Assembly (NCBI GenBank): GCA_016190005.1
Contig: JACPRK010000139.1
Coordinates: 24,717-88,716 of the forward strand
Length of the DNA stretch: 64,000 nt
Source of the DNA: Candidatus Wallbacteria bacterium
Lineage (GTDB): Bacteria > Muiribacteriota > UBA6191 > JACPRK01
Direction of reading: 5' to 3'
Shown here: piece after piece, positions 1 to 64,000 of the stretch
How the letters are laid out: every line of letters begins with the position of its first letter
Position numbering within the stretch: position 1 is the stretch's first letter
Made by a program: the position numbers and the translations under genes
The notes under the pieces: generated by a model
What the model was told of the DNA's origin: nothing
Database searches by the model: none
Seen by the model: only the letters and a program-made list of their open reading frames with translations

Positions 1-823
1 GACGCCCAGGCAGCGGTTGCGGGTCTTGAGCGGCGCGCACATGACCGAGTGGATGCGTTCACTCCGGATACTCCCGCTCTGTGCCAGCGACCGACCGGCG
101 TCGCCGGCCAGAAACGGCACGCCCTCTTTCATGACCCGGTTGACCACCGTGGAGCTGACCCGCAGCGGCGTCAGCGCGCCCACGCGGTCCGAGCGCCGCA
201 TCGCGAAGGGTTTCAAGCGGCCTGCCGGCTCCTCCTCGAGGAAGACCACGGCAGTGTCCGCCATCAGCTCGGGCACCACCTCGTCGAAGGCGTTGGCCAG
301 CAGGTTTCTTGGGCTCTCCTCCAGACCTGCCGCGTGCATCAGGCGGCCCAGGGCCCGCGAGCGGCGCTCCAGCTTGGTCGGCTTTGTCGCCGAGGCACCC
401 GGACGCTGGGCGGCATGCATCCAGCTATCCAGATCGGGCGGCGGCATCGGGATGGTTGTCCCTTCGACCGGCTCCCGGTCGAACGTGACGCCGGTGCCTT
501 CCAGGGCCGCCGCCTCCCGCTCCGAGGGCTCCCGCTCGAAGAGCAAGTCGGTGTCGGCGATCGTGATCCGGTCGCCGTGCTCCAGCCGCCGCTCGAACGC
601 CGGCTGCGCGTTCACCTGGGTGCCGTTGCGGCTGCCCAGGTCGCGCAACATGACGTCCTCTCCCCGGCGAAAGATCTCCGCGTGCCGCCGCGAGGCAGCC
701 GGAGAGTCGACCAGAATGGTGCAGCCGTCGCCCCGCCCGATCTCGATTCCGGCCATCCCCACCGGGAAAACGGCGCCGACATTGGAGCCCCGCATCACCA
801 CGATCCGCGCCATGGCCATTTCC
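1..823 (-). CDS. FHA-domain plus GAF-like domain protein; N-terminal part only, the gene runs past the window start
   Basis: Reverse-strand translation from ATG 823 gives MARIVVMRGSNVGAVFPVGMAGIEIGRGDGCTILVDSPAASRRHAEIF...GSRNGTQV (FHA-like), then a GAF-like segment ...RSERIHSVMCAPLKTRNRCLGV. GAGGAA sits 6 nt upstream. There is no stop before position 1, so the gene is absent from the ORF track. Confidence 0.6.
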
Positions 824-1077
824 TCAGCAAACCACGCGCCACGTCCGTCACCAGCGCATGGAGCGCGCAGTGCGCGAGATCCTGTCCCACGGCGACATTC
901 CCCGGTGACCGGCGCCGCCTGCTCGGTGTTTGCCCCCGCCGTACTGTAACGTCTATCGCGATTCGTTGAAAACGGCGCCGCGTTCTGATATCATCCCGGC
1001 TCCACGAGGCCTCGAAAGCGGCGCGATGCCGGTCAGCGGCACGACGGAGCCCGCGCGGAAGGCCGCAAGGAGGAGCA

Positions 1078-3093
1078 TTGGCGAACAGGCTGACGCCACA
1101 CGAGAGTGGAGCGTCGCTTCCGCGACTCTCGCGCACCCGGTCCGGTCCGAGCCTGCTGGCGGGCGCGATGCTGGCGCTTCTGGCGGGGACGGCGCTGGGC
1201 CAAGAGGGGCTGCCGGAGGACCTGACGACGCTCAGTCTGCAGGACCTGCTCAAGGTCAGGGTCACGTCAGTGGCCAAGGTGCCTCAGTCGATCAGTCATT
1301 CGCCCGCGGCGATCTTCGTCATTCGCCAGGAAGACCTGCGCCGCTCCGGAGCCACCTGCATCCCCGAGGCGCTGCGGCTGGTCCCGGGCGTGCAGGTCGC
1401 GCGAATCGACGGCAACAAGTGGGCGATCAGCATTCGAGGCGCCGGCAGCCGTTTCTTCAACAAGCTGCTGGTGTTGATCGACGGGCGCAGCGTCTACGAT
1501 CCGCTCCACGCCGGCGTTTACTGGGATGTTCAGGACACGCTGCTGGAGGACGTCGACCGCATCGAGGTGATCCGAGGCCCGGGGGCGACTCTCTGGGGCG
1601 CCAACGCCGTCACGGGCGTGATCAACGTGATCACGAAGCCGGCCCGCGAGACCCTGGGAGGGCTGCTCTCGGCAGGCGGCGGCGACGAGACCCGCGCACT
1701 CGGGGCGTTGCGCTACGGCGCCCAGCTCGGCGACGATGCCGCCTATCGCATCTGGGGCCGATACTCGGACTGGGACGACCTGGTCCGCGCCAACGGCCGG
1801 CCCGGAGAGGACGAGCGTCAGATGACCCGTGGCGGTTTCCGCGTCGACTGGGCGCGGTCCGCACAGGACTCGGTGACCTTCACGGGGGATATCTACGACG
1901 GCACGGCGTCGAACCTGGCGAGCGTAGCCAGCCCTGCGGCACCCTCGCCCCGGATCGATTCGAGCGACATCGCCGCTTCGGGGAACAACCTGCGCATGCG
2001 GTGGCAGCGCACGCTGTCGCCAAGCTCAGACTGGGCGCTGCAGCTGTACTACGACACGAGCGATCGCACGGAGACAGGCTTCCGGGAGGCTCGCCAGACC
2101 TACGATCTCGACTTCCAGCGCCACGATCAGATCGACGAGACGCACGACTTGCTCTGGGGCGTCGGGTACCGGATGGCTTCCGACCAGCTCGGCAACGCGC
2201 CATTCATCACGATCACACCGGCCAGTCGCGACAACTCCACGGTCAGCGCGTTCATCCAGGACCGCATCGCCCTTCGGCCCCAGCGGCTGGAGTTGACGCT
2301 GGGCTCCCGATTCGAGCACAACGACTTCACCGGCTTCGAGCTCCAGCCGACGGCGCGGCTGCTCTGGACGCCGAGCAAGAGCCAGACGTGGTGGACAGCC
2401 GTGTCGAGAGCCGTCCGGACGCCCTCGCGGCTGGAGAACGATCTCGACACGCTCACACTGGGACCGACCTCGCTGGCCCGAGTGACCGGCCGCGAGCTGA
2501 TCGATTCCGAGAAGCTCCTGGCCTACGAGCTGGGGTATCGGACCCAGGCCTCACGCAAGCTCTCGGTGGATGTCTCGCTCTTCTATGAGCGTTTCCTCGA
2601 CCTGGTCGGCTCCCGCGTCGGAACGCCGGGAATCGGAGCCGGTCCCTCCGGCCCCGTGCTGGTCGTGCCATTCCGCGTGTCGCACCACGAGCAAGGCACG
2701 GCCCGCGGATTCGAGCTCTTCACGAATCTCGACGTGAGCGACCGGTGGAAGCTGGGGCTCGGCTTCTCCACGCTCGATCTGCAGCTCAGCACCGCCGGGC
2801 GCGGGAACAGCCCCAATCACCAGGCGCAGCTGCGGTCGTACCTGAAGCTCAGCGCCGACCTGGAGCTGAACACGTCGCTGGCATTCGTGGAGCGGCTCCG
2901 CGACCAAGATGTGCCGAGTTACTTCCGGCTCGATGCCCAGCTGGCGTGGCACGCAACGCCCGAGCTGGACCTGAGCCTGGTCGGACAGAACCTGCTGGAC
3001 GATCGGCACGCCGAGTTCGGAGCGCCGTCGAACCGCCTTTCGCGTCCGGAGATCGAACGGGGGGTCTATGCGAAGGCGACCTGGCATTTCTGA
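1078..3093 (+). CDS. TonB-dependent outer-membrane receptor
   Basis: Signal peptide. Plug motifs VIRQEDLRRSGATCIPEALRLVPGV, RGPGATLWGANAVTGVINVITK and the long beta-barrel region. C-terminal ...ATWHF with terminal aromatic. The true start may be an internal Met (e.g. MLALLAG). Confidence 0.85.
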   Translation: MANRLTPHESGASLPRLSRTRSGPSLLAGAMLALLAGTALGQEGLPEDLTTLSLQDLLKVRVTSVAKVPQSISHSPAAIFVIRQEDLRRSGATCIPEALRLVPGVQVARIDGNKWAISIRGAGSRFFNKLLVLIDGRSVYDPLHAGVYWDVQDTLLEDVDRIEVIRGPGATLWGANAVTGVINVITKPARETLGGLLSAGGGDETRALGALRYGAQLGDDAAYRIWGRYSDWDDLVRANGRPGEDERQMTRGGFRVDWARSAQDSVTFTGDIYDGTASNLASVASPAAPSPRIDSSDIAASGNNLRMRWQRTLSPSSDWALQLYYDTSDRTETGFREARQTYDLDFQRHDQIDETHDLLWGVGYRMASDQLGNAPFITITPASRDNSTVSAFIQDRIALRPQRLELTLGSRFEHNDFTGFELQPTARLLWTPSKSQTWWTAVSRAVRTPSRLENDLDTLTLGPTSLARVTGRELIDSEKLLAYELGYRTQASRKLSVDVSLFYERFLDLVGSRVGTPGIGAGPSGPVLVVPFRVSHHEQGTARGFELFTNLDVSDRWKLGLGFSTLDLQLSTAGRGNSPNHQAQLRSYLKLSADLELNTSLAFVERLRDQDVPSYFRLDAQLAWHATPELDLSLVGQNLLDDRHAEFGAPSNRLSRPEIERGVYAKATWHF

Positions 3094-3097
3094 GCCG

Positions 3098-3667
3098 ATG
3101 GCTGCACCGAGCTTGTTCGCCGAACGGTGGCTACGCACGCTGATGGTGGCGGCGATCCTCGGCTGGGCGGCCCCGCCGGTACCGGCTCAGATGGTCACGC
3201 CGCTGGCCTACCGCGTGAAGGCCGCCTTCGTCTACAACTTCGCGCTCTTCGTCGAGTGGCCGCGTGTTGCGCTGGGGCCCGAGCATCAGACCGTCGTGCT
3301 CGGCATCGTCGGGGACGATCCGCTCGCCACGGAGCTGGAGCAGGTCGACGGCAAGCGGATCGGCACCCGCACGCTCAGGGTCACGCGGCTGGATACCCAG
3401 CAGGAGCTCGGCGGCTGCCACATTCTCTACGTGGGCGCCTCTGAGCGGGAACGCCTTCCGTCCATCCTCGAGCGCGCGGCCGCTCATCACGTTCTGACCG
3501 TCGGCGACATGGCGAGGTTCATCGACAAGGGAGGGATGATCGGGTTCATCATCGAGGGCGAGAGCGTGCGGTTCGAAGTCTGCGTGGCTCGAGCGCAGAA
3601 AGCAGGCCTGAAGCTGAGCGCCAAGCTCCTGCAGGTGGCCCGGCTCGTCGACTGCGGGACCGACTGA
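3098..3667 (+). CDS. YfiR-like periplasmic protein (DUF4154 family)
   Basis: Signal-like N-terminus. Conserved YRVKAAFVYNFALFVEWP ... ILYVGASE ... GMIGFIIEGESVRFEVC pattern typical of DUF4154/YfiR. Start ATG 3098 lies immediately after the receptor stop. Confidence 0.6.
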   Translation: MAAPSLFAERWLRTLMVAAILGWAAPPVPAQMVTPLAYRVKAAFVYNFALFVEWPRVALGPEHQTVVLGIVGDDPLATELEQVDGKRIGTRTLRVTRLDTQQELGGCHILYVGASERERLPSILERAAAHHVLTVGDMARFIDKGGMIGFIIEGESVRFEVCVARAQKAGLKLSAKLLQVARLVDCGTD

Positions 3668-3913
3668 CGATCGGAGACGGAGGAAGAGGCCGCGGGTTCC
3701 GGCCCGGCCCACGTGAGGCCGCTCGTACGGCCTGAACTGGGGCGTTTCTCCGGACACGCCGTGGCGCGAGCGCGCAAAAACGCCACACCTGCAGTGAGTG
3801 CGACGGACGCGCCTGGCCGCAAGCCACGCCTGTAACCAGGGTCACAACACGGGTTCCGGGCGATCGCCGCCCCTGCGACTCAGCCTGGCACCACTCTTGA
3901 TTGACATCCTGCC

Positions 3914-5188
3914 ATGACAGACGCGAAGAGCCAGGGACGAATGCTGAGGCTCCTCGTCGTCGAGGACAATCCGGTGGAACGAGAGTTCCTGTCGGCGGCA
4001 CTCCGGCGAGCCCGCTCAGACCCGATGGAGGTCACCCTCGCCGAATCCCTTGCCGAAGCCCGCAACTCGATCCGAACCAGTCACTTCGACGCCGTCCTTC
4101 TCGACCTGAGTCTTCCGGATAGTGACGGCATCGAGACGTTCCGCCGGGTTCGCGCCGATTCGCCCGAGCTGCCGATCGTCGTGCTGACGGTCTCCGAGGA
4201 TGAAGCGCAAGCCTTGCTGGCACTGCAGGAAGGCGCGCAGGACTATCTCTTCAAGGGGACCGTCGACCGCCAGGCGCTCGTCAGGTCCCTGCGGTATGCG
4301 GTGGAACGCCACCAGCTGCAACTGGCGCTGGAGAGACAGACCCGAAGGCTCTCGGAGCATCTGGAGGTGCTCCGGGGGGGATTTTCGCGTCTGGCCGCGG
4401 GCGACCTGGGGGTGCGAATCAGCGGCGATCTGGCTCCAGGAAACGAGGCCGACGGGCTGACCGGCCTGCTCGAGGACTTCGACCGGACGGTGGAGCGGCT
4501 GAGGTCGCTGAGCGAGCTGAAGGCGCAGTTCTCGTCGATGGTCTCCCACGACCTGCGCTCTCCGATGAACACCATCCTGATGGCGGTCTCGGCCCTGGAG
4601 GCGTTGCCCGACGAATCGGGCGAGCAGGAGCGGTTCCTGGGGATCATCCGGCGAAAGGCCAGCCGCATCCTGCAGCTTGCCGAGGAGCTGCTCGAGGTCT
4701 TTACGATCGAGGCGGGCCAGATGAGCCTGACGCGCTCGGAGGTCGACTTGAACCAGCTGCTCGCCGCTTGCCTGGAAGATCTCACGCCGCAGGCGCTGGC
4801 TCGCCGGCAGGTGCTCCAGCTGCAGTCACTGCCCGGCCCGTCGCGGGTCGTCTGCGACGCCGCGAAGATAGCGCGCGTGGTGGAGAACCTTGTGAACAAC
4901 GCGCTGAAGTACTCCGTCGAGGGGGACACCATCCTGGTTCGCGCAACCCGGGCGGAGCGTGGCAGGGTCCAGATCGAGGTCATCGACCACGGCAGCGGGA
5001 TTCCGGACGAGGACCTCCGGCGAGTGTTCGACCTCTTCTACCGCAGCCCGGCCAGGGAACACCTGACGGCGGGCGCCGGCCTGGGCCTGGGGATCTGCCG
5101 AGCCTTCGTGAGAGCCCACGGCGGCGAGATCTGGGCGCTGAACCAGCCCGACGGCGGCGCCCGCTTCGCCTTCGAGCTGCCGCAGTAG
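3914..5188 (+). CDS. hybrid response-regulator receiver / histidine kinase
   Basis: N-terminal REC domain (LLVVEDNP...DAVLLDLSLPDSDG...), H-box SMVSHDLRSPMN, and an HATPase_c region with NNALKYS, DHGSGIP and GAGLGLGICRAFV motifs. Confidence 0.85.
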   Translation: MTDAKSQGRMLRLLVVEDNPVEREFLSAALRRARSDPMEVTLAESLAEARNSIRTSHFDAVLLDLSLPDSDGIETFRRVRADSPELPIVVLTVSEDEAQALLALQEGAQDYLFKGTVDRQALVRSLRYAVERHQLQLALERQTRRLSEHLEVLRGGFSRLAAGDLGVRISGDLAPGNEADGLTGLLEDFDRTVERLRSLSELKAQFSSMVSHDLRSPMNTILMAVSALEALPDESGEQERFLGIIRRKASRILQLAEELLEVFTIEAGQMSLTRSEVDLNQLLAACLEDLTPQALARRQVLQLQSLPGPSRVVCDAAKIARVVENLVNNALKYSVEGDTILVRATRAERGRVQIEVIDHGSGIPDEDLRRVFDLFYRSPAREHLTAGAGLGLGICRAFVRAHGGEIWALNQPDGGARFAFELPQ

Positions 5189-5430
5189 CCTTGCCGGTTC
5201 GGCGCGCCCTGAGCGCCGATTTCGAGCCCGGAGGCGGAAAGCGGGGACTGGCTCCGGAAGCCAGCTTGAAACCTGGCAATCGTCCGGTCGGCCGGCCAGG
5301 CTTCCGGTGCCCGTTTTCCAACGACTTTACCGCCGCCCGGAGGCCGCGCTCGCATGGCTTGACATGACGGCGGGCGGTCCCCATAATTACGCGACTTTTC
5401 CAAACCGGGATCTCGCAAGGAGTACACAAC

Positions 5431-5871
5431 ATGAAGATCCGAAAACTGCTCTTGCTCGCCCTCACGCTTGCTCTCCCCGTGGGACTGTTCGCCGCAGACG
5501 CGGCCCCGACACCCCAGGACCCGGGAGCCGCCAATCCGCCCGTCGCGTCTCCCAAGCCCGAAGATCCGCCCCCCGCAGAGCCGCCGCCTGCCGAGCCCAC
5601 TCCGCCCGCCCCGCCCGCAGAGCCTCCGCCTGCGCCCCCGGCGCCGCCCGCGCCGGCTGCCAAGGCGCTATCGTGGGTCGAAGTGACGACCTTCGCCCCC
5701 GGGCTCTGCAACTATGACGATGCTTTCAAGGCCCGGATGAAGGCCACCTGCAAGCTCAAACTGCGCTACCTGCGCCGCCAGTGCAACTTCATCGCGATGG
5801 TCAATCCCGACGCCTCCATCCGCGCCAAGGCCAAGCAGATCGCCGAAGACGCCAAGGTGCTCATCGGTTAG
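5431..5871 (+). CDS. secreted Pro/Ala-rich hypothetical protein
   Basis: AGGAG RBS 8 nt upstream. Signal peptide MKIRKLLLLALTLALPVGLFA, a PPAEPPPAEP low-complexity linker, and a structured C-terminal domain with two Cys. Confidence 0.6.
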   Translation: MKIRKLLLLALTLALPVGLFAADAAPTPQDPGAANPPVASPKPEDPPPAEPPPAEPTPPAPPAEPPPAPPAPPAPAAKALSWVEVTTFAPGLCNYDDAFKARMKATCKLKLRYLRRQCNFIAMVNPDASIRAKAKQIAEDAKVLIG

Positions 5872-5895
5872 ACACGGACAACCCTGCCTCCTACT

Positions 5896-5921
5896 GAAGC
5901 CGCTCCGGCCGGGGCGGCTTC
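5896..5921 (+). terminator. putative intrinsic terminator hairpin between convergent genes
   Basis: GAAGCCGC / GCGGCTTC 8-bp GC-rich stem with a 10-nt loop directly after the 5431-5871 gene, followed by TCCCTTTCC. The next gene is convergent. Confidence 0.35.
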
Positions 5922-5939
5922 TCCCTTTCCCCGGGCGGC

Positions 5940-6437
5940 TCAGAAGCCCTGCATCACGCCCAGCGCCGCTTTCGAGGTCACGTAGCGCTGGTCCAGCAGC
6001 CGCAGCCGGTGGCTCATCTCCCGCATCATACGCAGCAGGATGCGGTTCAGAACGGCAGGCTGGGTCTTCTGCATCTGCGTGAAGGCGTCGCGCCCCAGGA
6101 AGATGAGCCGCGCTTCTCCCTTGGCCTCCGCCGACGCCGCGCGCCCTTTCTCCTCGATGAGGGACATCTCGCCGAAGAATTCGCCCTCGCCGAGCGTGCC
6201 AATCAGATGCTTGCGCTTGGCGGTGTCGAGCGAGTAGATGTCGACCTCCCCCGAGAGCACGATGTACATCCCGTCGCCCGGGTCGCCCTGCTGGAAGATG
6301 GACGGACGCATCGGGCTATAGCTGCGAACCTTGGCCGTGCGCAGGAACTCCACGATGTCGTCCTTTTCCAGGTCGCTGAAGATCGCGAACCGGGCCAGGT
6401 CCGTCACCGAGACCGTCTGTCGCTGGTCTGTGGTCAT
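5940..6437 (-). CDS. cyclic-nucleotide-binding domain protein
   Basis: The cNMP-binding fold is recognisable: ...FQQGDPGDGMYIVLSGEVDIY...LGEGEFFGEMSLIEEKGRAASAEA... Confidence 0.7.
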   Translation of the reverse strand: MTTDQRQTVSVTDLARFAIFSDLEKDDIVEFLRTAKVRSYSPMRPSIFQQGDPGDGMYIVLSGEVDIYSLDTAKRKHLIGTLGEGEFFGEMSLIEEKGRAASAEAKGEARLIFLGRDAFTQMQKTQPAVLNRILLRMMREMSHRLRLLDQRYVTSKAALGVMQGF

Positions 6438-6515
6438 GCCGTGCTCAGCCTATCATGCCCCGCGGACCGAATCAGCCGGGCGGCAACATCGCTCCCGCCC
6501 TGCCGGTAGTCCGAG

Positions 6516-7610
6516 GTGATGATCGACCTTTCGAGCATGCACTTCGCGTCGACCCGCTCCTCGAAGTGTCCTTGGCGCGCGCTGGCCCTGGCGCTGGCCC
6601 TCGCACTTCCCTCCCAGGCGGCGGTGCCCGTCGTGCAGGTCACGAAGCTCCTCGACGACTCTTCGGGGGGCTCCTTCACGCTGGCCCAGGTGGGCGTCGT
6701 CGACGGCAAGAAGGTCTTCCTCAAGTCGAACCGCGGCTCCCAGCGAGGCACCCGCTACTCCAACTTCGAATCCGACATCCTCGCCCGGGCGATCTTCAAG
6801 AAGCTCGGAATTCGCTGCCCCGACGCCCGAGTGGTCCGCCTGGGACCGGGCGGCCCGACCTCGAAATGGATGGGGTCGGTCGTCCTGGCGATGCAGTACG
6901 TGGACACCCGCTTCACGCGCGGCAAGGTCCTGATGGGCCACTGGCCGGGCGCCCGCTACGCCCGGCTCGCCGAGTTCATCGACCTGGCGCTGGTCGACCT
7001 GATCATCGGTAATGGCGACCGCCGAGGCGCCAACTTCTTCGTCATGGTGGATTACGACGACGTCGAGGGCGAGCGCGGCAAGCCCGGAAGCTTCCGGCCG
7101 GTCCCCATCGACAACAACTGCGGCTTCGCCAGCATGGTCGTCTGGTCCTTCCCTACCAGCCAGACGAACTTCTTGCCGACCTACAGCGGCGTCGGCAAGG
7201 GAGAGGTCCTCTGCGACCTGGGCACCCTCGAGAACATCGCCCTCGACAGCGAGATCCTGCACGCCCTGCTGGGCGACGCCCGGATGCGGCCGCGACTGCT
7301 TGCCCGGGCGCGCGAGCTCGGAGCCATTTTGACCGACGAGTTCTTCGGCGCCCAGGTCGACGCCCTGCCGGCCGAGATCCTGCCGCGAGCCACCAAGGTC
7401 GACGCCTCCATCCTCGACAAGATGACGAAGCGAGACTTCGAGCCCTCGGCGCTCTTCGGCCCCATGTCGGGTACGCTCGAAGGGAAGGCTCTCTTCGACT
7501 ATCGCAAGGCCGAGCTCAAGCGCGTCTTTGCCTGGCGTCGCGACCACTTGGCCGAGGCGCTCGAGCAGTACTTCCAGGCCAATCCTCCGGAGAAGCCCGA
7601 GGGCGACTGA
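6516..7610 (+). CDS. secreted hypothetical protein with a PI3/PI4-kinase-like catalytic-loop motif
   Basis: Signal peptide WRALALALALALPSQAAVP. Motif DLIIGNGDRRGANFFVMV resembles the lipid-kinase catalytic loop GxGDRHxxN, with N at +5. A downstream PIDNNCGF segment sits at the DFG-like position. Confidence 0.55.
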   Translation: MMIDLSSMHFASTRSSKCPWRALALALALALPSQAAVPVVQVTKLLDDSSGGSFTLAQVGVVDGKKVFLKSNRGSQRGTRYSNFESDILARAIFKKLGIRCPDARVVRLGPGGPTSKWMGSVVLAMQYVDTRFTRGKVLMGHWPGARYARLAEFIDLALVDLIIGNGDRRGANFFVMVDYDDVEGERGKPGSFRPVPIDNNCGFASMVVWSFPTSQTNFLPTYSGVGKGEVLCDLGTLENIALDSEILHALLGDARMRPRLLARARELGAILTDEFFGAQVDALPAEILPRATKVDASILDKMTKRDFEPSALFGPMSGTLEGKALFDYRKAELKRVFAWRRDHLAEALEQYFQANPPEKPEGD

Positions 7611-7652
7611 CCGGCCGCCTCCGGCGGCGCACCCCCGTGGGCGAGCGCCGGG

Positions 7653-8417
7653 TCAGGCTTCCGGATCGCCTTCGCGCCGGACCTCGACCCGGATGTTGGC
7701 GGGATCGCCAACCCATTTCAGGCTCGCCAGAAAGCCGAGGAGGATGCCGGTCAGCATCCGGCCCAGGAACGGCTTGAGCGGCAGCTCGCGGCCGTCGATG
7801 AGGACACGGACCGTCCTGCCGTCCGGGGAGAGCAGCCCTGCCATCTCCGGCGCCGCGGGTGCGATATCCTCGGCCCCGGCGGGCGGCGACTCGGGCTCTG
7901 CGGCCTGGGGCTCGCCGGCCGCAGTCGCGGAGCGCCATCTCATGACGAGGTCTGCCAGCTCCTCGGCGTCGCCGCCCAGGAAGTTTGGCGTACCTGAAAA
8001 GGGGACAGGCGCCCGCACGGTGGCGATGAGCCGGGACGGGTCCGGCACGCGAGAGAGGACTCCGCCGGGCTGGAGCGGAAAAACCTCGATCTTCGGTAGG
8101 TGCGACTGGCTGAAACCCTCGGCCAGGACCAGATCGACCTCGCCCTGGAAGTAGCGGGCCAGCGACTCCAGGCTGGGCTCCTCGCCGACGTTTCTGCGGG
8201 TGAAGACGCAGCGCGGGCCGCTCATCATGACGAGCTGGCTGCCGGCGCGAGCGTGGCGCCAGGTGTCCTTGCCCTCGCGGTCCGGCTCGGCGCCGTGGAC
8301 GTCGTGCTTGAGCGTGCCGACGCGCAGGCCGCGCTCGCGCAGCCTGGGGAGGAGCTGTTCGATGACGGTGGTCTTCCCTGAGCCGGAGAAGCCGGAGACG
8401 CAGAGGATAGGAATCAT
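7653..8417 (-). CDS. mobB: molybdopterin-guanine dinucleotide biosynthesis protein MobB fused to a C-terminal extension
   Basis: N-terminal P-loop ILCVSGFSGSGKTTVIEQLLPRLRERGLRVGTLKHDVHG is typical of MobB. The ~100-aa C-terminal extension is of unknown function. Confidence 0.7.
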   Translation of the reverse strand: MIPILCVSGFSGSGKTTVIEQLLPRLRERGLRVGTLKHDVHGAEPDREGKDTWRHARAGSQLVMMSGPRCVFTRRNVGEEPSLESLARYFQGEVDLVLAEGFSQSHLPKIEVFPLQPGGVLSRVPDPSRLIATVRAPVPFSGTPNFLGGDAEELADLVMRWRSATAAGEPQAAEPESPPAGAEDIAPAAPEMAGLLSPDGRTVRVLIDGRELPLKPFLGRMLTGILLGFLASLKWVGDPANIRVEVRREGDPEA

Positions 8418-8580
8418 GGTCGTGCGGAGGTCGGTGCCCCGCCAGGAGGACGCCCGAGTCCTCCCGACCGCGTGCGGGACGCGTGGAGAGGCCGCAACTT
8501 TCTGGCCAGAGGACCGCTCCGCTGAGCTGGCGGTCGCTCAGCGCGTACCAGAGCAGCGCATGGGTGTCCAGGAGCAGCCT

Positions 8581-8813
8581 CACGGCAAGTAGTCCGCGAA
8601 GTCCTTCAGGTGATCTTCGTCGTCGGCGACGATGGTGATCATGCCCTTCGCAAAACCCGGCCCAGGCCGCTGCCAGGTTTCTGGACGCTGGCCGACGAGT
8701 TTGGCTACGGGCTGCTGGTCGTCGGTAATGACCAACTCTTCGCCGGGGGCGAGCGTCTCGATCAGCTCCTTCAAGTGGGCTTGAGCTTCCCACAACTCGA
8801 TTCGGCGGGCCAT
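8581..8813 (-). CDS. antitoxin-like protein (Phd/YefM-like N-terminus, DUF2281-like C-terminus)
   Basis: MARRIELWEAQAHLKELIE...ELVITDDQQPVAKLV resembles type II antitoxins. The C-terminal DDEDHLKDFADYLP resembles the DUF2281 tail. Confidence 0.45.
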
Positions 8814-8844
8814 CGACTGACCCGTTCGACAACGAGACAACAAG

Positions 8845-9240
8845 TCAGTCGCGAAGCTGATACGGCGCTACGGCGTCCAGCCCCTTGATCCCTTTGTAGT
8901 GCTTGAGGTTTCGGGTGAGCAAGCTCAGCCCTCGGTTGAGGGCGGTGGCCGCGATCAGGCTGCCAGCCATGCCGATGCCGGTCTCCGGTCTGTGCCTTCG
9001 CAGGAGTTGCCGCGCAAGCACCGAGTCGTGTGCCGTCAGCGGCAGCAGGCTGAGCCGGGCTGCAAATGCGTCCAGCTTCCGCCGATCCCAGCGATTCTGA
9101 CAACCCACCACCAGTTCCATGTCCGTCACGACGGACATGGCCAAGCTGCCGGTGCGTGCCGAATCAAAGAACTCGACTGCTTCCGGTAGCCGCCGGATAA
9201 AGTCCACGCAGACGTCCGTATCGACAAGGAAGCGGCTCAC
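8845..9240 (-). CDS. vapC: PIN-domain toxin VapC
   Basis: GTG start overlaps the vapB stop in a GTGA arrangement. N-terminal VSRFLVDTDVCVDF carries the PIN acidic residues, and the C-terminal ...LLTRNLKHYKGIKGL is PIN-like. Confidence 0.7.
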   Translation of the reverse strand: MSRFLVDTDVCVDFIRRLPEAVEFFDSARTGSLAMSVVTDMELVVGCQNRWDRRKLDAFAARLSLLPLTAHDSVLARQLLRRHRPETGIGMAGSLIAATALNRGLSLLTRNLKHYKGIKGLDAVAPYQLRD

Positions 9241-9500
9241 CGCTCCCAGCGTCTTTCCTCGCGCCGCCGCAGTTCCTGCACCCACTTCACGCTGTCCTTC
9301 ATGTCTTCGCGGTCTTTCCACATGCCGCAGGCGGCAAGTTCGCTGAGGGGCCGCTTCGAGTGGCGAACGGGCGTGATCGACTCGGCCTCCAGATCGTCGG
9401 TCAAGACCCTGACCAGCTTGGCCCGCTGCGCGGGGCTGAGTTTCTTGGCCTGGGAGACGACTTCGGCGAAGTTCGGTTTCTGAACGGTGGCGCGAGCCAT
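9237..9500 (-). CDS. vapB: VapB-type antitoxin
   Basis: MARATVQKPNFAEVVSQAKKLSPAQRAKLVRVL... GAGGAGAGGA RBS 6 nt upstream of ATG 9500. 4-nt overlap with vapC. Confidence 0.6.
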   Translation of the reverse strand: MARATVQKPNFAEVVSQAKKLSPAQRAKLVRVLTDDLEAESITPVRHSKRPLSELAACGMWKDREDMKDSVKWVQELRRREERRWER

Positions 9501-10112
9501 GGCGATCCTCTCCTCGAAGAAGATCATACGTCGAGGGAGCGGAGCGGACAAGAGCCGCCATACTGGCCCGCGACGAGGACATTGCTGCCCTGCGACTTCG
9601 TATAGGTGACGTGCTGTTCACGGAAGGCGGAGACAGGGACAAGCCGGGTCGTGGCTGGGTATGGAATGACGAAGCTGCTGAGTGCATCCATCAGAATCAC
9701 ATTTTCCGCGCAAGGCTGTTTCTGTCCGAAGTCGAACCGAGGTTCGTCTCGCTCCACGGCAACACGTTTGGGCAGGAGTCGCGCTCCGCTGGTACTCTCG
9801 AGGCGAGATTTCTCACGAGTAAGCAGCCGAAACTGCAGGCCTGAACCGGCGGGATTTCACGCTTGCTCTCGCCCGCGAACAGGTTGTCGCCATCGTGGGA
9901 GCGACTCGCTGCTCCGTGGCAGCCGCCTCTGGATGAAGATGATCGACAGGCTCTCATCCCTCTCCGGATACGTCATCTCGCGCATCTTCCGCATCAAACT
10001 CGGGGCGGAGCAGGCTCGGGCCGGGTCGAAAAAGCCAGCGGGCCTACGGGCTGAAATCCCCAAGAGCGAGAGCGGCCTCCGATCTCTCGGAAGCCGCTCG
10101 TGGACTGCGCTT

Positions 10113-10199
10113 TGGTGCCGAAGAGGGGACTCGAACCCCTACGGGATTACTCCCACTGGTCCCTGAAACCAGCGCGTCTACCAATTCCACCACTTCGGC
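10113..10199 (-). tRNA. tRNA-Leu (anticodon CAG)
   Basis: Reverse complement GCCGAAGTGGTGGAATTGGTAGACGCGCTGGTTTCAGGGACCAGTGGGAGTAATCCCGTAGGGGTTCGAGTCCCCTCTTCGGCACCA. It has a 7-bp acceptor stem, an anticodon loop TTCAGGG (CAG), a long variable arm, a GGTTCGAGTCC T-arm and an encoded CCA. Confidence 0.85.
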
Positions 10200-10334
10200 G
10201 GAGCGAGGGGAGGGTAGCAGAGATGGCCCTCTGGGTCAAGGAAATCGACGTGGCGGAGCGCGAAGCCAGGACACCCGGCAGACCTGGACCGGACGGCTCG
10301 GGCGCCCGGGAACGTCCTCGTGACCCGGAGCTGC

Positions 10335-11000
10335 TCAGCCCCCTCGAACCAGCGCCTCCAGACAGGCCTGCAGAAGGGCCGGCGAGCCGCCGGAATCGGC
10401 CAGGTAGCGCACCAGCGCAAGCAGATCGCCGAGCTCGTCGACGTCCCGCAACTCGGGAAGCAGCTCGACCGTCAGCCCGAGGGAACCGCAGCGCGCCAGC
10501 GTCCTCGAGAGCACGGCCGGCGTGCTCCAGGGGATTCCGGCGAAGAGACCCGGGCACGGCGACCGCAACGCCATCAGATAGTAGCCCCCGTCGGTGGCGG
10601 GACCGAGGACGACATCGGCCACTCCCAGCAGCTCGAAGGCTCGCCGGACGAGGGGCGCCCCCAGTTGCGGAGAGTCCGAACCGATGACAGCAGCGCGCTC
10701 GTACCCCCGACGGAAGGCCTCCTCGAACGCGCCTGCCATGCGCAGGCCGAGGTCTCCGCCGGACTGCGGCTCGACTGTCCACCCGGGTGGCGCCAGCCGG
10801 CGCGCGCGCTCGGACTCCTCCGCAGGCGCGAAGTAAAGCGCCCTGTCGCAGCCGGCGCCCTCCCCCAGCTCGATCGTCTCCCGAAGGAACGCCTCCGCGA
10901 GCCGCGCGGCCCGCTCGTCGCCAATGGACGCGGCAAGCCGGGTCTTGCAGCTCCCGGGCAACGGGACCTTGGCGAACACGATGAGGAGTTCCTTCGACAT
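10335..11000 (-). CDS. DUF2064 / TIGR04282-family protein (glycosyltransferase-associated)
   Basis: MSKELLIVFAKVPLPGSCKTRLA... DGGYYLMALR matches the DUF2064 pattern. An alternative upstream Met exists. Confidence 0.6.
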   Translation of the reverse strand: MSKELLIVFAKVPLPGSCKTRLAASIGDERAARLAEAFLRETIELGEGAGCDRALYFAPAEESERARRLAPPGWTVEPQSGGDLGLRMAGAFEEAFRRGYERAAVIGSDSPQLGAPLVRRAFELLGVADVVLGPATDGGYYLMALRSPCPGLFAGIPWSTPAVLSRTLARCGSLGLTVELLPELRDVDELGDLLALVRYLADSGGSPALLQACLEALVRGG

Positions 11001-11102
11001 GTGGGGCTCAGGCCGCATCCGGTGAAAGCGCTCGGCTCCGCTTTCCAAGAAGCCGACCGAAACCGGCAGCCGGGCGCGGTTCCGCGGCAGAAGTGAGGCG
11101 CC

Positions 11103-11790
11103 TCATTCCACGTCTGGCGAGAGCTGCGCCTTCAGCGCCTTCTTGGCGGCGCGCGTCATCAGGACGGCGGCGCCGATCGTGGCGGCCAGCCCCAGCCAGT
11201 AGAGCCCCTGCCCCATGGGACCGGGGACCGAGCGCCGCGGCCGGTAAGAAGCTCCGAGGCGCTGGTGACCACCGAACCCAGATAAACATACATGACAGTC
11301 CCGGGGAGCATGCCGAGGAACGACCCAAGAACGTAGTCCCGGAAGCCAACCCGAGTCAAACCCAACGCGTAGTTGAGCAAGTTGAAGGGAATCACCGGGG
11401 AGAGGCGCAGGAGCAAGACGACTCGGAACCCGTCTCGCTCCACGGCCCTGTCTATCGCCTCGAAGCGCGGCTGCCGCCGGAGCCGGCTCTCGACCCACGG
11501 TCTGGCGATCGACCTTCCCAGGAGAAAGGCCGCTGTAGCCCCCAGAACACTGGCCGGAGACACCAGCAGACTGCCGCCGATCGGTCCGTAGGCGAACCCG
11601 GCGCCGAGGGTCAGGACCGATCCCGGCAGCATCGTGATCGTGGCGGCGACGTAGACGATTTCATAGACAATCGCCCCTTCGACGCCATGCTGGCGGGCCC
11701 ACTCGACGACGAGAAGCAGCGATTGCGAGAGCGTATTGATGGCGGCCTCCTCTGCGATCCGAGACTCTCGACGTCCCGCGCGGTCGAGGG
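11103..11790 (-). CDS. DedA/TVP38/TMEM64-family membrane protein, copy 1, interrupted by an apparent 1-nt frameshift near 11215
   Basis: ...VEWARQHGVEGAIVYEIVYVAATITMLPGSVLTLGAGFAYGPIGGSLLVSPASVLGATAAFLLGRS...RLSPVIPFNLLNYALGLTRV matches the paralog at 41547-42254. After PVPWGRG the homologous C-terminus (GLYWLGLAATIGAAVLMTRAAKKAL) continues in another frame, which is ORF 11103-11498. No canonical start codon was found at the N-terminus. Confidence 0.55.
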
Positions 11791-11860
11791 TAACGCCGCC
11801 GGAGCGTGACCCGGGACCTCCTGGCACGTCTCCTCCTTCGAACCGCAAGGAGCCCCCACC

Positions 11861-14362
11861 GTGACCTACGACGAAAACACGACGTATCACACGCCCCGCC
11901 TGTCCCTGGTCGAAAGGCAAGGAACGGCGCTCGCCATCGACGGCGAGACACCCAACTGGATCGCGACCGACAGCCGCGGCGCCCGGCTGCTCGCGTTGCT
12001 CGACGGAAGACGCAGGCTGGCCGAGGTCGTGCGCGCTTATGGCGCCTCCGAGGGCCTCGATACCGCGCGAGCCTGGACCCACGTCCATGACTTCACGCGC
12101 GGTCTGGAGCGTCTCGGAATCGCGTCCCGTAGCGCCCACGTGACGGCGCCCTACCCAGGCCGGGCCTCGGCGTTGCGGCTGGAGCGTCTGTCGGAGCTCT
12201 GGCTCCACACCAACAACAACTGCAACCTGGAGTGCGCTCACTGCCTGGTCAACTCCGGCCCCGCGGGAGAGAGAGGCCTCCCGGGCAAGGCTCTCCGGGA
12301 CGTCCTCGCTCAGGCGCACGCTCTGGGTGTCCGCCGGTTCTACTTCACGGGCGGAGAACCGTTCGCTCGTCCGGACATCTTCGAGCTCATCGAGGTCGCG
12401 ACGAGGGAGCTGGACGGAGAGCTGATCCTCCTGACGAATGCCACGCTGCTCGAAGGTAAGCGGCTCCTGAAGCTGGGTGAGATGGACCGCCAGCGGCTGA
12501 GGCTTCAGGTGAGCCTGGATGGGGCCAGCGCCCGGACCAACGATCCGCTTCGCGGGCGCGGGACGTTCGACTCGATTTGCGCGGGACTGACCCGTGTCGC
12601 CGGGCTGGGATTTCCGGTGACCGTCACGAGCGTCGTGACGCGCGGGAACATCGATGAACTGCCGGGTCTCGTGGGGCTGGCCCGCTCCCTGGGTGTCTCC
12701 GACATCCACCTGATGTGGCTGCACAAGCGTGGCCGCGCGGCGACGGACGGCGGCTTGCACTTCCCCTCGACAGGCGAGCTCGTCAGGCTCACGCGCCGCA
12801 TGAGAGCCCTGGGACAGTCGGAAGGGATCGTGATCGACAACTGCAGCTCCGCGCGCTACCACGTCAACGGCCGCCCTGGGCTCAGGTACGACCTGGGCAA
12901 CCAGGGCTGGGAAAGCCTCTGCATCTACGCGGACGGCAACGTCTATCCGTCGGCCGCGCTCGCCAACCACCGGCCTCTGCGCTTCGGAAACGTGTTGGAA
13001 GAGCGGCTGGAGCGGATCTGGCGCGACAGCCCCACGGCTCGCGAAATCCGCGGGGCCTCGGTGCAGCGCAAGAGCGGCGCTCATGGAGACTTCCTGAAGT
13101 TCTTCACTGGCGGCGGAGACATCGAGCACAGCTACCTCTTCAGCGAGGCGAGGCTCGGCACGGGCAGCTTCCTGGCGGAGGACCCCTACTACGAACTGGC
13201 TCGGGAGCTGGCGCTGGATGCCATGTTCGAGCTGGCGGCCGAGGGCAAGCAAGCGTCGAACGGACGCTCGGGCTACGGCGCGCCTCCCATCTACCACGCG
13301 ATGGGACACGGGACCGTGGTGTGCGGGGCGGACGACATCGACGTGAGCTCCGACCAGGAGGTCCGAACGCTGCACTCCAACTGCGTCCTCGGCTTCGACG
13401 TCGAGAGGCCGCATCGAATCGTCGAGCAGTTCTACGGCGAGGCCGCCAGCGATCCCAAGCCGGGCCTCTGCTGTCCCGAGAGCTTCTCGAGGGAGGACGT
13501 ATCGCATATTCCGGCGGCGGTGCTGGAGCGGGCGTTCGGTTGCGGCTCGCCCGTGACGTTGGCTGGCGTTCGGGTAGGAGAGACAGTGCTCGACATGGGC
13601 AGCGGCGGAGGCATCGATTGCTTCATAGCTTCCCGCAAGGTCGGCGAGACGGGCGCGGTCATCGGCGTCGATATGACTGAGAAGATGCTCCAGGTCGCAA
13701 TGGAGAACTTGCCTCTGGTGGCCGGTGAACTGGGCTACCGAAACGTCGAGTTCCGCAAGGGGTATCTGGAGCGGGTGCCGGTGGATGCCGGCTCGGTGGA
13801 CCTGGTCACGTCCAACTGCGTCATCAACCTGTCACCGGACAAGCGGGCAGTCTTCTCGGAGATGTGGCGAGTGCTGAAGGATCACGGCCGGGTGGTCGTG
13901 AGCGATATCGTCAGTGAGGGGTCCGTGCCGGCGCACCTCAGAGTGAACTCCACGCTCTGGGGTGAGTGCCTGGGAGGGGCTCTTTCGGAGGACGAGTTTC
14001 TCGGAATGCTCGAGGCCGCGGGCTTTTACGGCATCTCTCTTCTGAAGAAGACGTTCTGGCAGGAGGTAGCCGGCTACCGGTTCCATTCGATCACGGTGCG
14101 CGGGTACAAGTTCGAAAAGAAGGCTGGCTGCGATTTCGTCGGCCAATGGGCGATCTACCAGGGGCCGTACAAGGCCGTCGTCGACGAGGAAGGACACCTC
14201 TTTCCGAGGGGGGAGGCCATCGAGATCTGCACCGATACGGCCGCCAAGCTGGAGAGGATGCCCTACGCGGGCTCGTTCACTCTGATCGGCCAGGCCGTCG
14301 AGGGCCGCACGAGCTCGCAGCAGGACACGCCCTGCTGCGAGCCCGGCGGAAGGTGCTGCTAG
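11861..14362 (+). CDS. radical SAM / SPASM-domain protein fused to an ArsM-type arsenite S-adenosylmethionine methyltransferase
   Basis: AAGGAG RBS before GTG 11861. CNLECAHC radical-SAM cluster motif. The C-terminal domain has ArsM hallmarks: GCGSP, the SAM motif VLDMGSGGGID, SNCVINLSPDK and LWGECLGGAL (the conserved catalytic cysteines). The last residues are Cys-rich (CCEPGGRCC). Confidence 0.8.
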   Translation: MTYDENTTYHTPRLSLVERQGTALAIDGETPNWIATDSRGARLLALLDGRRRLAEVVRAYGASEGLDTARAWTHVHDFTRGLERLGIASRSAHVTAPYPGRASALRLERLSELWLHTNNNCNLECAHCLVNSGPAGERGLPGKALRDVLAQAHALGVRRFYFTGGEPFARPDIFELIEVATRELDGELILLTNATLLEGKRLLKLGEMDRQRLRLQVSLDGASARTNDPLRGRGTFDSICAGLTRVAGLGFPVTVTSVVTRGNIDELPGLVGLARSLGVSDIHLMWLHKRGRAATDGGLHFPSTGELVRLTRRMRALGQSEGIVIDNCSSARYHVNGRPGLRYDLGNQGWESLCIYADGNVYPSAALANHRPLRFGNVLEERLERIWRDSPTAREIRGASVQRKSGAHGDFLKFFTGGGDIEHSYLFSEARLGTGSFLAEDPYYELARELALDAMFELAAEGKQASNGRSGYGAPPIYHAMGHGTVVCGADDIDVSSDQEVRTLHSNCVLGFDVERPHRIVEQFYGEAASDPKPGLCCPESFSREDVSHIPAAVLERAFGCGSPVTLAGVRVGETVLDMGSGGGIDCFIASRKVGETGAVIGVDMTEKMLQVAMENLPLVAGELGYRNVEFRKGYLERVPVDAGSVDLVTSNCVINLSPDKRAVFSEMWRVLKDHGRVVVSDIVSEGSVPAHLRVNSTLWGECLGGALSEDEFLGMLEAAGFYGISLLKKTFWQEVAGYRFHSITVRGYKFEKKAGCDFVGQWAIYQGPYKAVVDEEGHLFPRGEAIEICTDTAAKLERMPYAGSFTLIGQAVEGRTSSQQDTPCCEPGGRCC

Positions 14363-14479
14363 AGTCTCGCGGCGCATCCAGGACACGGGCCGCCTCGAGG
14401 TCCGGCTTCAGCACAGCCGCGAGGTGGCCGATCTCCGGTTGCGGCCGCGCTCCATCGAGGTCCAGTCTTGCCCGCTGGC

Positions 14480-16033
14480 TCAGCGTCTCCAGGCGAGAAT
14501 CGTCGACAGGACCTGCTTGACGAGCGGCGTCAGGCGCGTGCGGTTCCACGCGTCTCCCGCGCGCTTGGCGACCTCAGACTGGGTGGGGTAGGGGTGGACT
14601 GTCGACGCGATCTTGCCGAGCCCAATTCCCTGGGTCATCGCCAGCGTGAGCTCGGCCAGCAGGTCTCCGGCGTGCCGTGCCACGAGGGTCGCGCCAAGAA
14701 TCCGGTCCGAGCCTTCTCGCAGGACGACTTTCAGCAATCCCTCGGTCTCCCCGTCCAGGATTGCCCTGTCCACGCCGTCCATCGGTATACGCACGACGGT
14801 CGTGGCCATGCCTCTGCTTCTGGCCTGCTCCTCGGTGAGGCCGACGTGGGCGAGCTCCGGATCGGTGTAGGTGCACCAGGGTATCGTCAGGTCCGAGACC
14901 TTCTGCCTTCCGAAGAAGAGCGCGTTCTTCAGGACGATGCGGGCCATGGCGTCCGCGGCGTGCGTGAATTGAAAGGCAGAGCAAATGTCGCCGGCCGCAT
15001 AAACGTCGGGGTTGGACGTCCTCAGGTACTCGTCGACCTCGATGCCCTTGGCGTTGTACCGCACACCCGCGGCCTCGAGCGCCAGGCCGTCCAGGTTGGG
15101 TACCCGTCCGGCGCTGACGAGCACGTTGTCGACTTCGACATCCAGCGGCCCTTCGTGCGACGTCGCATAGAGGCGCGTGGTACCGTCTTCCCGGCGCACC
15201 TTCAGATCCTTTCCGCAGCAATGAAGTCGAACGCCGTCGCGGTCCAGGGCGGCGCGCACAATCTCCGAGAGCTCAGCGTCCTCGCGCGGAAGAATCCCGT
15301 GCATGGCCTCGAAGAGATGGACCTCGCTGCCGAAGCGGCGAAACGCCTGAGCCATCTCGCATCCGATGGGACCGGCGCCGATGATGCCGAGCCGCCTGGG
15401 CAACGAGGTGAGCGAGAAGAGATTCTCGTTCGTGAGAAAGCCGGCTTCGGAGAGACCGGGCACGGGCGGGGCACCGGCACGGGCGCCGGTGGCGATGACG
15501 GCCCGGCTGAACAGCAGGCGCTGTCCGGACACCTCCACCGTATCAGGCCCTGCGAAGCGGCCGGCGCCCAGGAACACGTCGACGCCCAGATCAGCAAATC
15601 GTTTCACCGAGTCGTGCGGGCTGATCCCGGCGCGCAGTCGGCGCATCCGCCGCATGATCGCCGGGAAGTCGACCCGAATCGCTTCGAAGGGGACCTCGAT
15701 GCCGAGCGCCGAGGCGTCCCGGACGTCAGCGATGGCCCGGGAGGATCGGAGCAATGCCTTCGATGGAACGCAGCCGACGTTCAGGCAATCGCCGCCAAAG
15801 AGCCGGCGCTCCACGAGCGCCACCCGCGCTCCGAGCGAGGCGGCCCCCGCGGCGGAGACGAGTCCTGCCGTGCCGGCGCCGATCACCACCAGGTTGTACC
15901 TGCCGGCCGGCTCCGGGTTGACCCAGTCCGCGGGGTGCACGTTGGAAGCGAGCGCGCGGTTGTGCTCGTCCAGCGGCTCTAGTTCCGGAACCTGAAGCGA
16001 GAGACTCTCGAAGTCGGATGCGGAAGACGTCAC
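14480..16033 (-). CDS. FAD-dependent pyridine nucleotide-disulfide oxidoreductase (mercuric-reductase-like, no NmerA domain)
   Basis: GAGTAG FAD motif, redox-active GGDCLNVGCVPSK, NAD motif GIIGAGPIGCE, and a C-terminal dimerisation domain TVHPYPTQSE. Confidence 0.85.
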   Translation of the reverse strand: MTSSASDFESLSLQVPELEPLDEHNRALASNVHPADWVNPEPAGRYNLVVIGAGTAGLVSAAGAASLGARVALVERRLFGGDCLNVGCVPSKALLRSSRAIADVRDASALGIEVPFEAIRVDFPAIMRRMRRLRAGISPHDSVKRFADLGVDVFLGAGRFAGPDTVEVSGQRLLFSRAVIATGARAGAPPVPGLSEAGFLTNENLFSLTSLPRRLGIIGAGPIGCEMAQAFRRFGSEVHLFEAMHGILPREDAELSEIVRAALDRDGVRLHCCGKDLKVRREDGTTRLYATSHEGPLDVEVDNVLVSAGRVPNLDGLALEAAGVRYNAKGIEVDEYLRTSNPDVYAAGDICSAFQFTHAADAMARIVLKNALFFGRQKVSDLTIPWCTYTDPELAHVGLTEEQARSRGMATTVVRIPMDGVDRAILDGETEGLLKVVLREGSDRILGATLVARHAGDLLAELTLAMTQGIGLGKIASTVHPYPTQSEVAKRAGDAWNRTRLTPLVKQVLSTILAWRR

Positions 16034-16395
16034 AAGGCCCTTCTTTCACTTACCCGGGGAACTGCGCCGGCGCGACACAGCACTGGTGATGGCCCCGGGT
16101 TGGAGAGACGACGGACATTGCGACTCGTCACGCTTTGAATCCGGGGCCACGACGTACGCTCGGCTCCGGGCGCGGAGCGTTACCCGCCGGTACGCCGCTC
16201 GTCTAGCACCCTGAGAATGACGCACAAGAAGCTGCTGCCGGGCTCTACAGGGAGAGAGCCGGGCAACTGCAGAGGAGTTTAGCAGAGCGGAACCGAGGGG
16301 ACTGCTCGGCGCAAGGGCTTCGCACCCGGCGGCGTTCACGACAACCTCCACCGCTGAAGTCGACGCAGTATCCTGGTCTCCTCGAGGAGGCACCG

Positions 16396-17085
16396 ATGGC
16401 ATCGCAAATTCACTTTGGCCCGCAGCTCTTTCGGTTTCTATCCGACCTTTCCCGGCACAACGACCGGGAGTGGTTCCAGAAGAACAAGCACCGGTACGAG
16501 CAGGACGTGAGAGATCCGATGCTCGCGTTCATCGGCGATTTTGCTCCGTACCTCGAGAAGATCAGCCCGGCGTTCCTCGCCGATCCGCGGCCCAACGGCG
16601 GTTCGCTGTTCCGGATTCACCGAGACGTCCGCTTCTCGTCCGACAAGAGCCCGTACAAGACGAACGCTGGGGCCCACTTCCGCCACGAATCGCACAAGGA
16701 CGCCCACGCGCCCGGCTTCTACCTGCATCTGGAACCGCGTGAGGTCTTTGCTGCCGCCGGCGTCTGGCATCCGGACGGCGCGTGCCTGACCCGAATCCGG
16801 CAGACAATCGTGGCCGATCCGGACGGGTGGCGACGGGCCTCGACCTCGAAAGCCCTCCGCGCGGCTGGAGCCCTCGGCGGAGATTCGTTGAGACGTCCGC
16901 CCGCGGGCTTCGATGCCGACCACCCGCTGATCGAAGACCTCAAGCGCAAGGACTTCTTCGCCATCGCCCGTCTCACGCCCGAAGACGTATGCAAACCTGG
17001 CTTCATCCGTGAGTTCGCGAAGACCTGCGAGGCCTTCTCCGGGCTCACGCGCTTCCTCACGGTGGCGCTGGGGCTGCGCTGGTGA
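16396..17085 (+). CDS. DUF2461 (TIGR02453) family protein
   Basis: LSDLSRHNDREWFQKNKHRYEQDVRDP...RIHRDVRFSSDKSPYKTN matches the DUF2461 pattern. Confidence 0.7.
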   Translation: MASQIHFGPQLFRFLSDLSRHNDREWFQKNKHRYEQDVRDPMLAFIGDFAPYLEKISPAFLADPRPNGGSLFRIHRDVRFSSDKSPYKTNAGAHFRHESHKDAHAPGFYLHLEPREVFAAAGVWHPDGACLTRIRQTIVADPDGWRRASTSKALRAAGALGGDSLRRPPAGFDADHPLIEDLKRKDFFAIARLTPEDVCKPGFIREFAKTCEAFSGLTRFLTVALGLRW

Positions 17086-17128
17086 TGGAACACTCGGCGG
17101 TCTAGACAGAGAGCCGGTCGAGCCCCCA

Positions 17129-18322
17129 TCAGAATGCGGCCTGCATGGCCAGCACGAGCTGGTCATCGCTGGTATGGCCACGCCCATCGTTACGCAGATA
17201 GTTCAGCTGAAGCTTGCTGAAGTGAGCGTCCAGGAAGTAGTTCAGCCCGAACGTGGTCGCCCGCTCGACGGAATTCGGCAGCGACAGATCCCGCTCCAGC
17301 GCCTCTCGCCGCACCAAGGTCTGCCAGCGAGTTGCGAGAGTGTAGCCGGCGGTGGCGAACCAGCCGCGCTCGCGCACCGCCTGGTCCCGAGCCGTGATGA
17401 GCTCTGCCTTGAGCACCCATCGAGGGTCAGGCTTCCACTCGAGGTCGTAGCCCATCCTGTCCTTCGCGCCCAACGTCGGACCCTGCCGGCCCCGATAGGC
17501 GGAGACGCCTACTTCGAAACTGGAACTGGGATGCCAGCTCACGAGTCCCGCGACGTCCTTCGCATCGTTCGTATCGTTCGCGTTCAATTCAGTGCCGTTG
17601 AAGAGAGCGAGCCGGAAGTCGAACTCGTCGGAGGCTCGACGGAATTGCACGCCCAGGTCTCGCCTGTCGCCGAAGATGCGGGAGATCATCGCGCGTTCGG
17701 CGAAATCGAGCCGGCCTGCCGAACCGCGGCCTTCCTTACCGATCGGGATCTTGAACTGGCCGAGGTCGAGGAACACGCGACCGTTGAGTCGAGCTCCCAC
17801 ATAGGCGTCCTGCAAGGGGCGGCTTGCCTGGATGATGCCCTGCGGGCTCTCGACCAACGGCTTGGAAGGGTCGAGCATCGCGTAGTAGTAGACGCTGTCC
17901 GTGAGGTCACCGGATATCTTCAGCTCCGAGCGCCGAACTCGAAACGTGTCCGGGGTTGGCTGACCCGCGGTGAACCAGCTCTGAACGAGACCGCCGATCC
18001 GAAGGATTCCACGCTCGGAGCGCGTAGCGACGTTGGACGCCCCGCGCCTCGGACGCGCGTACTCCTCGGGGCCAATTCCGCCTCGAGGGACGATGGTTGG
18101 CAGCGTTTGAGAGACGGGTTGAGTTGCCGCCTCTTGCCTGGCCTCCGAGAGGATCGCTGTCGCTTCGGCCGAAGACAAGACGCCCTTTTCCAGCAGCTTG
18201 CCGATCAGCTTGTCGACGGCGGTGGAACCCGCGGCGTCTGCTCTGGCGGCTGCGACCAGGGCGAGCGCGAGTACGAAGACTTGGCGAGTACGGAACAGGG
18301 AAAGGGCGTTGTTCGGTAGCAT
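17129..18322 (-). CDS. phosphate-selective porin O/P family outer-membrane protein
   Basis: Signal peptide, a beta-rich composition and a C-terminal ...LAMQAAF with terminal Phe. Similar to OprO/OprP-family porins. It sits beside a PiT gene. Confidence 0.7.
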   Translation of the reverse strand: MLPNNALSLFRTRQVFVLALALVAAARADAAGSTAVDKLIGKLLEKGVLSSAEATAILSEARQEAATQPVSQTLPTIVPRGGIGPEEYARPRRGASNVATRSERGILRIGGLVQSWFTAGQPTPDTFRVRRSELKISGDLTDSVYYYAMLDPSKPLVESPQGIIQASRPLQDAYVGARLNGRVFLDLGQFKIPIGKEGRGSAGRLDFAERAMISRIFGDRRDLGVQFRRASDEFDFRLALFNGTELNANDTNDAKDVAGLVSWHPSSSFEVGVSAYRGRQGPTLGAKDRMGYDLEWKPDPRWVLKAELITARDQAVRERGWFATAGYTLATRWQTLVRREALERDLSLPNSVERATTFGLNYFLDAHFSKLQLNYLRNDGRGHTSDDQLVLAMQAAF

Positions 18323-18380
18323 AGCCAGCGGTAGACGCCCCTGCCCCGTGCAGGTAACGCGCGCCGTTACCGGACGCTGC

Positions 18381-19484
18381 CTATCCAGCGAGGCAGGCCG
18401 CAGCGAGCGCGGAGAGGGTTACGGCCAGAGGCAAGGTGAAGATCCACGCAAGCGCGATGCTGGCGATCATGCGCCAACGGGCTTCACCCGTGGTCGCCCC
18501 CAGGCCGAAGAGTGATCCGCATGAGACGTGCGTCGTCGAGACAGGTAGACCCAGGCGCGAGGCGAAGAGCACGAGTGCCGCGGTGACCAGGTTCGCGGTG
18601 AAACCCTGGCCATGATTCATTCTGGTGATGCGCTCGCTCATGGTTCTGGAGACACGGCCCGCATAGAGCAGACCGCCAATGGCCATTGAGACCGCGATCG
18701 CGGCAAATCCGCTCACATGGCTCACCGTCCCTGCCGCCAGTAACAGGGCAGCAATCTTGGGCGTGTCGTTGAGTCCGCGGGCGAACGAGGTGGCCCCAGC
18801 GCTGACGAAGTGCACCCAGTCGAGCGCGTCTTGCGCCTCGACCGACAGGAGGGTGCCGGCGTACCGGCGCTGGCAGGTGGTCAGGACCGGCAGGGCCGAG
18901 GCTAGCGGCATGGCCTGCCCGCCGCCCGGCGCGCCCTGCGGCACCAGCGGCACCCATCTGCCCTCCACGCAGACGCAGTCCGAGGCGGTGACTCCGAGTT
19001 GCAGGCGCAGCCGGCGCAACACCGGGTAGAGCAGCATCGTGAGCACCAGCGCAACGGCCGGCGACAAAAGAAGCGGCGCCACGAACTTTGCGCCGAGGGT
19101 CGAGAGCCTCAGTTCGCCCCCCAGGGCCAATCCCGCACCCACCAGCGCCCCGGTGAGCGCGTGGGTCGTGGAAATCGGCATCGCCAGGCAAGTGGCCAGA
19201 ATGACCGTGCCCGCGGCCCCAAGGGCGACCGCCGCGACGAACGCCTGCTGACCGACCAGTCCATCCGGTACCAGGCCCGCGCCCGAAAAGCTGCGGGCGA
19301 GCTCTGCAGACAAGGCGACCGCACAGAGCGAGCCGCCGAGCGTGGCTAGAGTTCCCCACGCGAGGGCCGTCCGTTGCGAGGCCGCCCCGCTGCCCGCGAG
19401 CGTGGCGACGCCCTTAGAGTTGTCGTTGGCGCCGTTGGCCGCCGACACCAGCAGGGCGGCTCCCGCCGCAATCCAGTCACTCAT
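18381..19484 (-). CDS. pit: inorganic phosphate transporter, PiT family
   Basis: GGAGAG RBS before ATG 19484. Duplicated PiT signature motifs GANDNSKGVATLAGSGAAS and GLNDTPKIAALLL. Confidence 0.85.
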   Translation of the reverse strand: MSDWIAAGAALLVSAANGANDNSKGVATLAGSGAASQRTALAWGTLATLGGSLCAVALSAELARSFSGAGLVPDGLVGQQAFVAAVALGAAGTVILATCLAMPISTTHALTGALVGAGLALGGELRLSTLGAKFVAPLLLSPAVALVLTMLLYPVLRRLRLQLGVTASDCVCVEGRWVPLVPQGAPGGGQAMPLASALPVLTTCQRRYAGTLLSVEAQDALDWVHFVSAGATSFARGLNDTPKIAALLLAAGTVSHVSGFAAIAVSMAIGGLLYAGRVSRTMSERITRMNHGQGFTANLVTAALVLFASRLGLPVSTTHVSCGSLFGLGATTGEARWRMIASIALAWIFTLPLAVTLSALAAACLAG

Positions 19485-19940
19485 GGGATTCTCTCCTGTC
19501 AGCTCGTCCCCGGCGCGAGCTGTCTCCGGTCTACAGTGCGGCCGGGCTGTTCCGGATTCAAGAGACGACGGACGCCGCGACTCGTCACGCTCTGCATCCG
19601 GCTCGACCACGCCAGCGTAGACTGTTCTGGCCCTTCGCCACTCACGGCAGGGTCGGCGGCACGGGTCTGGGTCTCAGCATGGCGCGCAGCTTCTCCGAGG
19701 CAGACGCAGGGCGCCTCAGCTTCGAGGTCGCTCCCGGCGCCGGAATCCGGTTCGAGGTCGAGCTCCCGATCGATCGGGACGACGGTCCTGGGCACGGCGA
19801 GTGGATATCGCCGCGACTACGAGCCCGATCCGCAGGCCGAACGATAATGAAGCTCACTCGAGGACCGGCCTCGCCCGCCGGCCCTGCGCTCCGTGTTACC
19901 TTCGAACCGGATCGGCGTCGTATCGGACGACGAACCCGGC

Positions 19941-20573
19941 ATGACAGCCACCGACGATTCAGGATACGCCTCTCTGACAGACGAGGAGCTCGTGCGGCGC
20001 GACGGCGACGGCGACACCTCAGCTTTCGACATGCTCATCGACCGGCACGCGTCTCGTATTCTCGGCTTTCTCTTTCGTTCGACCGGGGATCGAGCGCTGT
20101 CGGAGGACCTGTTGCAGGAGACCTTCTTGAAGGCGTTCAGGAATAGACGCGGCTGGCGCGGAGAATCGCGATTTTCCACGTGGCTCGTGCAGATTGCGCG
20201 AAACCTGCTGATCGACAGGTTTCGATGGATGGGTCGCTGGAGAAGCGTCTCGATCGACGAGATGGATACTCAACCTGAACGGGCCATCCGTTCGGGTGAT
20301 CCGAGCCCTGAGGAAGCCGCACTGAGACGCGAGAGACACGACGAGCTGCGGGCAGCCATCCTGCGGCTTCCGGAGCGACAGCGAGAAGTCCTGTTGCTGT
20401 CTCGGTACTGCGACATGAGCTATGCGGAGATTGCCAGGCTGACCGGAGTCACGGAAGATGCCATCAAGCAGCTCGCCTACCGCGGCGTGCTGGCACTCAG
20501 ACGAGACCTGACGGGAAGCGGAGAGGCCAAAGATGGAGTCGAACCGACACCCCTGCGACGGAAAAGGTCCTGA
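19941..20573 (+). CDS. ECF-type RNA polymerase sigma factor
   Basis: Sigma70 region 2 (LLQETFLKAFRN...STWLVQIARNLLIDRFR) and region 4 (EVLLLSRYCDMSYAEIARLTGVTEDAIKQLAYRG). Confidence 0.8.
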   Translation: MTATDDSGYASLTDEELVRRDGDGDTSAFDMLIDRHASRILGFLFRSTGDRALSEDLLQETFLKAFRNRRGWRGESRFSTWLVQIARNLLIDRFRWMGRWRSVSIDEMDTQPERAIRSGDPSPEEAALRRERHDELRAAILRLPERQREVLLLSRYCDMSYAEIARLTGVTEDAIKQLAYRGVLALRRDLTGSGEAKDGVEPTPLRRKRS

Positions 20574-21189
20574 GGTCACGGCCTACGTGACGGGAAACCT
20601 CGACGCCGCCGCCCGAGCGGTGTTGGAGGCTCACATGACGTCCTGCTCGGCTTGCCGGGACTCGGAGCGATCGATCCGCGATGTATGGGCCTTGATGGCC
20701 ACGTTGCCGATGGAGACCGTGCCGCACGTCGTGAGGAGAGGGCTGAAGGCGACGATCGCCGCCGAACGAAGTGCCGTCGCGATGTGGCCGGTGGTCGTCG
20801 AAACCTTGCTTGCTCTGGGGCTGTTGACGATGCTGGGCGTAGTCTGCCCGATTCCGATGGTCTGCGAGTTCTTCCACACGGTTGTTCAACCGTTGCTGGG
20901 AGAGCGCTTCACGTTCTTGGCCCATACCATGGCCGCTGCGATGATGGGGCTGCTTCCTCTCGTGAGCGCGGAGCTACTCACTGGAAGGCTCGCAAGTCCG
21001 CCGACGACCCAGCGCCGTCAGCTCGTTGGAATGGGGTACTTCGCGCTGGTGGCCGTGGGCGTGCCGTTGTTGCGAATCCTCCCGCCCGATCCCGTCGCCG
21101 TCGTGAGCTGGTGCGCCGGCGCGGCGGCGGCGGCGTGGCTCTCGATGGAGATTGCGGAGAAGCTCCAGCCGGCCGCGGTCAGCTCGTGA
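20533..21189 (+). CDS. zinc-finger anti-sigma factor, membrane-anchored
   Basis: Overlaps the sigma-factor stop. HxxxCxxC motif EAHMTSCSACRD, then several hydrophobic transmembrane stretches. Confidence 0.6.
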   Translation: MESNRHPCDGKGPEVTAYVTGNLDAAARAVLEAHMTSCSACRDSERSIRDVWALMATLPMETVPHVVRRGLKATIAAERSAVAMWPVVVETLLALGLLTMLGVVCPIPMVCEFFHTVVQPLLGERFTFLAHTMAAAMMGLLPLVSAELLTGRLASPPTTQRRQLVGMGYFALVAVGVPLLRILPPDPVAVVSWCAGAAAAAWLSMEIAEKLQPAAVSS

Positions 21190-21443
21190 GGACTGCTACT
21201 CGGGCTGGCGGGAGCCCTTGCCACAGCCCTCGACGCCGAAGCTGACGCGAAGGCTCAGCCGGCCTGGGCGGGCCGAAGGCGCCCGGACTCGAGGGTGGCT
21301 CGATCTCCTCAGCGCGATTGGGCCGCGGGGGACGCGGTCTCTTCCGAGACATCGTCCCCCGACGGCCCCTTGGATCGGCGGGTTCGGCGACTACGCCGGC
21401 CTTCGCTACTTCAGGCTCGACCACGTCCTTTCCGCGAGCCCCG

Positions 21444-22301
21444 TCAGCGTGAGCTTCCGCTGCCGCCTTCGCGAGGAGCCTCGTTGAGGGACCAATCGTA
21501 GGAGAGCCACCGCACCTGGAATCCACCAGCCGCGATCGCCGCCTGAGCTTGCGGGGGTCCGAACTTGGCCAAGAAGCTCGCGGCGGCCGCGGACTTTCCG
21601 CCCAGTCCGCCGAAATTGCCGCCGGGTGCATACGCTCTCAGGAAATCATCCGCGAACCAGTCGAAAATCTGCGAGGCATGCAACACCTTCGCCGACAGGT
21701 CGATCCGATTGCGGGCCAAGCTCGTGGCGAAGCTGCGTGCCGCCTCGTCGAGCTGGGCGCCAAGTCGATCGCCAAGAAAGGGCTCCGCGCGCAGTTCGGG
21801 GCAGCTCACCGACGCGCAGTTGATGGCTGCGTGCAGTCGCGGGTCTGCGAACTCCTTCCGAAGCACCTCGTGCTCGATGTGATTGAGAGTGACCGGACGC
21901 CCTGCGGCGGTGAAAGTGATCTTGTCCCAGACACCCGGGATTTGACGGATGCTGCTCCGCGGATAGAGCGAGAACCAACTTCCCTGGATCGGGTAGTGGT
22001 CGATGATGACCTTCAGGGTGAAGGCGTTGTAGGCGTTGATCCAGTAGGCGAACCGGTCGTCTCGGCTCCAGGTCGAGAGGGCCTGCGGAGGGACGGCTCC
22101 GAGGGCGGTCACATAAGTATCGAGCCGCGTCCTTCCGTTCTTGAGCGCGGCGTAATCGACCAGTCCGTTGCGGACATGCGCCTTCAGAACCTGGGCGTAG
22201 AGGCCGTGAGTGCGATCGAAGTCACCGGCGAACAGGCCGGACGTGGCTAGGCACGCGCCGATCAGCGCAAGAGAAACGAAGTTGGGTCTTGTCATGTCCA
22301 T
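21444..22301 (-). CDS. DUF547 domain protein with signal peptide
   Basis: TAAGGAG RBS before ATG 22301. ...RFAYWINAYNAFTLKVIIDHYP...AINCASVSCPELR is the DUF547 signature. Confidence 0.7.
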   Translation of the reverse strand: MDMTRPNFVSLALIGACLATSGLFAGDFDRTHGLYAQVLKAHVRNGLVDYAALKNGRTRLDTYVTALGAVPPQALSTWSRDDRFAYWINAYNAFTLKVIIDHYPIQGSWFSLYPRSSIRQIPGVWDKITFTAAGRPVTLNHIEHEVLRKEFADPRLHAAINCASVSCPELRAEPFLGDRLGAQLDEAARSFATSLARNRIDLSAKVLHASQIFDWFADDFLRAYAPGGNFGGLGGKSAAAASFLAKFGPPQAQAAIAAGGFQVRWLSYDWSLNEAPREGGSGSSR

Positions 22302-22425
22302 GCTCCTTAGTCGATCCCCGGGGCAGCCGGCAACAAGCCGGCGCATCCAGGAGACGTCCGCGCCAGCGAAAGGTAACGGCCCAGGTTGGGTGCGTAGGAC
22401 GCCCGTCGGGCTGTGTCAGTGGGCA

Positions 22426-23394
22426 TCATCGAAGCCCCGCCAGCGACAAGATCAGCGCGGACACGCCCATCAGGAAGAGAACCCAGGGGAGGCTCCGAAG
22501 AGGTCGCCGCGCCGCGCGTGCCGGCAAGGAAAGGCGCAGGGTATCGGTACTTGCCGATGCGGGTAGCTGGGATGGTCTCCGGGCTGCCTGGGCAAGAGCG
22601 CGGCTGACGCGGTCGAGGTCCCCGAATCGATCTCTAGGCCGCCGGGCCAGCATCCTGAGGAGAGTATCGCTGGCGAGGGGTGAGAGTTCGGGGCGCAGCC
22701 GCGCCGGCGGAACCGGCGGCTCGGTCATGCGCGCCACGACTTCATCTGCCGGCGAGACTCGGGCAAAGGGGCGGCTGCCGACGACGAGCTCGTAAAGCAC
22801 GACGCCCAGCGAATACTGATCGGACGCAGACGAGGCTCCGGAGCCCTCGAAGAGCTCGGGAGCTACGTAACCGGCCGTTCCCACGACGATGCCGCGGCGC
22901 GTCACGAGCGCGGAGTCGGCCGATTTGGCAAACCCGAAGTCGAGTAGAACCGGACAGTCGGGCTCCGGCATCAGGATGTTCTCGGGCTTGAGGTCGCGAT
23001 GAACGATACCGTGCCGGTGAATCTCCGAGAGGGCCGACGCGAGCCGCATGCCGATGACGAGAGCTTGCCGGACAGGCAGAGCGCCCCGAACGACCAACTG
23101 TCGCAGCGTGGCACCGGCGATCCAGGGAGTCACCAGATAGGGAACCTGATCCACGACCCCGTGCTCCAGTACCGGCACGATTCCCGGATGGCGAAGCCGT
23201 GCGCCGACGCGTGCCTCGTGAAGAAACCGAGCTACCGCGTCAGGATCGTCCACGTGCTCTTCGGAGAGGACCTTCACGGCCACGTCCCGGCCCGAGGCCA
23301 CGCTCCGGGCCTGCCACACCGTCGCGAAGCTGCCGACCCCGAGAACACGGGCGGGCACGTACCGATCCAGCAGGAGCTGCGGGAATCCGGACAT
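22426..23394 (-). CDS. serine/threonine protein kinase with C-terminal transmembrane segment
   Basis: VAVKVL, HRDLKPENIL, DFGFAKS and GTAGYVAPE Hanks motifs. C-terminal hydrophobic helix WVLFLMGVSALILSLAGL. Confidence 0.8.
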   Translation of the reverse strand: MSGFPQLLLDRYVPARVLGVGSFATVWQARSVASGRDVAVKVLSEEHVDDPDAVARFLHEARVGARLRHPGIVPVLEHGVVDQVPYLVTPWIAGATLRQLVVRGALPVRQALVIGMRLASALSEIHRHGIVHRDLKPENILMPEPDCPVLLDFGFAKSADSALVTRRGIVVGTAGYVAPELFEGSGASSASDQYSLGVVLYELVVGSRPFARVSPADEVVARMTEPPVPPARLRPELSPLASDTLLRMLARRPRDRFGDLDRVSRALAQAARRPSQLPASASTDTLRLSLPARAARRPLRSLPWVLFLMGVSALILSLAGLR

Positions 23395-23400
23395 CGCTCT

Positions 23401-24237
23401 TCACGAAGTCTCGATCCGGGAGAAGTAGCCATCTTCGATCCAGTCCTGAGACCACCTCCGAAGTCTCGCGGAGAGCTCGTCGGGCTCCAGAGCCGCGTCG
23501 CGTTGCACCTTCTTCATCGCCTTGGCAAGGCACCGGCCCTGCACGAGCAGGCTCAGCAACCTGTATTCGTCCTGAGAGAGCTCCCTTCTCCAGACGCTCC
23601 AGTTCTTGCGATAGAGGACCGTGAAACTGGGGGCCGCGTCCGGCAAGGGAACGGACTCTCCACGCTTGACCGCCTGCAAGTAGGCGTTGACCGGGTACCC
23701 GAAGGCGCGCAACTGCAGCGTGGGAGCGGCGATGAAGACCGCGCCGCTCCAGTCGGCCGGACGCAGCGTCGCCAGCCCGCGCGCATCGAACGGACCCGGC
23801 TCCTCTGCGTCAAAGACGAGCGTCATCGCAAGCTCGAGCTCGGCCAGATCCGCGAGTACCGCACAGCTTTTCAGGTCACGGAGTGAACGGAGAAAACGAG
23901 GGAGGTGACGACCGAGCTGATTGAGGTTGGGATGAACAGACGGGTACGCCCGGATGTACTCGTCGACGAGCGACTTCCATGCCTCGGCACCGAGCGCGTC
24001 TTTCAACACGGGATAGTCCGTCGCCAGGGCATCTCGCATCCTGAGGGGGTACATCTGTGCGTAGACGGCCAGGCGATCGACAGGCTGCAGTCTGGCCGCG
24101 GGCAAGACGATCTCCTCAGCGCGGGCATCCAGGTGTCGTCGCGCATCGTCGGAATCGACTCCGCACCACGCGCAGTGAGGATGGGTCAGGACAGCCTGCA
24201 TCCATCCTTGGAGCTGACGAAGGGAGGGCTCAGCCAT
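23401..24237 (-). CDS. DUF2063-family protein, partner of the MNIO enzyme (BufC/MbnC-like)
   Basis: Immediately downstream of the DUF692 gene, overlapping by about 8 nt. N-terminal LRQLQGWMQAVL is typical of DUF2063. Confidence 0.7.
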   Translation of the reverse strand: MAEPSLRQLQGWMQAVLTHPHCAWCGVDSDDARRHLDARAEEIVLPAARLQPVDRLAVYAQMYPLRMRDALATDYPVLKDALGAEAWKSLVDEYIRAYPSVHPNLNQLGRHLPRFLRSLRDLKSCAVLADLAELELAMTLVFDAEEPGPFDARGLATLRPADWSGAVFIAAPTLQLRAFGYPVNAYLQAVKRGESVPLPDAAPSFTVLYRKNWSVWRRELSQDEYRLLSLLVQGRCLAKAMKKVQRDAALEPDELSARLRRWSQDWIEDGYFSRIETS

Positions 24238-25095
24238 GGACGGCCTCCGCTCGCAGTGGGGCCGAATCCGTGAGAGGACGGCCGTGACGCGCCTTCATCG
24301 CCTCGGCCAGGAGCACGTCGAAGGGCGGAATGTCCGCGTCCCACTCGTAGATGGTGGTGCGTCCTCCGCTCAGACGGGTCGCAAGCTCGTGGAGCGCCCA
24401 CACCCCGGGGAGCGCGTGGTCCGAGTGGGTGTCGATCAGGTGGGTGCCAACGTCGGTGTGGCCGGCCATATGGAAGTAGCCGACTCGCTCCCACGGGACG
24501 GCTTCGAGGTACTCGACCGGGTCGAAGCCGCAATTGACACTCGAGACGTAGACATTGTTGACGTCGATGAGGAGGCCGCAATCGGCCTCGTCGCACATCC
24601 GGGCCAGGAACTCCCACTCGGGCATCGAACTGTGCGTGAACGCCAGGTAGGTCGACGGGTTCTCCAGGAAGAGGGGCCGTTCCAGCAGGTCCTGGACGAT
24701 GCGAATCCTCGCCACGACGTGCGCAAGCGTCTGCTCGTCGTAGGGCAGCGGCAACAGGTCGTGGAGGTTTCGCCCCGCGACCCCGGTCCAGCAGACGTGA
24801 TCGGAGACCATCCTGGCGCGCGTTCGATCGGCCAGCGCCTTGACGCGTCTGACGTAGGCGCGATCCAGAAGGTCGGTGCTGCCGATGGAGAGGGAAACTC
24901 CGTGCATCACCACAGGGTAGCGGGCGGCCACCCGATCCAGCACGTGGAGCGGGCGCCCCCCCGTGTCGAGATAGTTGTCGGTGAGGACCTCGAACAGATC
25001 GACGGCCGGCCAGTGCGCGAGGACGTGGCCGTAATGGACCGTCCGGAGGCCGACGCCGACTCCCAGGTCGGTGGCAATGGACTGAATGGAGGACA
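24230..25095 (-). CDS. MNIO (multinuclear non-heme iron oxidative) enzyme, DUF692/UPF0276, BufB/MbnB-like
   Basis: MSSIQSIATDLGVGVGLRTVHYGHVL...TDNYLDTGG...HGVSLSIGSTD...ENPSTYL...HMAGH is the DUF692 TIM-barrel pattern. The ORF track extends it upstream to 25441, but that extension is an alternate-frame artefact of the precursor repeat. Confidence 0.8.
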
Positions 25096-25203
25096 TGAGT
25101 CGGTTTTCAGCGGAAGGAGGGCAGGCGACGGAGCCGGGGGGGATCGAGTGGGGGATGGCCCGCCGCCTGCCTCCAGGTACGGAGCGTTCAGGTGAGAAGG
25201 ACG

Positions 25204-25638
25204 TCAGCCCTTGTGGGGCACGGCACAACCGCCGAGACCCTTGCAGTCGTTCTTGCCCGCGCACTCGTTCTTCTCGGTCTTGCAGCCGCCGAGACCCTTG
25301 CAGTCGTTCTGTCCCTTGCACGCGTGCTTGGCGTCCTGGCTGGCACAGCCGCCCAGGCCCTTGCATTCGTTCTTGCCGGCGCACTCGTGCTTGTCCGTCT
25401 TGCAACCGCCGTGACCCTTGCACGAGTTCAATCCCTTGCACGCGTGGCGATCGGTCTTGGCCTCCTCGCTCGCAGCCTTGCTGGAGCCCTCCCCGGACCG
25501 ATCGGGTGTGCGCTCCGCTGCCGCCGGCGGCTCCTGTGAGCTGCCGCTACCCCCGTCCTGAGAGTAGACCAACCCGGCACCGGCGAGCACACCCGAGGCG
25601 ATCGCGCTGAGCATGAGTGTCTTGTTCCTGCGATTCAT
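25204..25638 (-). CDS. bufferin-like RiPP precursor: Sec signal peptide plus a 12-Cys tandem-repeat core
   Basis: AGGAGG RBS. Signal peptide MNRRNKTLMLSAIASGVLAGAGLVYSQ. The core is HACKGLNSCKGHGGCKTDKHECAGKNECKGLGGCASQDAK + HACKGQNDCKGLGGCKTEKNECAGKNDCKGLGGCAVPHKG, with 12 Cys in CKGxGGC / CAGKNxC repeats. It lies directly upstream of the MNIO and DUF2063 genes. Confidence 0.7.
   Translation of the reverse strand: MNRRNKTLMLSAIASGVLAGAGLVYSQDGGSGSSQEPPAAAERTPDRSGEGSSKAASEEAKTDRHACKGLNSCKGHGGCKTDKHECAGKNECKGLGGCASQDAKHACKGQNDCKGLGGCKTEKNECAGKNDCKGLGGCAVPHKG
25207..25446 (-). repeat. in-frame tandem duplication (2 x ~117 nt) encoding the 6-Cys core unit of the precursor
   Basis: Two near-identical 39-codon units. 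The same repeat produces the spurious overlapping ORFs 25192-25539(+), 25211-25414(+) and the 5-prime extension of ORF 24230-25441(-). Confidence 0.6.
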
Positions 25639-25899
25639 CCGAAGCAGCCTCCTTTGAGAAATCGATGGTTCGGTTCCGCCGAGATACGACGCAGCGGGGC
25701 CGGCAAGGTAACTGCGGTTGCCACAGATTTCGTCGAGGACGGTGGCCAGGTGATTCGCGCCATCCCGTTACCTGGCGCCCACTGGGCCGTCTTCCGGCCA
25801 TGAAGACGATGATGGTCACGAGCAGCCTCGCTCGCGTGCTCCGGGCGCCGAGATGGGCTGACACATCGGTCCTCGCGACGGAGGCGGTGCTGGCCAGCC

Positions 25900-26520
25900 G
25901 TGAAAGACGACAGGAAAGTGGGTTCGGCGGTCTCGGCGGATGACGACGAGGTACTGCGGCGATCGTCGACTCAGGAACCTGAGGCCTTCGGGGTCCTGGT
26001 CGGGAGGCACACTACCGGAGTTCTCCGGTTCCTCATGCGGCGTACCGCCGACCGAGCGATGGCCGAAGATCTCGTGCAGGAAACGTTTCTGAGGGCGTAC
26101 TCAGCTCGACGTGCCTGGCGCTCGGAAGGGAGCGTCCTCGGCTGGCTGCTCACGATCGCACGCCGTCTCCTGATTTCGCGCATGCGGAGGTTACGACGGA
26201 GACTGACCGTGCCCCTGGAAGGCGCATCGGAGCGCGAACTCCAGAGCCGGATCGGTGTTCCGGAAGAGACCGTCCTACGGCGAGAGCGTCACGACGCGGT
26301 CCGGCGTGAAGTGTTGCGTCTGAGGCCGAAACACAGGGACGTGATCGTGCTGTGGCTCCACGGAGAGTTGCACTACACCCGGATGGCCGGGCTGCTGGGA
26401 ACGACCGAGGCTCGGGTGAGGCAGCGTGTCTTCCACGCCAAGGAAGCTCTCGAGGGGCGTTTGCACGAGTTCCGACCGGGCGAGGGAGCCGGCGGCAGGC
26501 GACGAACTGCGAAGGGCTGA
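25900..26520 (+). CDS. ECF-type RNA polymerase sigma factor, divergent from the precursor gene
   Basis: DLVQETFLRAYSARRAW...GWLLTIARRLLISRMR (region 2) and DVIVLWLHGELHYTRMAGLLGTTEARVRQRVFHAKEAL (region 4). Confidence 0.8.
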   Translation: MKDDRKVGSAVSADDDEVLRRSSTQEPEAFGVLVGRHTTGVLRFLMRRTADRAMAEDLVQETFLRAYSARRAWRSEGSVLGWLLTIARRLLISRMRRLRRRLTVPLEGASERELQSRIGVPEETVLRRERHDAVRREVLRLRPKHRDVIVLWLHGELHYTRMAGLLGTTEARVRQRVFHAKEALEGRLHEFRPGEGAGGRRRTAKG

Positions 26521-26533
26521 GGAGGACCTGGCG

Positions 26534-26758
26534 ATGGCGATTCGGATCACGGTCTTCATTCGCGTTCAGGCAGGCGCGCCTGTCATGGCCTGCTGCCCCA
26601 TGATTCCCGGTATGTGTGCCACGGGGACCACAGTGACCGAAGTGACGCGAGAGCTCCGACAGCGCGTGCGAGAAGCGATACTGCAGGACCCCTCCTTGCT
26701 CGGCAGCACGTCAGTGACCTTTCTCGATCTCGACTTCGGCTTCGAACCGACCGACTGA
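26534..26758 (+). CDS. small HicB-like / UPF0150-fold protein, orphan paralog A
   Basis: GAGGAGG RBS. ITVFIRVQAGAPVMACCPMIPGMCATGTTVTEVTRELRQRVREAI aligns with the HicB core (…VIPELVTEADSLAEVTENVKDAL) of the bona fide HicB at 48574. No adjacent HicA. Confidence 0.45.
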   Translation: MAIRITVFIRVQAGAPVMACCPMIPGMCATGTTVTEVTRELRQRVREAILQDPSLLGSTSVTFLDLDFGFEPTD

Positions 26759-26833
26759 GAGAGGTCGCCTCCGAGGACTGTGCATCAATCGGCCTCCTCG
26801 ACGAGTACGGCACTGGCGCTCAGGAAGAGCGGG

Positions 26834-28456
26834 TCAATGCTCCAGCCGCAGGAGCCGAACGGGCTCCGCGGTGTAGTAGTTTTTCAGCAACTCGAAGCTG
26901 CCGATTGGCGATGCCCTTCCGAAGGTCTCGGGATACCGAACGGACAGGCGCGGAAGTTCGGCGCCATCCAGCAACAGCAAGTGCGTCGGAGGATAGCGTC
27001 GGAGCCGAGGACCGATGTACTCCAACGGGCGCCCGATCGGAAGGTTCACAGTCGGCAGGCGGTTCTCCAGCGCCAGGGTGTCGGCGATGCGGCCGCAGAT
27101 CACGGGGCGCGGAGTGTCGGCGCGAGCGCGCCGCCCGATACTGTGCGCCGTTTCGAGAAGGCTGTACCGCGGATGGGCGGCCCAGGCAACGTAGTCGAAA
27201 GCCGAAATCGCGATCGCGGCGCCCAGGGTCAACGCGGCCGTCACTCGGAGAAGAGGCCCCCGCCGCCAGAGCTGTTGCAGGGCGATCGCCGCCAGCCCAG
27301 CCATAGACGGGACAAGGATGAGGAAGTATCGCAACGGCTGATAGGAGAGCGAGGCCACGCCAGCAGTCGATACCAGCAGCCATAGCGCCAGAAACCGCAC
27401 CTCGACGGGCGGCATTTCGAAAATCGTGCCCGGCGGCCCGCGCTGAAAGCGACCGGATACTGCATGCCGACAGGCCATTGCCAGCACCCATAACGAGCCG
27501 CCCAGGCCGAGCGGGAAGAGGATTGGCCAGTGGTGCCAGGGCACGCCGTCCTGCAGGAAGACGGCGTACCCTCGGACCATTGCGCCGACTCCTCCGAGCC
27601 GCTGGCCCAGAAGCCGGGAAGTCAGCCAGGCAGCATCCTCCCCGAACGGTTCTACCCAAGAGGCGAAGAAGATCGTGGCACCGGCGGCCAGCGTGGCGGC
27701 CCAGGTGAAGGCGAGCGCCACGGGGGATAACGCAGCACCGCCTCGATAACGAAATCCGAGAACGACGGCGACGAAGACGGCATCGACGATGACCACCAAC
27801 GTCAGGGATACAGCGGAGAGTTTGAATCCTATAGCCAGCAGTCCAACGCAAGCAGAACCGGCTGCAAGACCGTGACTGGCGTGGCGCCGGGCAACCAGCA
27901 GAAGGGCAGCCGACGTCAACAGGAGCGTGATGTAAGGAATCTCAGTCAAGGCAAGGCGGGAGTACATGACGCTGGTGAAGTCCGTGGCCAGAAGAAGGGC
28001 CCCCACCATGGCGAAGGGGCGGCCAAGTGGCCGTCGTAGAAGTACGAAGAGCACGGCCGGTGCAAGCCCTCCCAGCAGGGCAGGGCCGGTCCGCGCCGCG
28101 ATGAGCGAGACCCCGGAGATCTCGAATGCGACTCGCTGCATCGCCGAGAACAGCGGTGTGATCGCGATCGGATTCAGGTCGCCCGGTTGGGTCCAAGTTC
28201 CCTCGAGCGCGTGGATGCGGGCGTTGCGGCTGTACCAACCCTCGTCGGTCAAGAAGACTCCCGATATCTGCAGATTGCCAAGGCGTCCGAGGCTGGCCAC
28301 GGGCGGATCGGCCTGCAACCAGGCCAGTCGGAGACTCAGGGCAAGGGCGAGCAGAATCGCGGCGACGGCCACGTCGACGGCGAAACCGGAGGCACGCAGC
28401 CGGCCGATCATCCGCAGCAACTGTCCGGCGCCGAGTCCAACCACGCCGCGACTCAT
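26834..28456 (-). CDS. glycosyltransferase family 39 (ArnT / PMT-like) integral membrane protein
   Basis: Multiple transmembrane helices. The N-terminal loop has a DEGWY-type motif (FLTDEGWYSRNA), followed by a large hydrophobic core typical of the GT-C fold. Confidence 0.65.
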   Translation of the reverse strand: MSRGVVGLGAGQLLRMIGRLRASGFAVDVAVAAILLALALSLRLAWLQADPPVASLGRLGNLQISGVFLTDEGWYSRNARIHALEGTWTQPGDLNPIAITPLFSAMQRVAFEISGVSLIAARTGPALLGGLAPAVLFVLLRRPLGRPFAMVGALLLATDFTSVMYSRLALTEIPYITLLLTSAALLLVARRHASHGLAAGSACVGLLAIGFKLSAVSLTLVVIVDAVFVAVVLGFRYRGGAALSPVALAFTWAATLAAGATIFFASWVEPFGEDAAWLTSRLLGQRLGGVGAMVRGYAVFLQDGVPWHHWPILFPLGLGGSLWVLAMACRHAVSGRFQRGPPGTIFEMPPVEVRFLALWLLVSTAGVASLSYQPLRYFLILVPSMAGLAAIALQQLWRRGPLLRVTAALTLGAAIAISAFDYVAWAAHPRYSLLETAHSIGRRARADTPRPVICGRIADTLALENRLPTVNLPIGRPLEYIGPRLRRYPPTHLLLLDGAELPRLSVRYPETFGRASPIGSFELLKNYYTAEPVRLLRLEH

Positions 28457-28948
28457 GGGCCTCCTTCCTCGTGCTCAGGCGAGCGCCGGCGACCTCACAC
28501 CGGGGACCAGGGTACGACTGCGGCTGTCCCGGCAGCCGATTCAACCAGGGGAGACGCCCCCGGATCCGGCTGGTAACGGCCGTAACCGGGCAGCCTCAGT
28601 ACCCCGGCGAGAGCGCAAGCTTCGTCCGCATTTGCCAAAGCTCTTCCGCAAGAAGACCGACGGCGAGGATTTCGGTGCCGATCTGCCCCATGGCCGGGAG
28701 CAACCTAGTCCGTCCGTTGCTCACGATCGACCTCCTTCGGTCTGGCACGACCGCCCGGATACGGCAGTAGATAGGCATCACGCTGCGACGTTCGATGCCT
28801 CGGCGACACGCAGGCAACTCTGACTTCATGCAGTCCAGGCCGGAGCGTCCGATCGCATGTATGGACAAGCACACGGGTTCGGAGCATCGTCTGCACGCGA
28901 CTCGCTCGGGGCTGTTACCTCGCGCGGCGAGCAACGTCTTGAGCCCTG

Positions 28949-30835
28949 ATGCTGAACCTGCTCTTGAAATGCCTCCGAACTCGCGCATCATTACAACCGC
29001 CTCAGCGCCCGGCGTGGTTCGCACTGGCGCTGACCTTCTTGGCTGCAGCGCCGCATGTCGCGGCCGAACCCGTAACCGCATCGCTCGAATTTTCCCGGAA
29101 GGCTGTGCAGCCCGGGCAGACGGTGGAAGGCCTCGTCCGGCTTCGCATCCAGCCGGGCTATCATCTCTACGGCCCGGACGAGACGCAGGGCTTGCCGACC
29201 GCGGTGAAGCTCGTGGTGCCTGCCGGGGTCACAGTGAGCGCGCCGCGCTTCCCGGCGCCGCGAGAGGCCCATTACGAGGCGCTCGGCGGCAAGCTGAGGC
29301 TCTACGAGGATGATATCGCCGTCGGGTTCACGCTCGAGGTAGCGCCGGCGTTTTCCGGCAGCCGCGTAGGTGTGAGCGCGTTGCTCGATTACCAGCCCTG
29401 CACCGATCGCATTTGCGAGCGACCGCGGCAAGGCGTCGAAGCGAGTGCCGGGCTTCCGGTGGTGAGCGTGGCGGCAGCTGCGTCCGCCGACTCGCCCGAG
29501 TTGCCGGGCTCGCCGCTCAGGCAAAACCCTCTACGTGTCGCGCTCGACCGTGGCCTGTTGTGGGCGCTGCTCGCGGCGTTCGGCTGGGGCATCGCGGCCA
29601 GCTTCAGCCCCTGCGTCTATCCGATGATCCCGATCACGGTCTCCTACTTCGGCGGGCAATCGAAGTCCGGAAGCACCGCCCGCAGGGTAGCCCTCGCCTG
29701 TACTTACGTGCTCGGCATGGTCACCACCTACACGGCGGCCGGGGTGGCGGCGGCAAGGATGGGGCGAGACCTGGGAGCCGTCATGGCCAATCCGTGGATG
29801 ATCGGCTCTCTGTCCCTCGTGCTGGTCGCGCTGGCCGGATCGATGTTCGGACTGTATGTGCTTCAACTGCCGCGGGCGCTGACCGGCCGACTGCAGGCCG
29901 ACGACCGCGGTGGCTTTCTCGAAGCTTTCTTCCTGGGGCTGGTCCTGGGCTTCGTGGCGGCGCCCTGCGTGGGACCCTTCGCGGGCAGCATCCTCGTCTT
30001 CGTTGCCCAGTCCGCGGATCCGCTCGTTGGCTCCCTGACGCTGTTCAGCTTCGGCCTCGGGATGGGGATGCTCTTCATCGCCATCGCCGTGTCTTCGGGC
30101 ACCCTTGCGCTGATGCCGCGATCGGGCAAGTGGCTGCTCGCGCTGGAACGCTTCTTCGGGTACGTGCTGATCGGCATGGCGATTTACCTGGTTTCGAATG
30201 TCGTCGCGGCATCGGTGGCGACCTGGTTGTTCGGCGCCTACCTGGTCGCCGGCGGGACGTACCTGGGCGCCTTCATGCCCGTGCCAGCCGGGGCAAGCGG
30301 CTGGACACGGATGACCCAGGCCGCGGCGATCGTCATGGCTTCGACAGGCGTAGCCACCGTCATGTCGGGTACACCGTGGAACGGCGCCTTGCGCGAGGCA
30401 GCACGGCATGAGGCGGCCACGAACGGACGCGTGCTCGCCGAAGAGAGTGAAGGCATCCGCTGGTTCCGTTCACTCGAGGAGGCCAGGACCGAAGCCACCC
30501 GGACCGGCAAGCCGATCTTCGCCGATTTCTACGCAGACTGGTGTGTGCCTTGCCGCCTGATGGACCGCACGACGTTTCGAGATTCCCGGGTCGTGAAGGC
30601 CATGGAAGCGTTCATCGCCCTGAAAGCAGACTGTACGCAGCCGAAGATGCCGGCGGCCCGTTACAAGAATGACGTGTTGAAGTCCCCCGTCATGCCCTAC
30701 CTGGCCTTCTTCGGCCCGGCCGGCAACCCGCTTCCCGCCGATTCCATCGAGGGCTATACCGATGCTTCCGAGCTGCTCGCCGCGCTACATTCCGTCGCTG
30801 GGCGCTTTCAGCCACACCGGCAAGACCGCCAATGA
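28949..30835 (+). CDS. dsbD: thiol:disulfide interchange protein DsbD (alpha, CcdA-like transmembrane and thioredoxin domains)
   Basis: Periplasmic N-terminal domain with ...YQPCTDRICERP. Transmembrane core with SFSPCVYPMIPI and AAPCVGPF Cys motifs. C-terminal thioredoxin motif ADWCVPCRLMD. Confidence 0.85.
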   Translation: MLNLLLKCLRTRASLQPPQRPAWFALALTFLAAAPHVAAEPVTASLEFSRKAVQPGQTVEGLVRLRIQPGYHLYGPDETQGLPTAVKLVVPAGVTVSAPRFPAPREAHYEALGGKLRLYEDDIAVGFTLEVAPAFSGSRVGVSALLDYQPCTDRICERPRQGVEASAGLPVVSVAAAASADSPELPGSPLRQNPLRVALDRGLLWALLAAFGWGIAASFSPCVYPMIPITVSYFGGQSKSGSTARRVALACTYVLGMVTTYTAAGVAAARMGRDLGAVMANPWMIGSLSLVLVALAGSMFGLYVLQLPRALTGRLQADDRGGFLEAFFLGLVLGFVAAPCVGPFAGSILVFVAQSADPLVGSLTLFSFGLGMGMLFIAIAVSSGTLALMPRSGKWLLALERFFGYVLIGMAIYLVSNVVAASVATWLFGAYLVAGGTYLGAFMPVPAGASGWTRMTQAAAIVMASTGVATVMSGTPWNGALREAARHEAATNGRVLAEESEGIRWFRSLEEARTEATRTGKPIFADFYADWCVPCRLMDRTTFRDSRVVKAMEAFIALKADCTQPKMPAARYKNDVLKSPVMPYLAFFGPAGNPLPADSIEGYTDASELLAALHSVAGRFQPHRQDRQ

Positions 30836-31371
30836 GGTAACGGTTCGCGATGTTCAAAGAGTGTACCGTCGAGAAGCGTACCGTAGCATCCGTGACTGTC
30901 CGCGGTAGCAGGATTACCGACTGACGGCGGTGGAGGTGAACACGCGCCATGCAGTGGATTCTCGGGGACTTGTACAGGACAATGCCGGCGCAATGAGGTA
31001 GCCTACGGCGACGGGTTCTTGAGGTTGCCACTAGAGGCGCGCTTCGCCTTCAAGGGTGGCACGGCAATCAATCATTCTTACTTCGGCGACGACCGGTTCT
31101 CCGAGGACTTGGACTTCACAATCCTGGAGCAGAACCCCCTTCGAGACCGTCCGTGACGGACTCGAGCCCCTCTTCCGCACCGACCTTTCGTCCGTCCGAA
31201 AAGCAGGGAGCGTGATCTCTGTTGACAGTACCCTGCCGCAACGGCGCCGGCCGTGCATCCTCGGCTCCCCGCCGAGTTCTTCTCGCCGGCTCCCCGGAGA
31301 GCCCCGGCTGAAGCGCGACCGTGGATCGCCTTTGAGCGGGGCCTCCGGAGAAGACCTTCAGAAGAAGAATC

Positions 31372-31926
31372 TCACGAGCCGGCCTCGCGGTCGCCGCCGG
31401 AGCCGGCGGGATAGTCGTCCATGGAGCGCCTCCTGCGAGGCGGCTCCTCGGCCGGTGCCGTTGCTTCCTCCGGCGCGGGAAGCTGCTCGATCCACTCGCT
31501 GACCTGCCGGTGAGCTGCTTTCCCTTCCATCGCCCGGCGTCCCCTGCTGTCGTAGATGACGAAGTGAGGCAGCGCCCGAATGCCGTACTGCTCGGCGACG
31601 GGGGAGCTGAAATCGATGCTCCGTGAGCCGGGCCGGTCGACGTTGATCGTCCTCACGGCGATATCCGCGCGGGCCTCGACCAAGCGCTGCAGCCCGGGCG
31701 CGATAGCCCTGCAGGGCGGGCAGTTGCGGCTGTGGAAGTCGAAGATGGTCATCTTTCCCGGCACTCGATATCGCTCGATGTCGATCTCCAATCCGGCTTC
31801 TCCGATGGCTCCGATCGCCGCCCGGGAGCCGGGTCTCAGCATCTTCGCAGTGTCACCCGAGAACGCCAGGCCGCCCAAGACGGCGAAACCCGCGATCACG
31901 GTCCAGATAGGAACTCTCATTCTCAT
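31372..31926 (-). CDS. thioredoxin-like (TlpA/thiol-disulfide oxidoreductase) protein
   Basis: Signal/anchor N-terminus. Redox motif FHSRNCPPCRAIAP within a thioredoxin fold. Confidence 0.7.
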   Translation of the reverse strand: MRMRVPIWTVIAGFAVLGGLAFSGDTAKMLRPGSRAAIGAIGEAGLEIDIERYRVPGKMTIFDFHSRNCPPCRAIAPGLQRLVEARADIAVRTINVDRPGSRSIDFSSPVAEQYGIRALPHFVIYDSRGRRAMEGKAAHRQVSEWIEQLPAPEEATAPAEEPPRRRRSMDDYPAGSGGDREAGS

Positions 31927-32065
31927 ACGACCTCCTTGTCGTCGAATTCACCTGTTACGACGCCGACCAGCTTGCGACGTAACGTCCCAATCCGTTGGTT
32001 CGCGAGGGTGCCGGTTTCGTGGCCCAATCCCTGAGCCCGGCGGTCGGAGCGAATCGGCCGGGCTC

Positions 32066-33508
32066 TCATGCGGCCAGTGCGGCCGCGTTGCTCGCCGGCA
32101 GCTCCACCTGAAACTTAGTGCCGACACCTACTTCCGAGGAGAATTCGATGGTGCCACCATGGGCGACGACGTGACTCCTGGCGATCGCCAGACCCAGACC
32201 CGTGCCTGCCGGCTTTCCGTGCGTGACGAAAGCATCGAACAGTCGCGGTCTCACTTCGGATGGAACTCCCTTGCCCTCGTCAGCGACTTCGAGCAGGATC
32301 CGATGAGGTTGCGAGTCCAGGCGGACCAGGACTCGGCTGCCGGACGAGCTGGCCTCGATGGAGTTCTTGACGAGGTTGTAGACCACGCGCGCCATCTTGG
32401 TCCGGTCGGCCCGGAGGGATGCGCAGCCCTCAATCTCCGCGACGAGCTTCACACCCCGTTCATCGGCCAGCGGGCGCACGTCGCCGAGAATGTCCTCGAT
32501 GAACTCCACGGCGGCGAACTCGTCGAGATGGAGCGTCATGGAGCCCTGGCTGAAAGCCAGAATGTCGTCCGATAGCTCCGTGATCCGCTCTACCTGTTTG
32601 GCAAGGAGGTGGGCCATCGACTCTCGTCGGGGCCGTTCCTGCTGATCGGAGAGAATCCTGGTCAAGCCAAGGATGTTGGAGAGAGGACCGCGGACGTCGT
32701 GGACGATGGTGGCGACCATGCGACCCACCGAGGCCAGCCGCTCGTGAAGGTGGACGCTCGCGACGGCTTCTTGCATTGCATGGAAGTGTCGGGCTAACCG
32801 GCCGAGCTCCGCCGGCGCGAACAACGGCAGCGGAGGACCGGCGCCACCGTTCGCCGCGGCGTCCATCGCTTCGGCGAGCTGACTCAAGGGGCGAACCAGC
32901 ACGCTGGAGAGGATGCCGCCGAGGAGGATCGCGACGACGAGCCCGGCCAGAGTGACGGTTGCGAGCTCCAGGGCGTCGCGCCGCAGGATCGACCGGATTT
33001 CGCCGGCCTTGTAGTCGGCCTCGAGCAGGGCCACGGTACGCCCGCTGCTGTCCTTTACTGGAGCGTATGCGGACATCCACTCGCCGTACTGATCTTCGTA
33101 GATGCCTGTGCTGGCTGTCACCCCTTGCTCGAAGATGGCGAGCATCTCGGGCCTCAGCTCGTACGGCATGCCTATCTGGGCTTCGTGGCGGGTCCTCACG
33201 ATGAACCGCGTCTGGGAGCCCTCGCGCACCAGCGTGTAGATCTCGGTGTTCAGGCCGTTGCCTTGCTCAATCCGACGCAAATAGCCGGCGAGCTTCCTGA
33301 AGTTGGCGCAGCTGCGGTCGCGGCACTTGGCGAGCTCGGCATGGGCCTCACCGTCGAGGGCTTCCGCCGCCGTCACGGCTATCGAGAGTAGCCGGTCCTG
33401 GGCGAGTCGCGTGAGATGTTGCGACTCGCGACGCAGGTGCAGCAGCCCGGTCGTGACGGCGAAGAGAAGTAGCAGCCCTGCGCTCAGCCCAACAATCCTG
33501 ATATGCAT
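32066..33508 (-). CDS. sensor histidine kinase, paralog 1, intact
   Basis: Transmembrane helix, periplasmic sensor region, second transmembrane helix. H-box IVHDVRGPLSNI. HATPase_c N, G1 and G2 motifs (VYNLVKNSIEA, DEGKGVP, GTGLGLAIARS). Confidence 0.85.
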   Translation of the reverse strand: MHIRIVGLSAGLLLLFAVTTGLLHLRRESQHLTRLAQDRLLSIAVTAAEALDGEAHAELAKCRDRSCANFRKLAGYLRRIEQGNGLNTEIYTLVREGSQTRFIVRTRHEAQIGMPYELRPEMLAIFEQGVTASTGIYEDQYGEWMSAYAPVKDSSGRTVALLEADYKAGEIRSILRRDALELATVTLAGLVVAILLGGILSSVLVRPLSQLAEAMDAAANGGAGPPLPLFAPAELGRLARHFHAMQEAVASVHLHERLASVGRMVATIVHDVRGPLSNILGLTRILSDQQERPRRESMAHLLAKQVERITELSDDILAFSQGSMTLHLDEFAAVEFIEDILGDVRPLADERGVKLVAEIEGCASLRADRTKMARVVYNLVKNSIEASSSGSRVLVRLDSQPHRILLEVADEGKGVPSEVRPRLFDAFVTHGKPAGTGLGLAIARSHVVAHGGTIEFSSEVGVGTKFQVELPASNAAALAA

Positions 33509-33571
33509 TCTCCTGCTCCTTGGCTGGATGGGAAACCACAGACGATGCGTCGACTCCTAGACCTGCTTCCG

Positions 33572-33853
33572 TCATTGCTCCTCGACCGGCAGGGCACCAT
33601 CCAGAACGACGCCGTTCTCGACCTGATCCGAGAGGACGTCGAGCGTGAGGAACGTCACGCAAGTTCCGTCCAGCAGGGTCGGATCCGCGAGGAGGGCGTC
33701 TCTGACGCGCTGCCGCACCCCGCGGGTGACTTCCGTGACGGTCGCTCCAATGACACAGAGACCGGGAATCGTGGGGCAGCATGCGAGCACGGGCGATCCG
33801 GGCTTTACCCGAATGAAGAGAGGTACGCGTAGAGGTTTGCTCGAAAGGGTCAT
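33572..33853 (-). CDS. small HicB-like / UPF0150-fold protein, orphan paralog B
   Basis: MTLSSKPLRVPLFIRVKPGSPVLACCPTIPGLCVIGATVTEVTRGVRQRVRDAL is clearly homologous to 26534-26758. It lies just upstream of histidine kinase paralog 1. Confidence 0.45.
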   Translation of the reverse strand: MTLSSKPLRVPLFIRVKPGSPVLACCPTIPGLCVIGATVTEVTRGVRQRVRDALLADPTLLDGTCVTFLTLDVLSDQVENGVVLDGALPVEEQ

Positions 33854-33883
33854 CGCCACGGTCGTTTGGCCCTCGGGTCGCAC

Positions 33884-34486
33884 CTATTCGGACTCCTTCA
33901 AGAGGTCTTCGACTATCCCCTCGACAACCTCCGGCCGGTAGAAGTCCAGGTGGCGTAGCCGGCCTTGTCGATCCAGAAGGGCCACGTAAGGGGTCCCTCG
34001 CGCGCCATAGGACTCGAAAGTAGCCGTCAACTTTCGATCGATGGCCACGGGGAAATTGAACTGATTGCGCTTGACGTACGCCTGAATCCTGTCTGGCGTC
34101 TGGCTGGCCTGATGCTCGAAGGCCACTGCGAGACCGATGACCTGGAGACCTTCTCGCCCGTACCTCTGCTGCATCTTCACGATGTGGGGGTGCGCGGCGT
34201 GGCAGCCCGGACAGATGATCTGGAACATGTCGAGCAGCACGACTTTGCCCTTGAGTTGCTCGAGCGTCAACGGGGAGCCGGCGACCCACTGTTGAACCTG
34301 AAGGACGGGGGCCGGAACGGACTCGGGCACGGGCACGTAGATGCTGCCTCCAGTAGGCGGGGCCGCCTCCGGAGGTGACTGCCGTGTCGAGCCGGAGCCG
34401 GCATCCTGGGCCGGCGCCGTGATCGCTAGCAGCAGGCCCAGCAACGTCGCTTGGAGGCCACGAGAGAAAATCTGGTGTGCAATCAC
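33884..34486 (-). CDS. periplasmic TlpA-like redoxin
   Basis: Signal peptide. LLDMFQIICPGCHAAHP CxxC motif within a thioredoxin/AhpC-TSA-like fold. Confidence 0.7.
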   Translation of the reverse strand: MIAHQIFSRGLQATLLGLLLAITAPAQDAGSGSTRQSPPEAAPPTGGSIYVPVPESVPAPVLQVQQWVAGSPLTLEQLKGKVVLLDMFQIICPGCHAAHPHIVKMQQRYGREGLQVIGLAVAFEHQASQTPDRIQAYVKRNQFNFPVAIDRKLTATFESYGARGTPYVALLDRQGRLRHLDFYRPEVVEGIVEDLLKESE

Positions 34487-34731
34487 GGGAACCTCCTCAA
34501 CGGTGAGGAGCAGCTCGGGACAGCCACTCCGGCGCCGGCTCGTTCGGCCTCTGCCGCTCGTGGAGATTGACGTGTTCGCAGTGTCCGAGGTAACGACACT
34601 TCAGCCGACTACCGGTGCGTCCTCCGAGCGGAGTGCGAATCTCGACGCGCGATGCGTAGACGGGCGCGATGCCGTGGCCACAAGGACGGTGCGCGCCATA
34701 CCAGGAGCAACGGACAGCAGTTGGTTCAGTT

Positions 34732-35979
34732 TCATAGGCCGCAGCAAGAGTCCCCCTGCTGGGTCGCGCCAGCTTCCAGCAGCGTGGCCTGGTAGCCGGC
34801 CTGGCGGACAGCCTCTCTGAGAGCCTGGATGTTTGGCTTCGGACCGGCGGCCGCGAAACCGACCCGGGCGGTCTTCGTGGGGTAATCGACTGCGGCATTG
34901 AGGACCCCCGGAACGCTCAGGAGAGCCTTCCGAACGTGGGCGGTGCACGCTTCGCAGGACATGCCGCCGATGGACAGCGCCTGCTGCCCGGCGGCGACAC
35001 CGGCCGCCGGCGCGGCGGGCGCGTCGCTGATTCCAATGAGACTGCCCGCATAGTGGGGAAACGCTGCGCCTACGATGGCAAGGAAAGTGGCGAGCCAGAG
35101 CCCCATGCGCCCGAGGCGCCGGGTCCTGGGCGCGGGGACGGCACATGCCTCACCCGATGCACATGCCCGTTCACGGGAGTAAGCGAAGTAGAAGCCCGCG
35201 GCCAGAAGCAGTCCGGTGAGCGTCAGAAAGAGCGGGCGCCATTGCTCGAAGACGGCCCCGGCTCCGGCAGCAGACAGACCCAGGCCGACGAGCATCAGCG
35301 GCAGCCAGCAACACGCGGAGGCCACGACGGCGGCAACGACGGAGCCGGCAAGCAGCCAGGATGTCTTCGGGCCGGTCTGGGCGCGGGAGTCTGGCGCGAC
35401 GGTAGACGATTCCTGCCCGGAGACACGGCAGCACGCCTGAATCACCGAGGGTTCTTCCGAGAGAGCCACAGCCGGCCCTCGCTGGTCGGAGGCGACGGAA
35501 TCGGAGCGCGGATCTCCGTGAACCGCCAGCTGTTGACGGACGACCGTTCCCACGTTGCCCAGACAGCATGAGCCTTGCGGGTTCTCGCGCTCGCAGGCGC
35601 ACTGTCCCTCCTTGACCTTCTGCCGGATGTCGTCCGGCACGGTGCTCTTTCCCGTACGGAGAACCTCCTCGCCTATCGAGGCCGCCGAGTGGTTGAAGCA
35701 GTAGCAGACCGGGCAAGAGAGATCGCTCTCTTTCTGCCAGACAGGGACGGCCACGTCGGAGCGAAGAAAGCGCGCCCCCTGGACGGCCCCGAAGTAGACG
35801 ATGTCGCAATTCTGGGCTGGACAGAACCGATACACGCCGCTCCCGACCCTGCCTCGGCAGGGCTCCCTCAAAAGGGAGCTCAAGGTCTCGTTTGCGACGG
35901 TCTTCCCTCGGGTGCCGCAACCGGGACAGTCGGCGGGCGGGCCGCCTGGGGCAGTGATGGAGCAGCACTTTTCGGACAT
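34732..35979 (-). CDS. fusion: N-terminal Cys-rich metal-binding domain + MerT-like transporter + C-terminal MerP-like HMA domain
   Basis: The N-terminal ~150 aa hold 17 Cys (CC, CPGC, CPVCYC, CAC, CC). Transmembrane region with a vicinal Cys pair, ASACCWLPLMLVGLG (MerT-like). C-terminal GMSCEACTAHVRKALLSVPGV is the HMA GMxCxxC motif. The protein ends ...GDSCCGL. Confidence 0.65.
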   Translation of the reverse strand: MSEKCCSITAPGGPPADCPGCGTRGKTVANETLSSLLREPCRGRVGSGVYRFCPAQNCDIVYFGAVQGARFLRSDVAVPVWQKESDLSCPVCYCFNHSAASIGEEVLRTGKSTVPDDIRQKVKEGQCACERENPQGSCCLGNVGTVVRQQLAVHGDPRSDSVASDQRGPAVALSEEPSVIQACCRVSGQESSTVAPDSRAQTGPKTSWLLAGSVVAAVVASACCWLPLMLVGLGLSAAGAGAVFEQWRPLFLTLTGLLLAAGFYFAYSRERACASGEACAVPAPRTRRLGRMGLWLATFLAIVGAAFPHYAGSLIGISDAPAAPAAGVAAGQQALSIGGMSCEACTAHVRKALLSVPGVLNAAVDYPTKTARVGFAAAGPKPNIQALREAVRQAGYQATLLEAGATQQGDSCCGL

Positions 35980-36094
35980 CTTCAGAACCTCCTTACCGAT
36001 GCGCCCCGTACAGTACTGGCATCGGCAACATCCACATCCCCGGGTAGGGGATATGGTCGCCGGGATGAAAAAAAGAGGAGAGGGCGGCGGGGGC

Positions 36095-36403
36095 TCATGT
36101 TTGCTTCAACAGAGTTGCGAGGACCTGGCTGACCTTTTCGAGGCGTTCGTCGCGGCCGCCTTTCATGCAACTGTCCACGCACGCCTTGAGCTCATGCTCC
36201 AACAGATTGGCTGCGACCTGGTTGAGCGCAGCGCGCACCGCGGCCACCTGCAGGAGAATCTCGTCGGCGCAGCGGTGAGCCAGCACCATGGTCCGCAGTG
36301 AACGCACGTGGCCCTCGATGCGCGCGAGACGGTCGGCGAGCCGCTTCTGGGCGTCTTCGTCTAGATAGGGTTTCGGAACCGGTTTCAGGTGGGACTTGGC
36401 CAT
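36095..36403 (-). CDS. csoR: CsoR/RcnR-family metal-sensing transcriptional repressor
   Basis: GAGGAA RBS. MAKSHL...LARIEGHVRSLRTMVLAHRCADEILLQVAAVRAALNQV...HELKACV matches the DUF156 fold and its metal-ligand positions (C, H, C). Confidence 0.8.
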   Translation of the reverse strand: MAKSHLKPVPKPYLDEDAQKRLADRLARIEGHVRSLRTMVLAHRCADEILLQVAAVRAALNQVAANLLEHELKACVDSCMKGGRDERLEKVSQVLATLLKQT

Positions 36404-36428
36404 TGCGTTCCTCACATCTTGTAGTATA

Positions 36429-36447
36429 TATCCCCCCAGGGGGGATA
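36429..36447. promoter_or_regulatory. perfect inverted repeat TATCCCCCC-A-GGGGGGATA; predicted CsoR/RcnR-type operator
   Basis: 9-bp arms with a 1-bp spacer, about 26 nt upstream of the csoR-like start codon. The G/C-tract palindrome is characteristic of CsoR/RcnR operators. Confidence 0.55.
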
Positions 36448-36636
36448 GCAACCCCTTCTCCTTTCCCACGAAACCGAACCCGAGCGCCTTGGCGAGGTGG
36501 CCGAGCAAAGGGGCTCATTCGTCGTCGCCGCTGGTTAGTGTCGGCTCCAGGGATCGCGCTCGGGCGTTACCCGCACGACCGAAGCTCGTCAGTCCTGCTT
36601 GGGAACTACCTGGGGCACGCCGAAAGGAGGCGCTTC

Positions 36637-37614
36637 ATGCAAACACCCTCTGAGCAGAGCCTCTCGAGTAGAGTGCGAACCCTGCTTCGCGCCGCCATCT
36701 TGTCGCTCGTTCTGGTGGCAGCCCTGCTGCACAGGTTTGCACCAGGGGCGCTCGCGGTCGGTTTGGATCTGACGGATCTGCGAGTCCCTCGAGCGGAGCT
36801 GAGAGGCGGCGGCCCACCGAAGGATGGGATTCCGTCGCTGACGGACCCCGCGGTCGTCAGCCCCGAGCAGGTGGATTTCCTGCAGGAAGACGACTGGGTC
36901 CTCGGTGTCGAGCTCGGTGCCCAGGCGCGGGCCTATCCGCTGAAGCTGCTGACCCAGCACGAGGCCGCCAACGACGTGGTGGGCGGCCAGCCGATCGTCG
37001 CTACCTACTGACCGCTCACCGAGAGCGGGGTGGTCTACTCCGCGCGGCTCGACGGTATGCGGCTGACGTTCGGCATCTCCGGACTCCTCTACCGCAGCAA
37101 CGTCGTGCTTTACGATCGCAGAAGCGGCAGCCTCTGGTCCCAGCTCGCGGGCGCCGCGATATCGGGCAAGTACAGTGGCCGGCAGCTCGTGGAGCTCCCG
37201 TCCCTGGTGACGACCTGGGCGAGCTGGCGCCGTGCACGCCCCGACTCGTCGGTCGCTCTGGCTGCAAGTCTCCGGTACTCGGCCGACCCATACGCCGACT
37301 ATTGGGGCTCGTCCGAAACGATGTTCGACGTGGGCCCCATCGACACGCGATTGCCGGCCAAGGCATTGGTGTTCGGCGCCGTCGTGGGGAAACTCGCGAA
37401 GGCGTATCCACTGAGCGAGTTTCCGTCGACCAACCAAGTTATGCGGGACCGAATCGGCAACGTGAAGGTTTGGCTTTCTCGGGGCGAGACCTCCAGGGAC
37501 TTTCGGATGACGGACTTGACGGGCCGGCGAGTGAGCGGATCGGTCATGTACTGGTTCGCCTGGTCGAAGTTCCATCCGGACACTGCCCTCTGGGCCGGGC
37601 CGGCCGGGCAATGA
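36637..37614 (+). CDS. DUF3179-family protein with in-frame UGA (putative selenocysteine) at the first Cys of the conserved TYCPLC motif
   Basis: AAAGGAGG RBS before ATG 36637. Signal/anchor N-terminus. ...LLTQHEAANDVVGGQPIVATY-[TGA 37009-37011]-PLTESGVVYSARLDGMRLTFGISGLLYRSNVVLYDRRSGSLWSQL continues in the same frame as ORF 37030-37614. A hairpin follows 13 nt downstream. Confidence 0.65.
37025..37043 (+). other. putative bacterial SECIS-like hairpin (stem GCGGGG/CUCCGC, loop UGGUCUA)
   Basis: Starts 13 nt 3-prime of the in-frame UGA. The loop contains GGUCU. Confidence 0.45.
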
Positions 37615-37874
37615 CGAGGCTCGAGCCAGCTCTCCGCTACCGGCCGCTGAACTCCATTCGGCCGCCGCGGTATCAACCCAAGAGGAGCTTCGCCACCATG
37701 GCGGAGAGCGCCAGCGCCAAGGGCAGCGTGAAGATTCACGCGAGCGCGATGTTCGCAGCGAAGAGCACGGGCCCGGCGGTCACGAGACTGGCTGAGAAAC
37801 CATGTCCCAGGCTCATGGCCGTGATGCGCGGGCTCATCGTCGACTACGCGGCGCCGGCGGCGGCCACCCAGCAA

Positions 37875-38678
37875 TCACTTGCCACCCTTGCCGGTTTCAG
37901 AGCCGGCAAGCCTCAGCGCTCGCAGCGCATCTACCACGTCGGCGGGCTCGGAGCGCTGGGTGTAATCCGCGCTCACGAATCGATAGCGGATAACGCCCTC
38001 GCGATCCAGAACGAACGTCCCCGGCACCGGAAGCTCCCCGGAGCGGTCCGCATTGAACTTCGCGAGATCGATGCCGAAGCCGCGGTACATCTCCGCCAGC
38101 TTGGCGGGCACCTGGAAGACGAGACCGAACCCACGCGCCACCTGGTTGCCCAGGTCGCTGAGGACCTCGAAATCCAGCTTGAGCTTCTCCTGCGTCATGA
38201 GCGCGAAGTCGGGCTTCTCGGGCGAGATTGCAACCAGAGAGCCCCCGGCTGCCCGAATGTCGGGCAGGGCTTGTTGCAGAGCATCCAGCTCCGCGTTGCA
38301 GTACGGTCACCAATGCCCTCGGTAGAACGCGACGACCACCGGGCCCTTCGCCAGCAATTCGACCGAGGATACGGTCTTACCGCTCGCGTTAGGCAAGCGA
38401 AAGCCGGGCGCCCTCTGCCCGACCTTCAGGCTCCGTTCCTCGACGCCCGTGCGCCGAACTTCGTCCAGGGCGGCTCGCGCCACCGCGGCCTTCTCCGCGG
38501 GCATCTTCTTCGCCGACTCGCTTCGCATGGCGTCCAGCTTCGAGGCCAGCGGCCGCGGATCTGCCTCGGCCGCCGCGGCCACTGCGCCGGCCGCCAGTAA
38601 CGCCGAAAGCAAAATTCGACTCGAGAGCCCAGTCGTTGTGTCGGTTCCTATCTGCCTGATGGCTTTCGACATGAACAC
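37875..38678 (-). CDS. periplasmic peroxiredoxin-like (AhpC/TSA-Redoxin family) protein with in-frame UGA (putative selenocysteine) in a W-U-P-Y-C motif
   Basis: Signal peptide. ...GPVVVAFYRGHW-[TGA 38309-38307]-PYCNAELDALQQALPDIRAAGGSLVAISPEKPDF...TFVLDREGVIRYRF. ORFs 38307-38678 and 37875-38198 are the same frame, and the region between them is open. A hairpin follows 12 nt downstream. Confidence 0.7.
38276..38294 (-). other. putative bacterial SECIS-like hairpin (stem GCGGAGC/GCUCUGC with one G-U pair, loop UGGAU)
   Basis: Begins 12 nt 3-prime of the UGA in the Prx-like gene. Confidence 0.4.
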
Positions 38679-39003
38679 CTCGCGTTCCTCCGTTTCTCGG
38701 ATCAGTATAGTCGCGGCTTCGTCAACCGAGTCGGCGCCTCAATCCTCGGCGGCCGTGATATCGGCGTTCGCGATCAGTCGTGACCGGCTGAACGTGTCGA
38801 CGAGCGCGCCTGCCCGAGGTAACGCGAGAACGAGACTCGACCGGCGCCGTTACCCGGCTCGTCGTGCGACGTCTTCGAAGGTGATGCCGGAGTTGCTCTT
38901 CAGATGTGTCACCTGCCTTCTGGCACCCTGGATCCTGGTCGCGGCCGCCCTTAAGGGCCGGTGGTTTGTCTGCGACGGGCTAATGCGCCACGAGTAACTC
39001 CCG

Positions 39004-40476
39004 ATGCAGCGGAGAATCGTCGGGCTCAGCCTGGGTCTGATGACGTTCTTTGCGGTCGCGACTGGGGTTTTTCACTATCTGCGAACGTCCACGGACCTCG
39101 AAGCCTTGGCTGACCAGCGCCTGCGGTACATCGCCGCCACGGCCGCGGCGGGCCTGGACGGCGATGCCCACGCGGAGCTCAACAGCTGCCTGGACAATCA
39201 GTGCCCCAACTACGCGAAGCTCACCGAGTACCTTCGAGCCGTCCAGACATAAAATGATCTCTCGACGGAGGTGTACACCCTCGCCCGAGAAGGCGACCGA
39301 ACGCGGTTCGTCTTGAGGACCCAGCACGAAGCCGACTTCGGAGTGTCTTACGATCTGCGTCCGGAGATGTTGGCGACGTTCGACGAGGGCAAGGTCGTCA
39401 CAACCGGTGTCTACTCGGATCGCTACGGCTCCTGGTTGTCGGCCTACGCGCCCGTCCGGAACAAACAGGGGAGGGTCGTCGCCTTGCTGGAAGTCGACTA
39501 CAAGGCCGAGGAGCTTGCTGCCATTCTCCGAAGAGACGCGGCGCAGTCGGCGGTGGTTTGGCTCCTGGGGCTGACGGTCACGGGTCTGCTAGCCCTGCGT
39601 CTTTCGCGGCAGATCGCCGAGCCGCTGACGCATCTGACCGCCGCGGTCGACGCCGCCGCATCCGGAGATGAAAGTCATGAGCTGCCGACCGATGCACCGG
39701 CGGAAATCGGGCTCCTGGTCCGCCGCTTCGGCGAGATGCGAGACGCCGTTGCCAACGCCCGGCGGCAGGAGCGGCTGGCGGTCGTGGGGCAGATGGCCGG
39801 AACGATGATCCACGACCTGCGAGGCCCGCTCACGGTGCTCATGGGAATGACCGAGCTGATGCAGGACGAAGAGGACGGCATCGCGCGAAAGCAGCTCGGT
39901 GTGCGCGTGTTCGAGCACATCAATCGCATCGAGGCGATGGCCCGAGACGTTCTCGACTTCTCGCGGGGTGTGTCGAACATGGAGCGAAGCCGGTTCCGCG
40001 CCGCCTCGGTGCTGGAGTCCGTGGCTGCGGACCTTGCCTCGATTGCGACTAGAAAGGGCGTCGTTCTGCGCGTAGACCCCGAGTGGGACGGGCTCGTCTG
40101 GGGGGACCAGGAGAAGCTGCTCAGGCTCGCCCACAACCTCGTGAAGAACGCGATCGAGGCGACGCCAGCAGGAAGGCGAGTGGTGGTGCGAACGCGCGCC
40201 GGCGCCGGGCGATGGCAGCTTCTCGTGGAGGATGAGGGCACCGGGATTTCACCGCAGGTGGCAGCGAGGCTTTTCGAGCCGTTCGCGACTCATGGAAAGT
40301 CGGGAGGTACGGGGCTGGGTCTGGCGATGGTGAAGAGTGTCGCCGAGACTCACGGAGGAAGCGTCACTCACGCGGCGCGGCCGGGCGGCGGCACGGTTTT
40401 CAGGGTCGAGCTGCCGATCGATCGACGCGAGCCTGGCGGGCAGAAGCAGGAAGCCCGTGAGCAAAAGGCCGCGTGA
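39004..40476 (+). pseudogene. sensor histidine kinase, paralog 2, interrupted by an in-frame TAA at 39250-39252
   Basis: 39004-39252 and 39271-40476 are co-linear with paralog 1: ...YLRAVQT-TAA-NDLSTEVYTLAREG against ...YLRRIEQGNGLNTEIYTLVREG. The stop falls where paralog 1 has Gly/Gln. Downstream H-box and ATPase motifs are intact. Confidence 0.55.
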
Positions 40477-40608
40477 CGCCGGCAAAGCGTTACCCGGCGC
40501 GCGAGGCGGCGTCGAGTCGGCAACTGATCCCGCGAAATCGACGTCGCCGCCGCAGGCGCCCGAGCCTTGCTTCACCGGCGCCGGTCCCGGCCTTCCGCGG
40601 AGGGAGCA

Positions 40609-41196
40609 TCAAGCCGCGGGACGTTTCCTGCGAAGCCGTTTGCCAGCCTCCGGCTCCGCCCAATCGGACTCCAGCTCCACGCCGAGGCCGAGGGCCAGTC
40701 GATTGACGAAGTTGAAGTACGCTGTCACCGCGGCAATGTCGTGAATCGACCGGTCATCGTGCCCGATCTGACGCAGCAGCTCCACGTCGGCTCTCCTCAT
40801 CTCGGCAGGCGTGCGGGTGAGTTTCACCGCGAAATGCAGCATGGCCAGATTAGCCGGCTCCAGACGTGCGGTGCGGAAGTCGCGAGCGATCGCCTCGACG
40901 AGATCCTCGTCGCGGGTGAGACGGAGAAGGACCTCTCCGTGATGCTGCAGTCAGTAGTGGCAGTCGTTGGCCTGCGAAACCACGACCGCGATCATCTCGC
41001 GCTGGCGGCGCGTGAGCGGCGAGCCTCCGAACATCAATGCCTTGTAGAGCGCCATGTGCCCCTCCATCCCTTCCGGATGGACGCCGCTGACGGCCAGGAT
41101 GGCGGGGGCGCTGGCCTGGTCGCCCAGGAGACGTTTGTACGTCTCCTTCAAACGGACCGGGGCTTCGGATGGTTGAATCTCCGTTATCCACGACAT
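40609..41196 (-). CDS. AhpD-like / carboxymuconolactone-decarboxylase-family peroxidase-related protein with in-frame UGA (putative selenocysteine) in a C-H-Y-U motif
   Basis: ...MIAVVVSQANDCHY-[TGA 40953-40951]-LQHHGEVLLRLTRDEDLVEAIARDFRTARLEPANLAMLHFAV... ORFs 40951-41196 and 40609-40842 share a frame, which is open across the gap. A hairpin follows 10 nt downstream. Confidence 0.7.
40921..40940 (-). other. putative bacterial SECIS-like hairpin (7-bp Watson-Crick stem ACGGAGA/UCUCCGU, loop GGUCCU)
   Basis: Begins 10 nt 3-prime of the UGA in the AhpD-like gene. The loop contains GGUC. Confidence 0.45.
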
Positions 41197-41546
41197 AGTC
41201 TATCCTTTCACTCCGGAGGTGACGCCGCGGGCCCGAGCGCGGCGCTCATCGTGTCCGCAGCGAGCGCAGTCGGCTCACGCTCCAGACGCCCCGAGGCGCT
41301 CGAGGTAACGGCTGTCGGCTCGGCGTGCTACAGACCGTCGCCGCGCGGCATCGGTCCGGCCGGCATCGATATCCTGCTCTCGGAGGCACGGCTTCTGCTC
41401 GCAGGCGTTACCCAGGCCCGAGCCGGGCGTCCAGACCAGTGGAGCACGCGAACCTGCCGTTCCCGGCGGCGATCTCTTCGGAGGCGGGCCCATACGGTAG
41501 AGGAGTCGACTTGAGCAGAGCCAACAGCGACCGTGCGACATTCAAG

Positions 41547-42254
41547 ATGGCCAGCCTGGCGATTGCACTTGCCGCGCTGCTGGCGGTGGCAGCGAGTTTG
41601 CCCATTGGCGCGTGGCTCTTGCGGACAGTGGAGTGGATCCGATCGGCTGGCGTGGCCGGCGCGCTCGCGTACGGCGCGATTTACGTGCTGGCCACGGTCT
41701 TGATGCTGCCGGGTTCCGCGCTGACACTGGGGGCCGGATTCGCTTACGGTCCCCTCTTGGGGACCCTTCTCGTTTCGCCCGCGAGCGTGCTCGGCGCGAC
41801 GCTGGCCTTTCTACTGGGACGGTCCGCCGCTAGAGAATGGGTGGTAGGCAAGATGACGGCCCATCCGCGGTTCGGAGCGGTGGACCGCGCCGTCGGCGAT
41901 CGTGGCTTCTTGCTGGTGATGCTGCTGAGACTATCGCCCTTGTTTCCGTTCAACTTGCTCAACTACGCGCTGGGCGCAACTCGCGTGAGGCTGCGCGACT
42001 ACGTGGTGGCATCCTTCGTCGGGATGCTTCCGGGCACGTTCCTGTACGTTTACCTGGGCTCCCTCGTCACCAGCGCAGGCGAGCTGCTCGGCGGTCAGCG
42101 GCCGGCGGCGGGGCCCTGGGGCAGGGGGCTCTACTGGGTCGGTCTGTTCGCAACTGTCGCTGTCGTGGCCTTCGTGACACGCTTCGCGAGACAGGCGCTG
42201 GATCGAGCTCTAGAATCGGCTGATGCCCGAACTTCCGAAGAGACGAAGTCATGA
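41547..42254 (+). CDS. DedA/TVP38/TMEM64-family membrane protein, copy 2, intact
   Basis: MASLAIALAALLAVAASLPIGAWLLRTVEWIRSAG...LPGSALTLGAGFAYGPLLGTLLVSPASVLGATLAFLLGRS...RLSPLFPFNLLNYALGATRV. Paralog of 11103-11790. Confidence 0.75.
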   Translation: MASLAIALAALLAVAASLPIGAWLLRTVEWIRSAGVAGALAYGAIYVLATVLMLPGSALTLGAGFAYGPLLGTLLVSPASVLGATLAFLLGRSAAREWVVGKMTAHPRFGAVDRAVGDRGFLLVMLLRLSPLFPFNLLNYALGATRVRLRDYVVASFVGMLPGTFLYVYLGSLVTSAGELLGGQRPAAGPWGRGLYWVGLFATVAVVAFVTRFARQALDRALESADARTSEETKS

Positions 42255-42265
42255 ATCCGAACCCG

Positions 42266-42610
42266 GATCACCCTACAAGTTCACTCACGCAGCCGACGTG
42301 ATGGCCCGAATCGTGATCGCCAACGCCCTGTTCGGCAGCCGTGGCTCGGGCAGTGCTCTGACGATCCCGTGGTGCACCTGCATCGATCCCGAGATCGCCC
42401 ACGTGGGATTGTACGAGGCCTACGCGCGCAAGCGCGGCCTCGCCGTAGACACCTACACTCAGCCGCTGTCGGAGGTGGACCGCGCCATTCTTGACGGCGA
42501 GGAGGAGGGGTTCGTGCGAGTGCACGTACGGCAGGGATCCGACACGATCCTGGGCGCCACCGTCGTGGCGCGCCATGCCGGGGAGATGATTTCGGAGCTG
42601 ACGCTAACGA
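42266..42610 (+). pseudogene. C-terminal fragment of a pyridine nucleotide-disulfide oxidoreductase (dimerisation domain only)
   Basis: KFTHAADVMARIVIANALFGSRGSGSALTIPWCTCIDPEIAHVGLYEAYARKRGLA...ILGATVVARHAGEMISELTLT aligns with residues ~365-490 of the 14480-16033 protein. It has no N-terminal FAD/NAD domains, and the frame degenerates after ELTLT. Confidence 0.6.
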
Positions 42611-43262
42611 GGAAGATCTCGTCGGGCCGTGCCTGGACCGGCTGCAACAATTTGCGCCGGGCACGGAGATTCTCGTTGTCGACGGCGGCAGTACCGACTC
42701 CACGCGCGAGCGGGTGTCTGCTCGGCCCTGGACGACGTTGATTTCTGCGGGAAGGCCTCCCCGCGGCATGCAGATGAACGCTGGAGTTCACGTCACGCGC
42801 GGCGACATCCTGCTACTCCTACACGTCGATATGGAGCTGCCCCCGGACGCTGTGACTCAGATCGAGAAGGCGACCGAGGGTCCCCAAGTCGTGGGAGGCG
42901 GGTTCCGCAAGCGCCACCGCGAAGCCCCGCCGTTGCTTGTCCTCCAGGACTGGTGGCTGAACACGTTGCGTTCGGGACTTCAGCGCCATCTGGTCGGGAC
43001 CAACGGCATCTTCGTGAGGAGAAGCGTCTTCGAGCACTTGGGAGGATTCAGAGAGTGGTCACTGCTGGAAGACGTGGAGTTCCCGGACCGACTGCGGGAC
43101 CTCGGTCGGGTCGCGTTTTTAACGGGTCCAGTGCTGGTCTCGGCGCGCAAGTATCTGCGGCATAGGACGCTGAGGCAGCGTCTCACGAATGCCCGAGTGA
43201 TGGCGGGATATGGGTGGCTGGGCATTCACCCCGAACAGCTCGCTTCGATCTGCGGGGCCTAG
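42600..43262 (+). CDS. family-2 glycosyltransferase (TIGR04283-like), N-terminally truncated
   Basis: ...EEDLVGPCLDRLQQFAPGTEILVVDGGSTDSTRE...GMQMNAGVHVTRGDILLLLHVDMELP...GIFVRRSVFEHLGGFREWSLLEDVEFPDRLR is a GT2 fold. The first ~15 residues and any start codon are missing, replaced by the oxidoreductase fragment. Confidence 0.55.
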   Translation, partial: DANEEDLVGPCLDRLQQFAPGTEILVVDGGSTDSTRERVSARPWTTLISAGRPPRGMQMNAGVHVTRGDILLLLHVDMELPPDAVTQIEKATEGPQVVGGGFRKRHREAPPLLVLQDWWLNTLRSGLQRHLVGTNGIFVRRSVFEHLGGFREWSLLEDVEFPDRLRDLGRVAFLTGPVLVSARKYLRHRTLRQRLTNARVMAGYGWLGIHPEQLASICGA

Positions 43263-43466
43263 AACTCGACGACCGTCGCTCCGATTTCCGACAGAGCTGG
43301 CTCCCGGGGAGCTGCGCTATCTGGAGGGTCTGGACATGGCGATGCGGCCTCGAGCTCTCGGGAAGGTGCGGTTGCGGGAGGGGCCAGGCGCGCACACGTC
43401 GGCCCGGCGGTTCCTCGAGGCCGGTCCGCCACGAATGGCGCCGCTCAACGCGCTGATCGCGTGGCT

Positions 43467-44465
43467 CTATCTCGCCGGCCTTTCTGCCGAAAGGATGCGG
43501 TTCATCGATTCGAGAAAGTGCTTCATGAACTTTTCCCGGTGGACCGTCATCACGACGTCGACAGCACGACCGCTGCCGGTCGGATCGATGACGGTTCTCA
43601 ACGTCTGCCCCCACATCTCGATCGACACGGGCAACTTCTGCACCTGTGCCAGCTCCGGGGTGTGCGCCAGCACGCAACCCAGGACGTCTCCCAGGTGCGT
43701 CTCGTGGCTTGCGTGTCGTGCCAGTCGTTCCTCGACCCGGGCCACAGTCCAGCTGGCCACTGGTGTCCCCAATCGGCGCCACTCTTCGAGATGCCGCTTC
43801 TCGACCGTGACCTCGAGCGCTGGAGCCAGACCGCTCATCAGGATCGGCACTCCAGATTCGAATACGAGCGCCGCGGCGTCGGGATCGCAGTTCAGGTTGT
43901 ACTCGCTCTTGTAATCGACGAAAATCGTGCCCCGCTCGGTGACGGGAGGAAAGTGCGTCGCGCCACCGACGACCATGAGCTGGCCGATTCGCTTCGGCAA
44001 CTCCGGATCCTTCAAAATGGCCACGGCGACGTTGGTCAAGGGGCCGATGGCCAGGACTTTCAACCCGGGATGCCGCCGCGCGGCCTGGATCATAAGGTCG
44101 ACGCCGTGCTCGGAGGAGACCGGTGTCCTCGGCTCCGCGTCGAGGTGCTGGCGCAGCTCACGGCTCCAGTCTCTGGGCTGTTTGCGACGGAGCAGCGTCG
44201 TGCCGATACCCGCGCCGACGCGGATGTCCGGCCGGCCGGCCAGTTCGAGCAATCGCCGGGCAATACGCGCGCGGGCCCCCGATTCGCCATGAACCGTCGA
44301 GATCCCGACGAGCTCGAGCTCAGGTGTCGCCAGAATGGTCAGCAGCGCAAGCACGTCATCGACGTCGGAACCGATGTCGGTGTCGAGGAAGACTGGGACT
44401 CGGTCGCCGGCCAGGCAGTTTGCCGAGCTGCATGCGAGCAATGCCACGAGAATCCAGGCTCTCAA
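43467..44465 (-). CDS. inosine-uridine-preferring nucleoside hydrolase family protein (secreted)
   Basis: Signal peptide. N-terminal aspartate cluster VFLDTDIGSDVDDVLAL is the IUNH calcium-binding motif. ...GPLTNVAVA... Confidence 0.8.
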   Translation of the reverse strand: MRAWILVALLACSSANCLAGDRVPVFLDTDIGSDVDDVLALLTILATPELELVGISTVHGESGARARIARRLLELAGRPDIRVGAGIGTTLLRRKQPRDWSRELRQHLDAEPRTPVSSEHGVDLMIQAARRHPGLKVLAIGPLTNVAVAILKDPELPKRIGQLMVVGGATHFPPVTERGTIFVDYKSEYNLNCDPDAAALVFESGVPILMSGLAPALEVTVEKRHLEEWRRLGTPVASWTVARVEERLARHASHETHLGDVLGCVLAHTPELAQVQKLPVSIEMWGQTLRTVIDPTGSGRAVDVVMTVHREKFMKHFLESMNRILSAERPAR

Positions 44466-45568
44466 CTGATGACCTCCCGATGGATGCTGCTGCTTTGCGG
44501 TTCCAGGACCAAGATGGTGGCCTGTCGCAACACCTGGCGACGCTTTTCCTGCGAATCGACGAACGGCGAGTTCGCTGCGCCGATGACGCGCCGGATCATC
44601 TCGAAGCCGGCCATCTTCAAGATCGACTTCAGGAGACCGTCATGTCGCATTTCGTCAAGGTAGGCTCGCAGGAAGGCAGCGTACGGCACCGGACGGGCAA
44701 GCGAAATGGTGAGCATCAGCAGATGCGCAAGCAGCATCCCGGGATCGAACCACGCGGCGCCCGGATCGCAGAGCTCGGCGTCGAGGACAGTGGCGCGACT
44801 GCCCTCCCGCACGAAGATGCTCTCGCCGTGCAGATCCCCATGCGTCAGGACGCTTGGCTCGCCGGACTTGAAGTCACTTTCGAAGCTGCGAGCCTCCGCA
44901 GCAAGACGCTCGCCGGCCTGCTCGAACAGGTGAGCCTGTAAGACGGCGAGGCCTTCCCCACCGTCGCGGGAGCTCCAGATGGCGCGCATCTGCTCGGGAT
45001 GCTCCAGCGGAAGTGTGAGAACGTAGGGCCGATTGGCTGCGGCTGTGGGGTTGTTCCGAAAGCCCGCAGGTACTTCCAGCGAGAGACTCCCTCGGTGAAA
45101 GCGGCCCAGATCGCGGCCCAAGTTCGCGAAGAACTGCGGCTCCGGGAAGGCATCCGACAGAAGGCACCTTTCCAAAGACATCGATGGAGCCAGGTCCTCC
45201 GCGACCAGGACGCGATTTTCGATGTCCTGGGCGAGGATCGAGGGCACCCACCGATCGAGGAAGGCCTCGCTCGAGGCTCGGTAGTAAAACGCCTCGAACG
45301 CGAGGCGGTCCTCCGGAAAACGTATGCTCGGGTATCTCTCGAGGGCACCTCCCGCGGGCACGTGCTTGACGACGCACGACCCCACGACGCGCCCCGACAG
45401 GTCCACGTACGAGACTCGCCGGACACGATTGATGTTGCCGCTGATGTCGTCGACGCGAGCAGTGACCTGCGCGTCGCCGGCAAGTCTAGCCTGAACACCC
45501 GTTCGACGAAGGTACTCCTCGAAGTCTGCTGGCGAACGTAGTTCGCGGGACGAGAAGCAGTCGCTCAA
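44462..45568 (-). CDS. methylthioribose kinase-like / aminoglycoside phosphotransferase-family kinase
   Basis: Brenner/APH-type motifs LTHGDLHGESIF and LDAELCDPGAAWFDPG resemble MtnK. The 4-nt overlap with the nucleoside hydrolase gene suggests an operon. Confidence 0.6.
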   Translation of the reverse strand: MSDCFSSRELRSPADFEEYLRRTGVQARLAGDAQVTARVDDISGNINRVRRVSYVDLSGRVVGSCVVKHVPAGGALERYPSIRFPEDRLAFEAFYYRASSEAFLDRWVPSILAQDIENRVLVAEDLAPSMSLERCLLSDAFPEPQFFANLGRDLGRFHRGSLSLEVPAGFRNNPTAAANRPYVLTLPLEHPEQMRAIWSSRDGGEGLAVLQAHLFEQAGERLAAEARSFESDFKSGEPSVLTHGDLHGESIFVREGSRATVLDAELCDPGAAWFDPGMLLAHLLMLTISLARPVPYAAFLRAYLDEMRHDGLLKSILKMAGFEMIRRVIGAANSPFVDSQEKRRQVLRQATILVLEPQSSSIHREVIS

Positions 45569-45706
45569 TTCACATCACCCGAGCCCATGTCGAGCTGCCG
45601 AGGCTGCGCCTGGCTGGCAGCACGCGCAGTCCGAAAGCGTAGTTGAGCACACCGAATGCTATCACGGGGGAGAGGCGTGGCAGCGGCCCGACTCCGGGTC
45701 CCACGG

Positions 45707-46984
45707 TTACTTGCCGGGAAACTGGTGCAGGAAGATGTAGTCGTTGGAGCTGGCACCGGCGTGGCAGCTCGCGCACATGCCGACGACTCCCTCTGCCATG
45801 ACCGCACCGCCTGGCGCAAACTGGGCCCAGAACCAATCCCCGCCGGATGCATCGTATCCTCTCACCTTGTACATGACCGTGGTCGCCTGGAGCTGCAGAC
45901 CGGTCCCGTTGTCCTTCAGGTTCTCCTTGACGATGACTGAACCGTTGGACATTCCGGCACCTTCTAGACTCGCCACCGCAGCTCCGTTGATCCAGACGCG
46001 GGCCTTGGGACCGTGTGGGGCACCGGAGTTGAAGACACCCTGCCGCTCGGCGAACTGCGCCCAGCCCTGGTAGGGGTCCGTCACCGCAATGAGCTTGAAG
46101 AGGGCCTGCCCATTGGGCTGCACGCTCATCGTTCCCAGCCCCGTCGAAACCGTGGACGAGAGAGATAGCCCCGATCGATCTTCCCGGGCGTTCACCACGG
46201 CGCCGAACTCTACCGTCTGTACGCCCGAGTCCGGTTGCACCTCGACGGCAAAAGAAATCGCCAGGGTTCCCGCGGCGGCCACCATGACCGGGAAAGCAGA
46301 GGAGGTCACGGCGGTGACTCGCGAACTCGACGCGACGAGCGCCGCAGAGGTCACGGTGATCTCCCGGGAGTTGGGGTTGAAGATGTCGAGCCAGGCGACG
46401 AACTCCGAGCCAGGGGCGGTCGTAGTTGGCAGGCCGCGCAGGCCGGCAAGCGAGGCGCTTTTCAGCGACGAGGAACTGCGGCCAGGGTCCGTCCCCGCGC
46501 GCAGTTCGGCAAGGTCGCTCACTCCGTCGTTGTCCGTATCGGCGGACGCCGGATTCGTCCCGATTGAGAACTCGCGAAGGTTTTCGAGACCGTCGCCGTC
46601 GGGATCGGCCTGCGGATCCCCGTCGCCCTGGAAGAACCTCCGTTCCCACTCGTCGGGAAGCCCGTCACCGTCACTGTCGGTGAACAGCCGCACGACGGGC
46701 CTTCGAGCTGTGGCTACCTTGACGAGGTATCCTCTCCCCGTCTCCAGGGAGAAGGGTGGCGTGCCGAGGGACGGGATGTACGGCTTCCACCTTCCTCCCG
46801 AATCGAGGCGAGCCACGAAGTCCGCGCCGGTCTCCAGTGTGAGCTCTCGACTCGTGAGCGCTCCTGTGGTGAGTGACGAGAGAGGGAGACTTACAAGGTT
46901 CAAGCCTGCATGAAGCTCGATCGGTACACTCTGGGCCAAGGCGCGTGAGGGCTGGAGACAGGCGGCGGCAACCGCCAGAACCAT
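45707..46984 (-). CDS. secreted protein with thrombospondin type-3 (calcium-binding Asp) repeats and a C-terminal CxxCH heme-binding motif (cytochrome P460-like tail)
   Basis: Signal peptide MVLAVAAACLQPSRALAQS. DSDGDGLPDEWE, DPDGDGLENLREF and DTDNDGVSDLAEL repeats. C-terminal ...GMCASCHAGASSNDYIFLHQFP. Confidence 0.6.
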   Translation of the reverse strand: MVLAVAAACLQPSRALAQSVPIELHAGLNLVSLPLSSLTTGALTSRELTLETGADFVARLDSGGRWKPYIPSLGTPPFSLETGRGYLVKVATARRPVVRLFTDSDGDGLPDEWERRFFQGDGDPQADPDGDGLENLREFSIGTNPASADTDNDGVSDLAELRAGTDPGRSSSSLKSASLAGLRGLPTTTAPGSEFVAWLDIFNPNSREITVTSAALVASSSRVTAVTSSAFPVMVAAAGTLAISFAVEVQPDSGVQTVEFGAVVNAREDRSGLSLSSTVSTGLGTMSVQPNGQALFKLIAVTDPYQGWAQFAERQGVFNSGAPHGPKARVWINGAAVASLEGAGMSNGSVIVKENLKDNGTGLQLQATTVMYKVRGYDASGGDWFWAQFAPGGAVMAEGVVGMCASCHAGASSNDYIFLHQFPGK

Positions 46985-47643
46985 GATCGTCGCCGACCGC
47001 CCGTGGCGGCAATCGAGCCTCCCGAGTCGCGAACCGTTCTCCGGTGTCATCTCATACCTCCTGGAGTCCCAAGGACTCACCGTCTGCCACCCCGCCTCAG
47101 AGGGGGTGAACCTGGCAAGGCCAGGTGCGAACACGGATCGTTCGCGGCGAGAACCTGCTTCCTCCGGACGACCGCCGTTCAGCGAGTCAGACTCGTTGCA
47201 TCCGCTGAGGTAACGGTCTCTTTCCCCGGACAACACTCATTCGTTACCCCGGTCACGACGGCTGGCTCCGGCCGCCGCCGTTCGGGCACCGACCCCTACG
47301 AGACCAAGACGGTGCTCTTCACCGAATGCATGACGAAAGGGGCGCCGAACAAGCTCGTGCTCGCCCTGCCGCGCCGTACCACGTACTGATCCCCAATCGG
47401 CGCGTACTCTCGCACCTGAGTGAGGAGGATTGCATGCCCGAATCGTAGCCTGCGCCGGGGCGCCTGCGAACGCGGGGGGCGGTCGTCAGACGGCAACCGG
47501 AGCGTCTGGAACATGAGCACCGGCAAGGTCTGACCTCGAGGAAGAGATCCGGGAGCACCTGCGCATAGACGAGTCCATCGCCGGTGAGCACGCCGAGAGT
47601 CGTGCCGACGAGCGCTCGCCCGCGAGCCCGTGACGGCCGCCGG

Positions 47644-48500
47644 TTACTTCTGGTTCTCGCCCCCGCTGGCGATGTGAAGCGGATCGCTCTCGCGAGTCAG
47701 GGACAGCTCGAGATCCCAGGCCGAGATGCCGCCGTCGGTGAGACGCTCCACCAGCGGGAAGACCTTTCCCGAGAGCGCCGGGTCGAGATTCAAAAGGTGC
47801 AGCAACTCCTTTATATTGACCGGGATCGCGGGACTACAGCGGCCCTGGTAGGGGTCGCGCCGCATGCACTCGAGCAGTTTCCCATGGAAGTCGAGCTCCG
47901 GGCTCGACAAGGCCGAGTCCAGCTCGTCGAGCAAGGCGGTCACTACGCCCTCGATCATCATCAGCTCGATGGCAGAGCGCCGATGCAGCTTGGCCAAACG
48001 CCTCGACTGCTTGTCGTACTCTTCGCTCGGCTGGCCCTCGAGCGCACCCTCGCCGGCGCATCGACTAGGAACACGTACAGCGGTCGTCCGGGGGCCGCTC
48101 GAGCGAGATGAGCGAGCTGGCGAGCCAGGCCGTCACGAAAACGAATGCCGCTCGTGGCACCCAGGCCCGGCAATCGTGGCGTCACCTCGCGCAACTCCGG
48201 CGTGGGTCCGGACACCGATACGAAGACGACCTCGACATTGCTCATCGTGAGCCTGCCGCTCGGTTTGGCCGGCGTGGGGACCAGGGCGGAGGAAGAGGCC
48301 TGGCCGAAGACCGAGGACGCAGTCAGGACGGCCACGAGGCAGTTCACCAGCGCGCGGCTGCGCATCCCGATGAGGATGGCGGCCTTCCACGGGCTCGCGA
48401 GGAGCTCGAGGCCTCGAGGCATGAACTCCTGAAGGAGCCGCTCCGAGAAGTCTGCAGACAACAATTCGATAGCCTCGCCCCTCGCTGGGGCCTCCCTCAT
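47644..48500 (-). CDS. hypothetical secreted protein, apparently frameshifted (ORF 47961-48500 joined to ORF 47644-47997)
   Basis: The downstream frame stays protein-like upstream of its annotated start (...EGALEGQPSEEYDKQSRRLAKLHRRSAIELMMIEGVV...). The upstream frame degenerates into Arg/Ser-rich junk after ...PLYVFLVDAPA. This suggests a 1-nt indel near 48035-48045. Confidence 0.3.
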
Positions 48501-48573
48501 GGAGGATATTGCCTGAAGTTCCCGTTTCTCAAGGGATGGCTCTTGCGACGGCCGGGAGCCTGCGCGTGCTACG

Positions 48574-48837
48574 ATGAAAGGGACAATGAGCCGAGTTTAC
48601 AAGATACCGCTCTTGCTCACACCACAGGCCGGCGGTGGATTCACCATCACGAGCCCGGTGATTCCTGAACTCGTAACGGAGGCGGACAGTCTTGCGGAAG
48701 TGACTGAAAATGTCAAAGACGCTCTGTTAGCCGTTCACGAGATCTATGAGGAATCCGGCCGCGAGTTTCCCGCGAACCTGCTTCAGGACACCGACCAGGC
48801 TCCGGTCTGCTTCGAGCTCTTGCTTCCCGCCGCATGA
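48574..48837 (+). CDS. hicB: HicB-family antitoxin
   Basis: ...GGFTITSPVIPELVTEADSLAEVTENVKDALLAVHEIYEESG is the UPF0150/HicB N-terminal fold. ATGA overlap with hicA. Confidence 0.7.
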   Translation: MKGTMSRVYKIPLLLTPQAGGGFTITSPVIPELVTEADSLAEVTENVKDALLAVHEIYEESGREFPANLLQDTDQAPVCFELLLPAA

Positions 48838-49046
48838 GGTATCGCGAGGTTGCCCGCAAGCTGACAAAGGTGGGCTGCCAAGAAATTCCCCGCAAGAGTG
48901 GTGGCTCCCACCGGAAATGGAAAAATGCCAGCTCTGGCATGACGGCGACCGTGCCGGACTGGGGTTCGAAGGATCTCAAGGAAGGTACCGTGCGGGCAGT
49001 GGCTCGACAACTGGGGTTGGATTGGGACAAATTCTCGCAGGCCTGA
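48834..49046 (+). CDS. hicA: HicA-family mRNA interferase toxin
   Basis: MRYREVARKLTKVGCQEIPRKSGGSHRKWKNASSGMTATVPDW...LKEGTVRAVARQLGL matches the HicA/YcfA pattern (GSH..., VP.H). Confidence 0.75.
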   Translation: MRYREVARKLTKVGCQEIPRKSGGSHRKWKNASSGMTATVPDWGSKDLKEGTVRAVARQLGLDWDKFSQA

Positions 49047-49123
49047 TCGCGGGCTCGGGAGCAGGAAGATCCGTTCGTCGGGAATACCATTGGCCCGCAG
49101 CGTGCCGTGGCCACCGAAGCGCT

Positions 49124-49966
49124 TCAACCCTTTCGACCGCTTTTTCCCGGCTCGGGTAACGCCCCCGTGCGCGCACGAACGAGGACATAGCCGCCATGCG
49201 GCTCCCGCCAGATCACGACCTCGCACGGAGATCTCGACGCGGCCGGAGACGCAGGGTGCACCACCCGGCGGCTCGTCAGGGAACCGACGCCGAAATCCTC
49301 GAGCCGCAGTTGAAACAGAGACTCCGGGCCGCCCGGTCCCTGCCAGTACGTGTAGGCCACCGGGTGGCTGCCCAGCCGGCACGAGCGGCCGCCCATGAGC
49401 GTGTGCCCGGGTCCGAGTGCCGGGAAGCTCACGGGGAAGCCCATCGAGCTCGACAAGAACTCGGCGACCTGCCGGGGGTCGGAGCCCTTCACCTGCAGAT
49501 GGGGCGTGTTCATGTGATCCTGGGTCGCCAGCAGGGCCAGCGTCTGAAGCGTGGCCTCCTTGTCCGACCGGAGGCTCGAGATCCCGAACCAGACCATCAG
49601 GACCACCAACGCGATCGACGACGCCAGCGCGAGTCGGCGCCCGGCGAAGAGGCCCAGCGACCTCATGCGTCCAGGCGGTCGCGAATCCAGTCTCTGCACC
49701 TGCGGTTCCGCTCCGGCCTCGGGGGGGGCGCATTGGTCCGCAAGCAAGAGCAGCCGCGGCACCAGTCCGGGGGGCACTTCGACCTGCCTCAGCGCGATGC
49801 GCAAGGCCTCGTCCCCACGGATGAGCTCGAGCCATTCCTGCCGGGCCCACTCCGGACCGCGCGCCACGTCTTGCTCCAGTTGACGGCGCACTGGATCATC
49901 GGGCGGCAAGACCGAAGCCTCGGCCATCGCTTGCCGCAGAAGCTGTCGATCGTCGCGGCCGCTCAT
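49124..49966 (-). CDS. anti-sigma factor-like protein with periplasmic C-terminal domain
   Basis: Overlaps the sigma-factor stop by 4 nt. A central transmembrane helix LALASSIALVVLMVWFGI. Position and architecture are typical of ECF anti-sigma factors. Confidence 0.5.
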   Translation of the reverse strand: MSGRDDRQLLRQAMAEASVLPPDDPVRRQLEQDVARGPEWARQEWLELIRGDEALRIALRQVEVPPGLVPRLLLLADQCAPPEAGAEPQVQRLDSRPPGRMRSLGLFAGRRLALASSIALVVLMVWFGISSLRSDKEATLQTLALLATQDHMNTPHLQVKGSDPRQVAEFLSSSMGFPVSFPALGPGHTLMGGRSCRLGSHPVAYTYWQGPGGPESLFQLRLEDFGVGSLTSRRVVHPASPAASRSPCEVVIWREPHGGYVLVRARTGALPEPGKSGRKG

Positions 49967-50523
49967 GGACTCCTCCGCTTCAAGGTAAGAACGTTACCCC
50001 GTTTGCCGGCGCTGTCGTCAAGCCGCTGTCGCAAGAAGCTACGGGCCCGGTGGACCCGAGAGAGCACCGTGCCCAGGGGCAGGTCGAGCTCTCGGGCCGT
50101 CTCCCGGCAACTGACTCCCAGTAACAGGACCATCAGAAACGGGAGCTTGAACCGATCGTCCATGGCGTCGAGTGCCGCTTGCAGCGGCTCCGAGCATTCC
50201 GAATCACCCTCCGACGCGTCCCGTGTGGGCGTGTCGGCGTCCTGGAGCAGCTCGACACTGTCGTCGACCTGGGGACGCCGTCCGAGATCGCGCAGCAGGT
50301 GCGCGTGGCGGAATCGCAGGATTCGGAATAGCCATGCCCGAGCGGAGGACGGTTCCCGCAGATCCGGCAGCGAACGCCAGGCTTCGGTGAAGGTCTCCTG
50401 GACCAGATCCTCCGCTGTTTCGCGGCGGCCCGTCAATCGGAAGGCGATCCGGAAGAGCTCCTCGGAGTGGTCGCGGACGAGCCGTTCGAAGAGGGGCCGG
50501 AGCTCGTTGGGAACGGTCTGCAT
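49963..50523 (-). CDS. ECF-type RNA polymerase sigma factor
   Basis: DLVQETFTEAWRSLPDL...RAWLFRILRFRHAHLLR (region 2) and FLMVLLLGVSCRETARELDLPLGTVLSRVHRARSFLRQRL (region 4). Confidence 0.8.
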   Translation of the reverse strand: MQTVPNELRPLFERLVRDHSEELFRIAFRLTGRRETAEDLVQETFTEAWRSLPDLREPSSARAWLFRILRFRHAHLLRDLGRRPQVDDSVELLQDADTPTRDASEGDSECSEPLQAALDAMDDRFKLPFLMVLLLGVSCRETARELDLPLGTVLSRVHRARSFLRQRLDDSAGKRGNVLTLKRRSP

Positions 50524-50539
50524 TTCGCCACCGGCCCTT

Positions 50540-51889
50540 CTACTTTTCTCCCGCCATGCAGTCGATCAGCGCCTCACGAACCGCGGCCCCGCGGGCGACT
50601 TGAAGCCGCGTCCAGGCGACGACGGAGTCGAACTCTCGCTCGCGGAGCCGGCCCCTGGCTTCGATGACGGCGTTCTCGGCTTGCAATCTGTCGAGAAACG
50701 TACCCAGTCCCGCCCGGTACTGGCTGTCGCTCACCTTCAGTGCGGCGCGGGCTTGCTCGAGCTCCTCGAGATCGACTTCTTGCTGCTGCCGCAGGTTCTC
50801 CATGTCCGCCAGGGCCTGGTTCACCTCCAGCGTCGTCTGCTGCCGGACGTCCAGCAGGCGCGCTTCGGCTTCGAGAAGCCGGGCCTGGGCCTGGGCGATA
50901 CGCTCGCCGTAAACCGAGCTGACATCCAGGGGCAGCTTGACGGCGACACCGCCTGCCCACTCGAGATCGCCATCGGGGGATCTGGCGGTATTCGCCGCCC
51001 CACCCGAGAGGAAGCCGACGACCTGGGGTTTGCGAGTCGCTCGGACTGCCTGAACCTCGGCTCGGGCCGCGTCGACGGCCTCTTGCGCCGCAACGACCTC
51101 TGGGCGGGCCAACTGCGCGGCCTGAAGCAGACTCGCCGCCGAGGGCAAGGACCGAGGAGCCTGTCGAACCGGAAGCAGCTCGCGTGGAGATGAGGTCGAT
51201 TCGCTGCCGGCGAGCGAGGTTTCACCGAGCGCGCGCCTCAAGGCGCTCCACGCCTGCGACCTGCGATTCTCGGCGGCCGAGACGAGCCCCCGGGCCCGGG
51301 CGACCTGGATCTTCGCGAGGCTCGCGTCAATGCCGGTTCGAAGCCCGGCCCGCAAGTAGCTCTCGGCCTGGGCGGCGAAGGCCTGCCGATCCCGCAGCAG
51401 ATCGCGATAAATGGCGAGCAGGGCATCCTGCTTGAGCATCTCGACGAAAGCGCGGGTCGCTTCCAGGCCGACCTGGCGCCGTGCCGCCTCGGTTTCGCTT
51501 CGAGCCGAGGCGGCCTGGTAGGAGAGCGCTCGATCCCGGCTGCGGAGCTCGCCGGAGTCGTAGAGGCGCTGTGAGATGTTCACGCCGGCGGCGTTGTCGG
51601 CGACGAGTTGGGAGGAGACGATCCCTTGCACGCCCAGGCCAGCGCCCTTGGCGCCGGAGAGGCCGTCGACATGCACGGCCTGCAACTCCACCTGGGGCCG
51701 GGTCGCACCTTCGACCTCGCGGCGACGGGCCTCGACTCCCTTCACGCGAGCCTGCATCCCGGCGACTCGCGGATGGTTCAGCTCGGCCAGCGCGACCGCC
51801 TCGAGAATCGACAGCGGGGGAGCGGCCGCGCCTGTCGGCATGGGCGCCGCGGCCACCATCGCTACGATCGCAAGAGCTCTCCGAAACAT
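50540..51889 (-). CDS. TolC-family outer-membrane efflux protein
   Basis: Signal peptide. Two repeated coiled-coil/beta-barrel halves with the LxxAxxxxPxL and RxxYxxGxxxxLD-like patterns typical of OEP. Confidence 0.7.
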   Translation of the reverse strand: MFRRALAIVAMVAAAPMPTGAAAPPLSILEAVALAELNHPRVAGMQARVKGVEARRREVEGATRPQVELQAVHVDGLSGAKGAGLGVQGIVSSQLVADNAAGVNISQRLYDSGELRSRDRALSYQAASARSETEAARRQVGLEATRAFVEMLKQDALLAIYRDLLRDRQAFAAQAESYLRAGLRTGIDASLAKIQVARARGLVSAAENRRSQAWSALRRALGETSLAGSESTSSPRELLPVRQAPRSLPSAASLLQAAQLARPEVVAAQEAVDAARAEVQAVRATRKPQVVGFLSGGAANTARSPDGDLEWAGGVAVKLPLDVSSVYGERIAQAQARLLEAEARLLDVRQQTTLEVNQALADMENLRQQQEVDLEELEQARAALKVSDSQYRAGLGTFLDRLQAENAVIEARGRLREREFDSVVAWTRLQVARGAAVREALIDCMAGEK

Positions 51890-51901
51890 CGCCTCAACTC
51901 C

Positions 51902-53092
51902 CTACTTCGGTGTGGCTGGCGCGACCGCCTCGACCTGCACCGCTTCGCCGTTTGGAATCGAGTCGGAGGCGCCGAGACCTAGAATGGCATCCGGTGCGAG
52001 CGGTGTGAGCGTGTCGTTGTTCTCGAGTCCGAGGACCTCCACGAACCCGGAGATGTTCGCACCTAGCTTGGCCGGCCGGCGCTGGAGTTTTCCGCTCTCG
52101 ATCAACACCAGGCATGCCTTTTTCGCGACACTGACCACGGCTTCCTTGGGAACGACGAGCGCGTTCTCGCGCACCTCCAACACGAGTGTAACCCGGGCAA
52201 AAGCGCCGCCGGGGATTGTCCCATCCGAATTCTCGACATCGAGCTCCGCTGTCAGGGTCCGGGAGCCAGGCTGCAAGACTTCGGAGAGGCGCGAGACTTT
52301 CGTCTCGAGCTTCTTTCCGGGCACCGCGTCGATCGTCACGCGCGCGGGAGTGCCCAGGTGCACGCGCCGGCTCTCGGATTCAGGCACGGAGAGAGTCAGC
52401 CTCAGACGAGACGTGTCGGCCAGGTGCAGAAGTCGCGCGCCGTCCGAGCGGGATGACCCGGCCGCCGGGACGAAGGCCCCGGGATCGATCCAGCGATCGG
52501 TGATGACGCCGGCGAAGGGCGCGAGCAGCACGGTGAGGTCCTGCATGACCCGGGCACGCTTGGCCCCTTCCCGCGCACTGGAAGCTCGAGCCTCTGCGAG
52601 CTCCACGGCCCGCCGTGCGACTTCGGCCCTTGCCTTGGCTTCCTCGACTGTCTGCAGCGACACGCCCTCGGGTGTCTCCTTGCGGACGGCGCGCAGACGA
52701 TCGTAGGTGATGGAAGCCAGGCCTGCCTCGGCCCTGCGCTGGGCGACCTCGGCCTCCGCTTCGGTGGCTCGAGCCCTTGCGGCGGCGGTGTCGGCCGAAA
52801 GCTCGGGTGCCTCGAGCACCATCAGGGTCTCGCCCGCCTTCACGCGGCTGCCGCGATCGATGCGAATCTCGCGCGCATAGCCGGAGACTCGAGCAAAGAG
52901 GTCGATCTCCTGCCAGGGCCGCAGGCTGCCCGGCAGATCGATCGTGCTCTCGACGGTCATCCTGGAAACAGTCGCCGTCTTGACAAGGGGGCGACCGTCC
53001 TGCGCGTGGGCGAACGTCCCCTGGGCAGCCAGCGTCATCGAGGCCAGCAGCGCCGCCGCGCGGCGTGCTTTCGGTCGGTCAAGGAACAGCAT
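51902..53092 (-). CDS. efflux RND transporter periplasmic adaptor (membrane-fusion protein, HlyD family)
   Basis: Lipoyl/beta-barrel signature ...VESTIDLPGSLRPWQEIDLFARVSGYAREIRIDRGSRVKAGETLMVLEAPEL, then a long coiled-coil. Confidence 0.8.
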   Translation of the reverse strand: MLFLDRPKARRAAALLASMTLAAQGTFAHAQDGRPLVKTATVSRMTVESTIDLPGSLRPWQEIDLFARVSGYAREIRIDRGSRVKAGETLMVLEAPELSADTAAARARATEAEAEVAQRRAEAGLASITYDRLRAVRKETPEGVSLQTVEEAKARAEVARRAVELAEARASSAREGAKRARVMQDLTVLLAPFAGVITDRWIDPGAFVPAAGSSRSDGARLLHLADTSRLRLTLSVPESESRRVHLGTPARVTIDAVPGKKLETKVSRLSEVLQPGSRTLTAELDVENSDGTIPGGAFARVTLVLEVRENALVVPKEAVVSVAKKACLVLIESGKLQRRPAKLGANISGFVEVLGLENNDTLTPLAPDAILGLGASDSIPNGEAVQVEAVAPATPK

Positions 53093-56000
53093 TCGATGCC
53101 TCCGGGGGCAGCTTCGGCTTCAGCAGACGGTAGAGCGCCGGCGTCAGCACCAGGGTCATGATCTTCGCTCCCAGCAGTCCCCCTATCATGGCGCGTGCCA
53201 GCGGCATGGCTGCCTGGCCCTGCGCCAGCGCAATCGGAACCAAGCCGAGGATGGCCGCCAGCGACGTCATCACGATCGGCCGCAACCTTACGAGACAGGC
53301 CTGCTTGATGGCCTGCTCCCGGTGCGCGCCCTCGTGCCAGAGCTGATTCGCGAGATCCACGAGGAGGATGTTGTAAGAGGCCGCCAGCCCGATCATCGCG
53401 ATGACGCCGAGCAAGGACTGGATGTTAAGAGTCGTGCTCGACAGATAGAGTGTTACCAGCACGCCGGAGAACCCCATGGGAACGGTCAGCAGCACCACGA
53501 AGGGGTCGACGAACGAACGGAACTGCACGACCATCACGAGGTAGACGAGCACAAGCGCGAGCAACAGGCCCAGCAGCAGGCCGCCGAACGAGTCGCGCAT
53601 TTGCTTGACCTCGCCGGCGCTTCTCAGTCGCAATCCTTCCGGCAGCCGTTTGCTCTCTTCTGCGAGGATGCCGTCGACGTCGCGGGCCACGGCGCCCACG
53701 TCGCGGCCCAACACGTTCACATAGACGTCGATGACGCGCGTGATGTTGCGATGACGCACCTCGTTGGTCGTGGTCTCCAGGGAGAGAGTCGCGACGTCCT
53801 TCAACACCACGGGCTTCTCGGTACGGGCCGAGACAATGGGAATGTCCTTCAACGAATCGAAATCGCGGATGAGCGTCTCCGGATACTGGGCTCCGACGAA
53901 GTAGTGGTTGCCGTTCTTGTGATCGATCCAGAAGGACTTGGCGAACGACACCGACGAGTTGAGCGCCGTCGCGACGTTCTGCACGACGTCCTCCTGCGTC
54001 AGCCCGAGAGTGGCTGCCTTCACCCGATCGACCTGGAGGCGAATGAGCGGGAAGTCGAGACGTTGCTGGATCCGGACATCGACGGCCCCTTGGACTGCGC
54101 GTATCTTCTCGACGAGTCGCTCGGCGACCTCGCGGCCCGCTCGCATGTTCTTGCCCTCGATCTGGATGTCGATCGGAGAGGGAAGTCCGAAGTTGAGGGC
54201 CGCGGTCATCAGGCCGCCGGTGTCGAAGGCGAGCTCGGCTTCCGGCAGGGACGTCGAGAGGACTTGCCTTAGCTTGGCGGCCCAGTGCTGAGCACTGTGG
54301 GCGCGGTCTCCAGAGAGCTGGATCGCGATGAAGGCGTCGGAGCCGCCCGTGTTCGGCGTGTAGGCGGCGGGCCAGTCGTTGAAGACGCCGATATTGGAGA
54401 TCATCGTAACGATTTCGGCAGCCGGAATGACTTCGCGAATCCTCGCCTCCGCGCGCTTGACGATCTCCTCCGTGCGATGCAAGTCCGTGCCGGAAGGAGC
54501 CCGCAAGAGCACCGTGAATTGGCCCGAGTCTACGGCTGGAAAGAGCTCCTGTCCGATGAACGGATAGAGCAACCAGCTGGAGCCGAAGATCGCCAGGCTC
54601 ACCGCGCTGACGATCCAGGGATGGAGCAGGCAGACGTCGATGACAGGGCCATACAGACGCTCGAGGATGCCGTGCGCGTCCTGACCGTGCGTGGAACGTG
54701 CGCTCTTGGAGGCGGGCGGCGAGAAGTGCGCGACGCACGCCGGGATCACCGTCAACGAAAGGACATAGGAGGCCGCCATCGAGAAGACGACGGCCAGCGC
54801 CAGCGGTGTGAAGAGAAAGCGCCCAAGGCCGGTCAGGAATACCACGGGAGAGAAGACGACCACGATGGTGAGGGTCGCGACAAAGACGGGAGTTGCCAGT
54901 TCGCCCGCACCCAGGGTGGCCGCCTCCGCAGGCGAGCGACCTTGCTCCAGGTGCCGCATGGAGTTCTCCAGGACGACGATTCCGTTGTCCATCAACATGC
55001 CCACGGCCAGCGCCAGGCCGCCCAGGGTCATCGTGTTGATGCTGCCGCCCGTGAAGTAGAGACCGATGAGCGCCGAGAGAATCGAAAGCGGCAGCGTGAT
55101 CAAGATGAAGAGCATGGAGCGCCCGCTTCGCAGGAAAAGTAGAACCATCAACGCGGCCAGCAGCGCTCCCAGCACCGCCTCGTGCTCGAGCGCCTCGATG
55201 GCCGCGCGGACGAAAACGGTCTGGTCCATGTCGATCTTCAGGTCGACACCCTTGGGCAGCCGCTCCAGGATCAGTCCGATCTGTCCGCGGATCGACTCGA
55301 CGACGTTGATCGTGTTGGCGCCGGGCTGCCTGTAGACGGGGATGTAGACCTGACGCCGTCCGTTGATGCGGACGATGTTCGTCTGGATCTCGGCCGTGTC
55401 CTGGGCCGAGGCGACATCCTTCAGGAAGACGGGACCGGAAGCGTCGACGCGCAGCGGGATATCGTCGAGTTCCCTCACGGCGCCTACCATCGCGTTGGAG
55501 TCGACCTGGTACTCGATGCCCCCCAACCGCGCGATGCCTGTCGGAATCAGAACGTTGAACCTGTGAATCCCTCGCACGACATCCATGGGCGACATGTTTC
55601 GCGACTGAAGCTTCCACGGATCGACATACGCGAGGATCCGCCTCAGCTTGCCCCCGAAGACGGCCGGAGTGACTACTCCGGAGATCGACTGGAGCCGGTT
55701 CCGCAGGTCGTAGTAGGCGATGTCGTAGAGCTTGGTTTCGTCGAAGGTCGGGCTCGATACGGTCACGAGGCAAAGGGGCAGCGCTGCCGTGGGGTCGTAG
55801 GGCATGACCATCGGCGGAACGGTGCCGGGCGGCAGGTAGTAGAGATCGGACATCGCCAGGGTGGAGACCTGGGCCAGCGCCGTGTTCGGATCGACATCCT
55901 CGTTGAAGAAGTCCCGTACCACGGATACGCCGACCATGGACTTCGCTTCCTGCCAGGCAATCCCGTTGGACTGCCCCGTCCAACGCTCCAGCCGAGTGGT

Positions 56001-56189
56001 GATGTCCTGCTCCATCACCTCGGCTGGCATCCCGGGATAGAGCGTCAGCACCTGCACGGCAGGTGTCTTGAAGATGGGAAGAAGGTCGACGGGTATCCGG
56101 CTGACGGTGACCGCGCCTAGCACGAGGATGGCGAGGCCCAGCACGGCGACGGCGTGAGGATTTCGAACGGCCAGGCGGGCAAGGTTCAT
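53079..56189 (-). CDS. RND-superfamily efflux permease (CzcA/CusA-like heavy-metal or HAE family)
   Basis: 1036 aa with 12 transmembrane helices in a duplicated 6+6 arrangement and large periplasmic loops. The N-terminal LLPIFKTPAVQVLTLYPG is typical of the family. Confidence 0.85.
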   Translation of the reverse strand: MNLARLAVRNPHAVAVLGLAILVLGAVTVSRIPVDLLPIFKTPAVQVLTLYPGMPAEVMEQDITTRLERWTGQSNGIAWQEAKSMVGVSVVRDFFNEDVDPNTALAQVSTLAMSDLYYLPPGTVPPMVMPYDPTAALPLCLVTVSSPTFDETKLYDIAYYDLRNRLQSISGVVTPAVFGGKLRRILAYVDPWKLQSRNMSPMDVVRGIHRFNVLIPTGIARLGGIEYQVDSNAMVGAVRELDDIPLRVDASGPVFLKDVASAQDTAEIQTNIVRINGRRQVYIPVYRQPGANTINVVESIRGQIGLILERLPKGVDLKIDMDQTVFVRAAIEALEHEAVLGALLAALMVLLFLRSGRSMLFILITLPLSILSALIGLYFTGGSINTMTLGGLALAVGMLMDNGIVVLENSMRHLEQGRSPAEAATLGAGELATPVFVATLTIVVVFSPVVFLTGLGRFLFTPLALAVVFSMAASYVLSLTVIPACVAHFSPPASKSARSTHGQDAHGILERLYGPVIDVCLLHPWIVSAVSLAIFGSSWLLYPFIGQELFPAVDSGQFTVLLRAPSGTDLHRTEEIVKRAEARIREVIPAAEIVTMISNIGVFNDWPAAYTPNTGGSDAFIAIQLSGDRAHSAQHWAAKLRQVLSTSLPEAELAFDTGGLMTAALNFGLPSPIDIQIEGKNMRAGREVAERLVEKIRAVQGAVDVRIQQRLDFPLIRLQVDRVKAATLGLTQEDVVQNVATALNSSVSFAKSFWIDHKNGNHYFVGAQYPETLIRDFDSLKDIPIVSARTEKPVVLKDVATLSLETTTNEVRHRNITRVIDVYVNVLGRDVGAVARDVDGILAEESKRLPEGLRLRSAGEVKQMRDSFGGLLLGLLLALVLVYLVMVVQFRSFVDPFVVLLTVPMGFSGVLVTLYLSSTTLNIQSLLGVIAMIGLAASYNILLVDLANQLWHEGAHREQAIKQACLVRLRPIVMTSLAAILGLVPIALAQGQAAMPLARAMIGGLLGAKIMTLVLTPALYRLLKPKLPPEASNAVP

Positions 56190-56773
56190 GAGCGAGCGGC
56201 GGAAGCGCGATCGGCGATTCCACTACCCATGTAGTGCCCTGCGGGGGGCGAATTATTCCCGAAGCGAAGGAATCAGAGCTGGCGCCAGGCCTGGGCGAAG
56301 GCTGACCAGCACCCGCCGAGCCGAGCGGCGGAAGTGCGGGTGGGATCGAGGTCGGCCTCAGCCCTGCTGATGCCGCCGTCCATCTGCCGCGAGTAGCGCA
56401 GGTCGCGCAGCGGAGCGATACCGATCGGGGTGGACGCCGATGACGTCCCAGGCGAACGGGTTCGCCGGCATCGGGCCGGCAAAGACGGTCTCGGGGGCCG
56501 GTCCCCGGAGGGTGAGCCAGACGGAGGCGTCGTGGCGCGACGTGTAGCTGAGCGCAAGCATCGCAACCTCCTCGGTTGGGTCGATCAGCTAGAAGTCGAC
56601 GTTTTTTTCGGTGATGCGTGTGCCGTCGGCGGCGGAGGCGTCGACGTCGCGACGCTCGGGCAGCAGCCCGAAGGAAAGACCCAACCAACGGCACCGCTTT
56701 TTGGCCGCGATCGCCCGAGGCCAAGGCGTCCTTCCCTGGCGCTCTGGCCGCGCCGGTGAGATGCTGGGCTCCG

Positions 56774-59125
56774 ATGGGCGGCGGTGTGCACGTTCCCGGG
56801 TATCGGGTCCTCTCGAAGATTGCCTCGGGCGCTTCGGGGACAGTCTATCGCGCGCTCCAGGAGAACCTGCAGCGCGAGGTCGCGCTCAAGCTGCTCGCCA
56901 TTGGACTATTCGACGCAGAGGAGACCCAGGCGCGCTTCCTCCGGGAAGCCAGGCTGCAGGCCAGCCTGTCGCATCCAAACCTGCTGGCCGTGTACGACGC
57001 GGGGACTGCCGGTGGCCGGCCCTATCTGGCAGTGGAGCTGGTCGACGGCGGCAGCCTACGCGACCGGCTCAAGACCTCCGGCGCCCTCGCGCCCAGTCTC
57101 GCCGCGCGGCTGGCGGCAGCGGCGGCCGAGGGGCTCGCATGCGCCCACTCGGCTGGGATCGTCCACCGGGACCTCAAGCCCGAGAACCTACTCCTGAGTT
57201 GCGACGGCGTCCCGAAGCTGGCCGACTTCGGCCTTGCCAAGTCGATCTCGTCGCAGCAGAGCGTCCTGACGGCCGGCGGCATCCTCCTTGGCACGCCCGG
57301 CTACATGGGCCCCGAGGTGATCGAAGGTTCTGCGGCGGGGCCGGCTGCCGACGTGTACGCGCTCGGGGTCATGCTGTACGAGATGCTCCGCGGCCAACGT
57401 CCATTCGAGGGCGAGAACCCGAGCGTCGTGTTCCACGCACAGCTGAGGGGCGAATGGACGCCGCTGCCACCCGGGGTGCCTGGAGAGCTGGCGGCTGTCG
57501 TCGCGGATTGCCTGCAGGTAGACCCTGGCCTGCGTCCCGTGGCGGCGTCTATCGCGGCCCGGCTCGGCGAGGCGCTCGGGGCGCTCGACAGACCCGGGGG
57601 CGTGCGGACCATCGCGGCCCGTGCGGTGCCGCGCGTTCCGGTAGCGGAGGCGCCCACGAGGCTCGCGCGGCGCGACCCGCCGCCACCCGCACGGTCGAGG
57701 CTATGGTTGGCCGTACCCGCCGTGCTGGCGGCCTTCGCCATCTGGGTCTTCTCGCGCCCGGAGGAGCCGAAAGCTCCAAAGGCGCCTCCGGCGCTACCGG
57801 CTCCTCCAGCACCCGTTCCGACGACGCGCTTGCCCACAATCGCGCACTTGACCGCGGGCTCGAACGCCGTGCACCTCTGGCTACGCGAACCCGCTCCCCC
57901 CGGCTTGAAGCTCGCTTCCTGGAAGAAGGGCGGCCCCTTGCGCACCGTGCGCGACTTTCCAGCCGGGGCTTCCGATCATCTCTTCCGGGGGTTCGATCCG
58001 GCCGCCGAGTACGAGTGTGAGTTCACTGGCGCCGGCGCCACGGTGCCGTGCTCGTTCATCACACTGGAGATGGCCGGTCCCCAGGGTGGTATCGTCGTGG
58101 CCCGGGGCGGCAATCTCTTCGACACTATCTCGATGGTTCAGAACGGACCATCGCTCGGGCTCTTCTGGCGCCGCCACGACCAGGAACAGGTTCGGGCGCA
58201 GTTCGCTCGTAGCGCCGACGGCGGCGTCACCTGGAGCTCTCCCGAGACGCTCTTCCAGCAGGTCGACCTGTTCCCGGCGATTGCCCTGGGCGACGGATTC
58301 GCCGCCGCCACCATCTCGGGACGCGCTGTCGCCGGTGCGATCGCCGGTCCGCTCTCATTCCGGACTTTGGAGCCGGCGACATGGCGATGGAGCGCGCCTC
58401 GCTTGGCCGGCCAGGCCGCCCGCGATGTCGTGGCCCTCGCGCCAGCCGGTCATTGCTTCGCCGGCGTAGGAACCCCTCCGCACGGCCTAAGGCTCGCCAG
58501 CACGCGCATCGACAAGCCGGAGGTCCCTGCGTTGACACCCATGTTCGGGCTGCCGGCCTTGTCGGGGTCACTCCGCCTGGTCTCTTTCGAGGGCCGCTGG
58601 TATGGCGTGCTGCGTCGACCGATGGCCAACGCACTGGGGATGGAGCTGGCATTCCTGGAATCGGACGGCCCGACCCTGGAGCGTTGGAAGCCCGAGGTCG
58701 TGCTATCGACGCCCGGAATGGACGTGATTGACGGCGACATCTACGCCAGTAGCGCGGGCATCATCGTCTCCTACGAGGCCGAATCTTCCGTTCACACCCG
58801 GATCCGCGCGCGAGGCTCGGGCGGGTTCGGCTCACCCCAGCGGTTGGGCAACGCCAGGATGAGTCAGAGCGGGCCCCGGTTGCTGACACGCCAAGGAGCC
58901 CCGGTCCTCGTGACGGTTCGGACTAACGTGCTCGTGATCACGAAATCGATCGACCTCTGGACGAGCCCCACCGACTTGGGTTTCATCGATCACCGCAGGT
59001 TCCACCTGCCGATGGAACGGCCCGCCGACCTTGCGTACGTGTTCCAGGGGGAAGACATCGTCCTCGCTGGCTACGAGAAGCCCGACAGGCTCGTCTGCTA
59101 CGTGCTGCCGTATCCGAAAGGTTGA
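56774..59125 (+). CDS. serine/threonine protein kinase fused, via a transmembrane segment, to a C-terminal BNR/beta-propeller-like domain
   Basis: Hanks motifs GSGASGTVYRA, VALKLL, HRDLKPENLLL, DFGLAKS and GTPGYMGPE. Transmembrane helix LWLAVPAVLAAFAIWVF. A C-terminal SADGGVTWSSPE BNR-type motif within a ~450-aa beta-rich region. Confidence 0.75.
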   Translation: MGGGVHVPGYRVLSKIASGASGTVYRALQENLQREVALKLLAIGLFDAEETQARFLREARLQASLSHPNLLAVYDAGTAGGRPYLAVELVDGGSLRDRLKTSGALAPSLAARLAAAAAEGLACAHSAGIVHRDLKPENLLLSCDGVPKLADFGLAKSISSQQSVLTAGGILLGTPGYMGPEVIEGSAAGPAADVYALGVMLYEMLRGQRPFEGENPSVVFHAQLRGEWTPLPPGVPGELAAVVADCLQVDPGLRPVAASIAARLGEALGALDRPGGVRTIAARAVPRVPVAEAPTRLARRDPPPPARSRLWLAVPAVLAAFAIWVFSRPEEPKAPKAPPALPAPPAPVPTTRLPTIAHLTAGSNAVHLWLREPAPPGLKLASWKKGGPLRTVRDFPAGASDHLFRGFDPAAEYECEFTGAGATVPCSFITLEMAGPQGGIVVARGGNLFDTISMVQNGPSLGLFWRRHDQEQVRAQFARSADGGVTWSSPETLFQQVDLFPAIALGDGFAAATISGRAVAGAIAGPLSFRTLEPATWRWSAPRLAGQAARDVVALAPAGHCFAGVGTPPHGLRLASTRIDKPEVPALTPMFGLPALSGSLRLVSFEGRWYGVLRRPMANALGMELAFLESDGPTLERWKPEVVLSTPGMDVIDGDIYASSAGIIVSYEAESSVHTRIRARGSGGFGSPQRLGNARMSQSGPRLLTRQGAPVLVTVRTNVLVITKSIDLWTSPTDLGFIDHRRFHLPMERPADLAYVFQGEDIVLAGYEKPDRLVCYVLPYPKG

Positions 59126-59389
59126 GAGGTGTTGACAAAAGGAATCAGAAGCCGCTCTGGATGCGGGTTATCAAGGCGCAAGCCGGTCAGAGCTGGCTGA
59201 GCGCAAGATCCGACTAGATCGGCTCCAGGAGCGGGCTTAGCGCGTGTCGAGTTCCTTACTATGTCAACACCCTCTTGAACGAGATGGACACAATTCTCAA
59301 GGCTCAGACCTGCCGCGGCGTCCAGTTCCGGACGGGATCCATGGCCCTCCGGACGCGTAACTATACTGGCGCTCCTGGTGCCGCTGTTC

Positions 59390-59551
59390 ATCAACGCGTT
59401 GACGCGCACGCTCGACCTGGCGCAGGCGATGGACGTGCGCTGCTACAAGGCGGGCGGTGTCCGAGGCCGCTTCCGGGTCTACCCGATCGCCGAGGCCGAT
59501 CTCGTCGCGCTGGCTGCCGCCAGCGCGCTGTTCCCGCTTCTCTTCCGCTAA
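59390..59551 (+). pseudogene. possible C-terminal remnant of an ECF-transporter T component (EcfT/CbiQ-like)
   Basis: Frame ...LALLVPLFINALTRTLDLAQAMDVRCYKAGGVRGRFRVYPIAEADLVALAAASALFPLLFR-stop resembles the EcfT C-terminus, including the LAxAMxxRGY signature. No start codon or upstream body was found. Confidence 0.25.
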
Positions 59552-59657
59552 TGACGACCAAGGGCCCCTGGAGAAGGCGGGGGAAGTCGAGGGCTACGGC
59601 GGGAGGCCGCGCGCCCCGGCGCACCCTCCCCCGAGTTTCGCGAATCCCGACGGTGCC

Positions 59658-59996
59658 CTACTCGGTCAGCAATCCGGAGGCATCGAGCAGCGAGTCCGCC
59701 CATTCGTGTGCCGTCTTGCACAACTCGGAACGCCTGGACTCCTCCTGCGCGATGGCGTTCCAGTTCGAGGACCATCTGGTCAAGAGGCGTTGACAGTCTG
59801 CGAGCTGAGCTCCTACTTCCGTGTCGGTATCAGGAGCAGCCCACTCGACGAAGTAGCGTGTTTCTTGGAGCACGGCGAGTACCAGCCCGCTACTCTTTCC
59901 GTCCTGGGAGAATGAGGAGATACGCTCCAGATTCGCGGCAATCGCTCCGAGGCGCGTAGACTTGGCAAGCCGCTGAAAACGCTCCTGGCCAGTCAT
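59658..59996 (-). CDS. hypothetical protein
   Basis: 112-aa ORF with protein-like composition (MTGQERFQRLAKSTRLGAIAANLERISSF...). No recognised family. Confidence 0.4.
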   Translation of the reverse strand: MTGQERFQRLAKSTRLGAIAANLERISSFSQDGKSSGLVLAVLQETRYFVEWAAPDTDTEVGAQLADCQRLLTRWSSNWNAIAQEESRRSELCKTAHEWADSLLDASGLLTE

Positions 59997-60014
59997 CCTC
60001 GTGTCACTCCTGCG

Positions 60015-60359
60015 TCAGGAGGTTGCGCGCGATCGATTCGACCATCGCGCGGGTCTTCTCGTCCTGGATGACCATGGAACGGTTCCCCTGACGCGGTCTG
60101 ATGTTGATGGGGCTTCAAAGGAAATCTTCCGGGTACCCGGCTCCCAATCTGCGCCCCAGATATCAACCTGATGACTGCCGTTCTCCAGGAGCAGTTCCTC
60201 GCAGTCGGCATGAAACTCTCCGCCACCGGACAGAATCCCTCTCCGCACATCAACAGCCAGTTTGATGAAACGGACGTGGAAGGAGAGCATCTCCTGAATC
60301 TCCTGGTCGGTAGCCTTGGAGCGAATCAAATGAATTCTCACGCTGGATTCGACGCTCAC
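60015..60359 (-). CDS. hypothetical protein, locally low-GC
   Basis: MSVESSVRIHLIRSKATDQEIQEMLSFHVRFIKLAVDVRRGILSGGGEFHADCEELLLENGSHQVDIWGADW. The Ile/Lys/Phe-rich composition is unlike the neighbouring genes. The C-terminal ~30 residues look degenerate, so a frameshift is possible. Confidence 0.4.
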   Translation of the reverse strand: MSVESSVRIHLIRSKATDQEIQEMLSFHVRFIKLAVDVRRGILSGGGEFHADCEELLLENGSHQVDIWGADWEPGTRKISFEAPSTSDRVRGTVPWSSRTRRPARWSNRSRATS

Positions 60360-60683
60360 TCAGTGATGATGTTGCCTGACCGACTGCAACTCAGCTGCGG
60401 TTTCCAGAACAAGTCTCGCTCGAGCCTTCATCGTGATCGCCTCGCTTTCCGGCGTTCTCGACCTCAGCCAGCATACCGCAAGATGTTGGCGGCGCTCGAC
60501 GGCTTCCGTCACGCATGGAGATCCGGCGACCTGGAGGCCATAGCGACAACCGCCGCCCGGCTTGCCAAGGACCGGCTCGCGTCTGAGCCGCTGCTGGCGA
60601 CCTTCGCCGACGTCGCCAGACGGGCGCTGGAGAGGCGCTCGAAAACCTGTTGAGGCAGCCCCTGCTCGATTTCTCGATCCGGC

Positions 60684-61940
60684 TCAGTCGAGGGCGGCCT
60701 GGCCAAGAAGAGCCGACAGTGGGATTGCCCAGATGCGCTTGCCGATCTGCTCGGCGACGCGACCGCAGTGGAGGACGACGCCGTGGGGTGCGAGGGAGCC
60801 ATACTGTTCGAGGAAGACGCGCATCGATCTGAGATCGTCTTGCCGCACCCGAGAGGCCGACTTCACCTCCACGGGAAGAACCCGATCCGACGTTTCGACG
60901 ACCAGATCGACCTCTTCGCCCAGCGTCGTCCTCCAGTACATCGCTTCCGGCCTGGGAACCTGCTGTTCACGCCAGGACAACAGGTCGGAGAGGACGAGGT
61001 TTTCGAGTAGAGGCCCGATCAGATTGCTTCGGGCAAGCTCAGTCTCGCTGCGAGCGCCCGCGAGAAACGCCGCCAATCCGGAATCGCAGAAGTAGAGCTT
61101 GGGGGCCTTGATGAGCCTCTTCGTGCGATTCACCGCAAAGGCAGGGAGCCGGTATACCAGAAACGATGTTTCCAGCAAGTCGAGATACCGGTGCGCCGTC
61201 GCCTGCGGCAAACCCACGTCCCGGGCCATCTCGGACTGGTTCAGAACACAGCCCGAGCGAAGAGCGGCCGCTCTCATCAAGCGCCGGAAATCGACGAGAT
61301 TATGAATCGACGCAAGGGCGTGCAGATCGCGCTCTATATAGGTCCGAACATAGCCGTCGAACCACTGCAGCCCCTCGGAGGCGTTCCTTGCCAATGCCGG
61401 CCTGGGGAAACCGCCGGCCAGGACGGCAGCAGCGATCGCATCGGCCGGTGGGTGCTCGCCCTCCATGCGCGAGGGATCTTCGAGGAGCGTCTGCCAGGCC
61501 CCCGAGCTGGCCTTCCCTGCCCGTTCGCCGTGTGTGAGTGGGTGCAGTGTGAAGTAGGCAGCGCGGCCAGCCAGCGATTCGGATACGTTCCGCATCAGGG
61601 ACAGGTTCGCCGAGCCGGAAAGCAGGAATTGCCCGGGCCACCCACGCTCGTCGACCACCCGCTTGATGGCCAAGAGCAGCTCGGGACTTCGCTGGATCTC
61701 ATCGAGCGTGAGCGGCCGGCCGGTGGATACGACTGAATCCGGATCGCTCTTGACTCGTTCGAGCAGGTCGAGATCGTCGAGCGTGCGGTACTCACGGTGT
61801 GGCGGCCCGAGCAAGAAACGAATCAGCGTGCTCTTTCCAGTCTGGCGCGCTCCTGTGACGACCACTACCGGAAAGGCGGCCAGCGCCTGCTGGATCGGCC
61901 CGGCAAGCGCCCTGGGGAGCTTCCGTGTCAATTTATTCAC
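60684..61940 (-). CDS. AAA-family ATPase with C-terminal DUF4143 domain
   Basis: Walker A VVVTGARQTGKSTLI, Walker B/arginine region, and C-terminal ...KLYFCDSGLAAFL typical of DUF4143 proteins. Confidence 0.8.
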   Translation of the reverse strand: MNKLTRKLPRALAGPIQQALAAFPVVVVTGARQTGKSTLIRFLLGPPHREYRTLDDLDLLERVKSDPDSVVSTGRPLTLDEIQRSPELLLAIKRVVDERGWPGQFLLSGSANLSLMRNVSESLAGRAAYFTLHPLTHGERAGKASSGAWQTLLEDPSRMEGEHPPADAIAAAVLAGGFPRPALARNASEGLQWFDGYVRTYIERDLHALASIHNLVDFRRLMRAAALRSGCVLNQSEMARDVGLPQATAHRYLDLLETSFLVYRLPAFAVNRTKRLIKAPKLYFCDSGLAAFLAGARSETELARSNLIGPLLENLVLSDLLSWREQQVPRPEAMYWRTTLGEEVDLVVETSDRVLPVEVKSASRVRQDDLRSMRVFLEQYGSLAPHGVVLHCGRVAEQIGKRIWAIPLSALLGQAALD

Positions 61941-62222
61941 GAAGTGAAGGATATTCCTTCATTAACTGATTCTCAAGGAAAGCAGACCGATTCCGCAGCG
62001 AGCCGGGACCGAATGTCACGTTGCCCGGCGCGGTGAGGCCTTGGCAGCGATGCAGCTCCGCTGGGTCGTGATCGACTTTTTGGGGGCCATCCCGGAGGTC
62101 GCCTCGCGCCTCGTGTCGCAGCCGGGCTGACCCATCAGAAGACGCCCTTCGAGGCGGAGGCGCCGATCTCGTCCCGGCGAAGAGACATCGAGTGTGCCCG
62201 ACGCGCTATGCTTGTGCGCCAG

Positions 62223-64000
62223 TGAGCGTCGAGGGAGTCAACGGCACCGGTTACCCAGACTCGCTCTCCGAGCTGATCGCCCGCTGCGAGGCCGTCATGG
62301 AGAGCGCTTCGCCGCGGGCCAAGATGGCCTTCGGCGCGGCGATGTGGCAGCTGGTCCGAGGCGCCGGCTCCGAGAGCGTGCCAGCTTCGACGGCCCGGGT
62401 CGACAAGAACGTCTTCCCCGCGGGCGCCGCAGCCGACGCTCTCCTGAAGGCCCTGGCCGTTTGCGGCGGCGTGCGCGAAACCGAGGACGACAGCGGCAAC
62501 GCCGCCTGGGCGCTGGCCTCGCCGGCCATCATGACCGACTGGCCGCGCCTGCGCGAGTTCATCCGCGCCAACAGCGCCCTCCTGAAGACTCGCGACGAGG
62601 TCGCGGAGAAGGCCCGAATCTGGACGTCGCGCGGCGTGCAGCCGCAGGATCTCATCCCTCCGGGCCCCGTCCTCGAGGCATGCCGGGAGCTGCTTGAGCT
62701 GATGAAGGGCCGGCTGCTGCCAGCCGAGGTCGACTTCATCGAAGCCTCTCTGTCCGAGGAAGACCGGCAGCTCTCGAAACACCTCAGCCACCGCATCAAG
62801 AAGCGGCTCCGACCCCTCGTGCGGTTCGCCAGGTCCCACCCTTCCCTTTGTCTCTTCGGAGTGTTCTTGCTGGTCCTCTCCCAGGTCTGGCCACTCTTGC
62901 CGCTCGAGGCCATCTCGGACTTGCTTCGTCGGCTGCGCAAGGACTTCAGCGCCCCCAGCAGCGGCGGTCCGGACCCGACGCTGGCCGATTTCGTCTCCCA
63001 GACCCGACGCGGCCTCTCGAAGCTCCCCAAGCCGAAGAAGGCGCCCAAGCCCGGCGACGGCGACGGTCAAGAGGAACCCGAGTCGGGTGGCAAGAAGTCC
63101 TCGTCCGACAGCGGGCCGGATCCCGCGGATGGCAACGACCCGGAGTCCCCGGAAACTTCCACCGCCGGGCCGGCAAAGAAGGCGGCCGAGCTCCACAAGC
63201 CCACCGCCGACGAGCTGGCCCGAGAGGCGCTGAAACGAATCGACGCCGCCCGCAAGGACCGCCGGGAGCCGGACGCGGCCGCCAAGATGATGCTTCGGGT
63301 CAGCCTCTCCATGGGTATGGACCAGGGCGCCGTCTGCACCGGCTCCGTCGCCGTCGAGTGCGCTTCCTTCAGCCCCTCGGGCGCTGTCGTCCTGACGGGG
63401 GACCGGGACGGCTGGCTGCGCGCCTGGAGCAACGCCCCGCAAGGACCGCCGGCGCTGGTCAGACAGACGCAATCCGGGCTAGGGCCGATCACCTTCCTGC
63501 GAGTCGCCAGGAGCGGAACCACCGTCGCCGTGAACGAGCGGGGCAGCTTTAGGCTCTTCGACTCCCGCGGACAACCTCAGGGGCCCGTCACGACAACGGT
63601 GGGGAACGGCGTGGTAGTCGCGTGCGTGGCGGCATCCTCCGACGCGCGATGGCTGGCGCTGGGCAGCGAGGCGGGTGCGATCCGGGTCGAGCGAACGGGC
63701 AGCACGACTCAGCCGACGCGGCTGCAGGCCAGCTCGGGATCGGCCACGGCGCTGGCAATATCCGACGATGGCGCCTACCTGGCATGCGGAGGCGACGGCG
63801 GACAGGTCGAGATCTGGGACGTCCGGGAGAAGCTGCTGAACAGCTCGCTCGACATCGGCGCGCGGGTCCGGGCGCTGGCGTTCACGGCCGGCGCGGAGCG
63901 GCTGATCGCGGCAGCGGCAGACGGCACGGTGAAGAGCTGGAAACGCGAATCGCCGAGCGACAGGCCAGCGCACAACCCGGGCAGATCGCCGCTCGCCTGG
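62223..64000 (+). CDS. hypothetical protein with N-terminal helical domain, transmembrane segment and C-terminal WD40-type repeats; 3-prime end beyond window
   Basis: Open frame from about 62193 or 62223 (GTG) to the window end. Hydrophobic segment HPSLCLFGVFLLVLSQVWPLLPL, a Pro/Lys/Asp-rich linker, then repeats (...VLTGDRDGWLRAW..., ...LACGGDGGQVEIWDV..., ...AAAADGTVKSWK). It has no in-window stop, so it is not in the ORF track. Confidence 0.55.

Follow-up and report, generated by a model that had tools for sequence, protein, structure and literature searches.

Upstream of a gene for a bufferin maturase, on the minus strand of a contig from an uncultured Candidatus Wallbacteria bacterium, lies a short gene in which one cysteine-rich stretch is repeated in tandem. 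The locus raises the question of when this repeat arose: whether a 6-Cys precursor was recently turned into a 12-Cys one in this lineage, or whether the two units were inherited from an older ancestor together with the gene family. The window, as the term is used here, is the whole 64,000-nucleotide stretch of DNA that was analysed, and all coordinates are positions within it. We read the region as the core-peptide coding part of a 12-Cys BufA2 (Buf2, BUF_6/12Cys) precursor that goes back to an old duplication, and we put the probability of this reading at roughly 85%.

The precursor gene and its tandem repeat

The precursor gene and its parts are listed below.

25648-25654, minus strand: Shine-Dalgarno-like AAGGAGG, 9 nt 5' of the bufA2 ATG, read from the sequence
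25204-25638, minus strand: bufA2, 144-aa bufferin-2 precursor consisting of predicted signal peptide, spacer and two 6-Cys units (ORF list, NCBIfam)
25561-25638, minus strand: predicted signal peptide MNRRNKTLMLSAIASGVLAGAGLVYS, aa 1-26, judged by eye
25447-25560, minus strand: low-complexity spacer between signal peptide and Cys core, aa 27-64 (translation)
25342-25446, minus strand: 6-Cys unit 1, aa 65-99, HACKGLNSCKGHGGCKTDKHECAGKNECKGLGGCA (TRF, repeat search and translation)
25327-25341, minus strand: diverged linker SQDAK, 5 codons, aa 100-104 (translation)
25222-25326, minus strand: 6-Cys unit 2, aa 105-139, HACKGQNDCKGLGGCKTEKNECAGKNDCKGLGGCA (TRF, repeat search and translation)

The start codon of bufA2 is an ATG, directly preceded by CTCAAAGGAGGCTGCTTCGG, and GC3 of the gene is 0.85. 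From the N-terminus onward the product runs MNRRNKTLMLSAIASGVLAGAGLVYS, QDGG...KTDR, HACKGLNSCKGHGGCKTDKHECAGKNECKGLGGCA, SQDAK, HACKGQNDCKGLGGCKTEKNECAGKNDCKGLGGCA and VPHKG, the last of these being a C-terminal tail that stands after unit 2 as the counterpart of the linker SQDAK. Against the NCBIfam model NF050166 (Cu_RiPP_BufA2) the 144-aa ORF scores 62 bits (E=4.6e-17), narrowly above the cutoff of 60, and the match consists of two stretches that correspond to the two 6-Cys units. The signal peptide was predicted by eye from the succession of a basic (n), a hydrophobic (h) and a small-residue (c) region (MNRRNK-TLMLSAIASGVLAGAGLV-YS), and homologs align over this part of the protein. The low-complexity spacer behind it differs among homologs in both length and sequence. 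A 22-nt inverted repeat (25502-25523 and 25575-25596, 86% complementary, arms 51 nt apart) is contained in the stretch coding for signal peptide and spacer, and is probably there by chance.

In 47 of the best 120 BufA2 homologs the hydrophobic segment is preceded by an RR-x-F motif, as in MDRRNFTKVMG or MKRREFTKAMG, which looks like a twin-arginine (Tat) signal. The N-terminus of the window protein, MNRRNKTLML, has the RR and is missing the F-x-K part. Two papers on bufferins speak of signal peptides of the Sec type only, with Tat unmentioned (PMC11626156, PMC12452194).

The cysteines stand at residues 67, 73, 79, 86, 92 and 98 in unit 1 and at 107, 113, 119, 126, 132 and 138 in unit 2, with gaps of 6, 6, 7, 6 and 6 in either unit and of 9 between them, in agreement with the family spacing C-x5-C-x5-C-x6-C-x5-C-x5-C. 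In an alignment of 76 sequences ten of the twelve occupy invariant columns; the other two, Cys119 and Cys126, come close to this, being conserved in at least 90%. These positions, taken from the translation, confirm the 12-Cys core with six cysteines per unit that the first-pass annotation had described. Neither the exact 144-aa precursor nor any of three variants with shorter starts was found in a collection of 15 billion proteins, in which the precursor's neighbours MBI2944900-902 and 904-907 are present. NCBI entry MBI2944903 falls between the MNIO and the sigma factor.

The repeat itself was delimited by two methods. TRF reports an array at 25222-25446 with a period of 120, 1.9 copies, 85% matches and 0% indels, and a repeat search pairs 25222-25326 with 25342-25446 at 86% identity. 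At an offset of 120, 90 of 105 nt match, as against 46 +/- 2 and a maximum of 52 in 200 shuffles, so that the repeat lies far beyond chance. On the minus strand it is direct and in frame, and its period of 120 nt equals 40 codons, made up of a conserved 35-codon block and the diverged 5-codon linker. Between the two blocks 29 of 35 amino acids are identical. The 15 nt differences in 105 comprise 6 in synonymous codons and 9 in six codons whose amino acid is changed, and in register no exact run is longer than 15 nt. A perfect in-frame duplication with units of 39 codons had initially been noted at 25207-25446; the tandem, in-frame and indel-free duplication is indeed present, but its perfection (15/105 nt and 6/35 aa differ) and the unit length of 39 codons have to be given up.

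A shorter repeat of about 57-63 nt is nested in the core, where TRF gives an array of period 57. The core can be divided into four 3-Cys half-units of the form C-x-G-x-N-x-C-K-G-x-G-G-C, and half-units 1/3, 2/4 and 3/4 are identical at 32-34 of 39 nt. Half-units 3 and 4 share a 25-nt exact match at offset 57, in which the rarer codons GGT and CTC are included. On the origin of the 12-Cys core from a 6-Cys unit by internal duplication, the earlier proposal is borne out by the repeat at sequence level. Each 6-Cys unit is in turn a still older duplication of the 3-Cys half-unit CxGxNxCKGxGGC.

Neighbouring genes and overlapping reading frames

The genes around bufA2, and the open reading frames that overlap it, are as follows.

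24230-25096, minus strand: bufB, MNIO (DUF692) bufferin maturase, 288 aa, ATG at 25096 (NCBIfam, Pfam)
23401-24237, minus strand: bufC, DUF2063 partner protein (Pfam PF09836)
25900-26520, plus strand: ECF sigma factor gene, divergent from bufA2
28949-30835, plus strand: DsbD thiol:disulfide interchange protein gene
31372-31926, minus strand: thioredoxin-family gene
25097-25441, minus strand: spurious lengthening of the MNIO frame by 115 codons at its 5' end, which crosses the bufA2 core in another frame (ORF 24230-25441)
25086-25610, plus strand: phantom antisense ORF, 174 aa (ORF list)
25192-25539 and 25211-25414, plus strand: phantom antisense ORFs overlapping the one at 25086-25610 (ORF list)

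The bufB product scores 335.8 bits against NF050167 (MNIO_BufB, cutoff 310) and matches Pfam PF05114 at E=6e-100. The first 8 nt of bufC overlap the end of bufB, and the bufC product scores 68 bits against Pfam PF09836 (cutoff 27). A designation of bufC as an HvfC equivalog was rejected, the NCBIfam HvfC model giving 68 bits, below its cutoff of 142. The gene order is bufA-bufB-bufC, and in 71 of 80 related loci the MNIO gene is likewise followed by one for a DUF2063 homolog. It had been suggested at the outset that the repeat-bearing gene encodes the precursor for the adjacent MNIO, and both the BufA2 model match and the BufB-type MNIO downstream agree with this.

Six nt past the bufC stop lies a gene for a 322-aa Ser/Thr protein kinase (22426-23394, minus strand), which is probably in an operon with bufC. 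A kinase is found near the cluster in just 1-2 of the 80 related loci, and the link between kinase and cluster is therefore not conserved. On the other side, the DsbD and thioredoxin-family genes are located a few kb beyond the ECF sigma factor gene, and such thiol-redox neighbours may be relevant to a 12-Cys periplasmic protein. Sigma factor genes have been reported in Buf1 but not in Buf2 gene clusters (PMC12452194).

A GC-rich stem-loop of about 18 bp, with no U-tract, can be drawn in the intergenic stretch that separates bufA2 from bufB (25116-25174, minus strand). It has a z of -3.35, and 0 of 200 shuffles fold as well. The closest ortholog, L001, yielded no comparable stem-loop (z=+0.96), and since it is absent there the hairpin was set aside as a part of the system. 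A promoter and terminator scan of 24900-26000 found nothing, and an Rfam scan of 24900-26100 returned a sub-threshold chance match only.

The reading frames that overlap bufA2 had been attributed to the repeat, both on the opposite strand and in the form of a false 116-codon N-terminal extension of the MNIO. The extension does exist and is spurious; it is 115 codons long, and the repeat is not needed as its cause. Homolog alignments to bufB start at residues 9-10, the exact 288-aa product is NCBI MBI2944902.1, and the public NCBI annotation already has this short start. In the protein collection the 288-aa form is present, and the 403-aa and 378-aa forms are absent. The antisense ORFs at 25086-25610, 25192-25539 and 25211-25414 have no family match and are absent from the protein collection. 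In all, exact-sequence look-ups in this collection gave no match for seven ORFs, besides the precursor and extended MNIO forms, that overlap the precursor gene or flank it.

With a GC content of 66%, the window has at an average position 3.4 of six frames open at a threshold of at least 100 codons and 3.9 at a threshold of at least 80 codons. Across the repeat region the figure is 4.0, close to this background, so that the opposite-strand ORFs, although real as open frames, do not call for the repeat as their cause. The overlapping ORFs are by-products of stop-poor, GC-rich sequence. The repeat does propagate the stop-free pattern, though the ORFs can be explained without it.

Age of the duplication

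At E<=1e-3 bufA2 has 1899 homologs, and the layout of the precursor was counted in the best 120 of them. Exactly two canonical units, spaced at 38-42 codons, are present in 103 of these 120, with a spacing of 40 codons in 59 and of 39 codons in 37 (together 96 of the 103). At the loci of the closest MNIOs, several precursors that a regular expression classed as single-unit (L044, L045 and L079) are visibly two-unit with unit-1 Cys lost. A comparison with orthologous precursors had been proposed by the first-pass annotation, which took the duplication to be recent. The comparison does find the duplicated 12-Cys form, but the 103 two-unit precursors among 120 speak against recency.

The two units can moreover be told apart across the family. 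When 32-aa Cys-to-Cys cores were compared, units at the same position were the closer ones in 2885 protein pairs and units at crossed positions in 1281, an excess of 1604 as against -2 +/- 64 under permuted unit order. This signature is seen inside either spacing class, 39 or 40 codons, as well as from one class to the other, and for the window protein alone the counts are 64 same-position and 15 cross-position. It resides mainly in column 4, with M/H/L in unit 1 and Q/K/M in unit 2, and in column 10, with K/Q in unit 1 and Q/L/M in unit 2. The window protein, which has L and Q in column 4 and H and L in column 10, follows it.

The divergence between the two window units was set against that between genes. 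Window unit 1 matches window unit 2 at 90/108 nt and matches unit 1 of L001 at 90/108 nt as well; L001 comes from another Wallbacteria MAG, and its MNIO is 73% identical to that of the window. By the method of Nei and Gojobori the window units differ with a dS of 0.50 and a dN of 0.09 (dN/dS 0.19). Among 30 distinct two-unit genes the median DNA identity between units is 0.82 (10-90% range 0.80-0.89), and the value of 0.84 for the window gene is typical. Identical codons at conserved residues amount to 0.79 between the window units and to 0.56-0.86 against distant orthologs from Acidobacteriota, Planctomycetota and others. The 80 closest MNIOs were placed on a neighbour-joining tree without support values, in which the window clusters with L001, L059, L075 and L077, each of which has a two-unit precursor, and the two-unit layout is also found in the neighbouring clade.

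The claim of recency is not borne out, given the dS, the layout and unit signatures shared family-wide and a divergence at the level of orthologs. The duplication is old and was inherited from an ancestor common to many two-unit BufA2 genes. Since that event both units have evolved under purifying selection.

A variant of this history accepts the old duplication and has the units and half-units kept alike by ongoing intragenic gene conversion, not by purifying selection alone. Mean identity is 0.74 between the units of one protein and 0.74 between same-position units of different proteins, which possibly reflects some homogenisation of the units, or simply strong motif constraint. The 25-nt match of half-units 3 and 4, with its rarer codons, could likewise be the trace of an exchanged tract, yet on a rough estimate from codon frequencies a match of this kind has a chance of about 5% over six half-unit pairs. 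In two Brocadiaceae/Planctomycetota loci, L075 (2169-2531) and L077 (2421-2858), the units share 29/31 and 28/28 codons at conserved residues while differing at 5-8 amino acids; this codon identity favours conversion, and it suggests that, unlike the window gene, that lineage has undergone recent duplication or gene conversion. The units of the window gene agree at synonymous sites to the degree found with unrelated orthologs, no in-register run exceeds 15 nt and the unit-specific residues persist, all of which argues against conversion. We regard ongoing conversion as an unlikely account of the likeness between the window units.

Less probable still is a recent, lineage-specific step from a 6-Cys to a 12-Cys precursor, with a copy number that may still vary among strains; we give it little chance of being right. 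A repeat that is in frame and free of indels would suit such an event, and the family includes forms with one, two, three and apparently more units, so expansions occur. In Buf2 homologs the number of canonical 6-Cys units runs from one up to three or more, and that of Cys from 6 to 25: there are 18 Cys in P0001 and in P0023, two of whose units are identical, and 25 in each of P0004 and P0010. Identical codons between the window units (23 of 29) also exceed the 16.4 expected from genome-average codon usage, with P about 0.006. This excess was rejected as a sign of recency, for real orthologs reach the same level. A dS of about 0.5, with 15 of 105 nt differing, speaks against a recent event, as do units that are no nearer each other than their L001 counterparts, unit-specific signatures common to the family, an inter-unit identity usual for two-unit genes and nearest relatives on the MNIO tree that are all two-unit. 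In a metagenome scan for close relatives with the precursor as query, the best match was 62% identical.

That mis-assembly or an artefactual duplication produced the second unit is very unlikely from the sequence and close to negligible, for apart from the general caution due to a short-read MAG contig everything points the other way: artefactual copies would be identical, whereas 15 sites differ here in a coding-like manner (dN/dS 0.19), the frame is unbroken with all twelve Cys in place, and many independent assemblies have a like architecture with 39-40-codon spacing. The differing sites, the shortness of the longest exact run (15 nt) and the agreement of independent assemblies likewise count against the earlier warning that assemblers might collapse or expand the repeat.

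Having preferred the old, inherited duplication, we mention one broader and speculative idea, which we consider rather unlikely. Unit number in Buf2 precursors might be evolutionarily dynamic, kept by intragenic recombination or gene conversion of 3- or 6-Cys modules and tuning periplasmic metal buffering. The window gene would then represent one stable two-unit state, in which short tracts, the 25-nt one of half-units 3 and 4 among them, may still be exchanged.

Predicted function and relation to known bufferins

The BUF_6/12Cys family is named for its six or twelve conserved Cys (PMC11626156). Among Buf2 precursors 90% have six conserved Cys and the remainder twelve, and an AlphaFold2 model of a 12-Cys Buf2 shows duplicated 6-Cys domains (PMC12452194). 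In Buf2 of Caulobacter vibrioides the central cysteines carry the -4 Da shifts of thiooxazoles, whereas the first and last (CysI and CysVI) stay unmodified and are likely joined by a disulfide. The modification requires BufB and BufC, which together suffice for it, and bufferins accumulate in the periplasm and bind copper (PMC11626156).

By homology to the C. vibrioides system, the maturation, export and copper binding of the window protein would proceed along the same lines. The 144-aa precursor would be made in the cytoplasm, where BufB and its DUF2063 partner BufC would convert the central Cys of each 6-Cys unit to 5-thiooxazoles, with eight thiooxazoles predicted per precursor. The predicted N-terminal signal peptide would take the modified product to the periplasm, and there the outer Cys pair of each unit would probably become disulfide-bonded, one bond per unit. 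The heterocycles would bind copper and the protein would thereby buffer excess metal. The two units would act as two copies of one metal-binding domain, with roughly double the capacity of a 6-Cys bufferin. Structure prediction with AlphaFold2 gave unusable models, with a pLDDT of 48 for the full precursor (76 homologs) and of 43 for the core alone (111 homologs), and a profile search of PDB sequences returned no match at E<=1.

The closest described relatives are the 12-Cys Buf2 precursors of Leprevost et al. (Microb Genom 2025, PMC12452194), which likewise have a predicted signal peptide followed by two tandem 6-Cys units, with MNIO and DUF2063 genes adjacent and no DoxX gene. Nothing essential differs in the window system. 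Its particulars are its source in an uncultured Candidatus Wallbacteria MAG, the 38-aa low-complexity spacer and the ECF sigma factor gene beside the cluster. With the characterised founder of the family, C. vibrioides BufA2 (CCNA_03001; PNAS 2024, PMC11626156), the window protein shares the equivalog model, the Cys spacing within a unit and the bufA-bufB-bufC order, and by analogy the same chemistry is expected, namely 5-thiooxazoles, an outer-Cys disulfide and periplasmic copper binding. They differ in the number of 6-Cys units, of which the founder has one and the window protein two.

Two other groups of MNIO substrates are more distant. The Buf1/DUF2282 bufferins have a signal peptide, are matured by MNIO and DUF2063 proteins and bind copper in the periplasm, all of which is predicted for the window protein as well. 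However, they form a different precursor family with four conserved Cys, and their clusters usually contain DoxX and SigF/NrsF genes; a family search found no DUF2282 match in the window precursor. Oxazolins (Buf_EGKCG) and other repeat-built MNIO substrates resemble it in being Cys-rich and composed of internal repeats in variable number, and they are modified by an MNIO, as is predicted for the window protein. In oxazolins the EGKCG repeats are 17 residues long, the structural model is a beta-helix and the chemistry is of the oxazolone-thioamide type, in contrast to the CKGxGGC motif within 6-Cys units seen here.

Precursors of other kinds were encountered among the related loci. The commonest precursor beside the closest MNIO relatives is a non-canonical one with 9-10 Cys (L005, L008-L011, L013, L014, L016 and about 25 further loci). 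Its gene lies 5' of the one for the MNIO, and the protein carries a Tat-like RRDF signal and looks two-lobed by eye; its large clade has a conserved C-terminal tail, VPL..W.KAR..FE..M.K.GK.FG.AP. At a Blastocatellia MNIO locus (L012, 2400-2900, plus strand) the precursor consists of about 17 tandem CKGEKAS heptads, and is a different repeat-built Cys-rich substrate.

A duplicated 12-Cys core has already been described in the literature, and because the repeat is the old two-domain form of a known family, the window gene is an ordinary new BufA2 member that leaves the current understanding of bufferins unchanged. For annotation the locus is instructive in that, in GC-rich genomes, short Cys-rich RiPP precursors lie amid many stop-free frames, so that naive ORF tracks mislead. 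For the family, the region adds an example of a two-domain bufferin from an uncultured phylum, represented by a Candidatus Wallbacteria MAG, in which the 6-to-12-Cys duplication is ancient and was inherited with its unit-specific residues, and has not recurred recently.

Follow-up and report, generated by a model that had tools for sequence, protein, structure and literature searches.

Three probable selenoprotein genes of known redox families in a Candidatus Wallbacteria contig

Overview

Three separate genes in a 64-kb stretch of Candidatus Wallbacteria DNA (hereafter the window) very probably encode selenoproteins, with an in-frame TGA in each read as selenocysteine (Sec, U), a reading drawn from sequence comparison. 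In all three, the TGA takes the place of a cysteine found in homologues and is followed by a hairpin of the SECIS type, and both traits are conserved across unrelated organisms in a setting where TGA has not been globally recoded. Because all three families are already known as selenoproteins, what emerges is a well-founded correction to the annotation and no new kind of biology.

Features of the three genes

36637..37614, plus strand: probable DUF3179 selenoprotein gene (gene 1), 325 codons, U at codon 125, motif TY-U-PLT, ordinary TGA end
37009..37011, plus strand: putative Sec codon TGA of the DUF3179 gene, aligned with Cys in 118/119 protein homologues
37025..37043, plus strand: putative bacterial SECIS (bSECIS) hairpin of the DUF3179 gene, GCGGGGU GGUCU ACUCCGC, 13 nt after UGA, -10.0 kcal/mol
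37875..38672, minus strand: probable Prx-like (AhpC/TSA, "peroxiredoxin-like family protein") selenoprotein gene (gene 2), motif W-U-PYC
38307..38309, minus strand: putative Sec codon TGA of the Prx-like gene, Cys here in 120/120 homologues
38276..38294, minus strand: putative bSECIS hairpin of the Prx-like gene, GCGGAGC UGGAU GCUCUGC, 12 nt after UGA, -11.2 kcal/mol
40609..41196, minus strand: probable AhpD-like (TIGR01926 peroxidase-related, CMD fold) selenoprotein gene (gene 3), motif C-H-Y-U
40951..40953, minus strand: putative Sec codon TGA of the AhpD-like gene, Cys here in 113/120 homologues
40921..40940, minus strand: putative bSECIS hairpin of the AhpD-like gene, ACGGAGA GGUCCU UCUCCGU, 10 nt after UGA, -9.8 kcal/mol

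The initial annotation had described three redox genes with an in-frame TGA at an active-site cysteine; all are present. The TGAs lie at 37009-37011 (+), 38309-38307 (-) and 40953-40951 (-) in frames that are open on both sides, each crossed without a break by a Pfam or NCBIfam domain match, and, once gene junctions are excluded, no other in-frame TGA in the 64 kb has coding signal both before and after it. Alignment with a conserved Cys of non-Sec homologues, which marks a Sec UGA, was found at all three sites: the cysteine is invariant or nearly so in each family, and PDB alignments agree.

The DUF3179 protein matches PF11376 over residues 62-316 (profile positions 1-292, 246 bits), with the predicted Sec at the first position of the family motif CPL[C/T]. 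The TY-[TGA]-PL reported earlier was recovered; the family motif is CPL[C/T] rather than the TYCPLC then given, and the residues here are U-P-L-T. Joining the upstream frame to the 37030-37614 ORF was correct, while the proposed start at 36298 is probably not: translation most likely begins at ATG 36637, which has AAGGAGG 6 nt upstream. The N-terminus carries a hydrophobic signal or anchor, and the fold includes a Rieske-like domain.

The Prx-like protein, starting at ATG 38672, combines an AhpC/TSA domain (PF00578, residues 84-230, 96 bits) with a UxxC motif: its W-U-PYC corresponds to the WCPYC of Cys forms and aligns with WCPYC in PDB entry 3hdc. Its N-terminus resembles a signal peptide, and its nearest Cys relatives carry the name "peroxiredoxin-like family protein". 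The AhpD-like protein has no signal peptide and matches TIGR01926 over residues 3-174 (142 bits versus a cutoff of 81.8) and PF02627 over residues 41-106; its C-H-Y-U is a CxxU motif, and its PDB homologues 2pfx and 3c1l have CxYC at the same site.

The earlier advice to merge each ORF pair into a single gene was right, as GenBank holds the pieces as separate proteins: MBI2944916.1 is the C-terminal piece of the DUF3179 protein (its N-terminus is unannotated), MBI2944918.1 the N-terminal piece of the Prx-like protein, and MBI2944922.1 and MBI2944921.1 are pieces of the AhpD-like protein.

Sequencing or assembly errors could in principle have produced these TGAs, the source being a metagenome-assembled genome (MAG) with at least one likely indel. 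However, all three errors would have to alter an active-site Cys codon at its third base, and homologous TGAs occur in dozens of independent assemblies. In addition, a separate Logan assembly of run SRR12113390 (a 1-kb contig) is identical over the DUF3179 gene, TGA included. We therefore regard error as the least probable of the explanations weighed here, with next to no likelihood.

SECIS-type hairpins downstream of each TGA

The published bSECIS model specifies a loop of 3-9 nt with G in its first two positions, a stem of 4-16 bp, 16-37 nt from UGA to loop, and a minimum free energy (MFE) of at most -7.5 kcal/mol (PMC13188914). All three downstream hairpins fit this model: each has a 7-bp stem beginning 10-13 nt after the TGA and G in the first two loop positions, with UGA-to-loop spacings of 21, 19 and 18 nt and the energies listed above for genes 1, 2 and 3. 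This bears out the GC-rich hairpins 10-13 nt downstream noted in the initial annotation; the GG(U)C loop it attributed to all of them is found in genes 1 and 3, but the gene 2 loop (UGGAU) has GG and no GGUC.

Since about 10% of random window positions pass our own implementation of the model, and 1.2% of window positions match a strict ad hoc hairpin pattern whose criteria were set after the data had been seen, all three sites would match by chance with a probability of about 1e-3 to 2e-6. For the DUF3179 gene, the MFE fold of a 60-nt stretch favors another, longer helix with no G in its loop; the SECIS register proposed for this gene thus rests on comparative data.

In a descriptive comparison with the E. 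coli fdhF SECIS, the SelB-binding hairpin, the similarities are a hairpin that begins about 11 nt after the UGA and an apical loop that contains GGUC in genes 1 and 3 and GG in gene 2. The stems here are shorter, however, and no bulged U is evident.

TGA forms among relatives

The same TGA was found in related loci of all three families (16 DUF3179, 2 Prx-like and 5 AhpD-like), with a hairpin at the same offset in many but not every one. Among 80 genomic loci related to the DUF3179 gene, the 16 with TGA at the Sec codon include cultured Geothermobacter hydrogeniphilus. A hairpin in the same register is present in 12/17 TGA forms versus 3/64 Cys forms (Fisher p = 3e-8, a statistic drawn from related sequences), and five of the seven stem pairs show compensatory changes, a degree of covariation that none of 500 shuffles reached. 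Sec-form DUF3179 genes thus make up about one-fifth of the closest genomic relatives, spread over several phyla and with a covarying SECIS in common, and the motif's second Cys has almost always been lost from them.

For the Prx-like gene, the codon in question is also TGA in two relatives (L003 and L098). A hairpin occurs in 3/3 TGA forms and 0/82 Cys forms (Fisher p = 1e-5, again from related sequences), and a C-G pair of the stem is U-A in L098.

The AhpD-like family offers a further view, as six of the 120 homologues are recorded with "W" at the Sec site. DNA was retrieved for five of these six, and four have TGA (L162, L163, L164 and L167), as does another relative, L059. In four of these five TGA forms (L059, L163, L164 and L167), a hairpin that complies with the model sits at the same offset, its loop 17-18 nt from the UGA, and stem pairs are exchanged (G-C becoming C-G, A-U becoming C-G); L162 has only a weak 4-bp stem. 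All retrieved TGA forms read C-H-Y-U, while Cys forms vary at both x positions.

These comparisons bear directly on whether the three genes are pseudogenes, each disabled when one base of a TGC or TGT codon mutated to give TGA, its ORF halves now decaying remnants. Cys codons are one mutation from TGA, and nonsense lesions do occur on the contig, as seen from a histidine-kinase gene with an in-frame TAA at 39250 and a frameshifted VTT-family paralogue near 11.2 kb (a likely indel); a truncated Pyr_redox_dim fragment lies at 42223-42741. Nevertheless, each of the three lesions would need to have struck exactly the active-site Cys while sparing the rest of its gene, and the coding signal is whole on either side of each TGA (GC3 0.74-0.90). 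Moreover, a SECIS-type hairpin follows each TGA but is lacking from nearly all DUF3179 and all Prx-like relatives that encode Cys, and the same TGA returns in many unrelated genomes along with compensatory stem changes. Pseudogenization is consequently an extremely improbable account of the three genes.

Decoding of the TGA codons

Selenocysteine insertion, which the initial annotation favored as the parsimonious reading, is much the strongest explanation, supported jointly by the Cys equivalence, the fit to the SECIS model, the TGA-containing relatives and the hairpin-free Cys relatives. Alternatively, UGA may be decoded as something other than Sec, through near-cognate Trp or Cys read-through, genome-wide reassignment, or a tRNASec-like tRNA(Cys) that delivers Cys through SelB. 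Sequence is silent on which amino acid goes in, and one AhpD-like homologue recorded as "W" has a true TGG (Trp) at the site with the hairpin kept (P0189, seen in L165 and L166). Against this, the hairpins fit a SelB-dependent SECIS model, the families are established Sec/Cys pairs, and no unusual tRNA was found within the 64-kb window.

Genome-wide reassignment in particular is excluded: as the initial annotation had recognized, TGA is a normal stop here, being the main terminator in the window and ending most of its Pfam-supported genes (these three included), and there are only three in-frame TGAs. Taken together, non-Sec decoding appears very improbable. Within the window, no tRNA-Sec (selC), selA, selB or selD was found. 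A "tRNA-Cys" called by ARAGORN at 50130-50216 was rejected, as it lies inside an ECF sigma-factor gene and lacks Rfam support.

Under selenocysteine decoding, the 7-bp stem that starts 10-13 nt past the UGA in each mRNA, its apical loop containing G, would act as a bacterial SECIS. Following the paradigm of E. coli fdhF, SelB-GTP loaded with Sec-tRNA(Sec) would bind this hairpin and supply selenocysteine at the UGA, and translation would run on to the regular stop codon, likewise a TGA but one lacking a SECIS; the organism presumably possesses selABCD. In each product, a selenol would replace the attacking redox or metal-binding Cys of the family. The predicted products are an exported DUF3179 protein (U-P-L-T), an exported Prx-like thiol:disulfide oxidoreductase (U-P-Y-C) and a cytoplasmic AhpD-like protein (C-H-Y-U), with both exports judged by eye from the N-terminal sequences and the biochemical roles likewise putative.

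Relation to known selenoproteins

The initial annotation overstated the novelty of these genes: all three families are listed as bacterial selenoproteins with exactly these motifs (PMC9312934, PMC13188914, PMC2398784). The DUF3179 selenoprotein (PF11376, UxxC/T) appears in two catalogues (PMC9312934, PMC13188914), where it is credited to a study of Olavius algarvensis symbionts (PMC9312934 ref. 63 = PMC1976440). The gene described here shares the Pfam family, the predicted Sec at the first position of CPL[C/T] and a bSECIS straight after the UGA, and is of the UxxT variant. Prx-like 1, or Prx-like thiol:disulfide oxidoreductase (family pfam00578 with a UxxC motif), accounts for 225 sequences in GOS (PMC2398784); at the family level, gene 2 resembles it in its AhpC/TSA fold, W-U-P-Y-C motif and hairpin 12 nt after the UGA, but differs in having a signal-peptide-like N-terminal extension. 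AhpD-like 1 (COG2128/TIGR01926, CxxU), with 299 sequences, is the fourth most abundant family in GOS (PMC2398784), and gene 3 differs from it in nothing essential, with TIGR01926 above cutoff, Sec as the second residue of C-x-x-U and a SECIS 10 nt after the UGA.

Adjacency of Prx-like and AhpD-like selenoprotein genes has also been reported before; here, the two are likewise a few kb apart, but they appear not to form a single operon. In the literature searched, we found no mention of DUF3179 as a third member, or of a Sec DUF3179 gene paired with a Sec AhpD-like (as in L059) or Prx-like (as in L003) gene.

Gene neighborhood and a possible module

The "selenoprotein island" of the initial annotation is better described as a gene cluster than as a compositional island: GC is flat at 0.63-0.68 across 28-48 kb, and no integrase or transposase was found among the neighbors scanned. 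Nor was there evidence that the three genes form one operon or mobile island; gene 1 lies on the opposite strand to genes 2 and 3, which are themselves separated by the TAA-interrupted histidine-kinase gene.

The genes may nonetheless be functionally linked in a module for metal or oxidant stress, in which an exported Rieske-like-fold DUF3179 protein, with a lone selenol in place of CxxC, would handle metal or reactive sulfur/oxygen species with Prx-like and/or AhpD-like selenoprotein partners. In its favor, copper and thiol-stress genes abound in the window neighborhood (a CsoR repressor with its operator, a MerT/CopZ/HMA fusion, TlpA-like and thioredoxin genes, DsbD, a bufferin RiPP operon and a Cus-like RND pump), and a Sec-form DUF3179 gene adjoins another Sec-form gene in each of two MAGs, of AhpD-like type in one from Binatia (L059) and of Prx-like type in one from Desulfarculaceae (L003). 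However, Sec-form DUF3179 genes in other genomes have mostly unrelated neighbors, a Prx-like or AhpD-like neighbor occurs at only about 3/16 Sec-form versus 3/64 Cys-form loci, and the AhpD-like protein appears to be cytoplasmic while the other two appear to be exported. On balance, we consider such a module unlikely.

Implications

Read as selenoprotein genes, the five fragments now represented by MBI2944916.1, MBI2944918.1, MBI2944921.1, MBI2944922.1 and the unannotated DUF3179 N-terminus would become three full-length selenoproteins, and the Candidatus Wallbacteria lineage would be scored as Sec-utilizing. Selenoprotein biology is unchanged by these genes, while the comparative detail on DUF3179 may provide leads toward the function of a little-studied family.

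Three redox genes with one in-frame TGA each

Straight-through translation of three genes in the window gives homologous proteins that are otherwise uninterrupted, with one internal stop apiece (asterisk):

Gene 1, 36637-37614, + strand: DUF3179 gene, TGA at 37009-37011, ...QPIVATY*PLTESGVVY...
Gene 2, 38672-37875, - strand: peroxiredoxin-like (Prx-like) gene, TGA at 38309-38307, ...VVAFYRGHW*PYCNAELD...
Gene 3, 41196-40609, - strand: AhpD-like gene, TGA at 40953-40951, ...VVSQANDCHY*LQHHGEV...

When Cys was put at each stop for domain searches, Pfam matches crossed all three sites: PF11376 (DUF3179) in gene 1 (full profile, 246 bits), PF00578 (AhpC-TSA) in gene 2 (96 bits) and PF02627 (CMD) in gene 3 (48 bits), which also matched the NCBIfam peroxidase-related model TIGR01926 (142 bits, cutoff 81.8). 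The open, homologous frames that the initial annotation had described on either side of each TGA are thus borne out by the translations and domain matches. With selenocysteine (Sec, U) at the TGAs, the peptides predicted to cross the sites are ...VATY-U-PLTESGVVYSAR for gene 1, ...GHW-U-PYCNAELDALQQ... for gene 2 and ...ANDCHY-U-LQHHGEVLLR for gene 3.

A screen of all stop codons in the window (66% GC), requiring coding-type GC3 on both sides, found only these three in-frame TGAs other than gene junctions or antisense frames; TGAs at 11105, 11807, 23403 and 51572 were rejected as Sec candidates on those grounds. Genome-wide reassignment of TGA is ruled out, since TGA terminates most Pfam-supported genes in the window, genes 1-3 included, as expected if it is an ordinary stop that has not been globally recoded. 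The fragments of these genes match GenBank MBI2944916.1, MBI2944918.1, MBI2944921.1 and MBI2944922.1 exactly (99,956-bp contig, MAG labelled 'Candidatus Wallbacteria bacterium'), so the public annotation does split them; the proposed merging of each ORF pair into one gene stands. A separate Logan assembly (run SRR12113390) is identical over gene 1, TGA included.

Equivalence to conserved cysteines

All three TGAs sit where homologues have Cys, as had been claimed. In DUF3179, the aligned column is Cys in 118/119 of the best full-length homologues, and three positions on 92 of the 119 have C and 25 have T, giving a family motif CPL[C/T]. Prx-like homologues read W-C-P-Y/F-C in 120/120 cases, and AhpD-like homologues C-x-Y-C in 113/120. 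PDB homologues concur, with WCPYC in 3hdc (Prx-like) and CFYC and CYYC in 2pfx and 3c1l (AhpD-like). Six of the 120 AhpD-like homologues are recorded with 'W' at the Sec site; DNA was obtained for five, of which four have TGA, translated by the gene caller with another code, and the fifth a true TGG.

For the fold of DUF3179, the structure of a 47%-identical Cys homologue was predicted; the modelled Rieske-like fold holds for DUF3179 at the family level. A Foldseek search against the PDB returned no whole-chain match.

Hairpins downstream of the TGAs

Each TGA is followed by a candidate bacterial SECIS (bSECIS) hairpin:

Gene 1: 7 bp, 13-nt spacer after UGA, GCGGGGU-GGUCU-ACUCCGC, -10.0 kcal/mol
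Gene 2: 7 bp, 12-nt spacer after UGA, GCGGAGC-UGGAU-GCUCUGC, -11.2 kcal/mol
Gene 3: 7 bp, 10-nt spacer after UGA, ACGGAGA-GGUCCU-UCUCCGU, -9.8 kcal/mol

The spacers agree with the 10-13 nt first reported. The GG(U)C loop described with them is present in genes 1 and 3 (GGUCU, GGUCCU), whereas the gene 2 loop, UGGAU, has GG without GGUC. In the published consensus (PMC13188914), a stem of 4-16 bp must carry a 3-9-nt loop with G in its first two positions, the UGA-to-loop distance must be 16-37 nt, and the MFE <= -7.5 kcal/mol. All three hairpins satisfy this model, which in a perfect-stem implementation is passed by ~10% of random window positions; a stricter pattern, written after the data had been seen, matches only 1.2% of window positions. 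The MFE fold of the 60-nt stretch in gene 1 is a longer alternative helix, and the SECIS register is proposed there because comparison with other genomes supports it.

Recurrence in other genomes

Searching genome contigs with the merged DUF3179 protein as a single query returned no loci, whereas an alignment-driven scan with one genome per species returned 80, of which 16 carry TGA at exactly the gene 1 codon. Their sources are MAGs labelled Desulfarculaceae, Desulfobacterales, Syntrophobacteria, Desulfobulbaceae, Binatia and Cloacimonadota, 'Bacterium HR10' and one isolate, Geothermobacter hydrogeniphilus. Of the TGA forms 12/17, and of the Cys forms 3/64, have a hairpin at the matching offset (Fisher p = 3e-8; here and below, p-values overstate independence because the compared sequences are mutually related); in the other five TGA forms that stem is, by eye, 5 bp long or bulged. 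Across the 17 aligned sequences, 86% of the cells in the 7-bp helix are paired (72% after shuffling), with double compensatory changes in 5/7 pairs; this covariation was reached by 0/500 shuffles, and shifting the 3' arm abolished the signal. The Sec forms are UxxT (12), UxxS (2), UxxA (2) and UxxC (1), so that the second Cys is absent in 16/17, while 58/63 Cys forms are CxxC (p = 1e-11, phylogeny ignored).

Two more Prx-like TGA forms occur in related loci, L003 (W-U-PFC) and L098 (W-U-PYC). The hairpin is found in 3/3 TGA forms versus 0/82 Cys forms (p = 1e-5). The metagenome scan for Prx-like genes was keyed on [WF]YRG[GA]WCP, a pattern that needs a Cys codon, and hence returned almost only Cys forms, its sole Sec form being a paralogue that lay by chance within L098. 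One C-G pair of the window stem is U-A in L098, and the residues before the site are G-H-W-U in TGA forms and mostly G-G-W-C in Cys forms.

Every AhpD-like TGA form reads C-H-Y-U. Those in loci L059, L163, L164 and L167 have model-compliant hairpins (UGA-to-loop 17-18 nt) in which G-C pairs are swapped for C-G and A-U pairs for C-G; in L162 the stem is only weak. Alignment-based covariation (ungapped MAFFT, RNAalifold) was dropped, as differing loop lengths put the alignments out of structural register, and the hairpins were therefore judged one by one. In one AhpD-like relative, present in two independent metagenomes (L165:1916-1918, L166:407-409), the codon at the Sec site is TGG (Trp), giving C-H-Y-W. 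This relative retains a hairpin of the SECIS type, ACGGAGA-GGC-UCUCCGU, at the usual offset, and may have exchanged Sec for Trp recently. Immediately upstream of the TGG gene in L165 is a Cys-form Prx-like gene.

In L059 a Sec-form DUF3179 gene has a Sec-form AhpD-like neighbour, and in L003 a Sec-form Prx-like one; the remaining DUF3179 neighbourhoods are heterogeneous.

Selenocysteine or gene decay

Cys equivalence, the hairpins and the recurrence of TGA with hairpin in other genomes support the Sec insertion first proposed, and on these comparisons the three TGAs are very probably decoded as selenocysteine. Pseudogenisation was weighed seriously as an alternative because the contig does carry damaged genes: a histidine kinase with an in-frame TAA, a VTT-family gene with a frameshift and a truncated piece of a flavoprotein gene. 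It fails for genes 1-3, whose TGAs are placed exactly at conserved Cys, are followed by hairpins and recur elsewhere, a pattern across relatives that Sec decoding would predict and pseudogenisation would not. No tRNA-Sec, selA, selB or selD was found within the 64-kb window. ARAGORN calls an 87-nt 'tRNA-Cys(GCA)' at 50130-50216 (- strand), within an ECF sigma-factor ORF (49963-50523). With no match to the Rfam tRNA model even at E = 10, the call was rejected as spurious and does not mark a tRNASec-like tRNA.

The damaged genes, with two other genes of the window, are as follows:

38998-40476, + strand: sensor histidine kinase (TM, sensor, HAMP, HisKA, HATPase) between genes 2 and 3, split by TAA at 39250-39252
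~11105-11800, - strand: VTT/DedA-family gene, 67% identical to a paralogue at 41325-42254, frameshifted near 11204-11237
41325-42741, + strand: VTT-domain gene, then a 172-aa ORF with only the Pyr_redox_dim domain of a MerA-like/flavoprotein disulfide reductase
11810-14362, + strand: 850-aa fusion of radical SAM/SPASM and ArsM-like methyltransferase domains
14480-16045, - strand: FAD-containing disulfide oxidoreductase adjoining the 850-aa fusion (NF004991, 781 bits)

The kinase TAA is flanked by good coding signal on either side (...EYLRAVQT*NDLSTEVYTLAREGD...) and likely reflects a pseudogene or base-call error. By tblastn, the VTT/DedA gene is divided between frame -3 (residues 24-194) and frame -2 (residues 184-223). 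The 172-aa ORF looks like the remnant of a VTT-flavoprotein fusion that lost its FAD/NAD domain. Against the arsenite methyltransferase model the ArsM-like domain reaches 241 bits, short of the cutoff of 263.

Genomic neighbourhood and family context

The 'selenoprotein island' of the initial annotation holds as a cluster of three Sec-candidate genes and not as a compositional island. Nor are they one operon, since gene 1 runs opposite to genes 2 and 3, and the histidine-kinase gene separates these two. The surrounding 30 kb holds many metal and thiol-stress genes:

36095-36403: CsoR-family repressor gene, palindrome-bearing promoter upstream
34732-35979, - strand: zf_CopZ-MerT-HMA fusion, 415 aa (zf_CopZ zinc-binding, MerT-like membrane and C-terminal HMA domains)
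23401-25638, - strand: bufferin-type copper RiPP operon (BufA2 precursor, then MNIO and DUF2063 maturation genes, Ser/Thr kinase)
25813-26520, + strand: ECF sigma gene beside the bufferin operon
Neighbourhood of genes 1-3: TlpA-like redoxin, thioredoxin and DsbD genes
Neighbourhood of genes 1-3: Cus-like RND efflux system

A perfect 9+9 palindrome, TATCCCCCC-A-GGGGGGATA (36429-36447), lies within a sigma-70-like promoter just upstream of the CsoR-family gene (TTGCTA, 17 nt, TATACT; - strand, region 36423-36451) and is probably a CsoR operator, in an intergenic region common to the divergent DUF3179 gene. No CsoR homologue was found next to DUF3179 in the 80 related loci, which lends no support to a conserved link between the two. 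The zf_CopZ-MerT-HMA fusion has many CC and CxxC motifs, with Cys throughout and no Sec; Sec forms of MerT-like and CopZ-family proteins are also catalogued. The bufferin precursor (25204-25638; 144 aa, signal peptide, 12 Cys in repeated CKGxGGC motifs) scores 62 bits against the NCBIfam BufA2 cutoff of 60, and the operon encodes an MNIO/DUF692 enzyme (PF05114, 332 bits) with a DUF2063/HvfC-like partner. These surroundings fit the general view that redox and metal homeostasis is the task of many bacterial selenoproteins, though context does not in itself show co-regulation.

DUF3179 (PF11376) with UxxC/T appears in published prokaryotic selenoprotein catalogues (PMC9312934, PMC13188914), as does AhpD-like (COG2128 / TIGR01926) with CxxU, and AhpD-like 1 (299 sequences) and Prx-like 1 (225) were among the most abundant families in the GOS survey (PMC2398784). 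Since all three families are already catalogued as prokaryotic selenoproteins with these very motifs, genes 1-3 would add members to known selenoprotein families.

Follow-up and report, generated by a model that had tools for sequence, protein, structure and literature searches.

A reading frame on the plus strand at positions 36637-37614 of the stretch of DNA analyzed here (the window, 64 kb in full) is interrupted by a TGA at the place of a near-invariant Cys, and this raises the question of whether the codon ends a protein, records an error, or is read as selenocysteine (Sec). The earlier note on this DNA favored the last of these and suggested that the locus might represent an undescribed selenoprotein family. 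From comparison with related genes, we consider it highly likely that 36637-37614 is one gene encoding a 325-residue DUF3179 selenoprotein in which UGA 125 is decoded as Sec. The features on which the argument turns are as follows.

36637-37614, plus strand: predicted DUF3179 selenoprotein gene, from translation; 325 codons with Sec125 counted, stop codon TGA at 37612-37614
37009-37011, plus strand: in-frame UGA, codon 125, predicted Sec, aligned to the near-invariant Cys of C-P-L-C/T
36623-36630, plus strand: Shine-Dalgarno sequence AAAGGAGG, read directly from the sequence, with the ATG 6 nt downstream
36682-36732, plus strand: N-terminal hydrophobic segment LLRAAILSLVLVAALLH, about residues 16-32, read from the sequence
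37025-37043, plus strand: SECIS-type hairpin, stem GCGGGG (37025-37030) with CUCCGC (37038-37043), loop UGGUCUA (37031-37037)
37030-37614, plus strand: GenBank-annotated fragment MBI2944916.1, 194 aa, GTG start, from the public record

Translation of frame 1 meets one internal stop, the TGA, within the peptide ...GGQPIVATY*PLTESGVVYS..., and the motif reads Y-U-P-L-T if the codon specifies Sec. The strong ribosome-binding site reported for the gene is indeed there, 6 nt before the ATG. With Cys put in for the stop, the protein matches the Pfam DUF3179 profile (PF11376) at E=6.9e-73; the score is 246.1 bits, where the cutoff is 27. Residues 62-316 account for the full profile (positions 1-292 of 292), and the alignment therefore spans the TGA; the profile comparison proposed by the earlier note thus gives a full-length match above the gathering threshold. 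All of the family-invariant elements (GGPPKDGIP, AYP, HE..ND, C-P-L, FG.SG, YD, SLWSQ, DPY, and YWFAW) are found in the window protein, and the Cys column of the invariant C-P-L is the TGA codon. That column holds Cys in 118 of 120 database homologs, which upholds the claim that the TGA stands where the DUF3179 CPLC motif has its first Cys and shows the Cys to be conserved there. Three positions further on, the same homologs have Cys in 92 cases, Thr in 24, Ser in 2, and Asn in 1. The replacement of the second motif Cys by Thr in the window protein can be read directly from the sequence, as the earlier note had it. One of the two exceptions at the Cys column, P0031, has W in the peptide FWPLTQTGVVY; since this peptide matches the Sec forms described below, its W is probably a TGA that was translated as Trp.

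The public record holds MBI2944916.1 on a 99,956-bp contig of a metagenome-assembled genome (MAG) labeled "Candidatus Wallbacteria bacterium". GenBank carries only this 194-aa portion downstream of the TGA because NCBIfam is without a DUF3179 model, and a search of NCBIfam with the DUF3179 protein matched no model. The fragment is an artefact of taking the TGA as a stop. An actual pair of products, a 124-aa protein ending at the TGA and an independent 194-aa protein starting from GTG 37030, would agree with the public annotation, and Sec insertion does face competition from termination at every UGA. We nevertheless regard two separate proteins as very unlikely: the Pfam domain and the predicted fold both continue over the junction, the Cys homologs are all single chains, and GTG 37030 lies inside the hairpin with no AGGAGG-like Shine-Dalgarno sequence seen ahead of it. 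Both halves of the protein are also kept in six other Sec-form orthologs.

To turn a Cys codon (TGC or TGT) into TGA, whether by nonsense mutation or by an error of sequencing or assembly, takes a change of one base, and the source is a MAG contig for which GenBank has only a fragment of the protein. Against this, the gene has the identical sequence, with the TGA, in a Logan assembly made separately from run SRR12113390, and the TGA at 37009-37011 is not an assembly artefact. The coding signal also persists, as GC content by codon position (GC3) is coding-like on either side of the TGA, and the profile is covered in full on both sides. Further points against a decayed or misread gene come from its relatives. 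At the DNA level, we sampled 160 related loci, 80 from a set in which a single genome represents each species and the other 80 from metagenomes, and scored the codon at the Sec column in 138 genes: TGC in 65, TGT in 42, TGA in 29, and AGC in 2. An in-frame UGA is thus aligned to a conserved Cys, the arrangement that defines a Sec/Cys pair, and relatives carry Cys or TGA here, with Ser in only 2 of the 138 genes. The search for other DUF3179 genes with a TGA and a hairpin, suggested by the earlier note, accordingly returned 29 further genes, at 27 loci, with TGA at exactly the same column. Their sources are Desulfobulbia, Syntrophobacteria, Desulfuromonadales, a Cloacimonadota-labelled MAG, and many sediment and groundwater metagenomes, and one belongs to a cultured isolate, Geothermobacter hydrogeniphilus HR-1 (L074, on NZ_PPFX01000002.1), where the motif reads W-U-P-L-A in a predicted protein of about 300 aa whose start codon is placed only approximately. 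The closest Sec form found is that of the Cloacimonadota-labelled MAG (L002), with 53% identity in the best tblastn segment and 52% over the whole alignment. Two loci, L088 and L102, hold two Sec-form DUF3179 genes each, about 2.2 kb apart. With these orthologs, with a hairpin specific to the Sec forms, and with two further TGA-at-Cys genes within 4 kb, a pseudogene or sequence error becomes a very improbable account of the TGA.

The hairpin provides the second line of evidence. Bacterial SECIS elements, of which that of Escherichia coli fdhF is the archetype, are hairpins that lie within the reading frame immediately 3' of the UGA; SelB recognizes a G-U that their apical loop presents about 20-25 nt beyond the UGA. 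The hairpin with loop UGGUCUA that the earlier note placed at 37025-37043 is present, with a stem of six pairs, one of them G-U, that starts 13 nt past the TGA; its codons encode Ser-Gly-Val-Val-Tyr-Ser. Like fdhF-type elements, it lies within the coding sequence 3' of the UGA and has a conserved G(U) in its apical loop, although its sequence is unrelated to theirs and no Rfam SECIS model matches it; neither the whole window at gathering thresholds nor 36400-38800 at E<=10 returned a SECIS family or a tRNA-Sec. The folding of the single sequence is unremarkable, with a z-score of -2.6 over 60 nt and of -1.05 when the 29-nt hairpin is taken by itself, and the minimum free energy (MFE) structure of the 60 nt chooses a slightly different apical register. 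What places the hairpin beyond chance is the contrast between TGA and Cys forms and not single-sequence folding.

For this contrast, the genes were compared in codon register, pairing stem positions 17-22 with 30-35 (U of UGA = 1). All six stem pairs are formed in 22 of 30 TGA forms and in only 3 of 107 Cys forms at the same codons, and the mean number of paired positions is 5.4 in the former against 2.9 in the latter (Mann-Whitney P=4e-12). The TGA forms also fold locally to a lower energy (P=4e-7), with GC content the same in both groups. In the loop, all 30 of 30 Sec forms have G25 and U26 (G37033 and U37034), whereas position 26 in the Cys forms is C in 59, T in 44, and G in 4. Across the 30-sequence Sec alignment, 90% of cells at the stem positions are paired and four of the six pairs show compensatory changes on both sides, such as G-C/C-G to C-G/G-C and A-U to C-G. 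In 500 shuffles, the observed pairing or covariation score was never reached, and every slid register of the stem was paired at 61% or less. An extended stem from the 60-nt MFE structure (37012-37062) was considered and rejected: orthologs fold differently there, and only the apical hairpin is therefore claimed. These counts from 30 forms do not represent independent events, since the Sec forms mostly belong to one clade, and because the hairpin codons also encode the conserved G-V-V-Y-S, nucleotide conservation is partly a protein-level effect. The stronger argument for the hairpin is, on sequence comparison, its contrast to Cys forms encoding similar residues.

The window contains two more genes with a TGA on a redox Cys, both within 4 kb of the DUF3179 gene and both from catalogued selenoprotein families.

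37875-38678, minus strand: AhpC/TSA-Redoxin (Prx-like UxxC), FYRGHW-U-PYC, TGA on the redox Cys
40609-41196, minus strand: CMD/AhpD-like "peroxidase-related enzyme", C-H-Y-U (CxxU), TGA on the redox Cys

The AhpC/TSA gene has a hairpin, GCGGAGC-UGGAU-GCUCUGC, 12 nt past the TGA (the stem runs from the 16th base, U of UGA = 1), and the TGA of the CMD/AhpD-like gene is followed by the hairpin ACGGAGAG-GUCC-UUCUCCGU. In these two genes and in the DUF3179 gene, an apical-loop G-G or G-U lies about 21-26 nt from the U of the UGA, a geometry consistent with that expected for a SelB-dependent bacterial SECIS. The organism thus apparently uses Sec elsewhere, as judged from the AhpC/TSA and CMD/AhpD-like genes. 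The 64-kb window contains none of selA, selB, selC, or selD: a motif scan for SelD, SelB, and SelA signatures found nothing, and neither ARAGORN nor Rfam at gathering thresholds found a tRNA-Sec; because the window is without these genes, Sec competence is inferred only from the three TGA-containing genes. ARAGORN did call an 87-nt "tRNA-Cys(GCA)" at 50130-50216. This call was considered as an unusual tRNA-Sec-like gene and rejected, because an ECF sigma-factor gene encloses it and Rfam gives it no tRNA match even at E<=10.

The same neighborhood bears on whether TGA might instead encode Trp or Gly throughout the genome, as in codes 4 and 25, such that residue 125 is not Sec. The MAG carries a candidate-phylum label, and the ENA gene call for P0031 gives W at the orthologous codon. 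Reassignment would leave the hairpin requirement unexplained, however, and TGA terminates 22 of the 28 long open reading frames with coding-like GC3 in the window. In-frame TGAs inside window genes sit only on known redox Cys positions, and housekeeping genes in the window showed none at columns for Trp or Gly. A variant code therefore has a negligible chance of being the explanation. With 29 TGA orthologs, a TGA-specific covarying hairpin, and TGA as a normal stop in the window, the proposal that the UGA is read as Sec fares well: TGA 37009-37011 is very probably a genuine Sec codon. By comparison with related genes and the established bacterial mechanism, SelB carrying Sec-tRNA(Sec) would bind the 37025-37043 hairpin and bring Sec to the ribosome, where the UGA at codon 125 would be decoded as selenocysteine. 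Selenium shortage would favor competing termination at the UGA and yield a 124-residue fragment.

The suggestion of an undescribed family did not survive a reading of the literature. DUF3179 (PF11376) is listed with the motif UxxC/T among predicted prokaryotic selenoprotein families in Table 1 of PMC9312934, and it is catalogued as a predicted family with UxxC/T in a table of PMC13188914 as well. Both credit Zhang and Gladyshev 2007 (NAR 35:4952; PMC1976440), a study of Olavius algarvensis symbionts in which new families were given names such as OS_HP1; from its position in the review tables, DUF3179 probably corresponds to an OS_HP family that was later renamed. Selenoproteome reviews give the family as predicted, and the literature searched contained no functional study of DUF3179. 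The published family and the window gene share the Pfam domain, the Sec position at the first CPLC Cys, the UxxT motif, a SECIS-like hairpin after the UGA, and a basis in in silico prediction alone. Y-U-P-L-T has Sec at the first position of C-P-L-C/T, and its Thr falls within the published UxxC/T. Nothing fundamental sets the window copy apart; it has no more than 53% identity to the nearest Sec form (L002) and is truncated in GenBank. The window gene is one more, mis-annotated member of the catalogued UxxC/T DUF3179 selenoprotein family.

Comparison within the family shows which forms of the motif accompany Sec. Among the 30 Sec forms, the +3 residue is Thr in 21, Ser in 5, and Ala in 4; none has Cys, and the UxxC form is thus not seen in this sample. 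The Cys forms in the DNA sample comprise 104 with CxxC and 3 with CxxT. When 253 domain sequences are compared, nearly all Sec forms have a CxxT protein as their closest Cys-containing relative, even though CxxT forms account for only 25 of the 221 Cys forms there. A neighbor-joining tree of these sequences puts 27 of 30 Sec forms in one clade, and the window gene falls within this main clade. CxxT Cys forms such as P0002, P0018, P0022, and P0024 have 35-48% identity to the window protein over the whole domain and resemble it in their invariant residues, Thr at +3, and N-terminal leaders. They differ in having Cys (TGC or TGT) where the window gene has Sec, and several have an extra C-terminal domain of about 150 aa. 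Because +3 in the Sec forms is Thr, Ser, or Ala and the Cys proteins closest to them are of the CxxT type, Thr can be taken as a signature of the Sec-using lineage, in which the second Cys of CPLC is dispensable given its CxxT relatives. A single reactive Cys or Sec would then be enough for function in this lineage, as these alignments suggest. One close Sec/Cys pair, L102 copy 1 and P0024 at a distance of 0.21, shows recent switching between the two residues.

Location and gene context give less specific indications. Homologs open with hydrophobic leaders comparable to that of the window protein, and in the AlphaFold (AF2) model of the homolog P0002, residues 19-35 form an isolated helix at the N terminus; the N-terminal segment is a probable signal anchor or signal peptide on the basis of its sequence. 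In a gene table for Idiomarina, where the DUF3179 term is incidental, a member is predicted to lie in the cytoplasmic membrane. Because of the hydrophobic leader or anchor and this membrane prediction, the domain is probably outside the cytoplasm, and the window protein is probably membrane-anchored or exported, its topology being inferred. The gene itself is set in an island of thiol and metal genes, which also includes the AhpC/TSA and CMD/AhpD-like TGA genes.

28949-30835: DsbD
31372-31926: thioredoxin-like protein
33884-34486: Redoxin
34732-35979: zf_CopZ-MerT-HMA fusion
36095-36508, divergent to the DUF3179 gene: CsoR-type repressor

A Pfam scan of 107 flanking open reading frames at the 27 Sec-form loci and of 150 nearest neighbors at about 75 Cys-form loci found no conserved gene partner for DUF3179, since the commonest Pfam family occurred in only five of the open reading frames.

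For the widespread DUF3179 family, the Sec/Cys pair is the best pointer to the active site. Sec at this position may indicate a redox function, as the earlier note proposed. To place the residue in a structure, we used the AlphaFold model of P0002, the closest full-length Cys homolog (48% identity, CPLT), as a stand-in for the window protein. This model, a confident one (pLDDT 91, pTM 0.84), is mostly beta, and the motif sits in the turn that joins strand 117-124 to strand 129-134 (numbered as in P0002). The window protein contains an internal repeat in which "LGV..G.ARAYP...L" recurs as "FGA..G.AKAYPL". A sequence-profile search of the PDB gave no homolog, and Foldseek against the PDB with the P0002 model gave nothing significant; the model bears a weak resemblance to Rieske domains at non-significant Foldseek scores. 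Rieske ligands occur in two boxes, CxH-x(15-17)-CxxH. The invariant His108 of DUF3179 sits 17 residues before position 125 of Cys125-x-x-Cys128, a spacing that fits this pattern, but the ligands themselves do not: the window protein has T-Q-H108...U125-P-L-T128 and the family has N-W-H...C-P-L-C. Pfam searches with two half-domains at E<=10 returned DUF3179 only and no Rieske match. A Rieske [2Fe-2S] identity was rejected given the incomplete ligand set, the absent first Cys, and the lack of a Pfam Rieske match, and the protein likewise falls outside the thioredoxin-fold CxxC/UxxC thiol:disulfide oxidoreductases.

A closer analogy is found in the UxxT and UxxS selenoproteins (GPx-like UxxT, OsmC-like UxxT, and ArsC-like UxxS), which, like DUF3179 Sec forms, have Thr or Ser at +3 in place of a resolving Cys and have Cys-containing homologs. 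By this analogy, the protein could be an extracytoplasmic redox enzyme that reacts through Sec125 and has no resolving Cys of its own; the oxidized selenium (selenenic or selenenylsulfide) would then need an external thiol as its resolving partner. We hold this assignment, an extracytoplasmic redox enzyme with a single catalytic Sec or Cys, tentatively and at somewhat less than even confidence. Sec/Cys125 might instead serve as a ligand for a soft metal or metalloid (Cu, Hg, Zn, or similar) together with the invariant His108, Glu109, and Asp113 in a degenerate Rieske-like site. The Rieske-like spacing and the metal-related neighbors in the window point this way; the metal context is not conserved at other loci, though, the Sec forms and the CxxT subgroup are without a second Cys ligand, the first Rieske Cys is absent, and the Foldseek search gave nothing significant, so that metal binding appears rather unlikely as the role of the residue. 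A broader conjecture, and a doubtful one, is that DUF3179 could be an extracytoplasmic enzyme class built on a Rieske-like beta domain that lost its Fe-S cluster, with Cys/Sec125 as a catalytic nucleophile or a chalcogen/metal-binding center and the invariant His108, Glu109, Asn112, and Asp113 assisting.

The outcome changes selenoprotein biology little, as the family, the Sec position, and the Thr variant have all been published, and the window gene illustrates a recurring annotation failure in which a Sec gene is cut at its TGA. The survey does yield 30 Sec-form sequences and a SECIS consensus that are open to testing, and Geothermobacter hydrogeniphilus HR-1 offers a cultured organism for verifying Sec insertion into DUF3179. 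If the reading of DUF3179 as a Rieske-like enzyme were true, its chemistry would need one reactive residue and an external reductant and not an internal dithiol. In this MAG, the gene would then be part of a selenium-dependent island for envelope stress and metals, with Prx-like and AhpD-like selenoproteins, in the company of DsbD, the MerT-HMA fusion, and the CsoR-type repressor. The hypotheses about function are narrowed to a protein in which one Cys or Sec is enough and the second is dispensable, which is probably extracytoplasmic, has no conserved operon partner, and may adopt a weakly Rieske-like fold.

Two further genes of the window carry an in-frame TGA, and both are predicted, like the DUF3179 gene, to encode selenoproteins.

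Genes with an in-frame TGA
37875..38678, minus strand: AhpC/TSA-Redoxin gene with an N-terminal leader, in-frame TGA at 38307-38309
40609..41196, minus strand: CMD/AhpD-like "peroxidase-related enzyme" gene (TIGR01926, E=1.7e-41), in-frame TGA at 40951-40953

The TGA of the AhpC/TSA-Redoxin gene splits it at the active-site motif (...FYRGHW-U-PYC), and a hairpin, GCGGAGC-UGGAU-GCUCUGC, starts 12 nt 3' of it, so that the stem begins at the 16th base when the U of UGA is counted as 1. This arrangement fits the catalogued selenoprotein family "Prx-like thiol:disulfide oxidoreductase, UxxC". Reading through the TGA of the CMD/AhpD-like gene gives C-H-Y-U (CxxU), with a hairpin, ACGGAGAG-GUCC-UUCUCCGU, that starts 10 nt 3' of the codon; these features agree with the CMD-like/AhpD-like selenoprotein families catalogued with a CxxU motif. 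Together with DUF3179, these make three predicted selenoprotein genes in 4.6 kb.

An envelope thiol and metal island (28949..36508) adjoins the DUF3179 gene. Its CsoR/RcnR-type repressor gene and the DUF3179 gene are divergent, with a 128-bp intergenic region between them.

Genes of the island and two others discussed below
28949..30835, plus strand: DsbD
31372..31926, minus strand: thioredoxin-like protein
32066..33508, minus strand: histidine kinase
33884..34486, minus strand: Redoxin
34732..35979, minus strand: unusual zf_CopZ, MerT and HMA fusion protein (GenBank name "cation transporter")
36095..36508, minus strand: CsoR/RcnR-type metal repressor
39004..40476, plus strand: HAMP-HisKA-HATPase sensor kinase, in-frame TAA at 39250-39252
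49963..50523: ECF sigma-factor gene (Sigma70_r2/r4)

The TAA interrupts the sensor kinase after 82 codons, and a 401-codon ORF runs from 39271 in the same frame. At its N terminus the sensor kinase is paralogous to the histidine kinase of the island. The interruption could reflect a pseudogene, an error in the sequence or two separate ORFs. ARAGORN called a "tRNA-Cys (GCA)" of an odd length, 87 nt, at 50130..50216 (minus strand). Such a length might have pointed to a tRNA-Sec-like species, but the call, which lies inside the ECF sigma-factor gene and has no Rfam match to tRNA or tRNA-Sec even at E<=10, is a false positive.

Among the Cys proteins most closely related to the Sec clade, several are extended at the C terminus by a further domain, roughly 150 residues long. 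The carriers (P0008, P0011, P0018 and P0022; CxxT-type DUF3179 proteins of 443-476 aa) have PF11376 as the sole entry in the database's precomputed Pfam list, and they share a conserved stretch, ...LVI(R/H)G.(L/V)RN...H(V/I)(K/R)L.(F/Y)EL(L/V)D..G...

Two metagenome contigs each hold a pair of Sec-form DUF3179 genes separated by about 2.2 kb, with TGA at 1022-1024 and 3250-3252 in L088 and at 1028-1030 and 3250-3252 in L102. Their SECIS variant, AGCGGCGUCGUGUACGACCGC, is a poorer match to the six-pair consensus stem, with only 3/6 pairs formed; another register with a bulge is possible. Two DUF3179 members, L057 and L063 from Saprospiraceae and Lewinellaceae MAGs, have Ser (AGC) at the column that is Cys/Sec elsewhere, in the motifs Y-S-P-L-C and F-S-P-L-T, and these copies may be inactive or functionally diverged.

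Follow-up and report, generated by a model that had tools for sequence, protein, structure and literature searches.

Does the in-frame TGA of a redoxin gene in a MAG labelled Candidatus Wallbacteria bacterium end a short protein, or is it read as selenocysteine (Sec) within a longer one? The GenBank record (MBI2944918.1), which belongs to a 99,956-bp contig, takes the former course and covers the N-terminal fragment alone, as a 121-aa 'redoxin domain-containing protein'. Here we analysed the 64-kb stretch of DNA that contains the gene (the window, 64,000 nt in full), and conclude that the public annotation wrongly ends the protein at the in-frame TGA. Very probably the gene encodes a true selenoprotein with SECIS-directed Sec insertion and is an ordinary further member of the Prx-like UxxC family; that family has been known since about 2004-2005.

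Homology across the in-frame TGA

The preliminary description had placed the gene at 37875-38678, which is correct, and the gene lies on the minus strand (Table 1); translation of the plus strand over these positions gave no sensible protein and was discarded. The minus-strand frame reads ...GPVVVAFYRGHW-TGA-PYCNAELDAL... and holds a single internal TGA, with GPVVVAFYRGHW before it and PYCNAELDALQQ after it. GC3-based gene finding is weakly discriminating in this window, the G+C content of which is 65%.

Table 1. Positions of the Prx-like gene, its elements and selected neighbouring genes in the window
Feature	Position	Strand	Description and basis
Selenoprotein gene	38678..37875	minus	Complete, 267 codons including the predicted Sec; translation, Pfam, half-gene matches
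Shine-Dalgarno-like GGAGG (putative)	38687..38691	minus	8 nt upstream of GTG; sequence reading, inference
Start codon GTG	38678..38676	minus	Alternative ATG at 38672..38670, two codons on
N-terminal leader, residues 1-37	38568..38678	minus	Putative signal peptide (Sec-type) or signal anchor; inspection
AhpC/TSA (peroxiredoxin-like thioredoxin-fold) domain	37983..38423	minus	PF00578, residues 84-230 (ATG numbering)
In-frame TGA, predicted Sec (U124)	38309..38307	minus	First position of U-P-Y-C; GTG numbering
TGC codon, Cys127	38298..38300	minus	Partner (resolving) Cys of U-P-Y-C
Bacterial SECIS hairpin (predicted)	38276..38294	minus	12 nt after UGA; folding, covariation, covariance model
Terminal stop TGA	37877..37875	minus
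DUF3179 protein gene	TGA 37009-37011	plus	T-Y-U-P-L-T; compliant hairpin after TGA
AhpD-like/CMD protein gene	TGA 40951-40953	minus	C-H-Y-U; compliant hairpin after TGA
DsbD gene	28949-30835		Complete; 6-9 kb from the Prx-like gene
Thioredoxin-like gene	31372-31926		6-9 kb from the Prx-like gene

With a Cys substituted at the TGA, the translation matches the Pfam AhpC-TSA family on both sides of that codon (96.1 bits against a cutoff of 26, E=1.9e-27), and Redoxin at 64 bits. The two halves of the gene also find the same relative independently. The N-terminal 121 residues alone match residues 1-73 of the closest homologue, a Cys form that we call P0001 (E=7e-26), and the C-terminal 143 residues alone match its residues 75-207 (63% identity, E=5e-60). 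Between them the half-matches leave out a single residue of P0001, Cys74, at the position of the TGA. The best 120 full-length homologues, proteins of 215-279 aa plus one 390-aa fusion that carry the name 'peroxiredoxin-like family protein', all possess W-C-P-[YF]-C (Tyr in 119, Phe in 1). The TGA therefore replaces the first Cys of W-C-P-Y-C, as had been proposed on first reading. Homologues ending at the TGA, or a downstream frame without redoxin homology, would have spoken against that proposal, but all 120 of these proteins have a Cys there and homology beyond the TGA is strong, so that the original observation is confirmed.

TGA forms of the same motif are widespread. We searched a single genome of each species for the pattern Y-R-G-x-W-TGA-P-Y-C, for which we estimate about 4 chance matches, and found it in at least 120 stretches from species-representative genomes of many phyla; the matches listed include Acidobacteriota, Gemmatimonadota, Chloroflexota, Desulfobacterota/Geobacter, Myxococcota, Alpha-, Beta- and Gammaproteobacteria, Actinomycetota and others. 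The reading frame stays open for 105-200 codons past the TGA in all listed stretches unless the contig ends. About 29 of the matches listed are close enough to the window protein (40-53% identity) to count as orthologues; the best Sec-form relative among them comes from a Geobacter MAG (L024, 50% identity, E=1e-76). A protein-guided scan of metagenome contigs yielded a further 80 relatives, 22 of them TGA forms and 58 Cys forms.

The preliminary description was likewise right to assign the gene to a known bacterial selenoprotein family, for UxxC Prx-like proteins have been described repeatedly (PMC1088965, PMC2398784, PMC13188914). Prx-like selenoproteins are defined by a thioredoxin-like UxxC motif and not by TxxU (PMC1088965), and have been found in the genomes of Geobacter, Syntrophus and Desulfotalea (PMC1794560). 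A 2026 review lists a 'Prx-like thiol:disulfide oxidoreductase, PF00578, UxxC/UxxU', together with 'DUF3179, UxxC/T' and 'AhpD-like, CxxU' selenoproteins (PMC13188914). W-U-P-Y-C fits UxxC, and in alignments with the Cys homologues its U falls on the leading Cys of CxxC. The window protein shares both fold domain and UxxC motif with Prx-like 1 (PF00578) of Geobacter, Syntrophus, Desulfotalea and the Sargasso Sea/GOS metagenomes, but differs from these examples in coming from a MAG labelled Candidatus Wallbacteria, in an identity of at most about 53% to any retrieved Sec form, and in having a signal-peptide-like leader that 27 of 30 Sec orthologues do not have.

The hairpin downstream of the UGA

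The hairpin noted beforehand, with a UGGAU loop and a start 12 nt downstream of the TGA, was exact and behaves as a SECIS element. Its stem comprises 7 bp (GCGGAGC/GCUCUGC), positions 38294..38288 pairing with 38282..38276, and closes a loop of 5 nt at 38287..38283; the distance from UGA to loop is 19 nt, and the hairpin alone folds at -11.2 kcal/mol. RNAalifold returned no consensus structure for a 48-column alignment, so explicit pair counting was used instead. Across 30 TGA-form orthologues the seven stem pairs are standard pairs in 83% of cells; shifting the 3' partners by 1-3 columns in the same orthologues lowers this share to 30-52%. Double-sided (compensatory) changes occur in 5 of the 7 stem pairs, and the observed double-sided counts were reached by 1 of 500 shuffles for pairs and by 0 of 500 for cells. 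Position 2 of the loop (alignment column 24) is G in 30/30 aligned orthologues.

Comparison with the Cys forms offers a more direct test of whether these nucleotides are kept for the RNA or for the protein. When both groups are read in one register, the 52 TGA forms have a mean of 6.2/7 pairs and -11.2 kcal/mol, and the 58 Cys forms a mean of 3.3/7 pairs and -5.3 kcal/mol. We then restricted the comparison of codons to sequences encoding the identical context ..E-L-x-A-L, which removes the protein-level confound. With the peptide thus held constant, Glu6 is GAG in 36/37 TGA forms and 7/14 Cys forms (p=2e-4), Leu7 is CUG in 37/37 and 3/14 (p=8e-9), and Ala9 is GCU in 35/37 and 4/14 (p=4e-6); these counts ignore kinship, the sequences not being phylogenetically independent, and the effect is unambiguous in direction and size. 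As judged from these alignments, the hairpin is conserved specifically in the TGA forms and is absent from the Cys forms, a pattern that points to selection at the RNA level. The Sec-versus-Cys comparison thereby yields a reusable SECIS signature for the family, GAG-CUG-Gnn-GCU-CUR, and a small covariance model made from it distinguishes TGA from Cys forms.

That model spans 25 positions and was built from 29 genomic orthologues, with the window left out. A scan of this kind had been put forward as a check, and it finds the SECIS site as the unique strong match in the 64-kb window (38297..38273, minus strand, 33.6 bits, E~2e-8), the next-best match there reaching 16.7 bits. When the model was applied to the metagenome loci, which had been kept out of its construction, each of the 22 TGA forms scored between 20 and 36 bits and 18 reached at least 29 bits; the top score of the Cys forms was 25.3 bits, and the majority of these gave no match.

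Published bSECIS criteria include an apical loop of 3-9 nt, an upper stem of 4-16 bp and a minimum free energy of -7.5 kcal/mol or lower (PMC13188914). The window hairpin agrees on 4/4 counts, namely its loop and stem lengths, a G at the second loop position with another G after it, its 19-nt spacing and its folding energy, and so resembles the bSECIS consensus in the G-G at loop positions 2-3 as well as in spacing and stability. A strict, no-bulge version of the rules passes 52% of TGA forms and 5% of Cys forms (p=7e-11). Like the bSECISearch model and the fdhF/fdnG-type elements of Escherichia coli, the hairpin is a coding-region stem-loop placed just after the UGA and capped by a small apical loop; it differs from the fdhF/fdnG elements in having no primary-sequence similarity to them, and no bulged U was identified in it. 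No SECIS family of Rfam matched, either over the whole window at the gathering threshold or over 36900-41100 at E<=10. Rfam covers bacterial SECIS elements poorly, so this blank result is uninformative.

Taken at face value, the deposited record amounts to a claim that the TGA is a true stop, so that the gene would be truncated or a pseudogene; on a variant of the same claim, the TGA would be a mistake of sequencing or assembly where the organism has TGC or TGT. In its favour, the record covers only the 121-aa N-terminal fragment, most genes in the window end in TGA as an ordinary stop, and a search of the 64 kb for selA, selB, selC and selD found none of this Sec machinery. We nevertheless regard a stop or an error as very improbable. 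The 143 codons past the TGA are open and closely related to P0001, and the hairpin carries the Sec-form-specific synonymous codons GAG, CUG and GCU that the Cys forms do not use; a random change of TGC to TGA would not bring these codons along, which argues against error. The covariance-model score of the site is, moreover, typical of TGA forms and not of Cys forms. Two more selenoprotein genes, for a DUF3179 and an AhpD-like protein, lie within 2.6 kb and have in-frame TGAs just where members of their families are known to carry Sec, and since both are known selenoprotein families the organism evidently uses Sec. Elsewhere in the window, TGA serves as a normal stop codon more often than TAA or TAG, which implies site-specific recoding rather than a reassigned genetic code. 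In Sec decoding as suggested by this comparative evidence, the UGA would be recoded during translation, the hairpin acting as a bacterial SECIS that brings SelB-GTP-Sec-tRNASec to the ribosome by the established mechanism.

Other candidates in the window were set aside. An 87-nt 'tRNA-Cys(GCA)' at 50130-50216 was considered as tRNA-Sec-like, yet it has no Rfam match at E<=1, has mismatched stems and sits within an ECF-sigma-like ORF, and that reading was dropped. Further in-frame TGAs flagged by composition at 11103, 23401 and 51572 have no redox context and look like ordinary gene ends or off-frame artefacts.

The selenoprotein is a solid result but an expected one for a Sec-using bacterium, and is one further member of an abundant family that has been recognised for some two decades. 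Its practical value is chiefly in annotation. The public record shortens this protein to 121 aa and overlooks three or more selenoproteins within a single 4.6-kb stretch, and the selenoproteome of the lineage represented by this MAG is therefore under-reported.

Catalytic position and likely chemistry

The AhpC/TSA-Redoxin fold proposed in the preliminary description is backed not only by Pfam but also by profile matches in the PDB and by the fold matches of a proxy model. The profile matches are to BCP/PrxQ, AhpE and ResA, those to ResA-type W-C-x-x-C proteins being nearly as good. The AlphaFold model that we used is that of the Cys homologue P0001, which is 60% identical to the window protein, and not of the window protein itself (pLDDT 90, pTM 0.87). 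In it Cys74, the equivalent of Sec, lies just before helix 75-93 and Cys77 is in the first turn of that helix; the best structural neighbours of the model are BcpB, Bcp4, AhpE, PrxQ and ResA, at identities of 27% or less. By fold and motif, the window protein would have a BCP/AhpE-like thioredoxin fold with Sec124 before the active-site helix and Cys127 in its first turn.

Where Sec sits relative to the peroxiredoxin active site is shown by the profile alignments. The family profile places f-Y-R-G-g-W-C-P-Y-C on F-Y-P-A-A-F-T-Q-V-C of BCP/PrxQ (2ywn) and on F-F-P-A-A-F-S-P-V-C of 2cx3. Sec, or the first Cys, is thus aligned with the Thr/Ser of the Prx motif P-x-x-x-T-x-x-C and the second Cys with the peroxidatic Cys, while the Prx Pro is an invariant Arg in the family and the catalytic Arg of peroxiredoxins ('rAvFVID' in 2ywn) is Pro or Gly. 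Against both structures, the window protein does not have the motif P-x-x-x-T/S-x-x-C(U) with its conserved Arg. From this register it follows that Sec occupies the thioredoxin-type N-terminal nucleophilic position and not that of the peroxidatic Cys. The preliminary description had left both roles open, 'peroxidatic or nucleophilic'; the second stands, as a thioredoxin-type first Cys, and the first does not.

The same mixture of likeness and difference appears in comparisons with individual families. BCP/PrxQ and AhpE (2ywn, 2cx3, 5epf, 1xvw) have the same fold (profile E=4.6e-20; Foldseek E~1e-14 and TM to target ~0.9 for the proxy model), and their peroxidatic Cys falls at the second motif Cys of the window protein; however, their Pro, Thr and Arg are here R, U/C and P/G, the redox centre is CxxC/UxxC, there is an insertion of about 27 residues between profile positions 175 and 202, and identity does not exceed 27%. 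PrxU (TxxU, NF040737) is also a selenoprotein of the AhpC/TSA superfamily, but its Sec is peroxidatic, whereas that of the window protein lies three residues earlier, in UxxC. ResA, TlpA and CcmG (DsbE) have in common with the window protein a thioredoxin fold and W-C-x-x-C (with U here); they also carry an N-terminal anchor or signal, which the leader of the window protein may resemble. These proteins have a periplasm-facing reductive role and receive electrons from DsbD/CcdA. The window protein differs from ResA/DsbE in scoring far under the respective NCBIfam cutoffs and in having no adjoining cytochrome c maturation genes, and we know of no ResA/TlpA/CcmG-type protein that is a selenoprotein in this architecture. 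Indeed, every NCBIfam score stays below its cutoff: BCP 47.6/140, the SelL-related NF040769 43.4/120, ResA 41.3/170, DsbE 27.2/123, PrxU 23.8/270 and AhpC 16.4/272.

Because the Pro, Thr and Arg of peroxiredoxins are missing, a thioredoxin-type oxidoreductase is favoured over a classical peroxiredoxin, and fold and motif together suggest that the protein is more likely a thiol/selenol-disulfide oxidoreductase of the former type. On this basis Sec124 would be the nucleophile attacking an oxidised substrate, be it a disulfide, a sulfenate or a peroxide, and would then form a selenenylsulfide with Cys127, to be re-reduced by an upstream thiol reductant. To our knowledge, a substrate has yet to be demonstrated for any Prx-like UxxC protein. 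It is possible, if doubtful, that the protein is instead a true selenium-dependent peroxidase, in which H2O2 or an organic hydroperoxide oxidises Sec124 to a selenenic acid, as in GPx or PrxU; equally doubtful is the remainder of that account, in which Cys127 acts as the resolving residue and the role is periplasmic peroxide detoxification, not disulfide exchange. Sec readily reacts with peroxides, and the fold and best structural matches are indeed those of the peroxiredoxins BCP, AhpE and PrxQ. An AhpD-like selenoprotein gene lies near the Prx-like gene, and adjacency of such genes has been reported before (PMC2398784, PMC13188914), although we found it in just 2 of about 200 loci. Against a peroxidase, too, are the position of Sec at the Prx Thr rather than at the peroxidatic residue, the replacement of the Prx Pro and Arg, the scores well under cutoff for the peroxidase equivalogs BCP and PrxU, and the fact that ResA-type thiol-disulfide oxidoreductases match the window protein about equally.

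Leader, localisation and neighbourhood

Two features only of the locus are slightly unusual: the leader, and the presence of the DUF3179 and AhpD-like selenoprotein genes close by. The leader has a basic n-region, a 16-residue hydrophobic stretch ILLSALLAAGAVAAAA and then AAA|EA, with a putative A-x-A site before E38 recognised by eye; its Kyte-Doolittle maximum over a 15-residue window is 2.35, and inspection of residues 1-37 found neither a twin-arginine motif nor a lipobox. The organism has genes for a TonB receptor, a porin, an OEP and an RND pump, and from these outer-membrane and TonB-receptor genes the organism is a diderm. Whether cleaved or anchored, the leader would place the catalytic domain on the periplasmic side. 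Periplasmic localisation, as the preliminary description had it, is therefore plausible and, from inspection of the leader, we consider it probable; the n-, h- and c-region features seen by eye would fit a signal peptide, but such a leader is atypical of Sec forms. Signal-peptide-bearing extracytoplasmic selenoproteins are already known (bioRxiv 10.1101/2022.07.06.499078), and the possible export of a Sec form would be a modest twist.

Localisation is the least secure step, because the neighbourhood is not conserved and few Sec orthologues bear a leader. A clear one was seen in the window protein and in L058 and a borderline one in L113, that is in 2-3 of 30, and the other 27 begin at the mature domain (M-S-L...). 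As P0001, the closest homologue, is leaderless as well, it may be that the protein is cytoplasmic or has its catalytic domain facing inwards, its N-terminus being no export signal owing to a later start or an inward anchor. We think this unlikely. A GGAGG precedes the GTG start at a distance of 8 nt, the start of the GenBank product is also upstream of the hydrophobic segment, and the n/h/c architecture with its A-x-A aligns with the leaders of many Cys homologues of about 250 aa; L058, moreover, is a second clear case of a leader-bearing Sec form.

If the protein is indeed exported, it could be held in the reduced state by an electron importer of the DsbD type, for which a gene lies 7 kb away. 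The DUF3179, AhpD-like, MerT-like and DsbD genes almost never adjoin the Prx-like gene in about 200 other loci, and since the neighbourhood is not conserved we dropped any operon-based inference of function. The same 12 kb also encode a CsoR-type repressor, a CopZ-MerT-HMA fusion and two histidine kinases, from which control by metals or oxidative stress might be imagined. A scheme in which an exported Prx-like (UxxC) protein, a membrane or exported DUF3179 (UxxT) protein and the AhpD-like (CxxU) protein cooperate under such control, as an extracytoplasmic selenium redox module supplied with electrons by DsbD, is in our judgement a distant prospect. Were it true, it would represent a periplasmic selenoprotein defence island of a kind not yet described.

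Neighbouring selenoprotein genes and their surroundings

Two genes close to the Prx-like selenoprotein gene also carry an in-frame TGA, and both belong to selenoprotein families that are already known (2026 review, PMC13188914), DUF3179 as UxxC/T and the AhpD-like proteins as CxxU. In the DUF3179 gene the codon (37009-37011, +) lies within T-Y-U-P-L-T, at a position where Cys is usual in the family, and a hairpin 3' of it conforms to the bacterial SECIS consensus (-10.0 kcal/mol, spacing 21 nt). The TGA of the AhpD-like gene (40951-40953, -) lies within C-H-Y-U-L-Q-H-H and is followed downstream by the hairpin ACGGAGA-GGUC-CUUCUCCGU, in which 18 nt separate the UGA from the GGUC loop.

Features annotated in the window
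Feature	Position	Strand	Remark
Radical-SAM/SPASM-methyltransferase fusion protein, large	11861-14362	+	
MbnB/TglH/ChrH-family RiPP-modification enzyme	24230-25441	-	E=1.9e-99
DsbD, full-length	28949-30835	+	
Thioredoxin-like protein	31372-31926	-	
Histidine kinase	32066-33508	-	
zf_CopZ-MerT-HMA fusion	34732-35979	-	
CsoR/RcnR-type metal-sensing repressor	36095-36508	-	
DUF3179 gene	36637-37614	+	Pfam E=6.9e-73 with TGA read through
82-aa ORF	39004-39252	+	TAA end
HAMP-HisKA-HATPase histidine kinase	39271-40476	+	Same frame as preceding ORF
AhpD-like/CMD gene	40609-41196	-	PF02627 E=1.2e-12

The stretch 28949-36508 forms a neighbourhood of redox and metal-handling genes, whose association with the Prx-like gene was not conserved among about 200 other loci. 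The 82-aa ORF and the histidine kinase that follows it could be two real genes or the parts of one sensor kinase that has been split; an identical two-gene layout was called on the independent Logan contig L001. The RiPP-modification enzyme and the radical-SAM fusion protein may mark loci for natural products or peptide modification that have no connection with the Prx-like selenoprotein.

Other hairpins, model matches and a tRNA call

A second, very stable hairpin (UGCCCGA-CAU-UCGGGCA; 38250-38266, -) occurs within the GC-rich Prx-like gene, 43 nt past the UGA. None was seen at the same position in the orthologues with inspected folds, and it is therefore probably incidental. The second-best match of the SECIS covariance model (40993-41017, +) scored 16.7 bits, with a rough E~0.009; it falls opposite the AhpD-like gene, on the other strand, and is most likely due to chance. 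An 87-nt tRNA-Cys(GCA) called by ARAGORN at 50130-50216 (-) was judged a false positive, as the segment gave no Rfam match to tRNA or tRNA-Sec even at E<=1, showed several mismatches in the drawn stems, and falls within an ORF (49963-50523) resembling an ECF-type sigma factor.

Public annotation and Sec/Cys paralogues

The Prx-like selenoprotein was missed in GenBank, where only its 121-aa N-terminal fragment is annotated (MBI2944918.1, 'redoxin domain-containing protein'; window 38672..38310, -), in a metagenome-assembled genome labelled Candidatus Wallbacteria bacterium. The DUF3179 and AhpD-like genes have probably likewise been missed as selenoproteins in the public record.

Elsewhere, metagenome contig WNFR01038956.1 (L141) has the Prx-like gene in both its TGA and its Cys form, about 1.5 kb apart (at ~1728 and ~3253), and three further loci (L161, L176 and L180) each carry two Cys-form paralogues. 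Sec/Cys paralogue pairs may be of use for studying Sec-Cys exchange in the Prx-like family.
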